Assembly: GCA_964016885.1 (NCBI GenBank)
Contig: OZ024741.1
Location: 359,972,001-360,036,000, forward strand
Direction of reading: 5' to 3'
Length of the DNA stretch: 64,000 nt
Source of the DNA: Eledone cirrhosa
Taxonomy: Eukaryota
Below, one piece after another: positions 1 to 64,000 of the stretch. The position numbers and the translations under genes were made by a program. Numbering within the stretch: position 1 is the first letter of the stretch; every line of letters starts with the position of its first letter. Below the pieces are notes generated by a model. It did no database searches. It saw nothing but the letters and a program-made list of their open reading frames with translations, and had not been told where the DNA came from.

Positions 1-2493
1 ATACGTCGTAGGACCTATGCGTCTCGCTGATCCGTTGCAGACTATTGTCCCTACACTGAAGTATGATGTCCCGCTTGTTGTACTGTTCTCCATGAAGAAG
101 CACAGCTATTTCATTGCACGTGGGAGTGTTAAAACGTCTGGCGTGGGTGCCTGGTGGTTTCCTGTCAGCGTCGATTATAACAGCAAAATTTGGCACCGGA
201 GCGGCCTCCAATGCGCATTTAAAACTGCGAATGTAGTTGTTGTTTTCGTGCAGCATTCTCTGGAGTTGCAACAGAATGTTCATGTCTGTGCCAGGCGAAA
301 TTGAAGCGCGTCGTTCCGCTTGATCCAAATAGTCAGTGACAAAGTATAGCTGTAGGAACTGGGGTTGTCCGTCTGTCGTGGGCAGTAGCGAAACGATTCT
401 ATGGTAAATTTGTCCTCGAACTTTAAAGGTAGGCATGAAGCCGTCCTCCCGTATGATGTTAGCTCCGAAAGAGGTCATTTGGGAGGCAGCGTTGTATCTC
501 CTAGAACATCGAAGGAAGTGTTCCAACTCCGCTGTGGCACCGGTCAGTAGAGACTTCAAAGGTTCTGGTGGTTCCTGTAGAGGATGCAGTTTCACTTTGC
601 CGTGAGAGCAGCACATCCCTGAAGTCTCACAAGGCCATTTTTTTTGCCCGACAATATTGGCAAATGACAGACATGGATCCAATCTGAACTTCTGGCATCA
701 GTGCATAGTTTACTGTTGGGTCATAGTGGAAAGCCTTATGAGACCACTGAGTGCAACTGATCCTCTGTGTACCTTGTTTAGCACTCCTGCGGAGTGCGTT
801 TGGCCTTTGTAATTGAATTTGCGCAGTCTCTGATGCGCGAACAGAAGCTGTTGAAGCGGCGTCCGTAAGTTGACGCCTGGAACGCTGCCCTTCGTCCTCG
901 GCAGCACGTGACGCAGCAGTTGAGGCGGCATCTCTTCGTCGTCGACTGTAACGGCGTTCTTCGTCCTCACCGTCACGTGCCGCAGCGGTGGAGGCCGAAT
1001 TTTTGCTTCGTCGTCGAGAATGTTGTTCATCAGTTTGCGCTGCACGTGCAAATGCATTTCCGGAAAGGCGGATGCCCCTCTTTTTTCTGTCTCGGTTGCC
1101 CGGGTAATTGCATTTCGAGTTGCATTTTGTGACAACCGAGTCAATTTTTCTACGGACAACTCTGTAGCTCTTCTTCGTTTGGCAGCAGAAGCAGCTTTAG
1201 GTTGGCGACTAAGTCGTGGTCATTTTTTGGGTGGCATGACCGTAGATTCAAAGAATGTGTTTGGTAGCGAAAATTTTCAAATGAACTTTGAATAAGTTTA
1301 AAGTGAGTACTATATTGTAGCAGGACCGAACACGTAAATATTTATGCAGGTAGTGGAGCATGAAAGGGGGAGTAGCCAAAACTTTCAATTGAACGGTGAG
1401 TAACTGGAAAGTGAGTACTAAGTAAGATCTATGAAGAATGCACGTCAAATAATAGGTCAAACCTGTAAGCCAAGCCTGTCTGAGTTATAGCACAAAAGAG
1501 TGTAAACAGGGCCTTATTTTGGAGCACACTGGAAAATAAATCATCGAAATCGGACGTTCGTTAAAAAAGTTTTCTCATTAATTTTTTGTCTCATATTGAG
1601 AAAAACAAAGAAAGAAAAATTACAAAAAGGACAACAATAAAATATGTCTTTGTTGAGATTCAAGTAAATGAATGCTCGTTATTGTTACGTTTGTTGTTTT
1701 ATAAATTCATCTGTTGCTTTTGAATATTTGTTATGTGATGTAAAATGTAACGTTGAGAGAGCAGTATGTATTTAGTGTTATCGGCTTTTAAAATTTTGAT
1801 ATTTGATGTGTGACGAACGAAGAGGGTGGTGAATGATCTATTATAGAGAGAGAAGATTTGTCGTTGTTCTAAACTGTAATGGAGACGGAGGCAGTAACAT
1901 TTTAAAGAGAGTTTCAGAGGGGATTGAGGGTAGTGAGAGGAATGAAGCGTGTAAGAGAGAGGGTTATCAAAGTTTGTGTCGCCTTCCTTCAGAGACGGAG
2001 GCAGTAACCTTTTAAAGAGAGTTGCGGAGGAGATTGAGGATAGTGAGAGGAATGAAGCGTGTAAGAGAGAGGGTTATCAAAGTTTGTGTCGCCTTCCTTC
2101 AGAGACGGAGGCAGTAACCTTTTAAAGAGAGTTGCGGAGGAGATTGAGGATAGTGAGAGGAATGAAGCGTGTAAGAGAGAGGGTTATCAAAGTTTGTGTC
2201 GCCTTCCTTCAGAGACGGAGGCAGTAACCTTTTAAAGAGAGTTGCGGAGGAGATTGAAGGTAGTGAGAGGAATGAAGCGTGTAAGAGAGAGGGTTACAGC
2301 ATGTATTTAGTTTTATCGATTTTGTTTCATAGAAGCAGCACATTTTTGGCAAAAGTAATTAGGCGTTGACCTGCCCCTGGTAAATTTGGAGCACATTGGA
2401 AAAAAAATCATCAAAATCGGTAGAGAAATGTGGAAATGCATAAAAATCATACACACACACAGTCAGACATCTACCGTTTTATATATATAGAGA
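1..2493 (-). mobile_element. Helitron, 5' part (degenerate Rep N-terminus), running off the left edge of the window
   Basis: The minus strand begins A|TCTCTATATATATAAAACGG...TGTGTGTG at 2493, a Helitron-type 5' TC end after an A. Broken minus-strand coding from ~1238 reads MPPKK.PRLSR..., CCSHGKV.L, YNAA.QMTSFGA, FMPTFKV.GQIYHRI.SLLP, HARRFNTPTCNEIAVLL and LQRISETHRSYD, typical of RepHel N-termini. Confidence 0.85.
1881..2296. repeat. 110-bp tandem repeat, ~3.8 copies, inside the Helitron 5' region
   Basis: The unit GAGACGGAGGCAGTAAC...GCCTTCCTTCA recurs at ~1881, 1991, 2101 and 2211. Confidence 0.95.
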
Positions 2494-3347
2494 TAAAACA
2501 TCTCAACCCGCCATCTTTGGAGAGACGCAGAACACAAATTAGACGTTTCTTTAGGCAATATAACCTCTCTATAACTTTTAAGAATAGCATAAAAAGTAAA
2601 CTTTTTATATATCACCATGAACCTATATAACGTGGATTACGTGTCGCTGGAGATATTAATATAACTTTCTTTTTTTTATTAATATAGTTATCGATTCAGA
2701 AGGCAATGACGAAAACGTCATAATCCATTATAACAAAAATTCCCTTTTATTTGTTGTACAAATTGTGGTTAAAAAAAGCTATCTCACTTACCGGATCTCT
2801 CGCTTTTCACAGGCGCCGCTAAATTCCACTGCAGGTTACTCCTCTTCCACGTGCGTCCAACTGCTTAACACCGGGAGCTGCCCAAAACTCGCGTCCACAC
2901 CGTGTGCTGGTCACCACTAGAGAGAGGCCCTCTGCTGGCCCTTCCGGTCGAGCATCCTTCCGGCCAAAAGACCCTTCCGGTCGAGCACTCCCCCGCCTCC
3001 GGCCACCGCACACCACACACCCCTCCGGTCGAGCACTCCCCCGCCTCCGGCCACCGCACGCCACACCATACCCACACGCCCCCCTGATCTCAAGGATCAA
3101 TTTCCCCCTCGTCCCTCTGCATATGAAAGTCTGCTGTCCAGGTCGGTGGTCTACGACTTTGTTGCGATCTTCATAGCATTGGGGCAGGGCTCTGGGTTTC
3201 CACCTCATCTTGGGTTTCCTCTTCCTCGGAGTCCGTCGACACAGTGATTCTTCTTACGTCCAGGACATGACGTGGTACCCCGTCCACGGACACATTGTTC
3301 TTTGAATTTACGGCCGTCAATTTAAGGCTTTCTTCACTCTAGTTAAG

Positions 3348-4367
3348 ATGTCCTGGATGGAAGCGCCGGAGGAGGTAGAGGATGAGATAGCTGCCGTGTG
3401 TCGGCTGACCGAGTTAGACCTGAAGGGGTTGCATGACATGCACCACATGGGGGTGGATAGGAGCCTGTTCCTAGCCAGGAGAATCGACTCGGACGTTAGC
3501 AGACACAGTGTTCGGGGGGTGGTTAGAGGCTGCGTCCGATGTCAGTCCATTGATCCCGCCCCGGGTGTACACGAAACGGGAAGCCTCCCGGTGGATCGCG
3601 ACTGGAAGCGATTAGCGGTGGATGTGACGCACTACCGGCAGGGAGCATACCTCTCGATGGTCGACTGTGGACCATGTCGAATGGCGATATGGAGGGAGAT
3701 GAGGACTGGAACAGCCGAGGAAATCGTGCGGACGTTGAGAGAGGTGTTCTTGGAGCGGGGCACTGTGGACGAACTGCTGATGGACAACAACGCAGCGTTC
3801 CGCTCGGAGGCACTGAGGGAGATGCTCGATGGATGGAAGGTGGACCGTTTCTTCAGAGCGGCGCACAGGCCGAGCGGGAATGGAATCGTGGAGCGACACC
3901 ACCGGACGATCAAGGCAATGGCGGAGTGGGGCCATATCTCACCAATGGAGGCAGTGTTCTGGTACAATATGTCCCCTCGGGTTGGACAGGTCGAGGAATC
4001 GGTGCCACACAGAGCAGTATTCAAATACGAGTGGCGGCACCCGTGCACGCCACCACAACGACCAGTGGGGAGAGAGAGTGCATTCGTGCAGGTGGGCGAA
4101 GAAGTCTGGGTTAAGCTCCCAGATGCACGTTGCACATCTCAATGGGGAAGGGGAACGGTGACGGCCGTAAATTCAAAGAACAATGTGTCCGTGGACGGGG
4201 TACCACGTCATGTCCTGGACGTAAGAAGAATCACTGTGTCGACGGACTCCGAGGAAGGGGAAACCCAAGATGAGGTGGAAACCCAGAGCCCTGCCCCAAT
4301 GCTACGAAGATCGCAACGAAGTCGTAGACCACCGACATGGCGGAGCGGGGCCATATCTCACCAGTGA
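3348..4367 (+). CDS. Gypsy-type integrase, antisense to the element's gag
   Basis: HHCC motif (HDMHHMG...CVRCQ), D (LAVDVTH), D (LLMDN), E (SGNGIVERHH) and a C-terminal SH3-like segment, all in one 339-aa ORF. Confidence 0.88.
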   Translation: MSWMEAPEEVEDEIAAVCRLTELDLKGLHDMHHMGVDRSLFLARRIDSDVSRHSVRGVVRGCVRCQSIDPAPGVHETGSLPVDRDWKRLAVDVTHYRQGAYLSMVDCGPCRMAIWREMRTGTAEEIVRTLREVFLERGTVDELLMDNNAAFRSEALREMLDGWKVDRFFRAAHRPSGNGIVERHHRTIKAMAEWGHISPMEAVFWYNMSPRVGQVEESVPHRAVFKYEWRHPCTPPQRPVGRESAFVQVGEEVWVKLPDARCTSQWGRGTVTAVNSKNNVSVDGVPRHVLDVRRITVSTDSEEGETQDEVETQSPAPMLRRSQRSRRPPTWRSGAISHQ

Positions 4368-4817
4368 ACGCATTTCCATCTCTTTATAACCCGGGACTTG
4401 CTGCAGTTTCACCGCTATGTCGTCCGGAAATCCATTGATGAACGCCAACCGCACCGTGCGTTCGCATTCCGCCTGGTAACCGGCCAACATAGCCAACCGC
4501 CTTATTTCCGCTGCGAAAATGTCGACGCGCTCACCATTCCACCTGATTCTCGCCAGCTTAGCAAAAGCCGCCAACGGTCCCTCGGCGAATGCATCCATCA
4601 GACGCCTCTCAATCTTCTGCACATCTCTTTGGCTGTGCTCGTCCAACTCAAGGAAGAGTACCAGCGCGTCGCCCTCGAGGTACAATGCCATGAGGCCGGC
4701 CACGTCCTCTATCTTCTGCAAGCTTGCGACCAGCCGAACCTTCCGCAGCCAAGCGACAACATCACCTTCCCCGGTGAATGCCCTGATAGCTTCGTTCATC
4801 CGTAGTCTTGTCGCCAT
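4302..4817 (-). CDS. Gypsy gag, N-terminal part (truncated)
   Basis: FTGEGDVVAWLRKV...LYLEGDAL...GERVDIFAAEIRRLA...AFINGFP, starting just downstream of the 5' LTR. Confidence 0.8.
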   Translation of the reverse strand: MATRLRMNEAIRAFTGEGDVVAWLRKVRLVASLQKIEDVAGLMALYLEGDALVLFLELDEHSQRDVQKIERRLMDAFAEGPLAAFAKLARIRWNGERVDIFAAEIRRLAMLAGYQAECERTVRLAFINGFPDDIAVKLQQVPGYKEMEMRSLVRYGPAPPCRWSTTSLRSS

Positions 4818-5865
4818 CTTCTGATTTGTCTTGCGGCAAGTGTTTTTTTTTTTTTTTCAGTCGCCGAAATAGCTTGTGGTTAAAAAAAGCTATCTCACTT
4901 ACCGGATCTCTCGCTTTTCACAGGCGCCGCTAAATTCCACTGCAGGTTACTCCTCTTCCACGTGCGTCCAACTGCTTAACACCGGGAGCTGCCCAAAACT
5001 CGCGTCCACACCGTGTGCTGGTCACCACTAGAGAGAGGCCCTCTGCTGGCCCTTCCGGTCGAGCATCCTTCCGGCCAAAAGACCCTTCCGGTCGAGCACT
5101 CCCCCGCCTCCGGCCACCGCACGCCACACACCCCTCCGGTCGAGCACTCCCCCGCCTCCGGCCACCGCACGCCACACCATACCCACACAAATATGGAATC
5201 GAAATAACAAGAGAAAGTTGAGCAAGTCTTCACATCGTGTTGGCTGCATATTCCAGTGGAGATGTGAAATAATGTGGCATATCAAATATCGGACGTCTTG
5301 ATGCTACCAGGTCGTTCAGTGAACTCTGTCAGCTGACTGTGTCTCTGGTCCAAGTAGTCCAGCAACTTGTCTCGATCCGCTGAGGGCCTTGATTGGCTCC
5401 ACTTCAGCCAATTTACCTCTGTGACACCATTCTTCCGCCAAAGGAAAATACATTTAATTCTGTTCACTACACCTATCCACGGATCTTTGCCGCCCTTACC
5501 ATAAGCCGAACAAGAACCTTCACTATATACATCGGAACTCTAACCCCCGTAGTTCCATTATTAATGGCATTGTAAACAACATTTCTACGAGGATTTCTAA
5601 ATTGTCGGCAACCGAGCGGATTTTCATGGAAAACGCTTAGTATTATAATGATACCTTAAGTAGGAATGGATACAAGAAGATAAAGTATATACCAAGGACT
5701 ACCAAATCTGATACTTCTATTATCGACTCTAGAAATAATATGGATACTCCACCTGTGGATGTTACTAATAAGACAATCCCTTCTAAGGATTTAAGAAAAA
5801 ATTGAAATAATAGTGACTACATTAAACATAACTTGGGTAATAGTATTATTATTTTGCCACAACTT

Positions 5866-6040
5866 TGGGCAGTATCGGTAGAGGGTCGGACGCCATGCTT
5901 TGCAGCAAAGAGCTACGGCCCTTTATCATCTGAGTTCAAATTCCGCCGAGGTTAACTTGGCCTTTCATCCTTACGGGGTCGATAAAATAAAGTACCAGTA
6001 ATACACTGAGATAATTGCTGGTCTTGTGCCAAAAGTAAAA
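5866..6040 (+). mobile_element. tRNA-derived SINE family 1 (representative copy)
   Basis: A-box TGGCAGTATCGG, B-box GAGTTCAAATCC, core CCTTTCATCCTTACGGGGTCGATAAAATAAAGTACCAG and 3' GTAGAAACAATT. Other copies at about 8364, 8568, 22904(-), 27030(-), 28605, 29380(-), 45388, 45806, 47567, 48912, 50053(-), 50786(-), 56268(-), 58500(-) and 61616. Confidence 0.9.
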
Positions 6041-6489
6041 ACCCATACCATTTCTATCACAATACCACACACATGTAAGATCACTACACCCACACCGATG
6101 AAGCAATCTCGCAATAATGAAAATAACTCTAGGATAATAAATAACGCTAATCATAAAACAGTTTATACGTTCAATAACTCTATAAATTATAGAACATATA
6201 AATCCACGAACAACAATAAAAGAAAAAATAAACATTTAACTAGAAGTCACAGAAATGATAGCTATATCAATAACTCATAGACTAGAAAACAAACCAATGT
6301 ACATTAACTCTAACGATGAAAACAACAGTATTCAAACAACAAAAATTTATATTCTCGGATAAAGAGAAATCATAAAAGAAAAATCCACAATACAATGCCA
6401 AGACCAAGCACCATATACTCTCTAAATCCTTGATTATCAGAAAAAAACTTCCCACCTACACATAAAAACCATACAATCTTGCTCGTGGT

Positions 6490-8135
6490 CTACCCCCGGT
6501 TCTCCTGCCAGCTAGTTTTTTCCTGTAAAAATCTGTCAACCGATTCTTTCTTGAACATTCTAACCACATGCCCATAGTATCGGAGCGGTGATCTCTCAAT
6601 TCGGAGAAGTAGCGGTTCTACCTGGAATGACTCTCTGATCTCCGAGCTTCGCACTCTATCGAGTAATGTTACTTCAAAGACAATTCGGAGAAGTCCCATT
6701 TCGGCCGCTTGTATTCGCGATCGTATTCTTTCGGTCATTATCCAAGATTCATGACCATAGGTAAGGGTTGGCACGAATACCGAATTGAAGGTAGCGAGTT
6801 TGACTTTTGCACCTACCTCCCTTTTTCTGAATATCGAACGCTGATGCTGTTTGATCGGGTTTAAGAGATCGATAAGCAAAGTATTTTCTCCGCCTCGCGA
6901 TGATGCACTTATCTAAAGAGAGGAGAACCCCTGACGCATTCCTGATGGCATGTGTGGAGGAGGACTTCTTATTACGAAGTCGGCGAATAGTCTACCAGAA
7001 CACTTTATTTGCTGATCTGAAGTGGCATTCCAGCTTAGCCCTCAATTCCTTCCATGTAAACTTTGGACGCCTTTACTGTCTCTGCTGCGATTCTTCGTGC
7101 CTGCTTGTAACGCAAGTACAAAAAGGAGGACTTATTTCCGAGCCAAGGTTTGTAGGCCCCCTTCTTTGCTCGGATGGCATATTTGACCTCTTGATTGAAC
7201 TAAGGGGTCCTCCTGCCATCCGGCGTCACACCAAGCTTCTTTCGCCCACAACATTTAACAGCTGAAGCAGAAACTGCTGAGCTGAATATTCACCACTCCG
7301 TTTCAACGTCCTCAGTTTTCCCAGGAAGTTCTCTGAATTTGGATGCAATCATATCCGTGTATCTGGTCGTACCCTCCTTATCCACCAACGCTTCCCACTT
7401 CATCCTGTAGGCCACCCTGGATCTGCTAGTTTCGTGGGCTTCTTTGGCTTTAGGTAGCCTCAAGTTGCAAATAACTAGATGGTGATCAGTTGACAGCTCA
7501 GCCCCTCTCTTAACAGCGCTAAACTACCAGGGGAGATGGAGCAATGGGTGACACCTGTAGCTCCAAAGAAAACCTTCACAACCAAGTGATGTAGCTAAGA
7601 CTATGCGAATAGAAGCCGTTTCTAAAAGAGCGTAGTTTTCGCGGGTTTGAGAAAGTACCAGTTTGGTGACTGGCGCCAAAATTGCAATATGGTGTTAGGT
7701 AAGAAAAAGAACCATACAGCATCTTCCTTCGCGCGGATTAATAAGGGATGTGTTCAGGCCTTAGGTAGAGGGGCCTGTTCGAAAAATATATTGTAATTTC
7801 CATTCCATGCCGTAAAAACTGGCGGAGCCTGGATGGCCTGCGACATGTCATGGGAGGTGTGGGATGGACATACAAAGATTGCGTATCCTGAGACCCCCAA
7901 AGAGGGTTTGGAAAGGAGCAAACCTTGACAATTGGAACCTGGAACATCACAACTCTTACAAGTAAGGAGCAGGAACTAGTGGAGGAGGCTAGATGCTTCC
8001 GGCTGGATATAGTCGGGGTTTCCTCAACAAAGTTCTGTGGCTCTGTTATTGTAGATTTGGATGAAGGACAGAAACCCCACTATTTGGGTGTGACGCCAGA
8101 AATGACTGCAGAGGCGGGAGTGGGATACTCACAGT
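6490..8135 (-). mobile_element. RTE-clade LINE relic with internal deletion; 5'UTR/endonuclease start lies on the opposite strand
   Basis: Minus strand: PTLTYGHESW...IQAAEM...LRYYGHVVRM (6490-6879) and GAELSTDHHLV (~7500). Plus strand: IGTWNITTL...LDIVGVSST, an APE N-terminus, at 7925-8135. Confidence 0.75.
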
Positions 8136-8209
8136 CAAGGTGTTCATCTATTTATTTACTTTTTGGTTTATTTATTTGCTTATTCTTCTATAGGGTTCCC
8201 CTTTGATAA

Positions 8210-8752
8210 CTAACTTTCTTGTGCCAAAAGTAGAAACAAATATTATTATTATTAGGGCGGTGATTAACTTTGCCTTTCATCCTTACGGGTTCGATAAAAT
8301 AAAGTACCAGTAATGCACTGGGTAATTGCTGGCCTTGTGCCCAAAGTAGAAACAATTATTATTAGGGCGTTGGATTGGCAGTATCGGTAGAAGGTCGGAC
8401 GCCATGCTTTGTAACACAGAGTTACGTCTCTTTACGGACTGAGTTCAAATCCCGCCGAGGTTAACTTTGCCTTTCATCCTTACGGGGTCGATAAAATGAG
8501 GTACCAGTAATGTACTGGGTGATTGCTGACCTTGTGCCAAAAGTAGAAACAATTATTTTCAAATTTCTAGGGCAATATCGGTAGAGCGTCAGACACCATG
8601 CTTTGCAGCATAGAGTTATATCCCTTTACATTCTGAGCTCAAATCCCGCCGAGGTTAGCTTTGCTTTTCATCCTTATGGGGTCGATAAAATAAAGTACCA
8701 GTAATGTACTAGAGTAATTGCTGGCCTTGTGTCAAAAGTAGAAACAATTATT
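8210..8752 (+). mobile_element. Cluster of 3-4 tandem or truncated SINE family 1 copies
   Basis: Repeated SINE cores at ~8265, 8364-8553 and 8568-8750. Confidence 0.88.
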
Positions 8753-8962
8753 TCTAACTTTTCCTCTCATTCGTGATAGTATTTTTTATTTGTTTATTTT
8801 ATTTTTTCTACTTAAAAATATTTTTTTCTAATTGTTTTTTTCTATTTGTATTTCTTCATCTGATTATGAATCGTCATATTTAATCCATTTATTTATTTTT
8901 CTCGATCTAAGTATCCAATTGATGCGTTTCAATCTCTTTATATATCTTACAAATAAAGATTA

Positions 8963-9112
8963 TAGTTCATTGTTTCTGAGGAAGACGGTGAGCTGGATCT
9001 ACTAGATTATCGAGACTAATAATATGCGGTAGCATTACCACTATCAGTTAGTCAATATATCTATTTATCATGATCAATCAGCCTTCTGAAACGATCGTAA
9101 AACAATGAATTA
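8963..9112 (+). ncRNA. Type I hammerhead ribozyme (Penelope-type) with long stem II
   Basis: Stem I TAGTTCATTGTTT/AAACAATGAATTA; core CTGAGGA (8976-8982); GAAA (9088-9091); palindromic stem III CGATCG; GUA cleavage triplet (9097-9099). Confidence 0.8.
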
Positions 9113-9303
9113 ACCTTCGTCTTTAGTTTTATTTTCATTGCTTAAAACATATATATGACTCTGTAGCACGTTTAGAATCCACAACGAAATCTTATATGAT
9201 GAAAACCTACTAGAAAAACGATAATTCTCATCACCTGATCTCGTTGGAGTTATTTCATCAAGACTTTATGAAGTTCTAACAACGTTATTGGCCGTATTGA
9301 TAC

Positions 9304-9305
<2 letters not shown>

Positions 9306-9355
<50 letters not shown>

Positions 9356-9406
9356 GCGTATGTGTGTGTGTATGCGTGCGTGTGTATAGATAGATAGATA
9401 GATAGA
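9306..9406. repeat. (TG)n plus (GATA)n microsatellite, 3' flank of Tx1-A copy 1
   Basis: Directly visible. Confidence 0.97.
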
Positions 9407-9621
9407 TTTCTTTATTTACCATAAAGGCATAAAAAGAAGGGACAAATACAAAGGGGGAGTTTACATATAATCGAGTAAAAAGGGTGTAACATGAAAATAA
9501 TCGAAAATAACCTCAAAAGGGAGGGGACGTGATGGGGGTTGCACACACCCCCGAAAAAGTGTGCAATCCTTTGCCCGGGGAGCACATGGAGAAGGTGCTC
9601 CCCTCTCCTTTACTTCTTTAC

Positions 9622-12600
9622 CTACAGGATGGTATACAGAGAAGGCCCATTTACACGAGCCATTCTCGCCACTATCACCCACCTTTCATAAAACTGCCTG
9701 TGGCCAAGCACCTCTCTCTCCATTCTTATCCTTCTTCCGAAGTGATATCGGAAGAAGTAGACCAGACTATGGCCAGAGAGGAAGTTGCCTGACCTCAGAC
9801 CTTTCAATCGTGTCCACCAAACAACCTCTTTCAACATGGCTATTACGCACAGAAAAACCGCCTTTGCTTCCTTTGTGAAGAGGGGAGGCGGTTTGATTGT
9901 CATCACGGACTCGGCGGTCAATTTAATCGGCGCCACCCGCGACAGCAGTTGTTCGGCGTAGCCCCACAGATCAGCCACGCCCGGACATTGCACCAATGCG
10001 TGCGCCACGGTTTCTTCGTGACGCACGCATCTAGGGCAAATCTTTTTTGAGGGATCCCTGCCCGGGCGCCCGTGTCTGTAGAGCCTCTCTCGAACGGGTA
10101 GAGCCCCTCGGTAGCACTGCCAGGCCAGTGACTTCTGGAAGTTGTCCATTGGTCCTGGGCCGAAAGTCCTACCGAACAGGCTGGCCAGTTCGTCTTCTTC
10201 CATGTCCAGCGACTCTCCAAGGGTGTCATCGCCCCTGCTAGCCACCAGCCCTCTATAGAATGATGAGGTGGATTCTCCACCGATGGCCCGGCCCGCTTGC
10301 CAGAGAGCCCTGAACGCCTGAGCACACTCAGTGTGCCAGTCTCCCAGTTTTCCGGATCTTTGCTTGACCCAGGACTGTAGCTCGGTGAGTGAGACGAGTC
10401 TCGGAAAGGCTCGTTTCACGAACGGAGCCCACACCGGTTGACCAGTGAGGAATACCTGTAGGTGCCGTAGCCTTAATGCGTGCCTACGCATCATCAACCA
10501 CGGCATCCCCAGCCCTCCTTTCGAAGGTTGTTGGCAGCAGATGGATCTTCTCACCATAGGAGGACGCTTCTTCCAAAGAAATTGGAAGAGCATGCGTTCC
10601 ATGGTGGTGAGTGTTTCCTTAGGGCAAGGCACGACAGTCAGGCGGTAGTAAGTGACGGACGCTATGTAAATGTTCGCCACCTCCGCCCGGCCTTTTAGGG
10701 ACAGCTTACACTTGGCCCATTTCTGGGTTAGTGCAAACACCTTGTTCGTAACCTCGTTCCAGTTCTTTTCCACCTGGAGGTCCGGTCCAAACCAGACCCC
10801 AAGCAACTTTACCGGGCCCTCCGTCCAGTGTCCGACGACACCATCGGGAGGCATCGGTCTGCCTCTCCACGTTCCGAGTTGCAGCCCGATGGATTTTTCC
10901 CGGTTCAGTTTCGCTCCTGACAACCTTTCGTACTCCTCCAGTAAGGTACCGATCGCCTCGATCTCCGAGTCGGTTGATACCATTACTGTTACGTCATCGG
11001 CGTAGGCCGACACCGCTTTGCTCAATCCTGGTTCCAGGGGGATACCCTGCAACAACTCCAACTTCCTCAGTAAAGGCTCGAGAGTCAATACGTACAGAAG
11101 GGAGGAGAGAGGGCACCCCTGTCGAATGGATCGTGTGATTTCGAACGGCTTCGAAAGGTAGCCGTTCACCTTGATCCTAGAACAGATGTGGTTGCTATGT
11201 AGGGCAGTGATCCAGCCTCTGAAAACAGGACCGAACCCAGCCGCCGCTAGCACCGCATCCAGGTAACCATGGTCGACCCTATCGAAGGCCTTAGACTGAT
11301 CCAAGTTGATCAGGGCCCCACCGAAGCCGGGTTTGTTGCCAACCCTCTCTATGATGTATCGCATGAGGTGGAGGTTATCGTGAATGGACCTGGATGGGAT
11401 AGCACATGTCTGCGCATCTCCCACCAGGCCACCCACGACAAGCGCCAACCTCTTTGCTAACACCTTGGCCAAAATCTTTAACTCTGTGTTTAGCAGGGTT
11501 ATGGGCCGAAAATTATTTATACTATCCCCCTTGTTCTCGTCCTTCCTCACCAGCGTGACTACGCCCTTGGCTACAGAACAAGGAATTCTCCCGTTCTGCT
11601 GCCAATTGCAGTAGACCGCTTCGAGGAGTTCGGAGAAGAAGACCGGCATTGCTAAATAAAGTTCGTAAGGTATACCATCGAGACCTGGAGATTTGCGTCT
11701 GCTGCATTGGCTCAGCGCATCTCCGATCTCATCAGCCGAGATTGGTCCCTCGCAGGACTCCGCCTCTTTGTTCGAGAGACGCGGCAGGCCGTCGAGGTAT
11801 GGACCGAAATCCACGCCCCGGCCCGGACCCTCGCCTCCCCCGAACAATCGGGCAAAGTGCTTTTGAAAGGCCTCGCACATCTGCTTAGGCTCCCGGATCA
11901 CTCGTCCATCTTCGTCTTGCAACGACCGGATGGTGGATCGATTTCCACTTTTAGCTTCTGTCACGCGGGCCCATCCAACGGCTTTGGCCCCCTCATTACC
12001 TAGAGCACGTATTTTACTTCGAATGACGCAGCCTTCATGCTTTGCATCGAAAAACTGGTTCAAGGCCGTCCTCGATGCCAGCACTCTGGCCACATCTTCG
12101 CTCTTGATTGCCTCTTCTAATTTACCTGTTAATTCTTTCTCGTTTCTATTCCTATTGGCAGCTAACATCTTGCTATAACTTATTGATTCTGTTCTAATCT
12201 CTCTTTTGAGAGATGCCCACCATCGGTTGTTGACGATTGCACCCGTCAACCTCTCCTTAACTAATCTGCTAATCCGGTTTCTGTAAGTCTCTTTTGCCGG
12301 TAAAGACAAATTAAGTTTCCAGTAACCGGGACCCTGTCTATGTGTTTTCTCGAGATTGACCACGCAGGTCACTAATTTGTGATCCGTGTAGCCAACCGTG
12401 CGCATTTCTGGACAGCTTAATATGTCCCTATCCTTACTTCTAACTAAGAATCTATCTAAGTACGATCTAGATTGACCACTGTGGTTTCTCCAAGTCCAGG
12501 TAGGCACAGTTGGAAAATCTAGTCGATATCTATCGACCAAGTTAAAACGGTCGAGTAACCCCTTGAGGCTGTTACACCCCCCTCTATTAGGACATGCTCC

Positions 12601-13059
12601 TGCATAGTCCCAACGTGCATCTAGGATGTCATTCCAATCCCCCGCTAGAAGCAGGGAACGCGACGTTCCCAGAAAAGTCTCCAAACGCTGGAAGAAGTCG
12701 GGCCGTTCAGCTCCGAAAGGGGAGTAGACGGCGACCAGTCTCAAGGCCGCACTTTCACTACTGCCAACGTCTAGCACCAACAAACGACCCTCCGGGTCCG
12801 AGTGCACAACCTGTACGGCAAGACCCAGGTGTTTTTGCAGCAGCACGACAACCCCACCCCCACCTCCAGGTTGACAGAGAGATGCATGCACCTCAAAGTC
12901 ATCGAAGGTGGGGGCCAGCTGCCGCATGACGCTGATTCGAGTCTCACAGATAACCATTACATTTATACTACATGACCTGAGGTCATTTAGAAGCTTTGCT
13001 TGCTTCCAAGTTGAGCCCAGGCCACGTGCATTCAAACATCCTACTCTTAACACATCCAT
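9622..13059 (-). CDS. ORF2: APE endonuclease, reverse transcriptase and C-terminal Cys/His knuckle (intact, 1145 aa)
   Basis: LNARG, ICET, AGDWN, SYLDRF, TDHK; GPGYWKLN; KSPGLDG, FRPITLLN, LDQSKAFD, IRQGCPLS, AYADD; CPRC...ETVAHALVQC. The L1/Tx1-type layout includes KxSLKGR and GGLGMP. Confidence 0.95.
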   Translation of the reverse strand: MDVLRVGCLNARGLGSTWKQAKLLNDLRSCSINVMVICETRISVMRQLAPTFDDFEVHASLCQPGGGGGVVVLLQKHLGLAVQVVHSDPEGRLLVLDVGSSESAALRLVAVYSPFGAERPDFFQRLETFLGTSRSLLLAGDWNDILDARWDYAGACPNRGGCNSLKGLLDRFNLVDRYRLDFPTVPTWTWRNHSGQSRSYLDRFLVRSKDRDILSCPEMRTVGYTDHKLVTCVVNLEKTHRQGPGYWKLNLSLPAKETYRNRISRLVKERLTGAIVNNRWWASLKREIRTESISYSKMLAANRNRNEKELTGKLEEAIKSEDVARVLASRTALNQFFDAKHEGCVIRSKIRALGNEGAKAVGWARVTEAKSGNRSTIRSLQDEDGRVIREPKQMCEAFQKHFARLFGGGEGPGRGVDFGPYLDGLPRLSNKEAESCEGPISADEIGDALSQCSRRKSPGLDGIPYELYLAMPVFFSELLEAVYCNWQQNGRIPCSVAKGVVTLVRKDENKGDSINNFRPITLLNTELKILAKVLAKRLALVVGGLVGDAQTCAIPSRSIHDNLHLMRYIIERVGNKPGFGGALINLDQSKAFDRVDHGYLDAVLAAAGFGPVFRGWITALHSNHICSRIKVNGYLSKPFEITRSIRQGCPLSSLLYVLTLEPLLRKLELLQGIPLEPGLSKAVSAYADDVTVMVSTDSEIEAIGTLLEEYERLSGAKLNREKSIGLQLGTWRGRPMPPDGVVGHWTEGPVKLLGVWFGPDLQVEKNWNEVTNKVFALTQKWAKCKLSLKGRAEVANIYIASVTYYRLTVVPCPKETLTTMERMLFQFLWKKRPPMVRRSICCQQPSKGGLGMPWLMMRRHALRLRHLQVFLTGQPVWAPFVKRAFPRLVSLTELQSWVKQRSGKLGDWHTECAQAFRALWQAGRAIGGESTSSFYRGLVASRGDDTLGESLDMEEDELASLFGRTFGPGPMDNFQKSLAWQCYRGALPVRERLYRHGRPGRDPSKKICPRCVRHEETVAHALVQCPGVADLWGYAEQLLSRVAPIKLTAESVMTIKPPPLFTKEAKAVFLCVIAMLKEVVWWTRLKGLRSGNFLSGHSLVYFFRYHFGRRIRMEREVLGHRQFYERWVIVARMARVNGPSLYTIL

Positions 13060-13092
13060 GTGGGCGGCAGAGCCAAAGGAGAGTGTAGAGAC

Positions 13093-14817
13093 CTACCTTT
13101 CCGCTTCCCGGGGTTCGGGTTGCACGACTTCCATGGGGTCGGGGGTGTTGGGTGAAGGGGTGTCTTGTGGTGGTGTGGGGTCGTCGGTGTGTGGTGGGGG
13201 TGGGGTGTTTGGAGTTGTGTTGGGGAGGGGAAGGGGAGGGGGAAAGCTTTTTAGTAGGACGCGGTTTATGGGTTTGACAGAGGGTGGTCCTACGTCCTCC
13301 TTAAAATCCTTTTTTAGTTTTTGGTAGAGGTTCATTGGGATTTTTATTAGTTTTAAATGTGGGTGGTTTTCTGATGAAACAAAGTTTACACCTTCGGTTT
13401 GTACCGAAGGATTATTGTATATGAGTTCATTTAATTTATTATTGTTTCTGTTGATGTAAGTATAGTGTAATGTCTTTTTTTCCGATGGTGTGAGTGTTTC
13501 GAAGAGGGGAGGGGCAGGTTTGGTTTTGTTTGTTGCTGGAGGGGTGTTTTCTGTTTTGTTAGATTGTGTTGCGATTTGGGTGGGGGTTGTTTGTCCTTGT
13601 GTGTTTTGCACATGTTTTCTTTTTTTCCTTTTAATCTGTCTGAAGGACTCCGTTTCTTCCTCCGAATTCGTTGGGTTATCTTCAGTGTTGGAGGGAAGAG
13701 GTATGTTTGCTGGTAATGTTTCCGTGTTGGTTTTCTTTGTGGGGGAGATGGATGTCACTATGTTAGACTGTGTTGTGTGTTGTGTCTGCGGTGGTTGTGT
13801 TGTTTTATTGAGTGAGAGGTTGGGTGGGCCTGTATTTTGTTTTGGGGTAATGTGTTGTGACTGTTTGTGTTGTGGTGGTGTTGTGGTGTTACTGAGGGAC
13901 GGGTTGGGTGGGACTGAGTTTTGTTGTTTGTTTATCTGTTGTGGTGGTGGTGGTGGAGCTGGTGTTGGTAGCAGGGTTTTCTTTTTGTTGAGTTGGGGAC
14001 AAGCGGCCTTCAGGTGCCCTCTGCCTGCACAGATATGGCAGGACGGCCTTCTCCCCTCCACGCTAATGTTTATATACCCGTGGTCCTCTAATAGGATTCT
14101 GTCGGGTATTTGGGCGATGCGTTCAGGCTTCATTTGTACTACCAGCTCTATACCTGTTCCACTGAACGCATTGCCTGTGGTTTTCCCAATGGAAATCACG
14201 TTGTCATTCACTGGATCGATGAAGCCAGCTATGAGCCAGCAGTAGTCCACATCTGGCATCATTGCATCCAGCCATATGCGTTGAGTTTTTTTCCCCATAT
14301 AAGATGGATAAAAGGTGAAATTTTTCGAACGAATCGGTGACAAAGCACATTTTTTTGCCGCCGATTCGTTCTTCATGATAATTGCTAGGCTTCCATACAG
14401 TCTGTCTTTTCTTATGAAAGTTGTTTCATTCAGTACTTCTGCGAGTACTGTTTTGATATCTGCTTGAGAAGGCTGTTCAGGTTTTTTTGTACTGTTGTTG
14501 ATGGTCCGAAACTTGACCGTTCGGCTTTCAATGTCTTTCGTGAATTCTTGAGGCATTTTTACCAATAAAATACCATTCTCACCTTCACTTATGTATTGTT
14601 TTGCGTCCGTGATCCTTCGTACCACATCTGAAATGTTTTCCGCTATATAAGTCAAAGATTTCTTTGTTTTCTGTGCAAATGAAATCTTGTCGTCTGCTTT
14701 GTTTTCTGATATTATGTTATTTTCAACTGTTATTTTTTTGTTTGTTGTGTCTTTGTTTGTGTTATTAGTATTGTCATGCAATTTTTCAAATTTTTTTTTC
14801 TTCGTTGTTTTCGTCAT
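13093..14817 (-). CDS. ORF1 of Tx1-A (CCHC zinc knuckle, Pro/Thr/Asn-rich tail); may really start at 14971
   Basis: CHICAGRGHLKAAC knuckle; lies upstream of ORF2. Confidence 0.88.
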   Translation of the reverse strand: MTKTTKKKKFEKLHDNTNNTNKDTTNKKITVENNIISENKADDKISFAQKTKKSLTYIAENISDVVRRITDAKQYISEGENGILLVKMPQEFTKDIESRTVKFRTINNSTKKPEQPSQADIKTVLAEVLNETTFIRKDRLYGSLAIIMKNESAAKKCALSPIRSKNFTFYPSYMGKKTQRIWLDAMMPDVDYCWLIAGFIDPVNDNVISIGKTTGNAFSGTGIELVVQMKPERIAQIPDRILLEDHGYINISVEGRRPSCHICAGRGHLKAACPQLNKKKTLLPTPAPPPPPQQINKQQNSVPPNPSLSNTTTPPQHKQSQHITPKQNTGPPNLSLNKTTQPPQTQHTTQSNIVTSISPTKKTNTETLPANIPLPSNTEDNPTNSEEETESFRQIKRKKRKHVQNTQGQTTPTQIATQSNKTENTPPATNKTKPAPPLFETLTPSEKKTLHYTYINRNNNKLNELIYNNPSVQTEGVNFVSSENHPHLKLIKIPMNLYQKLKKDFKEDVGPPSVKPINRVLLKSFPPPLPLPNTTPNTPPPPHTDDPTPPQDTPSPNTPDPMEVVQPEPREAER

Positions 14818-15432
14818 TTAATTTTTTCTCCGCAGATTCGTCCGTTTTTATTTTCATTTTTCCTTCCTTCTCTATGACGTTAGTTGGGAAGGAAGGGAGG
14901 ACTAAAGCGTGCGAGCTTACAACTCTTACCGCTGTCCCCCCACCACTATTTTCGTTCGCTGCGTTTAACATTTCTGTTAGACGATTGAAATTTTTTACAC
15001 AAATTTTTTTTTTAAAACAGGTTTTTCACCTCTAGGAGGGGTAAAGATGAGCTGACCCACCGCCTGACAGTTCAGACGGAGGGTCAAGCTACACAATTGT
15101 ATCAAAATTAAGTTTGAACTCACAAAATTTCCTCAATAAATTTGAACAAAACTTCTGTGCGAAGTGAATGACATCCACACTGTAGAACAGACGACAGCTA
15201 GATTCGATATAGATAGATTTCTTTATTTACCATAAAGGCATAAAAAGAAGGGACAAATACAAAGGGGGAGTTTACATATAATCGAGTAAAAAGGGTGTAA
15301 CATGAAAATAATCGAAAATAACCTCAAAAGGGAGGGGACGTGATGGGGGTTGCACACACCCCCGAAAAAGTGTGCAATCCTTTGCCCGGGGAGCACATGG
15401 AGAAGGTGCTCCCCTCTCCTTTACTTCTTTAC

Positions 15433-18400
15433 CTACAGGATGGTATACAGAGAAGGCCCATTTACACGAGCCATTCTCGCCACTATCACCCACCTTTCAT
15501 AAAACTGCCTGTGGCCAAGCACCTCTCTCTCCATTCTTATCCTTCTTCCGAAGTGATATCGGAAGAAGTAGACCAGACTATGGCCAGAGAGGAAGTTGCC
15601 TGACCTCAGACCTTTCAATCGTGTCCACCAAACAACCTCTTTCAACATGGCTATTACGCACAGAAAAACCGCCTTTGCTTCCTTTGTGAAGAGGGGAGGC
15701 GGTTTGATTGTCATCACGGACTCGGCCGTCAATTTAATCGGCGCCACCCGCGACAGCAGTTGTTCGGCGTAGCCCCACAGATCAGCCACGCCCGGACATT
15801 GCACCAATGCGTGCGCCACGGTTTCTTCGTGACGCACGCATCTAGGGCAAATCTTTTTTGAGGGATCCCTGCCCGGGCGCCCGTGTCTGTAGAGCCTCTC
15901 TCGAACGGGTAGAGCCCCTCGGTAGCACTGCCAGGCCAGTGACTTCTGGAAGTTGTCCATTGGTCCTGGGCCGAAAGTCCTACCGAACAGGCTGGCCAGT
16001 TCGTCTTCTTCCATGTCCAGCGACTCTCCAAGGGTGTCATCGCCCCTGCTAGCCACCAGCCCTCTATAGAATGATGAGGTGGATTCTCCACCGATGGCCC
16101 GGCCCGCTTGCCAGAGAGCCCTGAGCGCCTGAGCACACTCAGTGTGCCAGTCTCCCAGTTTTCCGGATCTTTGCTTGACCCAGGACTGTAGCTCGGTGAG
16201 TGAGACGAGTCTCGGAAAGGCTCGTTTCACGAACGGAGCCCACACCGGTTGACCAGTGAGGAATACCTGTAGGTGCCGTAGCCTTAATGCGTGCCTACGC
16301 ATCATCAACCACGGCATCCCCAGCCCTCCTTTCGAAGGTTGTTGGCAGCAGATGGATCTTCTCACCATAGGAGGACGCTTCTTCCAAAGAAATTGGAAGA
16401 GCATGCGTTCCATGGTGGTGAGTGTTTCCTTAGGGCAAGGCACGACAGTCAGGCGGTAGTAAGTGACGGACGCTATGTAAATGTTCGCCACCTCCGCCCG
16501 GCCTTTTAGGGACAGCTTACACTTGGCCCATTTCTGGGTTAGTGCAAACACCTTGTTCGTAACCTCGTTCCAGTTCTTTTCCACCTGGAGGTCCGGTCCA
16601 AACCAGACCCCAAGCAACTTTACCGGGCCCTCCGTCCAGTGTCCGACGACACCATCGGGAGGCATCGGTCTGCCTCTCCACGTTCCGAGTTGCAGCCCGA
16701 TGGATTTTTCCCGGTTCAGTTTCGCTCCTGACAACCTTTCGTACTCCTCCAGTAAGGTACCGATCGCCTCGATCTCCGAGTCGGTTGATACCATTACTGT
16801 TACGTCATCGGCGTAGGCCGACACCGCTTTGCTCAATCCTGGTTCCAGGGGGATACCCTGCAACAACTCCAACTTCCTCAGTAAAGGCTCGAGAGTCAAT
16901 ACGTACAGAAGGGAGGAGAGAGGGCACCCCTGTCGAATGGATCGTGTGATTTCGAACGGCTTCGAAAGGTAGCCGTTCACCTTGATCCTAGAACAGATGT
17001 GGTTGCTATGTAGGGCAGTGATCCAGCCTCTGAAAACAGGACCGAACCCAGCCGCCGCTAGCACCGCATCCAGGTAACCATGGTCGACCCTATCGAAGGC
17101 CTTAGACTGATCCAAGTTGATCAGGGCCCCACCGAAGCCGGGTTTGTTGCCAACCCTCTCTATGATGTATCGCATGAGGTGGAGGTTATCGTGAATGGAC
17201 CTGGATGGGATAGCACATGTCTGCGCATCTCCCACCAGGCCACCCACGACAAGCGCCAACCTCTTTGCTAACACCTTGGCCAAAATCTTTAACTCTGTGT
17301 TTAGCAGGGTTATGGGCCGAAAATTATTTATACTATCCCCCTTGTTCTCGTCCTTCCTCACCAGCGTGACTACGCCCTTGGCTACAGAACAAGGAATTCT
17401 CCCGTTCTGCTGCCAATTGCAGTAGACCGCTTCGAGGAGTTCGGAGAAGAAGACCGGCATTGCTAAATAAAGTTCGTAAGGTATACCATCGAGACCTGGA
17501 GATTTGCGTCTGCTGCATTGGCTCAGCGCATCTCCGATCTCATCAGCCGAGATTGGTCCCTCGCAGGACTCCGCCTCTTTGTTCGAGAGACGCGGCAGGC
17601 CGTCGAGGTATGGACCGAAATCCACGCCCCGGCCCGGACCCTCGCCTCCCCCGAACAATCGGGCAAAGTGCTTTTGAAAGGCCTCGCACATCTGCTTAGG
17701 CTCCCGGATCACTCGTCCATCTTCGTCTTGCAACGACCGGATGGTGGATCGATTTCCACTTTTAGCTTCTGTCACGCGGGCCCATCCAACGGCTTTGGCC
17801 CCCTCATTACCTAGAGCACGTATTTTACTTCGAATGACGCAGCCTTCATGCTTTGCATCGAAAAACTGGTTCAAGGCCGTCCTCGATGCCAGCACTCTGG
17901 CCACATCTTCGCTCTTGATTGCCTCTTCTAATTTACCTGTTAATTCTTTCTCGTTTCTATTCCTATTGGCAGCTAACATCTTGCTATAACTTATTGATTC
18001 TGTTCTAATCTCTCTTTTGAGAGATGCCCACCATCGGTTGTTGACGATTGCACCCGTCAACCTCTCCTTAACTAATCTGCTAATCCGGTTTCTGTAAGTC
18101 TCTTTTGCCGGTAAAGACAAATTAAGTTTCCAGTAACCGGGACCCTGTCTATGTGTTTTCTCGAGATTGACCACGCAGGTCACTAATTTGTGATCCGTGT
18201 AGCCAACCGTGCGCATTTCTGGACAGCTTAATATGTCCCTATCCTTACTTCTAACTAAGAATCTATCTAAGTACGATCTAGATTGACCACTGTGGTTTCT
18301 CCAAGTCCAGGTAGGCACAGTTGGAAAATCTAGTCGATATCTATCGACCAAGTTAAAACGGTCGAGTAACCCCTTGAGGCTGTTACACCCCCCTCTATTA

Positions 18401-18870
18401 GGACATGCTCCTGCATAGTCCCAACGTGCATCTAGGATGTCATTCCAATCCCCCGCTAGAAGCAGGGAACGCGACGTTCCCAGAAAAGTCTCCAAACGCT
18501 GGAAGAAGTCGGGCCGTTCAGCTCCGAAAGGGGAGTAGACGGCGACCAGTCTCAAGGCCGCACTTTCACTACTGCCAACGTCTAGCACCAACAAACGACC
18601 CTCCGGGTCCGAGTGCACAACCTGTACGGCAAGACCCAGGTGTTTTTGCATCAGCACGACAACCCCACCCCCACCTCCAGGTTGACAGAGAGATGCATGC
18701 ACCTCAAAGTCATCGAAGGTGGGGGCCAGCTGCCGCATGACGCTGATTCGAGTCTCACAGATAACCATTACATTTATACTACATGACCTGAGGTCATTTA
18801 GAAGCTTTGCTTGCTTCCAAGTTGAGCCCAGGCCACGTGCATTCAAACATCCTACTCTTAACACATCCAT
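15433..18870 (-). CDS. ORF2 (APE-RT) of Tx1-A copy 2, intact
   Basis: 1145 aa; differs from copy 1 by L>M (VVVLMQK) and F>L (AQALRAL). Confidence 0.95.
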   Translation of the reverse strand: MDVLRVGCLNARGLGSTWKQAKLLNDLRSCSINVMVICETRISVMRQLAPTFDDFEVHASLCQPGGGGGVVVLMQKHLGLAVQVVHSDPEGRLLVLDVGSSESAALRLVAVYSPFGAERPDFFQRLETFLGTSRSLLLAGDWNDILDARWDYAGACPNRGGCNSLKGLLDRFNLVDRYRLDFPTVPTWTWRNHSGQSRSYLDRFLVRSKDRDILSCPEMRTVGYTDHKLVTCVVNLEKTHRQGPGYWKLNLSLPAKETYRNRISRLVKERLTGAIVNNRWWASLKREIRTESISYSKMLAANRNRNEKELTGKLEEAIKSEDVARVLASRTALNQFFDAKHEGCVIRSKIRALGNEGAKAVGWARVTEAKSGNRSTIRSLQDEDGRVIREPKQMCEAFQKHFARLFGGGEGPGRGVDFGPYLDGLPRLSNKEAESCEGPISADEIGDALSQCSRRKSPGLDGIPYELYLAMPVFFSELLEAVYCNWQQNGRIPCSVAKGVVTLVRKDENKGDSINNFRPITLLNTELKILAKVLAKRLALVVGGLVGDAQTCAIPSRSIHDNLHLMRYIIERVGNKPGFGGALINLDQSKAFDRVDHGYLDAVLAAAGFGPVFRGWITALHSNHICSRIKVNGYLSKPFEITRSIRQGCPLSSLLYVLTLEPLLRKLELLQGIPLEPGLSKAVSAYADDVTVMVSTDSEIEAIGTLLEEYERLSGAKLNREKSIGLQLGTWRGRPMPPDGVVGHWTEGPVKLLGVWFGPDLQVEKNWNEVTNKVFALTQKWAKCKLSLKGRAEVANIYIASVTYYRLTVVPCPKETLTTMERMLFQFLWKKRPPMVRRSICCQQPSKGGLGMPWLMMRRHALRLRHLQVFLTGQPVWAPFVKRAFPRLVSLTELQSWVKQRSGKLGDWHTECAQALRALWQAGRAIGGESTSSFYRGLVASRGDDTLGESLDMEEDELASLFGRTFGPGPMDNFQKSLAWQCYRGALPVRERLYRHGRPGRDPSKKICPRCVRHEETVAHALVQCPGVADLWGYAEQLLSRVAPIKLTAESVMTIKPPPLFTKEAKAVFLCVIAMLKEVVWWTRLKGLRSGNFLSGHSLVYFFRYHFGRRIRMEREVLGHRQFYERWVIVARMARVNGPSLYTIL

Positions 18871-18903
18871 GTGGGCGGCAGAGCCAAAGGAGAGTGTAGA
18901 GAC

Positions 18904-20628
18904 CTACCTTTCCGCTTCCCGGGGTTCGGGTTGCACGACTTCCATGGGGTCGGGGGTGTTGGGTGAAGGGGTGTCTTGTGGTGGTGTGGGGTCGTCGGTG
19001 TGTGGTGGGGGTGGGGTGTTTGGAGTTGTGTTGGGGAGGGGAAGGGGAGGGGGAAAGCTTTTTAGTAGGACGCGGTTTATGGGTTTGACAGAGGGTGGTC
19101 CTACGTCCTCCTTAAAATCCTTTTTTAGTTTTTGGTAGAGGTTCATTGGGATTTTTATTAGTTTTAAATGTGGGTGGTTTTCTGATGAAACAAAGTTTAC
19201 ACCTTCGGTTTGTACCGAAGGATTATTGTATATGAGTTCATTTAATTTATTATTGTTTCTGTTGATGTAAGTATAGTGTAATGTCTTTTTTTCCGATGGT
19301 GTGAGTGTTTCGAAGAGGGGAGGGGCAGGTTTGGTTTTGTTTGTTGCTGGAGGGGTGTTTTCTGTTTTGTTAGATTGTGTTGCGATTTGGGTGGGGGTTG
19401 TTTGTCCTTGTGTGTTTTGCACATGTTTTCTTTTTTTCCTTTTAATCTGTCTGAAGGACTCCGTTTCTTCCTCCGAATTCGTTGGGTTATCTTCAGTGTT
19501 GGAGGGAAGAGGTATGTTTGCTGGTAATGTTTCCGTGTTGGTTTTCTTTGTGGGGGAGATGGATGTCACTATGTTAGACTGTGTTGTGTGTTGTGTCTGC
19601 GGTGGTTGTGTTGTTTTATTGAGTGAGAGGTTGGGTGGGCCTGTATTTTGTTTTGGGGTAATGTGTTGTGACTGTTTGTGTTGTGGTGGTGTTGTGGTGT
19701 TACTGAGGGACGGGTTGGGTGGGACTGAGTTTTGTTGTTTGTTTATCTGTTGTGGTGGTGGTGGTGGAGCTGGTGTTGGTAGCAGGGTTTTCTTTTTGTT
19801 GAGTTGGGGACAAGCGGCCTTCAGGTGCCCTCTGCCTGCACAGATATGGCAGGACGGCCTTCTCCCCTCCACGCTAATGTTTATATACCCGTGGTCCTCT
19901 AATAGGATTCTGTCGGGTATTTGGGCGATGCGTTCAGGCTTCATTTGTACTACCAGCTCTATACCTGTTCCACTGAACGCATTGCCTGTGGTTTTCCCAA
20001 TGGAAATCACGTTGTCATTCACTGGATCGATGAAGCCAGCTATGAGCCAGCAGTAGTCCACATCTGGCATCATTGCATCCAGCCATATGCGTTGAGTTTT
20101 TTTCCCCATATAAGATGGATAAAAGGTGAAATTTTTCGAACGAATCGGTGACAAAGCACATTTTTTTGCCGCCGATTCGTTCTTCATGATAATTGCTAGG
20201 CTTCCATACAGTCTGTCTTTTCTTATGAAAGTTGTTTCATTCAGTACTTCTGCGAGTACTGTTTTGATATCTGCTTGAGAAGGCTGTTCAGGTTTTTTTG
20301 TACTGTTGTTGATGGTCCGAAACTTGACCGTTCGGCTTTCAATGTCTTTCGTGAATTCTTGAGGCATTTTTACCAATAAAATACCATTCTCACCTTCACT
20401 TATGTATTGTTTTGCGTCCGTGATCCTTCGTACCACATCTGAAATGTTTTCCGCTATATAAGTCAAAGATTTCTTTGTTTTCTGTGCAAATGAAATCTTG
20501 TCGTCTGCTTTGTTTTCTGATATTATGTTATTTTCAACTGTTATTTTTTTGTTTGTTGTGTCTTTGTTTGTGTTATTAGTATTGTCATGCAATTTTTCAA
20601 ATTTTTTTTTCTTCGTTGTTTTCGTCAT
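18904..20628 (-). CDS. ORF1 of Tx1-A copy 2
   Basis: Same translation as copy 1. Confidence 0.88.
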   Translation of the reverse strand: MTKTTKKKKFEKLHDNTNNTNKDTTNKKITVENNIISENKADDKISFAQKTKKSLTYIAENISDVVRRITDAKQYISEGENGILLVKMPQEFTKDIESRTVKFRTINNSTKKPEQPSQADIKTVLAEVLNETTFIRKDRLYGSLAIIMKNESAAKKCALSPIRSKNFTFYPSYMGKKTQRIWLDAMMPDVDYCWLIAGFIDPVNDNVISIGKTTGNAFSGTGIELVVQMKPERIAQIPDRILLEDHGYINISVEGRRPSCHICAGRGHLKAACPQLNKKKTLLPTPAPPPPPQQINKQQNSVPPNPSLSNTTTPPQHKQSQHITPKQNTGPPNLSLNKTTQPPQTQHTTQSNIVTSISPTKKTNTETLPANIPLPSNTEDNPTNSEEETESFRQIKRKKRKHVQNTQGQTTPTQIATQSNKTENTPPATNKTKPAPPLFETLTPSEKKTLHYTYINRNNNKLNELIYNNPSVQTEGVNFVSSENHPHLKLIKIPMNLYQKLKKDFKEDVGPPSVKPINRVLLKSFPPPLPLPNTTPNTPPPPHTDDPTPPQDTPSPNTPDPMEVVQPEPREAER

Positions 20629-21019
20629 TTAATTTTTTCTCCGCAGATTCGTCCGTTTTTATTTTCATTTTTCCTTCCTTCTCTATGACGTTAGTTGGGA
20701 AGGAAGGGAGGACTAAAGCGTGCGAGCTTACAACTCTTACCGCTGTCCCCCCACCACTATTTTCGTTCGCTGCGTTTAACATTTCTGTTAGACGATTGAA
20801 ATTTTTTACACAAATTTTTTTTTTAAAACAGGTTTTTCACCTCTAGGAGGGGTAAAGATGAGCTGACCCACCGCCTGACAGTTCAGACGGAGGGTCAAGC
20901 TACACAATTGTATCAAAATTAAGTTTGAACTCACAAAATTTCCTCAATAAATTTGAACAAAACTTCTGTGCGAAGTGAATGACATCCACACTGTAGAACA
21001 GACGACAGCTAGATTCGAT

Positions 21020-21059
<40 letters not shown>

Positions 21060-21414
21060 CTAGAGCGAGAGAGCGGGGGGGGGGGGGAGATTAGTTCGTA
21101 GCTAAACCAAATAATTTTGGATGTTGTCTAATTTAGAATGTGTATTTAATCGTCTGCTTGTGTCACGTCTAGAACAGCTAAGAAACATGCGTTCGGCACA
21201 TGCTATTTGTGCAATCCCAAATCTAAGTACAACCTCTCTATTCTCCCACTCCCTATTATAATTCCAATGTTTTGATACAGACAACATTCCTCCTCGGTTT
21301 TTCTAATCCTTTCCGCAAAATAAACAAACCAGTAACTGCTGTTTGCCTTATCGCCTGTTTCTCATTCTCTCTCCCAACCACCACTCTCTTTTTCTGCTTC
21401 ATAATAACTATTTT

Positions 21415-22227
21415 ATATAAGTATGTATACGTACATACATATATGTATACAGACGTACAGTAGTATGTATATATACATACATGCACACATATATATATAT
21501 GTACGTATGGATTCACCGAACATTTATTATAATGCTCGGTGTGTTTGTAAACAAACATCCCGAATTAAGCCGTATAGTGTCTAGCAACCATCGTTGCTCA
21601 TTTGTTCAACACTGACAAAGGAACGCTGTACTAGTTTCAAGCTTATTAGCTATCGTCAGCAACATATACCTTCCTGCCAGATGATTGAACGTCTGAAAGT
21701 ATATACTTTCCTTATGCATATTAACGGCTGAGCAGCCTAATTTGCATATCGAGTGAGTTAATCGGCTGGGGTACCGAAAACGATAAACGGAAAAAATGAA
21801 ACGAAATTTCATTTCTCACTCTTAGTACGGCTGTTACTTAAATATAAGTATGTATACGTACATACATATATGTATACAGACGTACAGTAGTATGTATATA
21901 TATATATATACATACATGCACACATATATATATGTACGTATGGATTCACCGAACATTTATTATAATGCTCGGTATGTTTGTAAACAAACATCCCTAGACA
22001 CTGTACGGCTTAATTCGGGATGTTTGTTTACAAACACACCGAGCATTATATTAAATGTTCGGTGAATCCATACGTACATATATATATATGTGTGCATGTA
22101 TGTATATATATATATATACATACTACTGTACGTCTGTATAGATATATGTATGTACGTATACATACTTATATTTAAGTAACAGCCGTACTAAGAGTGAGAA
22201 ATGAAATTTCGTTTCATTTTTTCCGTT
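21415..22227. repeat. Fold-back insertion containing a ~445-bp palindrome (21784-22229) and a third copy of the arm
   Basis: Arms 21784-21993 and 22017-22229 are reverse complements. 21415-21584 repeats part of the arm. TAATAACTATTTT is duplicated at 21402-21414 and 22228-22240. Confidence 0.85.
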
Positions 22228-22263
22228 TAATAACTATTTTGTTTTCCGACTAACACACATTCA

Positions 22264-23172
22264 GGCACTACCATGCTATTAGCTGTCAGAAGTGAAAGTT
22301 TCGTCAACCTTCTCAATCGTAAACATCGTTTATTTCCGTATTACCAGGCGTTATTTTAATAAAGCATATCGATGTAAGTGGAGTTACTTAAATGAAAATA
22401 TAGAAAACACATTTAAGTTAATTAGAAAACAAGTCATGGTTATCAAATAAATTGGATTTAATCATTTATATTTTCATAGTCATGGTTATCAATGTAGAAA
22501 ACAAGTCATTTTCACCAACAGTGGAATTACTTCTGACAGCTAATACCATGAACTTAAATGAATTTTCACCGACAGTGGAGTTACTTCTGACAGCTAATAC
22601 TATGAACTATATTTCCATAGTCATAGTTATCAATGTAGAAAACAAGTCATTTTCACCAACTTAAATAAAAATATAGGCGGCCCTTAAAAGGGCCAAATTA
22701 GAAAACAAATATATGGTTATCAAATTTTTTTCACCAATCCTATACGTGAAATTGATAACCATGACTATGAAAATATAAATGATTAAATCAAATTTATTTG
22801 ATAACCATGACCTGTTTTCTAATTAACTTAAATTTGTTTTCTAATATTTCTATATTTTCATTTAAGTAACTCCACTTACATCGATATGCTTTATTAAAAT
22901 AACTGTTTCTACTTTTGGCTGAAGGCCAGCAAATACACAGTACATTACTGGTACTCTATTTTATCAACCCCGTAAGGATGAAAGGCAAAGTGAACCTCGG
23001 CGGGATTTGAACTCAGACCGTAAAGGGACGTAACTATGCTGGAAAGCATGGCGTCCGACTCTCTACCGATACTGCCAATCCACTAACGCGTGGTAATACT
23101 TAAATAAACGATGTTTACGATTGAGGAGGTTGACGAAACTTTCACTTCTGACAGCTAATAGCATGGTAGTGC
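22264..23172. mobile_element. Foldback/MITE-like element with ~230-bp inverted arms; right arm interrupted by a SINE
   Basis: 22264-22352 pairs with 23083-23172 and 22351-22493 pairs with 22751-22902. A SINE (minus strand) occupies 22904-23082. Confidence 0.8.
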
Positions 23173-23320
23173 CCACATTCATATAAGAGAAACTTATAAA
23201 CATACACGCATTTGTGCGCGCGCCAAACATACACAAACGATCGCTTGAATTTCTAGAAATAGCAGCCAAACCTCCTTCAAATCACAAACTACTAACAATA
23301 AAAAACTATAAAAAAAGTAG

Positions 23321-23691
23321 TGTAGCGGTTGTCTCCCTTGTTTGGATTAAGATCTAGACGGGAAGTAGAACCCTTTCTGCAACTTCCGGTCAGAACCCTA
23401 TAAAACTAACAACTTTAAGTTCTCACTCTCTCATTGCCTTTTCGGCACCAGGCCAAGAGCCCCTCATTAGGCTCTGCCTCTCATTTGGCCAAACAGGCGC
23501 CTGGCCTTAGCCAGGCGTCCTCTGCCAGCCGCGTTTGCCTGGCAATCAAAACGGTAACTACTAACTTTGTTTCATTCTATCATCTATTTCTTTGACATGT
23601 CAACTATACTATCTACCATTGTTAATTAAATATTATACACACAAACAATGTATTCCTTGTTACATTCATGCAACCCAGTACTCTCGCTATA
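23321..23691 (+). mobile_element. Solo LTR
   Basis: TGTAGCG...CGCTATA ends, 4-bp TSD GTAG on both sides, internal CCTATAAAA. Confidence 0.7.
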
Positions 23692-24381
23692 GTAGTTTAT
23701 GATACTCTATTCTAAGAAAAAATATAGAGTAATCAAGGATGGGTCGACTTGGAGTTAAACAACGGTAACCACACATAAGCACTATATATCATTATCATCA
23801 TTAGTTTTACATCCATCCTTGAATGCTTGCATGGGTTGGATGAGTCCTGTGCAACATAGCTTCTCATCGCTTGTCTTTTGCTTGGCTGCCTTCTACTCAG
23901 AATTCCTGAAACTTCTACCCCTGAAGGCAACCTCACTAGTGCTGATGAATTGACAAAGTCGTTAGGGCATCAGTTTAAATGACTCAGCATTTCTTACAGA
24001 TCACTGCACTCTATGTTCAAATCTCACTGAGGTCAACTTTGCATTTCATTCTATCTGAACCAACAAAGTTCCAGTCGAAGGGCTGTGGATCGACAGAATT
24101 ATTAAAGAGTCAGATGGGTTGCTTTGTGGTATCCGATCCATCTCTGAACCTTCTGAGTTTATATCTCACCTCCTTCTGCCAGGAGTTCCGACTGGCAGAT
24201 AGCATCCGTAATGAAAAGATCAATGGAAACACTGTTTTATTGGCCCAATCTGGTGATCAGATTTTTATTAATGGAAAATTACCAACCAAAAAACTAATAT
24301 AGTTTCAGCACACATCAAATAAACTATGAAATGAAGCTAATCAGGTGTTAACTGATGATTTTGTCATTCCCATGATAAATT

Positions 24382-26496
24382 TGTAGCTAGCTATTTTCCT
24401 TTGGCGCATTGATACCTTTTCCGTTTATGATTTGGCTAAGTTAAGCCAATCGTTATCCGCGCACAGATATGTATTTTCAACTTCCGCCCAAACGGAGAAT
24501 TTCCCGCTTCTTTTAATAAATTCGATCTCTTGCAGCTTGACCTTGCTAAGATAAACATCAATTCTTCTTTTGCTCCGCAAGCACGAACAATATGTAACGA
24601 CAAAACATTACTACGAGCCTGACGAACGCCTCAGTCAGTCGACCGTACCTTCTCTTGTAATCTTAATTGGTTTATTTCATTTTTTTTGGCATGCCAGCTT
24701 AATCCACCTCTTAACCTTTGTTAATAAATTATGTAAAAACATGCTAAAGTCTTGTGATGCTATTTACCACAGCCATTGCCTTTAAATGTGATATGGAAAT
24801 ATTCTTTCCAGAGTTATATTCACAGCAACAACAGCTTGAGACTTACAGCCGAACCTCAATTCAACTTACATGTATTGATATAACAAACTCTACCTTTCCT
24901 ATTACAAACAAATACATTATTGTTACATATTCTCGTTGACATTACTTGATACTATACTGATGACATACTACATCATCATTATATTTTGTAAACTGCTTCC
25001 CTGGTGACCTCTGTTGATACACAATACACAAATACAAATATTATCATTCCAGTTAATAACCTTTAAAATTCTGTTAAACTAGTGACCCGCCGTGCGAACA
25101 TTTCCGGACTAAATATTCCTCTAATACATGGCTTCCATTAGTAACATCATCAACTTCAACAACAGCAGCAGCAGCGACGCAACAGCATCAACGATGTGGC
25201 AGCATTATAGTTTTACCGCTGTACCCACCACACCTACAAATAGCAGGAAAAACAGCTACAATTACGTCACCAACGAGCCAACAATAGATTCAACCTCTTG
25301 CTTTATTTTCAAAGCAACTTTAGCCATTTTTCTGGCTGTCAAGCACTTTCGACATTCACTGGGAGGCCGACAATTTCTGGCCTACCCATCAATTCCTTGC
25401 CAGCACCTGCGAATATTGACTCACATTTTATGGCTGCAGAACAGCCACCCTAGAGTCGTTGGGCCTCTCTTCGCCGGAATTAGCAATCGTCAAATGTAGA
25501 TACCTGCCTCTATACAGTTCTGGTAAAACGATTACCATAACAGCTTCATCCACACAGCTCTGGTAAAACGATTACCATAACAGTTCTGATACAACATTTA
25601 CCATAACAGCTATACAGCTCTGGTAAATTACCATAATAGCTTCATCTACACAGCTCTGGTAAAATGATTACCATAACAGCTTCATCTACACAGCTCTGGT
25701 ACAATATTTACCATAACAGCTAGTCATTTGACACAGCGACTTACAATTTTCTTCTTGCATGCATTCATTCTTTCGTTCAATTTTTTTCATTGGTGTACTC
25801 TTTTTCAGCATTTTCTTACTGGATCAATGCGAATTTAATCTTATTTATTGCCCTTCCGGTCTAAACAGGGAGTATTGTAGCAAGCTACTTTCCTTTGGCG
25901 CATTGATACCATTTCCGTTTGTGATTTGGCTAAGTTAAGCCAATCGTTACCCGCGCACGGATATGTATTTTCAACTTCCGCCCAAACGGAGAATTTCCCA
26001 CTTCTTTTAATAAATTCGATCTCTTGCAGCTTGACCTTGCTAAGGTAAACACCAATTCTTCTTTTGCTCCGCAAGGCACGAACAATATGTAACGACAAAA
26101 CATTACTACAGGCCTGGCCAACGCCTCAGCCAGTCGACCGTACCTTCTCTTGCAATCTTAATTGGTTTATTTCATTTCTTTTGGCATGCCAGCTTAATCC
26201 ACCTCTTAACCTTTGTTAATAAATTATGTAAAAACATGCTAAAGTCTTGTGATGCTATTTACCACAGCCATTGTCTTTAAATGTGATATGGAAATATTCT
26301 TTCCAGAGTTATATTCACAGCAACAACAGCTTGAGACTTACAGCCGAACCTCAATTCAACTTACATGTATTGATATAACAAACCATACCTTTCCATTTAC
26401 AAACAAATACATTGTTATTTCATATTCTGGTTACATATTACTTGCTGCTAGCTTGGTGAACTCTGTTGACACTTGCACAATACAAAATACATAACA
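24382..26496 (+). mobile_element. Internally deleted Gypsy (CsRn1-like) LTR element
   Basis: LTR-like direct repeats start TGTAG at 24382 and 25876. PBS-like TAGTGACCCGCCGTG at ~25080, an RNase H remnant LAIFLAVKHFRHSLGGRQF, and PPT-like AAACAGGGAGTA before the 3' LTR. Right boundary is approximate. Confidence 0.72.
25512..25721. repeat. ~28-38 bp minisatellite inside the deleted Gypsy element
   Basis: Repeats of ACAGCTCTGGTAAAACGATTACCATAACAGCTTCATC. Confidence 0.9.
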
Positions 26497-27982
26497 ACTA
26501 TTAATTATTATATCTTATAACTGCTTCAAATTGCTGGCAACTACAAACCTCTCAGAAAGCGACCAATACTTCAACAGCTTGCAATCCTCTTGTTGTTGGG
26601 CGATGAAGCCTATGTCTGTCACCAAATGCACTAGTTTGCCGCTGGAGAAACACTACCGATGTACTTACTACATTTGATAATTAACATTTATAGTTTTAAT
26701 CTATGTAGGCGGATTAAAACTATAAATGTTAACGATTATTAAATGTCAAAGACCTCAATCATACATCAATACGAGGAGGGATGCTTCTGTGTCTGTACAT
26801 ATACTCACGGGTACCAAATAATAGGGGGTGGGGTTAAATAAGCGAGGGCAGGGGATTGCAAAATCGATAATTTTTGTAGGTTGTCTCTATTGATTTAAAA
26901 AATAAAATCAGAATCAGTCGTTTACTTTACATATTGAAACCCCAACCCATCCTATTTTATAACATATGGGATTTCTAGTAATGTACTTTTTTTGTCATGT
27001 ATAATGTTTTTTAATATATAAAGTAATAATAATTGTTTCTACTTTAGGTACAAGGCCACCAATTACCCAGTGCATTACTGGTACTTTATTTTATCGACCT
27101 CGTAAGGATGAAAGGCAAAGTCAACCTCGGCGGGATTGTGAACTCAGATCGTAACTATGCTGGAAAGCATGATGTCCGACCCTCTACCGATACTGCCACC
27201 ATGAAATGTGTACAGTGCTCAGGCTCACTAAAGAAAATTATATAAATTTACACAAATAAAATACACAACTCAACATTTTACATTGTATTTCTTAATATAT
27301 TCTATTAATGTTATTCTGGCAATTTTGTGTTACAGCCATGGCTAAACGATAGAGAACAATATAATATTATATATATATATATGAATCACTACCTCTCTAC
27401 GGACAACTGACGTTGCACACAAGGTCCGGACACGGAAGAGCCGAACTCCCACTGTTATCGCCTCCATCTCTCTCGCCCTCCCAATCTCTCTGTACTACGA
27501 GCAAATGGGGTCCAACGTGCTGGCTGTTCCACGGCCTCGGCGGACAGAATGGAGAAGGCGCCTATGGTGGTAAGTAGGGAAGTAGCCCTAGAGCTAAGGA
27601 CACCAGAACTCTCACAATTGTAGACTAAATTATATGGTTTCGGTACTGAGGTTTGCAGTTTAGTAAATAACTAACAAGGATCTTATCATTACAACGATGG
27701 CTATCAGTGTGGTTCTGTTTGATTTTGAAGGTTGTTGCGTGGGACAGGACACATGACTTGTGAATGTAAAAATAATGGGCTTGACATGGAGGAATGTTGT
27801 TTTTGAGGCTGGACACTGAGATATGTTCTTTAAAGATAGAGAACTGGATATAGGGAATTGTTTCACAAATTCTTATGTTTATATGCATAAATGAATGGAC
27901 ATCTAGGGTGCCCATGAACATTTAAAAAAATGGATTTATGGTGCTATATAAGTGTATTATTGTTGTTGGTGAATGTACACTA

Positions 27983-28304
27983 GAGATTAAGGGTTAGATA
28001 TTGAGAAATTCTGTTCAGAGATGGTGGGTTGGATATTGACGAATTCTGTACAAAGATGGCAGGTTAGATATTGAGGAATTCTATACAGAGATGGTAGGTT
28101 AGATATTGAGGAATTCTGTACAGAGATGGCAGGTTAGATATTGAGGAATTCTATACAGAGATGGTAGGTTAGATATTGAGGAATTCTATACCGAGATGGT
28201 AGGTTAGATATTGAGGAATTCTGTACAGAGATGGTAGGTTAGATATTGAGGAATTCTGTACAGAGATGGCAGGTTAGATATTGAGGAATTCTATACAGAG
28301 ATGG
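27983..28304. repeat. 35-bp minisatellite, ~9 copies
   Basis: The unit GAGATGGTAGGTTAGATATTGAGGAATTCTGTACA is repeated. Confidence 0.95.
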
Positions 28305-30094
28305 AAAGTGTGAACCAGACTTTGAGGAAAGTTCTTGATAAAAACCGAACACATTGGATGATGATGATTTTATTGAGCGATTCTGGTACCTACTGTTAAT
28401 AATACTGTCATTAGTTTCAATTATAATTAAAAGTCTTAGGTTTTACAAATACTAAGAAAATAAGGAAGGAATAATAGCTGAAGTCCACCATTCCTAGTGA
28501 GTTGTATTCAGAAAAAAAACAACAAAAATAAATAAAACGCGCTTAAGAAAAGTACAGATATAGATAAGCACAATAAATAGAATAAATTAAGCATTAACTG
28601 CTATTGTGAATTGGCAGTATCGGTAGAGGGTTGGACGCCATGTTTTCTAGCATAGCTACGTCCCTTTACAGTCTGAGTTCAAATCCCGCCGAGGTTAACT
28701 TTGCCTTTCATACTTACGGGGTCGATAAAATAAAGTACCAGTAATGTACTGGGTAATTGCTGGCCTTGTGCCTAAAGTAGAAACAATTATTGGTACAGCA
28801 TCAATTGTCCAGCAACTGATTGTATGGCATGTCTTTTCATCCGGTCATAACTACAAGCAGAAACTTTAATTTTTTGTCACCAAATAGAGTAATTGGCTGT
28901 GAGGTCATAGGCTCTCTGTTTGTCATTTGTAGTCATGTCTAGTTATCTAGATTTTTGTGGCATTTCGAAAGAAAGTAGGAGAACCATCAGGAACAACGTG
29001 GAGGCAACAGAGAGGTCATCTAGATGGTTATGGCTAATGGGGTAATTAATATGTCACTTGGACACAGATTGTGGCTTGATTAACTTCGGTTGGGTCAACC
29101 TAGATGAGGATGTATACTGTAAGACCCGAAACACCTAATGACTCGAGGATACAACACGGATGATGTATGAAAAACATTCATCTGTAGTTATGGCTTCAAA
29201 ACAGTACAATTGTCGAAATATTTGTGCTTTTATATGAATATAGTTAAAGTATAAGGAGAGAATTTCCACCATCATAATGTATTTTAAAGGAATAAACAAA
29301 CGTATGTTGTAAAGGTTTACTAACTAAAAGTTATTAATAACATGGCGGAAGTCTCCCAGAAAGTTATCTTAATTATTGGTTTCTTATATAGGCACAAGGT
29401 CAATGATTTTGGGGGAGGGGAAAGTCGATTAAATCGACCCCAGTGCGTGACTGGTACTTTATTTTATCGACCCCGCAAAGTTAACCTCCGCGGGATTTGA
29501 ACTCAGATCATAAAGGGCCGTAACTCTTTGCTGCAATGCATGGCGTCTGACTCTCTACCGATACTGCCAATCCACCGCCCTAAAATTACTCTTAATTATT
29601 ATTACTTGATTTCAGTCAGTTTGGCGAAACAACTAATTCTGCATGGATCTAGAAGCAAAGGTGCCGGAAAACCGCTGTTGTATCTATTATTTATAAAATC
29701 ATTTAGTAAACAAGAAAATATCTGCCTAAGCTGGAATAACAGAGTTGCCTCCCATGTACAACTTTAATCTCTACATTTAAATAAGATTTTTTAAAATTGT
29801 TAGCGTGTTGGATATAAATGCATCCTGCTATTAGTTCAATCATCTTCCATTAATGTTCAAATCTAACCGTCATCAACATTTTTTTTACCCCTCGGTCGAT
29901 GAAATAACTCACCAGACAAATACTGAGGTCGATTTTATCGATTGCTAATTTATACCAACATACAATGTGTTATCGTACACTAGAGCCCAAATTTATGCTC
30001 AACCGTGGGGCTCCGACCACAGGTAAAGTGATACGTCGGGTGGAGTACATTGACGTCACATCTTTAGTATATATCTGTAATACCTAAGCTTTTT

Positions 30095-30770
30095 CGTAGC
30101 ATCACTCAGCAAGACCTTTGTCAGCCGCTCTCCAGCTATCTTTTTAAAGCTGTATATAGCTATGGTGCGGCTACACTTAAAATTTGCATCACCAGTCAGG
30201 AACCCTTATCTTGCTCAGAACATTGACCACTTGGAAACTGTTCAGAGACGTGCAACCAAGCGAATACCCTCCATCAGGCATCTACGATACTCTGAGCGCC
30301 TTACTTCCCTGGGCATGGATACATTGAAGCACCGACGTCTGGCAACTGACTTGGTAAACACCCACAAAATTATCAACCATCTTGCCAACAACAACCCTGA
30401 GTACCTTTTTGATTTCCATGTTTCTAACTCACGTGGGCATGCCAACAAAGTCAGAAAACAGCACAGCTCCCATGACTTTCGGAAACATTTTTTCACGCTC
30501 AGAGTTGCTGAAGTATGGGACAAACTCCCTGCATCAGTTGTTAGCTGTCGAGACACTGCATCCTTTAAAACCTCCATGCTTCCTGAGATTCGCCAACACT
30601 ACACCTTATATACCCCCCTCCATACACACGTACACATGTATATCATGACTCAAACACTGTTCACTTCCCTGACATTTGTATATTATTCTATGTACTATAC
30701 ATGCACCTTTGATGAGCTGTAGTGCACCTGAGCACTGTACACAATAATTTCATTATTATTATTATTATTT
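30095..30770 (+). mobile_element. 5'-truncated CR1/L2-group LINE 3' end with (ATT)n tail
   Basis: VRLHLKFASPV.NPY...IDHLETVQRRATKRIP...YSERL..LG...RRL..DL...SRGH..K...RKHFFTLRV...WDKLP, then a short 3'UTR and (ATT)n. Confidence 0.85.
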
Positions 30771-32590
30771 TTATTTTCTTTCATTATTGTTTCTGAGATA
30801 TATGCCGAGTGTCTTCCTGACACCTAGGGTAAATAAATTCACAGTGTGCATTGGTAAGCCAGTTTATACAGCACATTGATTATAATAAAAAAAAAAACAG
30901 TATACATATATACACATGTGCATATGCATATGTAAATACAAGGAGGGATATCAATCTTACAGAGATAGTGCTCTTCTCAATTCGTGTGCAGTACCAGTCA
31001 AAACTATCTCGTGCAGAGAGGGTAAACCAGGAATCATTCGCAAATATTGTTCTGTTCCTTTCTTGATCATTCCCAGTCCACCCACAATCACTGGTATTGT
31101 AACGGCCTTGAGGTGCCACATTTTCTCAATTTCAATAAGCAGATCTTTATATTTTCGTAGCTTGTCAAATTCTTTTGCCGCGATATTGTGATCACATGGG
31201 ATGCTCATATCTATCAATAAACAGATCTTTTACAATGATGTCAGGTCTATTTGCTTTTATGGTCCTGTCAGTATGTACAGGAAAGTCCCAGAGAATTGTT
31301 ACTTTTTCTCCTTCAGTCACAGCCTCAGGGTGATGATTGTACTACTTGTCTTCAGCTTTGATTTTGTAATGCCCAGTGTAGATATTGGCCAACTCTGTCA
31401 TGTCTATATTTGTATTCTACTGGTGCTAAAACTTTACATCCAGAGACAAAGTGATCCACTGTTTCAACCTCAGCATTGCAGAATCGGTACTTTGGGTTTT
31501 TTCCATTTCTCATCACATTGGCCTGGTAATTACGAGTCAATGCTTGGGCAGCTAAGATGAAGCCTTCACTCTCTGCCTTTAGCCCTGAACTACGTGGCCA
31601 CTGATGGGTGTGCTTTTGGTCAACATCAGCTTGTTTGCTACGGGCCACATATTTGCCATGCAGAGGTTTCTGCTCCAAATTTGATGCTAATTGTCCTTGC
31701 CCTTTTGCTTTTGCCAGTGATTTTGTGTGCTTAGCAGCATCAGTTGCAACAGTTTCTTTAGTCTGTCCAGCCTGGGTATCAAGCATGAGATCAGTAGCAT
31801 ATGTTTTGCTCTCCTTCAAGATAGAATGAAGTTTCTTACTTCTCTCATGCTTTTCAACAAGTTTCAGCATACAGTCGTTAGTTGTTTCAAGGTATTTGGC
31901 CAGTCCAATGATGGTGGTCTTGTAAGCAAGTTCAAATTGGATCAGGCCACGGGCCCCTTGAGTTCTAGGAAGGTAAATACGATCCACATCTGCTTTTGGG
32001 TGGTGCATCCTATTACAGGTCAGTAGCTTACGGACTTTGGTGTCGATTCTTTTGATTTCACTCATATTCCAGTTCAACACACCGAAGCTATAAGTGACAA
32101 CTGGGATTGCCAAGGAATTTATGGCTAGCACCTTGTTACGAGCGTTTAGTTCTGATCTCAGAACTGCACGTACTCTCCTGTAACATTCTTTCCTTATCCT
32201 CTCTTTCATACTTGCATGCTGTATGCCAGAGCCCTCATTAATCCCTAAGTATTTATAGGTTTGTTCCTGCTCAAGTTCCTTTATGATTGATTCCGAGTTT
32301 TCCAGATTTTGTAGGAGTTTAAAATGTGTCTGTCTTGTGATGGCTTATCTAATGCATAGTAATATGCATATATTACTTCTTTATACTCTTCTCGGGTCCA
32401 TTTCATCCTTTTAGGATTTTCTTTTTGAGGTGGTTTGGGTGGTGGATTTGGAGGGCTCGAGTTGGGGCAATCCCCGATCAAGTGACCATCCAGGTTCATA
32501 AGTGGAGAAGAGTTTGTGCCAGAGAGGACTTTTCGATCTCAGGTTGGCACCTTCCTGAGGGACGTGTTTCCTGATTAACCATAGGAAAAG
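30771..32590 (-). mobile_element. R4/Dong-like RLE retrotransposon, copy 1, RT core deleted
   Basis: N-terminal RMKWTREE..EVI.AYY is joined at ~32287 to IKELEQEQTYKYLG, then thumb, YRHDRVGQYLHW and RLE motifs (NRPDI, LIDMSIP, KLRKYKDL, IPVIVGGLG). Confidence 0.85.
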
Positions 32591-32957
32591 CGATTTGGTA
32601 TTTTGTATTAATTTTTATTTGTTCATCTCAAAGTACATGCTTGCGTTACGCATGGTATTGGACGTACATGGAAAGTTGCTCTTTGGGTAGTGCATTTGTT
32701 GGCTGGCACTGAGATCATTATTACTATTATAACAGTATTGGTCATTGCTGTGTTGATTGAGGTGATATTGTTATGGTTGCAGCTGTAAGAGGTGTACAAG
32801 AATTTTCTCAACTGTTCTTGTGGTATGAGTGGTGTTGGTGGTGGTGGCAGGGAGATTAATGCTGGGGGTGGGGTGCTGGGAGTGGTAGTGGGTAGGGTGA
32901 CATTGTAGCTTATAGGAGTTGCTTCTCCGATGTTATTTTATTATTATTATTATTATT

Positions 32958-35427
32958 ACAGTTGCATTTATCTTGCTTTATGTTCATACGAGTTATCACC
33001 AAGTCACAACCAGTGACCTCAAGAGACAACAAGGTCCGCCATGTTCAAGAAAGAACATACATACTCACACATGCATCTTTAGGTGTTTAGACTTGTGATG
33101 TACTTATATTGACAGAATCTTCTTTAGTATATGGGCAGTTCCCATTAGTACTATCTTTTGTATTTCTCCTATACGCGGGTTTCCTGGGATTTGCGATAAG
33201 TAATCATTAGACCCCTTAGGTATCATTCCTAGAGCGCCTACAACCACTGGTATTGTTTTAGTTCTCAATTTCCACATTTTTCCAATTTCTATCTCCAGGT
33301 CCTTATACTTGCTCAATTTTTCAAATGTTTTTATAGATACATTCTTGTCTATTGGAACGGACATATCAATTAGCAGGCATACCCTCTTTTTAAAGTCCTT
33401 CAATATTATATCAGGTCTATTTGCATCTATTTTTCGGTCTGTTTGGATGCTAAAGTTCCACAAGATTGCGATGTGATCTTTTTCAAGTATGGGAGGTGGT
33501 TGATGCTCCCACCAATTCTTTTGATGGGGCAGGTCAAAATGCTTACACATTATCCAATGTATGTATTGTGCAGCTCTGTCATGCCTGTTTAGGTATTCGG
33601 TTGGAGCTATAGGACTGCACATTGAAATTATATGGTCAATGGTCTCTGGTTGTTTTTTTACATACATGGCATAATGGGCTGCATCCATTTTTTATTATGT
33701 TGGCTTGGTAATTTTTTGTTGGCAGACACTGATCTTGTGCTGATATAATCAGTCCTTCAGTCTCCGATTTCACTCCAGAGGATGCCAACCACTGATGGGT
33801 TAAAGTTTTGTCAACATCAGGATTGTTAGCTCGTTCTGGGTATTTTCCATACAGAGGCTTTTCTTGCCATTTCCTAGCCAGTTTCTGTAGCAGTTCTTTC
33901 TTTGCAGTTACTTCTACCTGCTTTGCTTTTTCTGTGTTTTCCATTTCAGCAGTAAATGGGACTTCTGAAATTTGTAGTCCATTACTGTATCTTTGTGCAT
34001 CTTTTGTAATGGAGTATGATCTTTTGATGCTTTCGTGTTTCAAAACGAGTTTGATCATCCAATCATGTGATTCCCTTAGATATGTAGATAATCCAATTGT
34101 TGCAGTTTTCAACGCAATGTCTAACTGGATTAACCCACGTCCTCCTTCTTTCCTAGGGAGATATATTCTATCTGTATCTGCCTTAGGGTGATGCATTATG
34201 TGCATGGTTAAGAATTTTCGAATTTTTGTATCGAGCCTACGGATCTCTGTGCTTGACCAGTTGATGACATTGTAACTGTAGGTTACTACTGGTATGGCAA
34301 GCGTGTTTATGGCATCGATCCTATTCCTTGCATTCAATTCCGTTCTTAAGATTGCTCTTACTCTGCGGTAACATTCCTTCCTTATCCTTTCCCTCATTGT
34401 CGAGTGCTTGATTCCATCTCCTTCACAAACACCTAGATATTTGTAAGTTTCCTCTTGATCAAGTTCTCTTATCACATTCCCCGATCAAGATTAATGTCTG
34501 AACTCTTCAGCAGCTTTCCTCTGGTGAACGTTGCTTTGGCGCATTTATCTAGTCCAAACTCCATTTTAATGTCATCACTGAACTGCTCCACAGTGGATAA
34601 TAGCCCTTGCAATTGTTCATCATTTTTTGCAAATAGTTTCAGGTCATCCATGTAGAACAAGTGATTAATGGTTTTGTCATAGACTCTATATCCATGCTTT
34701 GTTTCATTGAGCATTTTACTTAATGGTATAAGTGCGATGCAGAATAAAAGCGGTGATAAAGAATCACCCTGAAAAATTCCACAATTAATATTAACTTCTC
34801 CAGCTTCCAGTGATTTTGTTTCACTATTCAAAAGGAGTGTCGTTTTCCATGTCTTCATACTGAATGACAAAAACCTCCTGACAACGGGAGATATTTTGAA
34901 AATCTCTAAACATTTTTCAATCCAACTGTGTGGCAACACTATCGAATGCTTTTTTATAATCTATCCAAGCAATTGATAGATTTTTGTGTCTATTATGACA
35001 ATCTTCCAGTATCATTTTGTTAACCAAAAGCTGATCCTTACAGCCATATGAGCCTCGTTTACACCCTTTCTGCTCAATGGGAAATAGGTCATTTGTTATC
35101 AGGTGGTCATATGTATATTCAGTTAGGACTGATGTTAAAATTTTATACATTGTGGTCAAGCAAGTTATCGGTCTGTAATTTTTGGGATTGTTTGTCTCAT
35201 CATTCTTCGGAAGCAGGAATGTAATGCCGTTAACTAGCCATGATGGTATCTTTTCTGGCTCCTTAACTATTTCATTGTAAAGTTGGGCTAACAGCTCATG
35301 AGACTCTGTGAAGGCATTTATCCAAAAATTTTGTATTTTGTCTTTTCCTGGGGATTTCCATTTGCTGGTTTTTCTTAGAGCCAAACGCAACTGTTCAACT
35401 GTTATATTTTCCCATATTTGTTCCTCA
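32958..35427 (-). mobile_element. R4/Dong-like RLE retrotransposon, copy 2, 5'-truncated and frameshifted
   Basis: WKSPGKD, NYRPITCL, IDYKKAFDSV, IFQGDSLSPLLF, YMDD, YKYLG, RHD, NRPDI, KLSKYKDL across four overlapping ORFs (33104-35390). (TAA)n on both sides in element sense (32935-32958, 35428-35454). Confidence 0.9.
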
Positions 35428-35452
35428 ATTATTATTATTATTATTATTATTA

Positions 35453-35953
35453 TTTAGCCGGGAAGGGCAGGCAGTTTTTATCTGTCTGGTGGCCATGGCG
35501 AAAGAGATAGTATGGTGGACACGTTTGAAAGGGCTGAAGACGAGCACTTACCTCTTCGGTGATGCCCTGATTAACTTTTTCAAATTTCATTTGAAAAGGA
35601 AAATCAGGGTAGAGAAGGAAGTGCTCTCTTCCCAGCATTTTGTTGAAAGATGGGTGAGAGAAGCAAGTATGGCCCGAGTGAATGGGCGTACTATGAGTAT
35701 GTGTCTGTAAATTAAAGGTGGAAAACTGGGAGAGGGCACTTGCCCTGGTGGTCACTGTGGTCTTTTAATGAGCTTTCTCCACAAATGTCCCTCGGAAGTC
35801 TCCCCCCCCCCCTATTGGGGAATTTTTCTTTGTTATTTTATTACACCCTCTGTTTTTTTTTACACGCAGAAATGCCCATTTGTACCGTCCTGTATTGTCC
35901 TGTACTGTCCTTAATGTCTACTTTATGTAAACCCTTGTGGTTAATAAAGAAAA

Positions 35954-35954
<1 letters not shown>
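35453..35954 (+). mobile_element. 5'-truncated Tx1 family B copy
   Basis: Matches 41457-41976 (KEIVWWTRLKGL...SMCL plus 3'UTR); flanked by (ATT)n on both sides. Confidence 0.92.
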
Positions 35955-36020
<66 letters not shown>

Positions 36021-39000
36021 GAATGCTATGGTTGACGGAGGCTCGGCTCTGTAAGGTATTGTAAATTTTGACCGCTATAACAATTGTAAATTGTTTAAAA
36101 CTTTAACCAACTTGTAGACAAAAACACCCTCCTCCTCGTGAGAGGGGTCTTTCTGCCCGTTATTTGGCCCTTCGGGGTTAAATAACTGCTTATTGGGGTT
36201 TTGTGCCCAATATTTATTTTAAACAAAAAAACAACATGGCTACGAAAAAGAATTTTCATAGGTCACTCCCACTCATTCCGTCTTCTTCTTCCTCAATCGT
36301 CACTACAGCAGAGAGAAGATTGTCTCTCTCCCGCCCTTCTTTAAATGTGTCTCTCTCCCTCCCTTCTCTTTCGCAAGCGACGACAGAAAAGAAAAGTCTC
36401 GTGCAAAGCGTGTAAGATTTCTCCACGACGACGACGACAGCGACGAAACAGGTGTGCGGGAAATACGAAAACCCAGTTCATTCGTCTGACGACAGGAATA
36501 ATAGCAGTAGCAGCCGTAATAACAACAGCAACAGTGACAATGAAAACAACAGTAGCAGCCGCAACAGCATCAGCAGCAGCATAAACAACAACAGCATTAG
36601 CAGCAGCAACAACAACAACAACCACAGCAGCAGCGGCGGCGGCAGTAGTCGTAGTACCTGCAGCAACAACAAAAGTAACAGCAGCTCTGACGACAACAAC
36701 AACAACAACAGCAGCAAAGAAAAACCAATCTCGTTTGCAGGTATCGCAAAGAACCTGGAAACGATCCTCATAACAAATGAGGAATTAGAGGAAGCGAAGA
36801 AGATGGTGACAAAAACTGGACACCGAGCAATCTGCAAGGCAGCGGAAAAATTTTTCGAAACCCAACAGCACTGTACGGTCACGTACCGAACAGTAAGTAC
36901 AAAATCCCGTAGGGTTGGGGTCTGTGTGGCAGCGGAAAACGCACATCACCCGAGGCAAGAAATATGCCACCGTAGACGTACTTTTTGCCACACCCCAGGA
37001 GGCAAAGGATCAATCCTTAGTGACCCTAAGGAGCGAGGAAATGGTGTTGGTGCCCTCCTACTGCGGGCAAAAAATTGTGAGGGTCAAACTGACCCACGTC
37101 CCCCCCCGGGATGGCCCCTTCTTGGCTGGCCGCGTCTGTCCTCGTCGGAATCGAGGACAAAACAACTGTACTGCAAGTACAGAAAAAAGTAAGAGAAGAT
37201 TGGGTCGGCACCTCCATTGAGATGTTAATCCAAACCAACCAGGAGTGCATCGAAGCTATCCCGGATGTGATAGACTTCGATAACGGCACTCAATTGCCCA
37301 TAAGTGTTGAGGGCAAACGCCCGAAATGCTTTCCCTGTGGATCGAGGACTCACATCAGGGCCTTCTGCAACGAGAAGACCCTGAGAAAGGAGAAAACCCC
37401 CCTCCTTCCGAAACCGGCTCCACGGCTACCAGCAACAGGACAAGCGGCAACCAGGAACGATAGGTCCGTGGCACCCATACCCACGCCACGGAAATCAAAA
37501 ACAGCAGCAGCAGTGGAAGTATTAACAACAACAACAGCAATACCAAATGCAGCTGCAACAGAGACTCCAGTGCGAACATCACCACCAACAACAAGTGAAA
37601 GAGTGGAGCTGGTACCCCTCCCCGACCTCACAGAATCAGACATGGAGTGTGAGGTGGGAGGGGGATGGCACAAACGCAGAAGCAGCGCATCGTCGCCTTC
37701 GAAAATGGAGGAAAGAAATGAAAAAAGGGTAAAGGCTACTGCAAAGAGACTCACAGCAGCAACTCCACCAACACCATCACCACCCACACTAGCACCACCA
37801 TCACCCCGGCGACAACCCCACCGCCAACAACAACAACACCTTCAACACCACCACCACAAGCACCAACATCGCAAACACAACAACAAAACACACACACCCA
37901 GCAACAACGACAAGAAAATAGCAGAACCACACCCCACCCCCAGAAAAACAAATGCACAGCAATAAATACACACAACAAGAAACTAATGACTTACATAATT
38001 GAACACACAGACATTTCACAACACGACTACATAATACCAGCACCAATCAAAACGCCAACTAACATAAGACTGCTAAAAATAGCACAGAAACAATACACAA
38101 ACATTAAAACGAAATTCCCCAACGCAGTTGGTGATTTCAGAGACCTAGGAGGGACTCTCAATCGAAGAGTATATTCGGACATACTCATAGAAGAGCCGAC
38201 AACCAGCCGAAGGGACGATTCAGCGGTCCCTTCACCAGACGATCAAGTGAAAAGGGATGGAAAAAACCATCCCTCCTCTACGAAAAGTACGGTAAGTGGT
38301 CTTTCCCATCTTTTCCACTCTATTTTAAACATGACCTCACTCAGAATAAGCAGCATAAATGCGCGTGGATTGGGGTCGTCGTGGAAGAAGGGTCACCTGC
38401 TCAACGACCTCAGGTCACTAAACATAGATGTAGTGGCCATCAGCGAGACCAGAATCTCCGAAGCACGGGCCTTCGCACCGATCTTCGGCGGCTACGATGT
38501 GTACGCATCTCCCAGCCGTCCTGGATCGGAGGAGGAGTTGCTGTGCTTTTTCGGAGAGGTTTGGATCTCGCCATACAGGCCATCTTCCTGGACCCAGAGG
38601 GTAAGTTGGTGGTGCTGGACGTGACCAGCGGAGACGGGCAAGCTTTCAGGCTAGTGGCCGTCTATGCCCCGACAGGAGCAGGGCGGCCTGATTTCTTCCG
38701 GCGTCTGGAGACCTTTCTTGGAACGTCCCGCTCTTTAGTATTAGTGGGCGACTGGCACGGGATCTTAGATGCACGCTGGGACTGTGTGGGATTAGCGGAT
38801 AGGGGTGGAGGGTGCAAGAGCCTCAACAACCTGCTCAGGCGTTTTGAACTGTCTGACAGGTACCGATTGGATTTCCCGAATGTGCCAATGTGGACTTGGA
38901 CAAATCGCATATGGTCATCCAGATCATATCTAGATAGAGTATTTTGTAGGGAAATAGATAGGTCTAGCATAGGCTGTCCACAATTCAAGATAGTCAGCTA

Positions 39001-41974
39001 CACGGACCACAAATTCGTGATCTGTGTGCTTGACTTAGATAGGCTTCATAGACGAGGACCCGGCTACTGGAAGCTAAACGCGTCCTTACCAGCGCGCAAG
39101 GCCTACAGAGACCGGTTTAGCGAACTAGTTAAGCGGGCGTTGACGGGGGCCATCGTCAACAACAAGTGGTGGTTTGCTCTGAAAAGAGCGATTAGAATAG
39201 AATGCATTAGGTTTAGTAAGGCTTTAGCGATAGAGAAAAATAGAGCAGAGGGAGAACTAGTTAGAAAATTAGACGAGGCGCTTAGCAAAGGCATTGCGAC
39301 CGACGTGCTTGCGGCGAAATTGGCCCTTGACCAATTCTTCAATGCAAAGCACGAAGGCTGCGTTGTCAGAGCTAGGGTGCGTGCTCTCAGACACGAGGGC
39401 CCGAGTGGCGGAGGCGCGTCGTGGCAACAAAGCCACGATCCGGTCTTTGGTGGACCACGACGGGCGCATGCTACTCGATCCCGGGCAAATGTGTGAAGCT
39501 TTTCAGCGACACTTCACTCAGCTGTTCGGGGGCAGCGGTGGGCCGGGTCGAGGGATGGACTTTAGTGTCTACCTCGACGGACTGCCGCGGCTCTCGGCCA
39601 CTGAGGCGGAGTGTTGCGAAAAGCCGATAACAGCCGCTGAAGTAAGAGAGGCAATGACTGGCTGCTCAAGGGGTAAATCGCCTGGTTTGGATGGCCTGCC
39701 CTATGAACTTTACGTACAGATGCCAGACTTGGCGGACGTCTACTGCAACTGGCAACAGAACGGGAGAATTCCCAGTTCTGTGAGCCGAGGAGCGGTGGCA
39801 CTGCTGAGAAAGGATCCGAACAAGGGGGATAACATAGATCATTTCCGGCCCATAACTCTGCTAAACACAGAGTTCAAGATTTTGGCCAAGGTGCTAGCAA
39901 AGAGGTTGGCACTTGTCGTTGGTGGTCTGGTGGGAGAGGCGCAGACATGCGCCATTCCCGACAGATCCATCCACGACAACCTCCACCTCATGCGATACAT
40001 CGTAGAGAGGGTAGCTAGGGAACCTGGCACGAGTGGGTCCTTGATCAATTTAGATCAGTCGAAAGCTTTCGATAGCGTCGACCATCGTTACCTAGCGGCA
40101 GTCCTGATGGCGGCTGGCTTTGGGCCCGTCTTCAGAGGCTGGATCGCTGCCATGCACAGCGACATCTGCTCTGTGGTGAGAGTGAACGGTCACCTTTCGG
40201 AACCGTTCAACATCATGCGCTCGGTCCGCCAAGGATGTCCCCTCTCGTCCCTCTTGTACGTATTGACTCTCGAGCCATTACTGCACAAGCTGGAGACGTT
40301 GAGGGGGCGTCCCGCGCGAACTAGGATGCGGAAGATCCGTGTCAGCATATGCGGACGATGTCACCGTAGTGGTGTCGAACGCCAAACACATCGAGGCGAT
40401 CGGCACTACGCTAAGAGAATACGAAGCGGTGACAGGAGCAATGATCAACCAGGAAAAGTGAGTGGGCCTGCAGCTCGGCACCTGGAGAGGCAGGTCCATG
40501 CCGTCCAACAGCGTCGTCGGACGCTGGACGGACGGACCGGTTAAATTGCTAGGGGTCTGGTTCGGTCCGGACCTCCAGACGGACAAAAACTGGGACGAGG
40601 TGACGAGCAGGGTGGCTTCTCTCACCCAGAAATGGGCGGAGAGGAAGCTATCCCTGAAAGGTCGAGCGGAGGTGGCTAACGCGTACATCGCGTCTGTCAT
40701 CTGCTACCGCCTGACCGTCGTACCTTGTCCTAAGCCTCGCCTGACTGCGCTGGAGCGTTTGCTCTTTCGCTTTTTGTGGAAGGGACGCGCTCCGATGGTC
40801 AGGCGGTCCATCTGTTGTCAACACCCGCTACGTGGAGGGCTGGGCATGCCGTGGCTGATGATGCGCAGGCACGCGCTCAGGCTACGACATCTCCACCTCT
40901 TCCTCGACGGTGATCAGGTGTGGTCATCGTTTGCTAGACACGTATTTCCCCAGCTCGTTTCCTTGACGGAGCTGCAGTCCTGGGTCAAGCGAAGACCGAG
41001 AGGGAGCGCCTGGAGACTGGAATGTCTTCAGGCGCTCACAGCCCTCGACCAATCGGGCAATGTGATCGGTGGAAACTCCACCTCGGCGTTCTATAGAGGA
41101 TTAGTGGAGGGGAAGAGCGACGACGTACTTGGGGAACTCTAGGCGTCGACGAAAATCAACTAGCCAATCTCTTCGGAAGAACTTTCGGGCCAGGGCCTAT
41201 GGACAACTTCCAGAAATCTCTGGCCTGGCAGTGCTACCGAGGAGCCTTGCCAGTTCGGGATAAACTCTACAGGCATGGAGGTGCCGTCAGCCGGGCATGT
41301 CCGAGATGCGCGCAGGGAGACGAAACCGTCCTGCACGCACTCGTCCAGTGTCCGAAAATTTCTGACTTGTGGGTTTATGTCGAACACCTGCTGTCGCGTG
41401 TAGAACGGATCCGACTATCAGCTGAGTCCATCGTGAGGTGTGCCCCGCCCTCCCCCTTTAGCCGGGAAGGGCAGGCAGTTTCTATCTGTCTGGTGGCCAT
41501 GGCGAAAGAGATAGTATGGTGGACACGTTTGAAAGGGCTGAAGACGAACACTTACCTCTTCGGTGATGCCCTGATTAACTTTTTCAAATTTCATTTGAAA
41601 AGGAAAATCAGAGTAGAGAGAGAAGTGCTCTCTTCCCAGCATTTTGTTGAAAGATGGGTGAGAGAAGCAAGAATGGCCCGAGTGAATAGGCCGACTCTGA
41701 GTATGTGTCTGTAAATTAAAGGTGGAAAACTGGGAGAGGGCACTTGCCTTGGTGGTCAGGGTCACTGTGGCCTTTTACTGGGCTTTCTCCACAAATGTCC
41801 CTCCGAAGTCTCCCCCCTATTGGGGAATTTTTCATTGTTATTTTCATTGTTATTTTTGTTACATCCTCTGTTTTTGTTTTTTTACACGCAGAAATGCCCA
41901 TTTGTACCGTCCTGCATTGTCCTGCACTGTCCTTAATGTCTACTTTATGTAAACCCTTGTGGTTAATAAAGAAA

Positions 41975-41976
<2 letters not shown>
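36021..41976 (+). mobile_element. Full-length Tx1 family B element, frameshifted
   Basis: ORF1 remnants 36236-38295 (CFPCGSRTHIRAFC knuckle; Ser/Asn-rich N-terminus from AGC/AAC repeats). ORF2 from ATG 38331 to 41714 in pieces, clearly homologous to Tx1-A ORF2. Ends AATAAAGAAATC plus (ATT)~20. Confidence 0.92.
38331..41714 (+). pseudogene. Tx1-B ORF2 (APE-RT), several frameshifts and stops
   Basis: INARGLGSSWK, VGDWH, SYLDR, TDHK, KSPGLDG, LDQSKAFD, VRQGCPLS, YADD (frameshifted), CPRC...ETVLHALVQC. Confidence 0.9.
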
Positions 41977-42036
<60 letters not shown>

Positions 42037-42149
42037 GTTCTTTGAGTCTCAGTCATTGATGTTAGTTAACTGGAAAGTTTGTTGAAATGAATATCAAGCC
42101 ACTACCTGCAGCCTCAGATATTCAGGACGTATCGGAGGGTTCTTGCAGT

Positions 42150-42212
<63 letters not shown>

Positions 42213-43339
42213 CCAGGCTGATCCTTTGAATTACTTACAGAACTTATTTTTCCCAGCTGTGTGCACTAGAACAACATAAAATAAAGTATCTTGGTCAAGG
42301 ACATAACGCATCGCCAGGTATCGAACTCACGACTTTATTGATCACGAGAAGAAAACTAACTCACGCACTTTTCTTTCAATTCCTAACCATTCTAAATCCT
42401 TTTAACCCATTAGCATTTAAACCGGCCGTATCCACCCAGAATTCTCTCACCTCTTTCTGCTCAAACCAACCGTAACCGGCCGTTCATGCTGATTTTAAGG
42501 TATTTTTCTCAAAATAAATTATATCAAAATCTCATCGATTCGATATTAAGTGAGATAATTATATGAGATAAAGTGTTTACCTTGAAAATACAATAGTAAA
42601 TATAAAGTAATGTAAATGCTAAAGGGTTAATAAGAGTTATCTCCCTTGCACCAGGATTTTTTGCCCCATATTGAGCTAGAATCAATATGGTTGCTTTAAC
42701 TAGCACAGGTCAGCGTTAAGTATACAGTTATTTCCCTTTATCTATTGGGTTCATTGCTGTTGGTCAACTTTGCTTTTTCGTATTATAAGCGACTTTGGGT
42801 CTCTTTATAACATCTTCACACCATTACAAGCATTCTAATCATCTGCCACCCTCATCCTAAGGTTAATGCTTCACTCACATTGTTCTGTAAACGTTCAGCC
42901 TGGGTAACAGCCACACCAGTCTCTTAATTCTAAGAAGGTCTGTAAGATTGTTCATGGGCTCTGCCGATGCTCTCCCAATTCCCCGATTAACGTTTGAAAT
43001 ACCGAGCAAGATTTTGTTGGCTTCGGACAGGCCTTATTCGTTTAAACTATATTCTATTGCAAACAGGTCATATGGAATCAGCTTTGTGTTCTTGTGGAGA
43101 CTATTCACGATCAAAAGGTTATGGGTTCCATTCCTAGACCGGGAAGAAAATACTTTATATCCCGCTGATTCATCTGTCAGGAGTTGCAACCAACAGGCAG
43201 TATCAAGAATTTAAATATGGTTTCTTTGTCCGATCTGACGACTGAACCGTTTCCCTTTTTAATGTGCTTGGTTTAATAGTTAGTGTGTTGGACCTGCGGT
43301 CATAAAAGTCTGTCTGTCTTAAGCCAGAAGGCTCGTTAG

Positions 43340-43585
43340 GCCGGTGCTTATCCCGGTTTCATGGCGTGAAGCGACTGAGAGTACATGACTACCCCTGGAC
43401 AGGACGCCAGTCTATTGCAGGGTTAAACTCCCAGCTATTACTGGTACTCATTTTCAGTTGAGTATACTGAAGCAACGTGAAATGAAGTGTTTTGCTCAAG
43501 AACACAAAACGCAACCCAGCCCAAGTATCGAACCCACGACATTATGATCGTAAGTCCAACAACCTTACCACCAAGCCACACGTTT
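43340..43585 (-). mobile_element. tRNA-derived SINE family 2 (also ~42220-42370, 46180-46430, and a split copy at 48817-49260)
   Basis: Minus strand TGGCTTGGTGGTAAG, GGGTTCGATAC, GTGTTCTTGAGCAAAACACTTCATTTCACGTTGCT, with 3' TTCACGCCATGAAACCGGG. Confidence 0.72.
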
Positions 43586-44409
43586 ATAAGGTCGTCATGA
43601 TTTCGATTCATGAACAGAACGTCGCATTGTATTCTAGAGGATAATAATTTAATTTCATTTTGCTCCTTTTTCCAGGAGTTGCGACGGGCAGTTAGCATCA
43701 GCAATGCAAAAACCAATGGAAACGTTACTTTATTTGTTCGATCTGACAATTAGCTCCTTTCCTTTTTTTGTTCCAATGCCAAATTTACCAAGGTTGGAGG
43801 TGCAATTTAATTTCAGCGATTCGCCAACTAATAATAAACTCTCCCAATTCATGGAGGTTACAAAAAGATTTATCAACAGAAACATTCAATTAGTCTGTAT
43901 CTATCTTCGCCCTCCTTCTTTTTCTTCATTTTTTTTTCTACCCTGATTTTATTTCTTCTTTAGATACCTTCCTCGGTTTGCCATGGCTTACCATCTTTAG
44001 AAGGTGTTTTAAAATGATTAAATAAGCAAGGAAATAGATAAATAAACAAATAAATGAGCTAAATTAAAAATAGTCGTAAGAGAAAAGAAGGAAATGAAAT
44101 CACAAAGGATTTTCTTGAAAGGAAATATAATAGAAATGTGTGCATATCATTTCCCATATTTTCCTTTTCTTATTTTCTCTGATATATTTCTATTGATTTA
44201 TTTCTTCTGTAAATCATCATATAAATTGAACAGCAACACGTGTAAAATATATTCAACGCTAGCACGAATTAAAATGAAACTTTGAAAAGTTACTTGTAGT
44301 GAAACCGTACAAAAGCTAATTAGATAATAAATGACTATTTCTGCAAACTAACCTGTATATATAACATCTTCAGACATTTAATATTATTTTCTCCTATACA
44401 AACATACAT

Positions 44410-44928
44410 GATGACTGCAAACTCTGCTAAAAGTACTGCAATCGCTTGTCATGTTATAGAGTTTGGTGCACTTTTAGGCTACGGCCAATCACACAAACCT
44501 GTAACAGACCCTGAACAAGCAATGCCTGTGCTTTGAAGGTTTTTTAAGTGGGGGAAAGGTCTTGCACTCGACCAATCCCACTCTCTGAGCATCGCAAACA
44601 CTGCCCGAAAAAGAGAACTGGTCAACATCATCGGATGCTTCCGAAGCCGCGGGTTTATTTTTCAGAGTTTTCCTCTCTTAGAAAGGTGTTGTGACAACAA
44701 CTGGGGGCCTTTCACTCCCAGGTTAAAAAAAAAATAAAGTACTATTTGGATGGCCGTTGACTCTGCTGAGTTCCTCCGCCCTTTGCCGGGTCTTGTATTT
44801 CATCCCGCAGAGTGTCCAAATATCACCCTCCTCACTAAGCTAGGTTGGTGGGGCTGCCGGTTTAGTCGCCGACAACCCGACTATGAGACAAATTCTACTG
44901 GGTTACCAGTAGCACCCGAGAGCGACCT
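44410..44928 (-). mobile_element. Short non-autonomous RTE-derived element flanked by (CATA)n
   Basis: Similar to 55069-55660 (GTGCTACTGGTAAC..., GAGGAAAACTCTGA); CATA repeats at both ends. Confidence 0.62.
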
Positions 44929-46713
44929 GACATACATACAGATATACATACATACATGCATGCATACAAACACACACACACACACACATACACACAAGCA
45001 CATACACATACGCACGCACACACACAGAGGACTTATTGTGGAAAAAGTCCTATAGAAGTATGGGATCAATAGACAGCTTCTTGTTGCCTTGGAGTCTTTG
45101 TACGAATACCTTATTATTTGTGTTTGGATAAATGATGTCCAAACAATTCAAAGTGGGTGTCGTACACGACTAGGAGTTCGTTTTAACATAACTCTTGTTC
45201 ATAATCCTCACGAATAGGATTGACATGTAGGTGGTATCAAAACCAGTGGCTGTAGGATGAGTCGGCTAATATTTACAGACAATGTGGTGCTACTTAACTC
45301 ATTGGAAGATAACCGCCCAATGCTGCAAGGCAGGAATGAAAATCAGTGCTGCGAAGACTGAAACATTAATATAGACTGACCCTATGCTATAGTATCGGTA
45401 GAGCGTCAGACGCCGTGCTTTGCAGCACAGAGTTATGGCCTTTTATGTTCTGAGTTCAAATCTCGCCGAGGTTAATTTTGCCTTTCATCCTTACGGGGTC
45501 GATAGATTAAACCACCAGTAATTCACTGGGGTAATTGCGGACCTTGTGCCAATAGTAGAAACATTTATTACTCAAGCACCGTGATGGAAAAAAGGTAAAG
45601 TGATAATGATAATGGGTGATAGTAAAGGGATTGAATACGGACTGATCAAATGTCATCCATCATTATACAGGTGGCATGGTATGGTAAAATAAAAGGTGGA
45701 TGACACTAGAGAAGGTAATGAAGTGGAAGTGAAGGGAGACTTAATGGAGACCCAATATTCTTCCAGTCAACTTCCATCACCTTTACCATCATTATTTTAA
45801 CGACCGTGGATTGGTAGTATCGGTAGAACATCGGACAACATGCTTCGCAGTATAGAGTTACAGCCCTGTACGTTCTGAGTTCAAATCCCGCTGAGGTTAG
45901 CTTTGCCTTTTATCCTTACGGGGTTGATAAATAAAGTACGAGTAACGCACAGGGGTCGATTTAATCGATTTTCTCTTCCCCCAAAATTGTGGGCCTTGTG
46001 CCTAATGTAGAAACAATTATTTTAATGATCGTTTTGTCAGGTTTGCACTGATGGTTGGGTCTTCTTTAATAGTCGTATGTCTACGAGTAAAAAGGTTTCT
46101 TAAGTTGTATATCTTTATGTCAAAAGCTAACTTAACCATTTGATAAATAGGTTAAAAAGGTTGGTCATCCCCAAGTCCGGAGGCTGGAGCTTATCCTGGT
46201 TTCATCGGTATTAAGCAACTGAGAGTAGAACGCTCCCCCCAACTCCTGGACATGATGCCGGCTCGTAACAGGGTTAAACTCCAGCTAGTATTCATTTCAG
46301 GTGAGATGACTTGAGCAACGTAGAATGAAGAGTTTTTTCTCAAGAGTACAATGCATCATCCAGTCCAAGAATCGAGCTCGTGACATTACGATTGTAAACC
46401 AAACATTTTAATCACTAGACCGCATGCCTTCACATAAATAGAAATGAATAAAGAGTGATAAAATAAATACCAAGTTGAAATAAGTTGAAATAAGTTGATA
46501 TGATTGACTAAAGCCATTGAAGGATGTATCCCAGCATGGTCGCAGTTCAAGAGTGAAATCAATATATAAAAACAAAAGAACTACGACGACGACGACAACA
46601 TACAGCAGCATTATCGTCTGCTCAGTGATATGATACTGTCGAGTGCAGTTCTCAAATTTATTTTGTCATGAATCCCTTATACTATTTTCACAAATCGCGG
46701 AAACATTTATTTA

Positions 46714-47037
46714 CTGTATTTCCCTGCGTCGAAGACGCTATTTTTTCCCTAAAATAAGTCTCGAAAATCTACCGAAGATTGTGTTTCTCATAGGCATATC
46801 CTAATCCCGGAGGAAAATTATCTCTGCTACACAGTAATCTGAACTCCTCACAATGAAGTGTATAAATTATACTTAGTTAAAGTAGTAAATAAACGAAATA
46901 TCATTAAAAAATTAGGTAACAAGACCCGAAGTGCCGGAACCTTATTTTTATGTTTATAGTTGTTTTTCAAATTTTTTTTTTTTCGAAATTGGGGTGTGTC
47001 CTCGAGGGCGAAGCTTCTTCGACGACGGGAAATACGG
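46714..47037. mobile_element. Tc1/mariner(pogo)-type MITE with TA TSD
   Basis: TA|CTGTATTTCCC..GTCGAAGA at the left and TCTTCGAC..GGGAAATACGG|TA at the right. Confidence 0.7.
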
Positions 47038-47606
47038 TAATTTTCAAAAAATTGCAGCAGCAATATCTGTATTTTACAGAAAATCCCTACCACTCTAATT
47101 TTAATAAGGCATTAAATGACGCTAAAAGTGGTTTTAGAGAGAGAATTTATTCATATAAAAAGAAAAAGAAAAACAAAAACAATAAAATTATATGAACTTT
47201 ATTTAAAAGACGTCTTATCTCGCGAAAGCACGAATATTTTTTTTCGCCAAAACCTTGGGGTTTCCCGGAACATACTTTGGGAAGCATTGTCATAGTTGGC
47301 GTGTCGCCTTATTCAAGTATCAGGTGATGCTTGTGAGGGTGCTTGGCTCTTCCAGTAGCTCAGCCTGACTATCACACACAACAATGCCATATGTGTTTTG
47401 GCTTGCCTAAACATGTAAAACAGGAAAACACCAGCATTCTCTGTTGTAACGTGTAGTTGTCTGTGCATGTCTTCTCCCGTTTCTTTTTTCACATTTATAT
47501 TTTTCTCTGACCAATTTCTATTGATTTGTCTTTTTAATAAATTATATTCGTTATACAACTTGTGAGGGCAATGAATTGACTGTATCAGTAGTGCGTCGGA
47601 CAACAT

Positions 47607-48162
47607 GCATGCGGCATATAGTTACGGATTTTTATGTTCTGAGTTCAAATCCCACCTAGGTTAGCTTTACCTTTCATCTTTAGAAGTATATAGTATGATA
47701 TTAACGAGAATGATAATATTTGTATTTGTGTTTTGTGTATCAACATAGGTCACCAATATAACAGCAAGTAATAGTAACCAGTTTAGAAGTAAGATAAAAT
47801 AATGTCGACGACGATATGTAGTTTATTGTAACAATAAATGTAATTTATTAACGAAGGTTGAAGTGAGTAGAGGTGGACTGAGCTGGCTCAATCCACCTCT
47901 ACTCACTTCAACCTTCGTTAATAAATTACATTTATTGTTACAATAAACTACATATCGTCATCGACATTATTTTATCTTACTTCTAAACTGGTTACTATTA
48001 CTTGCTGTTATATTGGTGACCTCTGTTGATACACAATACACAAATACAAATATTATCATTCTCGTTAATATCATACTATATACTTCTAAAGATGAAAGGT
48101 AAAGCTAACCTAGGTGGGATTTGAACTCAGAACATAAAAATCCGTAACTATATGCCGCATGC
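47607..48162. repeat. ~556-bp near-perfect palindrome
   Basis: Arms of ~277 bp around TGAGCTGGCTCA (centre ~47884); about four mismatches seen by eye. Confidence 0.93.
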
Positions 48163-48468
48163 CGCAAACAGATGAAACGAACAAAATTAAGGTTTCAGAA
48201 GACACGGTCTACTGGCTGAAGTGTTAGCCAGGACGTGGTTAAATTGTTGTGGTACATATTGATTAATGTTTGCGGAGCAAAAGAAGAATTGGTGTCTATC
48301 TTACCACAGTCGAAGTCAAAGAGGATTAGTTTATTAAAAGACGCGGGAAATTCTCCGTTTGGGCGGAAGTTGAAAATACATATCCGTGCGCGGATCACGA
48401 TTGGCTTAACTTAACCAAATCACGCACGGACAGGGTATCAATGTGCCAAAGGAACGTAGCTTGCTACA
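47679..48468 (-). mobile_element. Solo LTR related to the 24382/25876 LTRs, inserted in a SINE and rearranged by a fold-back
   Basis: TSD CATC at 47675-47678 and 48469-48472. The right end GTAGCTTGCTACA is the reverse complement of TGTAGCAAGCTAC at 25876. The SINE resumes CATCCTTACGGGGTCG. Confidence 0.8.
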
Positions 48469-50965
48469 CATCCTTACGGGGTCGATAAAATAAAGTACCA
48501 ACAACGCACTAGGATTTACCATTGTGCTTAGGTGTGCTTAAACACAGGGCCCTGTTGGCCAGGGGGTTCCATCCTCCTGCCAAAAAATGTTTTTACCGGA
48601 CCTACCTCCATTATATAACTTGCCATTATATAAATTACATTTATATGTAAATATATACATTTATACAACTTTAAAAAATACATTTAACAAATCCATCACC
48701 ATTTCAAGAAATTTTAAAGGAATTCTTTCTCTAACCAGAAATTTAAATCCAAATAATATACTTCTAAAGTCAATAAAATGTCCATTCAGTTAAATACCAC
48801 CATTATCTGAGTGTAAAGGCGCGTTGCTTAGTGGTTAAGGTATTCGGCTCACTATCATGGATTCGATTCTAAGTGGTGCGTTGTGTCCTTGAGTGAGGCA
48901 ATATTTCATTTAGGGCGGTGGATTGGCAGTATCGGTAGAGCGTCAGACACCATGCTTTGCTCATAGAGTTATGGTCCTTAACGTTCTGAGTTCAAATCCC
49001 GCCGAAGTTAACTTTGCATTTCATCCTTACGGGGTCGATAAAAAAAATCACCAGTAATGCACTGGGATAATTGCTGGACTTGTGCCAAAAGTAGAAACAA
49101 TTATTTCATTTTGCTCCAGACTCCCCAGCTAGCAAAAATGAGTCACGCTGATCTCCTTGAGAATTACGTTAATGTTACACGTGTCTATGAAATGTTCAAA
49201 CACGTGCATGTTAATTTCATGAGCCGGGTGTTCCGTTGTTGAAAGAACTGGAACGTTGGTCGTCGGAAGTGACGGAGGTCCCACACACACAAATCACATT
49301 CATTATTTAAATTGTGTTTAAATGTAAGTAAAAAATACATTCATACAGCTTTAAAAAATACATATAAATCCATCATTAATTCAAGAAGTTTTAAAGGAAT
49401 TTGTGGGGTTGTGGAAGGGAGCAGCGCCCTAGCTCAGTGGAGGTCACAGCGGGAGAATCGGGGACCAGGATGCATGGCGGATTTTTACATGGAATATAGT
49501 GATAGGGTGATCTTTGAGATCAGGGGGAGGGGACGTATAGGGCTGGAGCCTTGCCGGAAGTATATGAGCCAGTGACGTCATATGGTTTGAGGGGCTTGTC
49601 GGAATAAGCAGGACACTGTGACGTCACGGAACAGGAGGAAGTAAGCAGCAGCAGCAGCAGCGTCATGAGCCTTCTGGCTTCTTGATCAACGATCTTCGGG
49701 GTCAGAGGCTGTGGTTTTCTTTGCTCCATTCGTAGGGAACATGCGGGAATATTTCTTGGCGATAGAGAGAGTCGGGATGGGTGCTTGGGGACCACGGGTA
49801 CACTGCATTCTGGAGAAGATCAACTACTGAGACGTACTGCGAGGCAGATGAACTAGGCCTCCTCTTGTACCACAGGATTCTTTCTTTGATCAGGAATTTA
49901 TATCTAAATAATGGTTTATGATACAGGCACAAGGCCAGCAATTTTAGGGGAGGGGAAAGTAAATTAAATCGATCCCAGTGTGTGACTGGTACTTTATTTC
50001 ATCACCCCGTAAGGAGGAAAGGCAAAGTTAACCTCGGTGGGATTTGAACTCGATTTCTACTATAGGCACAAAGTCAGCAATTTTGGGGAAGGAGAAAGTC
50101 GATTAAATCGACCCCAGTGCATTACTGGTGCTATATTTTATCAACCCTGTAAGGATGAAAAGCAAGGCTAACTTCGGCGAGATTTGAACTCAGAACGTAA
50201 AGGACCGTAACTCTATGCTGCAAAGCATATTGTCCGACGCTCTACCGATACTGCCAATCCACAACGGTCAATTAACTAACGCCATCACCTGAACGTCCAG
50301 AAAGTTTTAATTGACACCTGTGAAGCACATTGATGCTCAACGTGTATGTTACCCACACCCACACATGGCAGTGCATGTGCACCCTCATGTATAACTGGTA
50401 TTTTATGTGCATGTATACTAACTGAGAAGCAAACAATAAATAAATGGAAATTAAAATAAAAACAAAACAACCACGCAGACATAAGTCTCACTTCTTTCTC
50501 ATTAACACGTGTATCAAATGCGGAAGTATATATTTATATTTTCCCCAGTGCCTTTCCTTCAAAACACGTGTTTTCTGTTCACGGATGACAAATGTGTTTG
50601 GTCACATTGTCCTACAGACACATATTGTCCTTCTAAACGAAGCAGCGTGGGAGAAAAATGATGTTATTTCATGCTAGATTATTTTACAAATCGTTATAGT
50701 CTCCGAACAGGAGTGTGACAACAGTAACGATGACGACGACGGCAATAGTAACAACCACGATGACAGCATAATAATCTTTCAAGATAATTGTTTCTACTTT
50801 TGGCACAAGGTCAGCAATTATCCCAGTGTACTACTGGTACTTTATTTTATCGACCCCGTAAGGATGAAAGGCAAAGTTAACCTCGGCGGTTTTTGAACTC
50901 AGTCCGTAAAGGGACGTAACTGTGCTGCAGCAAGATAATACACATATATAGGCACATATATAGGT

Positions 50966-51010
<45 letters not shown>

Positions 51011-51146
51011 TATACACACACATATTGTTCTACAGGCAAGTTCAGCCACCTCCACCTCCCACCCACCGCAATGAAAGATTTAATTGTGTTTACAAGAAAT
51101 TTTGACCAATCCTTTTGACAACTACAATCTTCCTATATAAGGAATT

Positions 51147-51241
51147 ACCCCTTGAAAAGTTCGGCTATTTATTACCACGCTAAAAATTCCGATTTAGTCC
51201 AGAAATAGCCGTCGAAACGGCTTGAGCTCTGCCGTCGGGGT
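51147..51241 (+). ncRNA. Degenerate type I hammerhead
   Basis: ACCCC-TTGAAAA (CTGAAGA with two transitions)-stem II CGGCTATTT/AAATAGCCG-GAAA-CGGC/GCCG-GTC-GGGGT. Confidence 0.55.
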
Positions 51242-51388
51242 CTTGAACATTTTCCTATTATCCACTCTACTACCCTAAGTATTGAGTACTCTGGTGCGTT
51301 ATGATCCATCTGGTTCCTTACCACACTTCTTTCGTTATATATATATATATTTTAATTCAAAATATTAATAAATATAGACATTCATGTG

Positions 51389-51471
51389 ATCAAATATATT
51401 TTATTATATATATATTTCAGAGGTACTGTGCTGTTTCCTCAGTACGTCCTCATCAGATAAAATAAATTGAT
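51389..51471 (-). ncRNA. Minimal type I hammerhead ribozyme
   Basis: Minus strand TATTTTAT-CTGATGA-GGACGTACTG/CAGTACCTCT-GAAA-TATATATA-TA-ATAAAATA: intact core and palindromic stem III. Confidence 0.75.
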
Positions 51472-51519
51472 GTCTGACATACCTCAACTGTACTGATGGT
51501 TCAATTCCAGTCTTGGCAG

Positions 51520-51521
<2 letters not shown>

Positions 51522-51559
<38 letters not shown>

Positions 51560-51610
51560 GTACACAGATAGATAGATAGATAGATATACATACACACATA
51601 CACACATATA

Positions 51611-51673
<63 letters not shown>
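51522..51673. repeat. Compound (TA)n/(GATA)n/(CA)n microsatellite
   Basis: Directly visible. Confidence 0.97.
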
Positions 51674-51678
<5 letters not shown>

Positions 51679-52599
51679 GGTGTAACTAGAAAGTGTGCGC
51701 CCCGACCACCCCAACCTCCCACAAAAATACAATATTGCCGGTTTATACAACAGACCCAACTATGCAGCCTCTATTTGGTCAGTCGATCTGCTATAATTAG
51801 CAGCACAGACTCCTTCAAATAGACACTCCATTATTATAGAAAACAAGAAGATATAAGTTAATGCATTCATCATAACAGATTAACAAAAGGAAAAAAAAAC
51901 AAGGATGGGGCAATCAAGAACGGAATGTCTTTGTTCATAAGTCTGGTTACCTACTCGATTTCAGTTTGACGACTTTCTTATTTGGCAACATGGCGAGCTC
52001 TATAATCAGGGGCGGTGGAAGCATTTCTGAATTGAGGAGGAGGGCGATTTGTACAATCAGTTGTAATGATTACGCCCAGGGGCGTGCAACAGGGGGCCCA
52101 CGCGCCACAATCTGGCCCGCCAGACCAGTCAGACTGGCCTGCGATGACCGTTTTTAATGTTTACCCTGTAGGCTTATTTAGAAGTTTTTTCGTAACCGTA
52201 CTACAATTTTCTGTTAGTTGACCTCTACTAAAGGGCTTCACTGATAGGGTTATGTGTGTTATAATTTCCCAGTTCCATGGAAAGAAGTTGTGGTGTATCT
52301 TTGGAATAGTGCTAAATAAATATTATGGCCCTAATAGTTGTTCCAAAGTTCAAAAGTGGTCCGCTAATGGAATATAGCAAGCCATGGCAGATTAGGGGAG
52401 GTATCGAATACTCCTTGGTAATAAAAAAGAGCTAGTGAGACAAGTAATAAAAAAGGGAAACAAATAAAATAACAAAAATAAAATTTCAAATATTGAAGGC
52501 CAATAGGAGGCAGATTATGCATAAGAAAGCAAAAAAGAAAAGAGGACACAAGGGAAGTTGTAAAACAGAAATTTCTCTTTGTGAATTTTTTTGTAGCTT

Positions 52600-53260
52600 C
52601 CATGTATCCAAAGATTTTGTTTATATTTGGTAGACCTGTAATCAAATATTGAACTTCCATTCTTGGTAGTTTTTTAAGGATTGGTTTCAATATGGCCTCT
52701 CTCTCAGACTGATAGTTTCTACATTGGAACAAAGAGTGCCAAAGAGTTTCTGGAGAATCACCACAATAACATAGAGGTGAATCTCTACAACCTGTTCTTG
52801 ATAGAATGCAGTTAAAAGAAGTTGCTAAACAACTATAAATCTGAGATGACTTTCCAGCTTTCAAAAGTCAATTCCATACATCTCAATGATCAAATTAATG
52901 AGCTAAGTGCTTATTAATTTGATCATTTTTTTCTTGGAACCAATTTCTTCTCTTGCATGTAACAACCCCTAACGTTTCACGAGATACACAGTAAACCTTG
53001 TCTTCAAACTCTTTCCATGTTCCATCAAACTCCAGTAAATATATAGCACCCTTCATTTCTTCATTGATTGAGGGGTCGCAAAGCAAAGTAATTAAGGCGC
53101 TTTACTGTACATTTTTGCGAGCCATTGACCTTATATGCAGGATGACTTTAGATCTTATAAGATAATGATCTGAGTCAAAATCGGCACCTCTGAAAACCAT
53201 AGTGTTTCGGCGAGTGCAAAAATATCCATCATGTATCCTTCCAATCCGGAAACCATAATT
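52600..53260 (-). mobile_element. Degenerate LINE fragments (C-terminal CCHC knuckle and an RTE-like linker)
   Basis: SPLCYCGDSPETLWHSLFQC, plus RGADFDSDHYL and ETLG...RRNWF. Confidence 0.6.
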
Positions 53261-53719
53261 GCTGTCTTTCTCTACCACTTTCAGTCGTTATGTACATAAC
53301 AACTCACTTTCATATCTTTTTTTTTTTTGTTTTTTTTCTCTTGTAATTCACACCGTTTAAATTAGCAACCTCCAGTCGTAGTGTACTGACCAGTTTTTAT
53401 TGACAGACAATTTTTAGGACACCTTTTCTAGTCCCTTGCCCTGAAAAATGGTGAGCAGTGTTCTCCCAAACAAGGATGCTCTGACGCTAAAGATCCCATC
53501 GAATTCGGCTACTGTCGGATCATTGAAGGCAATATTTATGTACCACCAGTGCGGACTGGGTCTAAAAATATTCATTTAATTTTTATAATGAATAGATAAC
53601 ATTTTCGAAAAATACATAAGTGGAAACAAAACTGCAATCAAATTTTTGCGGAAAAATATCTTACCTTTTCCAATAAAAAATATGTATTTTGCGGAATCCA
53701 GAGACTTTCAATAATGTCC

Positions 53720-54173
53720 AGAAGTCGACCCTAAATATTACTAATAGCTCGAGGAAAGCCATGAACGACACCACTTGGATTTTGAAAGTAGGTTTATAAT
53801 TATCAATTTTCATTATATCTACTTTTGTAGCTGTCTCGGTGGCCTAGTTCATAGACGGAATCATAGACGGTGGTGATCGTGGTCTGAAGTTCAATCCTAG
53901 TCGGGAGTAGGGCTCCCTGTAAACCTTTTCAGTTTTTTTATATTGGTTGTAAAATAAAAACTGAAAAAGGTTGCATGTACTCCTTGACCAGGATTAAACC
54001 CAAGGCCAGGAACTCCACCCTCTCTAGTACCTACCGCTAGGCCACAGAGACAACTACTAAAATCTTTTGAAAATTCATACTTATAAACCTACTTTCAAAA
54101 TTTTCAAAACAAGGTGTTGTGGTGTTGTTCATGGCTTTCTTCATGTTATTGCTCCTACTTAAGGTCGACTTCT
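53720..54173. mobile_element. Palindromic MITE-like element with a tRNA-like segment in each arm
   Basis: AGAAGTCGACC...GGTCGACTTCT ends. The arms pair, with divergence, up to the centre AACCTTTTCAGTTTTT/AAAAACTGAAAAAGGTT. Confidence 0.72.
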
Positions 54174-54419
54174 AAGCCTTAGATTTAGTAGAATGTAGAA
54201 CCACTGATTCCAGCTATTTGCAATATCGTATATTTTGGTTTCTAGTAATTCCCTGGGGAATTGGTTGACCAAATGCTTTGCTTAATTGTTTTATTTATTT
54301 TTAAAAAAAATGTTATTCTTTCTCTTAGATTTCAGGTATTTTTTAAAGCAAAGCAAAGTGGGCCCTGTAATGCTACCGTGGGCCTCCTGGAGCCCACTTG
54401 CCATTGGGCAAGCTGGCAA

Positions 54420-55972
54420 CCTGGCTAGTCCGGAACTAGTTCTACACACTTTATTGCATATCACGCACGTTGTTTCACCAGATCTTTGTTGAGTGGTGTT
54501 GCAGATGATTAACAACCAGCTTTTGAGGGGAGTACACGCTGACAGAAATTGCACGCTCAACTACTGATGACTTCATCAAGACTGCGAGCACAGCCCTTCT
54601 TGAGCTGACGCTTCAGTTGTTTATGTTCTAGACGATATTCCTCAAAAGTTTTACAACTGCCCTTTATGCGCTTTCTCCATATATACGTACATACATACAT
54701 AATACATGATGGCTGCCCCCTCGTTATCGAGTATGGCCATTGCACGATATACCATTATTAATAATTAGTAATTAATTCTATCGTGCAATGCCTGTGCATG
54801 AAGATAATTTTTTAAGTGAGGAAAGACTGTGTACTGAACTAATGCCACTCTCTGAGCGACAGTAGCTATAACCCGAAAAGAAGAAAAGATCAACATCATC
54901 GGTAAGTACTGAGCCGCAGGTTTTATATCGGAGTTATCCCAGTTTCCTGAGTTACCTTCTCCTAGAATAATGCCCTGACAAAGGCTAAGGCATACAAACA
55001 TACATACATACATACATACATACATACATACATACATACATACATACATACATACATACATACATACATGGTGGCTGCCAACTCGTTTTCGATTACGGCC
55101 ACTACTTTATATCCATGTAGGAGAACCCCTACCGATGTGCTGAACAAGTGTGACTTTTTAGTCCAGCCAGCGATTTGAAAACTCTGGTACAAACACTACA
55201 CTTGTGACAATTATTGACACAGTGCTGGGCCAATGGTACCACGTGACGACAAGTGCAGAGAGATCTCCAGATACAAAGCAATGCCTGTGCCGTGAAGCTT
55301 TTATAGTGAGCAAAGGCACTGCACAAAGCCAGTCCCACTCTCTTAACCAAGATGATATTTACCAAAAAGAAGAACAAGTCAACATCATTGGATACCATCA
55401 GGGTTGCAGGTGTTATATCAGAGTTTTCTTTCTCCTAGAATTCTGCTTTGACAAAGGCTAAGGGGTCAACTCTCCCGGTGATTTTGGATGGCCATTGACT
55501 CTTAAGAGCTCCTTTGCTCTTTGACAGGTTTTGTTTTTAGTCCTGCAGGATGTCCAAAGTCACCCTCCTCACCAAGAAACCTTGGTGGGGTTGCCAGTTT
55601 AGTTGCCAACGACCCGACCATGAGACAGGTTGTACTGGGATACATGTTACCAGTAGCACATACATACATACATACATTATGATGCCTGCAACTCGATTTC
55701 GAGTAATGTTATCACTTGATACTTAAGCATGAGCATCACGGATGTGGCTTCCTAGTCCTGCTAGGGACTTGCCTATGGCAAGCAATATCATGCATTGCAA
55801 AAATGTCACGTATCAAGAGTTGCCGTTGCTTAAAGCTTTTTTTAAGTGAGGAAAGGCTTCGCACCTGACCAATCCCACTCTCTGAACATCGAATGCATTT
55901 GCCCAAAAAGAAAAACTGGTCTACATCATTGGATGCAAACGAAGTCGCAGGTTTTATATCAGAGTGACTTTC
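54420..55972 (-). mobile_element. Chain of RTE-derived short elements separated by (CATA)n
   Basis: Units at ~54705-54990, 55069-55660 and 55678-55972 share 5'UTR-like and 3' segments. C2H2-like remnants (CVICNKVCRTSSGL; CSVC.RVF) are present. (CATA)n occurs at 54690, 54991-55068, 55659-55676 and 55972. Confidence 0.68.
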
Positions 55973-57240
55973 ATACATACATATATATATATATGCAAAC
56001 ATATATACATACATACACACATACGCACACACATACATATGAACAAATACACACACTCATATAAAAGCAGTCCTGATTTTACGCTGAGGATACGTCCCAG
56101 AGAAAGTGGCGTAAACAAACATTGACGACAAATCAATCCGAGTGCTTAGGGGTGAGGTCTAGGCGTTCACAATTTTACAATTTTTTTCCAATAAAATCAT
56201 ATTAATATGGGGTTTTACTAATAAATATAATATTAATTTGCTATTTTAATATATAAAATAAACAAATAATTGTTTCTACATTAGGCACAAGGCCAGCAAT
56301 TACCCAGTGTATGACTGGTACTTTATTTTATCGACCCCGTAAGGATGAAAGGCAAAGTTAACCTCGGCGGGATTTGAACTCAGAATGGCAAGGGCCGTAA
56401 CTCTCTGCGTCAAAGCATAGCGTCCGACCCTCTACCGATTCTGCCAATTCACTGCCTTATAAACAAGTGATAACTAAATAAAATACTACCTGAATTATAA
56501 AGCGACACTGTGAATCGTCGTCGCCATCGTTGTTGTCAACGTAGTCGTCGTTGTTGTTCTTTATCTCCCGGTGAATTATGGTCAAAAACATTCCAGCCAT
56601 GACAATCTCATCTTTCTTTTAGACATATATCTTGCAGTATTTAATTTAATGCGTTCTTTATATGCTGGATGTAATTTGATGACGTGTGTGTGTGTGTGTA
56701 TGTGTGTGTGTGAGTAAGTACCTATACATGTGCCTATATATGTGTATTATCTTGAAAGATTATTATGCTACTGTTTCTTTACACATTAAACGTCCGCCAA
56801 GAGGCCTCCTCTTTGGCTCTTTCGTAAAACACATTTTTTCTTTTTTTCACGAATCTTGTCCTCTCTTTGAAGGTACGATTTGCACTTTAAATTAAAATTT
56901 AATGTTAATCAAAATAATTACATGAATCTTTCTTCCTTTTACACACACGTACATTCACACAAACACACACATTGTGTGACGGACGGAAGTCGCTCAAATT
57001 TATATATAGACTTTATCATTGCTTTTGTGTTCTCTCTATCATTTTCTCAAACCCTTTTAGAAGACAAATAAAATGAATTAACATAACAATAATTCTCTAA
57101 ATTTAAAGACCAAGCTCATTGACGGAGTTTCATCCATGCATCTATTGCATCTCAGTATCCTAATAATAATAATAACGGTTTCTGATTTAGGCACAAGGAC
57201 AACAATTTTGGGGGAGGGGAAAGTCGATTAAATCGACCCC

Positions 57241-58415
57241 TTTGTTATTGATTTTGTCAATTGAGAGTCTCAGAGCTTAGTCTAGTGCAATGATAAAGAG
57301 GAATGGGGCAAGAGTGTCACCCTCAGCACTCTTGCTGAGATGTCAAAGAACTCTGTTGGGCCATCAGGGGTGATGATAATGGCACTTGTGTTGAGATACA
57401 GAGCCTCATTTGCTTGCACAAGTCTTGCTGGGATGACATACAAGGGTAGAATTTCAAACAGTCTCTGTTTATGCAGTCAAAAGCTTTTGTAAAGTCAACA
57501 AAAGCTAAAGCCATTTGTCTGTTGGAGTTTCTCATCTCTTTCACTACTCTTCTCAAGATCAAAATCTGTGCAAGTGTAGATCTACACGCCTAAAACCGTT
57601 TTGGTTGATGGTATAACCATCAAACCCCGCATGAGCTCTAGGCACTCCTCTAAATATCTCACTGACCTTGACTTTGCGGATGACATTGCGCTTCTTGCAG
57701 ATTGTTTAGAAAATGCGCAACAACTTTTGACATTCCAGGAAGCAGCCGCCCTCGTTGGCCTTCATCTCAACGAGGGTAAAACAGAGTACATATCAAACTG
57801 TACAGGCAACAACATCAAAGCAACCAACGGCAGTGATATCAAGCAAGTCGAGGATTTTAAGTATCTTAGGTCCTGGATTCTGGATTCTGGGAAGGATTTT
57901 TCCACCAGAAAGGCTAAAGCATGGTCAGCTTGCAATAAGATAGATCGAGGTTGGCACTCAAATATTTCCAACAAAACCAAAATCAGACTCTTCCAAGTAA
58001 CAATACAACAGATTTTACTATATGAAAGTGAAACATGGACGCTTTCATCCAAACAACAAAAGCGCCTTGATGGCACCTACACTTGCCTACTTCGGCGTAT
58101 TCAGAACATAAGCTGGCGACATCTGACTTCAAAACAAATATATGCCGGCCTCTCATTCATATCTGTCGTTGTACGTAAAAGGAGAGTAAGATTTGTTGGC
58201 CACTGCCATCGTGTCACCTATGAGGCTGTATCGCCACTAGTGCTTTGGAAACCTGAAGCAGTCACTAATAACAGTGTGCGCAAGTTCTCCTATCCCGATG
58301 TCATCTCCTGAGATTCTGGTATTGAAATCCAGGACTTGGGAATGGCAATGAACGACAGACCCACGTGTAGATCAATTGTTGAGTCGATTTCGGCTGAAGC
58401 CGCCGGATGATGATG
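57241..58415 (+). mobile_element. RTE-clade LINE, 5'-truncated with 5' inversion, inserted in a SINE
   Basis: Minus strand 57241-57600 carries RT motifs (AFVDFTKAFD). Plus strand 57601-58311 carries DFADD, FKYL and LLYESETW. (GAT)n tail. TSD AAAT(C/T)GACCCC at 57230-57240 and 58416-58426. Confidence 0.85.
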
Positions 58416-58838
58416 AAATTGACCCCAGTGCATTATTGGTACTTTCTTTCATCGACCTTGTAAGAATGAAAGGCAAAGCTAATTTATAATAATACTAATA
58501 ATTGTTTCTACTTTAGGCACAAGGCCAACAATTTGGGGAGAGGGGAAAGTTAATTAAATCGACCCTAGTACATTACTGGTGTTTATTTTATCGGCTCTGT
58601 AAGGATGAAAGGAAAAGCTAACCTTGGCAGGATTTGAACTCAGAGCATAAAGGGCCATAACTTTATGTCGCAAAGCAAATTGTCCGATGTTCTACCGATA
58701 CTACTACTAATAATAATGGTTTCTTATATAGGCACATGGCCAACAATTTGGAGGGAGGGGAAAGTCGATTAAATCGATCCCAGTGCATTACTGGTGCTTT
58801 ATTTTATCGACTCCGTAAAGATGAAAGGCGAAGGTCAT

Positions 58839-59623
58839 TGTAGTGGGTAAATGTATTCCGGGATGAATGATAACAAGAATAATTCCAGAATTGTGATGTT
58901 GACAATGTTTATTTTACAATAATAATATTCACTTGTTGGCACATTAAACATCATGTAATAAACTTGTGGCAGCAATTATCACTACACTGTTTTCTGACTA
59001 GCTACTTCGAGCTAGCGTGTATGCATGTATCAATACAACGATATAATATACGTGAAATAACAGGAAGACGAAAGATTGGTGAAACACATAAGTAAACCTA
59101 CTGCGTGTGTGTGAATGTGTCTATCCTTTAATTAGTCAAATTGCCTAGCTGGTATTAGATGTGAGAGCATAGTAAACAAACTGGTTTTCGTGAAGAGAAA
59201 TTTCACAGTGTTAGCAGAACTTTCTTCTCTTGTTTGCGTTATCACTATGTCTTCTGGTGTAGTCTATGACCGAGAAGGTGAGAACCTGTAAGGCCAGGAG
59301 AGAGAAAGGGTAAAAATGAATTGGCTACATCGTAATCTCTCACAGACTGCTGCTTCATGTCTCTCTGGTGGATTCCCTAAGTACTTGTATTTATAATAAC
59401 CCTATAGCTAGAAGGATATGTATATGGGTTGATTTATGAGTAGCCATATGTGTTTCATCTGTCAGAGAACTGAGTTCACAGGTCAAGTGGTATGTACGTT
59501 TATCAAACTTGTCTCTTGACAGGACAATGGTGGGAAACTCCCAATAATGGGGTGGTCCCAGAGGCGAGAAACCTCAGATTCGGTTTTGAATCTTCGCCGG
59601 TAAAACAGGAGTATTCCGTTACA
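58839..59623. mobile_element. Solo LTR (~785 bp) inserted in a SINE
   Basis: TGTAGTGG...CCGTTACA ends, TSD TCAT/TCAC; the SINE is continuous across it (GAAAGGCGAAGG | CTCAGCGGGATTTGAACTC). Confidence 0.72.
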
Positions 59624-60689
59624 TCACCTCAGCGGGATTTGAACTCAGAACATAAAGGGCCGTAATTCTATGCTGTAAAGCAGGGTGTCCGGCGCTCTGC
59701 CGATACTGCCAATAATAATAATAATAACAATTATAATTTACCAAGGTGCAAGGACACACATTGCTGGAATTTTGTGCTTGAAAATGGAAAATCAAGTTGC
59801 TATTTTGCCCCAATCTTTAATATAGTAAAGAGGTTGTAGTGTGCAGTTTTATTTCATTTCAAGGTCAAGAAAGTGGTAACCTTTATTGTATCAAGGAAGT
59901 TTACCTTGATCTCCTTGGCAGTATGAACAGGTATATTTCAGATAATTGTGTCCGAATCATTGTCATATATCGTGTGTGACGCATGTTTATACTACTTTAT
60001 AGTTCTTTATTTACTCTGGGTTCCGTGCAAAAGAACTGAAAAAAAGTTATCTGGTACACAATAGTCCCAAAGATAAGCTGCTCTTGGAACATCAAAAGAG
60101 TGTTTACTGCTGTAGTACAATTTCTGATCAAGATATGAAGATCAAGCATGTTAAGCTTCAGTAATACTGTTACGTAATATCAACTTTGAATTTTTCTTTT
60201 TGACTTGAAATTACAACACAAGTATTAATGGAGAAAACTACTGCATTAAATGTTCTTCAACGGTAAGACATTGATTCATAAGCTGCAGGCACAATCACTG
60301 GTACTATGCTAAAGATGAAAAAACTGCCTAAGCTGAGGACTGAATAAGAATTCAAAGTAATATATTGGAATGTGATTCAACAAGGTAATATGGCCATGGC
60401 TATGGTTATGGGCCCTCAACTCCTGATGGAGTTATAGAGGTGGCCACCCTGGGCATTTAAACCAGGTGGTGCCCATAGAGATGTAGAAATGAGAAAAAGA
60501 GCATTGAACTGGTACTTTATTTATCGACCTCGAAAGGGTAAAATGCAAAGTTTACATGGCGGGATTTGAATTCAGAGTGCAGAGAGCGGGAATACCGCAA
60601 CACGTTCTTTCCAACTTTCTAATGACTGCAACTTCGCTGCCTTAAAGTAATATATCAAAATGTAACTCAACTCATCTTGTTTTCCTCTA

Positions 60690-60870
60690 ATTAAATTGGT
60701 TAACATTTATGCAACACTTCCAGTAGCAAGAGCAACTGATAAGCGCTCTTTTTTCAAGCACAAATTAATTAAGTATAAACTGCAAAGCTTATATGGAGAA
60801 GAGAACTGTCCAGCCTCATACTGCTTAGCATCAAGAAAGGCATTCCTGTTGATAATGAAGATATTAAATA
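60690..60870 (+). pseudogene. hAT transposase C-terminal dimerisation domain relic
   Basis: IYATLPVARATDKRSFFKHKLIK..LQS..GEE resembles the hAT motif LPVTxATAERSFSKLKLIK..LRS. Confidence 0.7.
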
Positions 60871-61218
60871 GCCTACAATATATTACTATACATTTAAACT
60901 TATAGTTTCACGTTTCATATTCACATGCTTGTAATACCGTAACTTATATTATGAGCAAAATCAAAACCAATATATCGGCCTATGGTAACTTCATTTTTTT
61001 TCTCTAAAGGTCTTCACTCTATTTTTTAAGCTATTTTATAGAATCTCCGTGCATGAACATATTACTCTTTATATTAACTTTATCCCCTCAACGTTTCGTA
61101 AAAGTCTGAGAGATCGGCTACGTATACATGAATAATAACTAAAACATTTCAATATCTTTATATCTTTTAAAAGTTTAGCAATAAAAACAGGCCTTTTTTT
61201 CCCATTTAAACAGCTTTA

Positions 61219-61290
61219 TATTGGGTCGTCAAATATGAAATTTGTAGAAATTAGTAGAAAGAAAAACAAATCTTTATTTGACGACCCAAT
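61219..61290. mobile_element. Tiny mariner-like TIR pair
   Basis: ATTGGGTCGTCAAATA ... TATTTGACGACCCAAT. Confidence 0.55.
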
Positions 61291-62049
61291 CAATGTATGC
61301 TATAAAACGAATTCATTGAATTTAATAGAATTTAATATTTTCCGCGTACGATTTGACCATTTTTCTTCTTATAGCCTATGTAGTATTGCAGATTTCGTAT
61401 TTTGAAAAATATTAAGGATGTACTCGTTTTTCAACTGAGTCTCTGTCCTTATGAAAGTCTGCACACATCACTGGTTTGTTTATATGCTATTATTGTTTAT
61501 TATTTCTATTAATGTAAGTGCAGTGTAGTGACAAAATTGATAGAACGGCGGACAAAATGCTTTATAATATTTGTTCCAGCTCTCTACATTCAAATCCTCC
61601 ACTATCCTAGGTCAAGTGCGGTGGATTGGCAGTATCGGTAGAGGGTCGGACACTATGCTTTGACGCATAGAGTTACGGCCCTTGCCATTCTGAGTTCAAA
61701 TCCCGCTGAGGTTGACTTTGCCTTTCATCCTTACGGGGTCGATAAAATAAAGTACCAGTAATATACTGGGGAATTTTCTGGCATTGTGCCTAAAGTAGAA
61801 ACAATTATTTCTATTAATGTATTCATAAGTGCAGTGTAGTGACAAAATTGATAGAATGGCGGACAAAATGCTTTATAATATTTGTTCCAGCTCTCTACAT
61901 TCAAATCCTCCACTATCCTAGGTCAAACTTTCCGTTCATTCTTCTGGGGTTGATAAAATAAAGCACCGGTAATGCACTGGGGTCGATATAATCAACTTTC
62001 TCCTCCAAATTGCTGGTTTTGTTCCTAAATTAGAAACCATTATAGTAAT

Positions 62050-62680
62050 CATGTTTTTAAGAGTTTTATGAGATTTTCTATTGAGGTGTGGGTAGCATTG
62101 TCTTTGGGGAATATAGAATTGTGTTTGTGCACTACATCAGTTTTGTAGTTTTGTTGTTTCGGGTAAGCGGCAGCGGGGGTGGTAGCGATGGACTAAAGAC
62201 GGCTGTGAGCTTTAGTACCTGCCTCGATGGTCTACGGTGGTTCAAGATAGAAGGAGCAAAATTCTGTGAAAAGCAGATAACACCAACTGAGATATGGTCG
62301 GTGGTAAGTGATTGTGTAATGGTCAAATCGCTTGTTTTTGATTGTATATCTTCTGAACATTATGCGTACATTTTAGTCTTGTTTGCCAATATTTTGGCAG
62401 ACGTTTACCACAACTCGTAATGATAATGCTTCTGATGAAGGACGTGAAAAAGAGGAACATTGTTAACAATTTCCAGCCCATAATTCTGCAGATTTCGGCC
62501 AAAGAGTTAGGTTCTTTTCATTGGTAGTATGGGCAGTAAACCATAGGCCTATGCGATCCCAAACTAATCTACCAACGGCGCCCTCCATCACATACGATAC
62601 ATCGTAGAGTGGGTAGCAAATCTGGCTTCGGTGGTACGATGAGCAATTTTGCTCATCGTTACCTGACAGCTCACCTTCAC
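62050..62680 (+). mobile_element. Old, degenerate Tx1 ORF2 fragment
   Basis: GGGSDG...FSTCLDGL...AKFCEKQITPTEI...VYHN aligns by eye with Tx1-B GGSGG...FSVYLDGL...ECCEKPITAAEV...VYCN. Confidence 0.7.
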
Positions 62681-63501
62681 GCCCTATATTTTATTTAACC
62701 TTGAGAGATTTACTAAAATTATTAAATATCTCGTGACAAAGATAGTAACTTATCATAGGGTTCTTATATAAAACTATGTTGGAAGATTTTAATTCAAATA
62801 AGAACCATTTAAAATAGGTGGCGTTTCTTTTTTTTTTCACGGAACCAAAGCCGGCGTTGGTTGGGTTACTAGCAAAAGTAATTAATCCAGGCCTGCTTGT
62901 AGGGAATATTTTCCTGCTGCCCACTGAATCACATATGGAAATCAAAAATGAATCCAGTTACACGGATTAATCATGAAATCGAACAAAATAGTTCTTCATA
63001 GCCGTGTAGAATTTAAAAACAAAATACAAAACAAAACAAAAAAACAACAGAAAATAACCAAAAGTTTGTATATTTTAAAAAATTTGATGGATTTTAATAT
63101 ACAAATATATATATATATATACCATTTTAAATAGTTTAATAATTATACAAAGAGTTCAGACGATAACGTTATATACAGAACAATATATATATATAGGCTT
63201 CAAGAAAACTACAGTTCAGAAAAGGTGGGTAAAAAATAGAAAATATTTATTTAAGAATAGAGTTATATAGTTTAAAAAGATTATTAACATGATATATATT
63301 ATTTACTATATGTACGATATCTACACTATATTTTAGTCAGTTTGATCTCTTATTGTCACAATGTAATACAGTATTTCCCTATGTGAATGGTTGAGTAACT
63401 ACTTTTAGCTTAAAAGTAAAGCTTTCTTGAATTCAGCTAGTAAAATGTATGTATGTGTGTACGTAAGTTTTCTTTCTCTTAATTTGTATGTATGTATACA
63501 T

Positions 63502-63503
<2 letters not shown>

Positions 63504-63585
<82 letters not shown>

Positions 63586-63623
63586 ACGTACGTATGTACA
63601 TACATTCATACATAAGTACGTAC

Positions 63624-63683
<60 letters not shown>
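63504..63683. repeat. Compound (TA)n/(TG)n/(CATA)n microsatellite
   Basis: Directly visible. Confidence 0.97.
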
Positions 63684-63685
<2 letters not shown>

Positions 63686-64000
63686 TGTAAATACACAATT
63701 TTAAGATGAGGTATACCACCTCGGAAATATTATCGTATTAAAAATAATCTATGATGAATATTTATGCATTTAAAGTCTTAAAGTCTATGACGAAGCAGTT
63801 GGACGTTTTGACTGCACTGTGTCCGTAAACTTTATCAGAGACAGAAAATCGACTTGAATAAAAACAATAGGAGTAAAGAGAGTGACAAACGGAATCATTC
63901 AGATTACATATATTTCTCAAACGTGAAAAAAAAAAAAAAATAGAAAAGAAAACACACACATACAAAAACTGTTTGCAAGAATTTGTTGCTACAAGTTTGA

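Follow-up and report, generated by a model that had tools for sequence, protein, structure and literature searches.

The analyzed window comprises 64,000 nucleotides of the Eledone cirrhosa genome (contig OZ024741.1, positions 359,972,001 to 360,036,000, forward strand) and contains two head-to-tail copies of an APE-RT LINE on the minus strand (family A), as well as one decayed copy of a second family on the plus strand (family B; Table 1). ORF2 matched the Pfam domains PF03372 (E = 5.8e-8) and PF00078 (E = 5.8e-27), i.e., an N-terminal APE endonuclease and a reverse transcriptase (RT), with the endonuclease weakly matching the L1 endonuclease and a C-terminal zf-RVT domain reaching 26.9 bits at a cut-off of 27.5. 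ORF1 had no Pfam match and no database homolog; a CX2CX4HX4C knuckle was recognized by eye. A separate ORF1 with a CCHC knuckle is a feature of the Tx1/L1 group of non-LTR retrotransposons; the name Tx1 is that of the preliminary description, and we refer to the elements as Tx1-like. Target preference for microsatellites, a feature of the Tx1 clade, was found here as well. Family A is flanked by (ATCT)n on both sides, which is its insertion site, (ATT)n being that of family B, and both families lie in tandem with other copies (window positions 9400–21050 and ~36000–41990, respectively). Tails could be called in 40 of 60 copies and were ATCT in families A, C, D, E, and F, and ATT in B, G, and H. 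In the 3.0-Gb genome, a first look revealed 1242 candidate loci for family A and 1494 for family B, of which 40 each were scored. Regarding the remainder of the window, an ORF with an integrase match (PF00665, below cut-off) and the gag-like ORF next to it (3348–4817) are probably the remnant of an LTR element, an ORF at 2–616 without Pfam match is presumably Helitron-like, and fragments of other RT-bearing elements are located at 30162–34397 and 57631–58311. A second donor-like site is present in the 5′ UTR of family A (14920–14930, minus strand).

Table 1. Features of the family A and family B elements in the 64,000-nt window.
Feature	Position	Strand
Family A copy 1: 3′ AATAAA, followed by (ATCT)n tail/target	9411..9416	-
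Family A copy 1: ORF2, 1145 aa (APE endonuclease, RT, weak zf-RVT)	9622..13059	-
Family A: candidate distal acceptor, ORF2-terminal TAG followed by purine-rich tract	9622..9627	-
Family A copy 1: proposed 51-nt micro-intron (not supported)	13046..13096	-
Family A copy 1: inter-ORF spacer, pyrimidine-rich, directly 3′ of donor	13060..13092	-
Family A copy 1: conserved 5′ splice site (-2 to +6), overlapping the ORF1 stop	13091..13098	-
Family A copy 1: ORF1, 574 aa, CX2CX4HX4C knuckle, no Pfam match	13093..14817	-
Family A copy 2, head to tail with copy 1 (ORF1 18904–20628, ORF2 15433–18870)	15433..20628	-
Family A tandem copy 2: donor as in copy 1	18902..18909	-
Family B: chimeric junction, H-type ORF1 end at the H-family donor position/start of B2-type post-CAG sequence	38247..38248	+
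Family B: B2-derived ORF1 tail from old (H) to present donor; 44 nt here, 43 nt in most copies	38248..38291	+
Family B: conserved 5′ splice site, overlapping the ORF1 stop	38290..38297	+
Family B: proposed 53-nt micro-intron (not supported)	38292..38344	+
Family B: ORF2, frameshifted in the window copy, TAA end	38331..41714	+
Family B: 3′ UTR T-rich tract and CAG, best-scoring family B acceptor (candidate)	41870..41891	+

The preliminary description had pointed to a splice donor at the end of ORF1, and the underlying sequence was confirmed. Family A carries the donor AAG/GTAGGT at 13096 (minus strand) with the ORF1 stop at +2 to +4 and a 33-nt spacer, so that 13096–13046 spans 51 nt, and copy 2 is identical at the junction 5811 bp further on; family B carries GTAAGT at 38292 with a 35-nt spacer, 38292–38344 spanning 53 nt. 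The junction was common to 30 of the 30 best family A loci (two of them the window's own), and GTAAGT was kept at 29 of 30 family B loci (one of them the window's). The claimed phase 2 within Arg codons applies to families A and B, but not to the long ORF1 frame of the window's own B copy, in which the donor is in phase 0; six B loci with unbroken ORF1 (533 codons or more) end in phase 2. One extra A near the ORF1 end of this copy creates the Met of 'MEKTIPP', and the homology between the ORF1 ends of A and B that had been based on this residue is spurious.

Further families were collected by a pattern search that left out A and B and returned 301 places, of which 30 short loci and 40 full-length stretches were read, complemented by 20 loci from the 4134 places of a second pattern search and 20 loci from a protein search; the sample is pattern-biased and derives mostly from contig C1. 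Three loci without the motif were dropped. In total, 79 copies were clustered into 26 groups and merged to 12 families with at least two copies each. Four single-copy lineages, one with a decayed donor (L121), are kept outside the counts. The ORF2 alignment leaves out 15 rearranged, decayed, or redundant loci (L097, L098, L102, L117, L127, L130, L134, L144, L182, L187–189, and L196–198), and the junction count over the 12 families excludes L111, L132, and L180 with broken junctions. Splice-site and Kozak consensus sequences and the usual minimum intron sizes were used as background. Between representatives of neighbouring families, ORF1 DNA was far more diverged (~67–85% identity) than ORF2 (~77–99%).

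By family majority, donor positions -2, -1, +1, +2, +5, and +6 were invariant in 12 of 12 families, position +3 agreed in 11 and +4 in 10 of them, and flanking positions in 5–10; for comparison, four-fold sites of ORF2 were invariant in only 52 of 241 columns. All three stop codons (TAA, TAG, and TGA) occur at the end of ORF1, each followed by GT. Families G and H have the donor in phase 1 and the stop shifted to +6 to +8, as judged from two unbroken frames in G16, and from the longest frames of decayed copies together with peptide homology in G17 and H. In family F, the ORF1 stop lies 112 nt upstream of the donor in eight of ten copies. Of the 242–377 GT sites per representative copy, the donor alone matched U1 best in 10 of the 13 copies and shared first place in two more, and the spacer following it consists of 76–87% C/T across families. 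We conclude that the donor is under constraint, independent of ORF1 stop and phase. A common 1-nt donor deletion with GTGAGT kept and the phase shifted characterizes an E-type subfamily (L236, L238, L239, and L242). In the distant relatives P0004 and P0080 (~40% identity), G-K-C precedes the ORF2 Met by five residues, which at the protein level fits a donor read in frame. In L216, the one distant element found in a metagenome, the spacer is AT-rich and the stretch covered contains no donor, and the MALNVASLN family was absent from genome G000 by pattern search.

The donor had been proposed to pair with an AG at codon 5 of ORF2, so that removal of a micro-intron would fuse ORF1 to ORF2. Such introns would measure 36–61 nt and are in frame in six of the 12 families, namely in A, B, C, and I via codon 5, and in E2 and E3 with a CAG 7 nt before the ORF2 AUG as acceptor and a TTAAC-like branch motif. 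In the other six (D, D2, F, G16, G17, and H), fusion at the first AG is out of frame or impossible, and these include families with unbroken ORF2 copies (L141, L179, L181, and L183–185); family D, to which L141 belongs, has motifs that are common among the first 100 of the 4134 places. In the ten families having the codon-5 AG, it ranked 61st to 234th of ~260 AGs when scored with consensus-type splice-site weights, and the pyrimidine tract lies beside the donor instead of beside the AG. Removal would furthermore delete the ORF2 AUG, which 11 of 12 families retain, mostly with A at -3. AGR codons are kept in at least 10 of 12 families at 32 of 61 conserved Arg columns, so that their retention at codon 5 is ordinary. 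The junction alignment upholds the donor, with GT at +5/+6 invariant in 12 of 12 families, but gives the AGR no special standing, and the claim that the junction exceeds chance holds for the donor as best U1 match and fails for the acceptor. A fusion RNA would encode its own RT and should be copied; nevertheless, the suggested genome search, run over non-donor continuations of the ORF1 end in families A, C, D, and E, revealed no copy lacking the micro-intron beside 2485 unspliced ones. A chimeric lineage described below (chimera X) has even reached 17 places with a donor that is no longer in phase. Based on these comparisons, fusion by micro-intron removal is for the most part refuted in its general form, and we consider it highly improbable as the route of ORF2 expression. 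Nor does readthrough, which had been named as an alternative, hold across the families: the two ORFs share a frame in just 4 of 11, and one family A copy (L196) lacks the ORF1 stop.

At least as improbable is a longer intron of ~110–130 nt that would end at a conserved YAG/G at ORF2 nt 83 and yield an in-frame fusion or an ORF1 variant. All 12 families retain this AG, in phase 2, and one D copy (L202/L227), in which the donor is joined to nt 84, misses an exact splice by a single G. However, the splice would remove the first 28 residues of the endonuclease, it would be out of frame in G and H, and the search for spliced DNA copies returned no exact nt-83 product. The G missing from L202/L227 at this site is also absent from L253 and L254.

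A junction search requiring a break at the donor returned 29 matches, comprising 16 of chimera X, 3 of chimera Y, 9 local indels, and one 128-nt deletion (L227). Together with family B, chimeras X and Y make up three chimeric lineages, in each of which the ORF1 of one family is cut exactly at the donor and joined after a CAG near the ORF1 end of another element. In chimera X, an E-type ORF1 ends at the donor and continues as C-type sequence from directly behind a GTGCAG, at a point 23 nt before the C donor; the join is also present in one degenerate copy (L200), and CCCTAAT lies shortly upstream of the CAG in L107 and L152. In chimera Y (three matches and L243), the E3 donor is joined after CCGCCAG, ~75 nt upstream in an X-type copy, and since the 3′ parts of X and Y have common variants, both were counted as two events. 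Family B was not selected by any junction search and the joint was thus found independently: its ORF1 is 82–92% like H up to the H donor and 94–98% like B2 after it, which is the only internal donor end of such kind among 26 representatives. At an AG/GTC control site, six matches were found beside 4184 copies, all of them local and none an inter-family join, including one 45-nt microhomology deletion ending at AG (L255). The independent joins number three, two of which come from searches requiring the break at the donor, and all of them have an AG microhomology that allows template switching.

The chimeras join families of the same tail type. Among the first 100 of the 4134 places, we picked by eye 12 same-strand pairs 5.6–6.1 kb apart, of which 10 were of mixed family, and such mixed tandem arrays offer substrate for the joins. 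In the simplest reading, the joins would be splices of read-through RNA from mixed arrays that were subsequently retrotransposed, and the donor has likely let families swap ORF1. Alternatively, the motif could be an inherited stop-codon context or reinitiation signal that resembles a donor, with the chimeras as microhomology template switches. The families are indeed related, with synonymous sites not saturated (0.50–0.85 identity), every join has the common AG, and in-register family switches occur elsewhere (L152). Against this, the motif stays fixed where the stop moves away (G, H, and F), varies only among the three commonest hexamers of the donor consensus, and is the best GT of the element, and the unselected family B junction falls exactly on the donor. 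We therefore regard an inherited context as improbable, though less so than either fusion model.

Besides being conserved, the donor at the ORF1 end is probably active. Our preferred, still tentative reading, to which we assign a probability of about 45%, is that it is spliced to distant downstream acceptors, giving an ORF1-only mRNA and thereby extra packaging protein, while ORF2 would be translated from its own start on unspliced RNA. C/U-rich sequences act as TIA-1-type enhancers of U1 binding, and the C/U-rich spacer may help U1 in this manner. The usual acceptor within the element would be the YTGTAG that ends ORF2, or a YAG in the 3′ UTR of B; with either acceptor, ORF2 would behave as a retained intron. 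In addition, poly(A) signals within ORF1 may be suppressed by U1 bound to the unspliced RNA. A somewhat less probable extension holds that the retained intron sets the ratio of ORF1p to ORF2p, and that the same donor swaps ORF1 modules across tandem arrays of families nested in each other's microsatellite tails, by which family B would have been founded.

In 11 of 12 families, a purine-rich tract follows the YTR-TAG that terminates ORF2; family B has TAA, but a strong YAG in the 3′ UTR. In the frame matched to the donor, a stop follows the ORF2-end site within 0–1 codons in 7 of 11 families; E3, D, D2, and B have no such stop, nor do the two C copies L116 and L152. Retention of the TAG lies within the null, since G is likewise preserved by 11 or more of the 12 families at 19 of 60 K/E/Q columns. 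Among 117 conserved AG columns, the ORF2-end AG takes no more than 8th place. Candidate acceptors are the ORF2 end and nt 83, 415, 1841, and 2807, with nt 1841 scoring best; the chimeras show cryptic acceptors in the next element, not the proposed normal one. ORF2 of LINEs prefers to act in cis. Searches for spliced copies, which covered A, C, D, and E, revealed no ORF2-less DNA copy; this is expected if ORF2 acts in cis, and lends no support to the model. Assembled contigs of unlabelled run type on family A (X1, X2, X5, and X6 over 12400–13700; X1 and X5 over 9405–15205) contained no joint from the donor, and an X1 contig was unbroken across the candidate acceptor at 9622; as contigs drop rare variants, this speaks neither for nor against splicing. 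X1 depth amounted to 75–90 for contigs of ORF1 and 32 for the first contig of ORF2, contig depth being unable to rank the parts. One X1 contig joins window positions 10562 and 11679 with five other letters between them.

It is conceivable, if rather unlikely, that the donor serves as a U1 anchor only, i.e., for suppression of premature poly(A) or for RNA stability or localisation, with splicing as rare leakage that leaves chimeras. Consistent with this, no acceptor is conserved above the null, and in 12 of 13 representative copies, 1–7 AATAAA/ATTAAA hexamers precede the donor or are absent only where the copy lacks its 5′ part or has one of H-type; a hexamer lies at about -290 to -345 in 9 of 13 representatives, and ORF2 has 0–2. 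A poly(A) signal of HIV-1 is suppressed from a donor that lies 195 nt further downstream (PMC3694450), and both roles of U1 are described for EVD (PMC5580714). However, the hexamers around -300 can result from the encoded protein (Leu-Ile-Lys codons in A), nothing would tie a pure anchor to the end of ORF1, and the donor is the exact breakpoint of three lineages. The fallback idea of the preliminary description, in which U1 acts at the site in a role other than micro-intron removal, is supported.

The closest parallel to splicing into an ORF1-only mRNA is the Copia element EVD of Arabidopsis, in which U1 binding yields an RNA for the structural protein only and also protects the full-length RNA (PMC5580714). 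In both systems, the structural gene carries a conserved donor close to its end, which is more telling than the acceptor. EVD, however, is an LTR element with a single GAG-POL frame, whereas the present elements are two-ORF LINEs, and its splice creates a stop and is coupled to early termination, whereas here the stop usually lies inside the donor and the spliced isoform is putative. Human L1 likewise has functional donors, and its spliced RNAs retrotranspose and leave genomic copies (SpIREs, PMC5860796; SpORF2, PMC2896524). In the portions of these reports available, L1 splicing takes place within the 5′ UTR or between 5′ UTR and ORF1, or yields an ORF2-only RNA, in contrast to the donor at the ORF1 end described here; also unlike L1, the present chimeras founded spreading lineages, one with ~1500 candidate copies. 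In mRNA/LINE-1 chimeras, upstream exons ending at donors are similarly joined to LINE acceptors and retrotransposed, and cis- or trans-splicing was inferred from the junctions (PMC13174262); those chimeras capture host exons, whereas here the ORF1 of one element replaces that of another. The major splice donor of HIV-1 and foamy virus, a U1 site at the 5′ end of the retroviral RNA, suppresses a poly(A) signal in its vicinity, even when located downstream of it (PMC3694450); the present donor lies at the end of ORF1, and its poly(A) role is putative. Kibi and Koshi of the Tx1 clade are animal APE-RT LINEs with a microsatellite preference as well, differing from the (ATCT)n and (ATT)n targets here, and the accessible part of their description gives no splice feature (PMC4494074). 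Our literature search found no donor at the ORF1 end of a Tx1/L1 element, with subscription papers, Repbase, and supplements largely outside its scope and novelty accordingly unproven.

The excess of ORF1 over ORF2 protein in LINEs is usually ascribed to translational reinitiation. The invariant donor at the ORF1 end points to a layer of splicing or U1 control so far shown for LTR elements, and the chimeras would represent a concrete, testable route by which LINE families could exchange ORF1. Host transcripts could moreover be mis-spliced owing to thousands of copies that each carry their element's strongest donor.

AUG-independent translation of ORF2 is known for L1. In family F, ORF2 carries ATA instead of ATG in all ten copies, but is still open (1145 aa; L183–L185, L191, and L194), and the ORF1 stop lies 147 nt before the ORF2 start. 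The two subgroups of the family differ by 17 synonymous and 8 non-synonymous fixed changes in ORF2. The ATA start suggests AUG-independent translation of ORF2 in this family.
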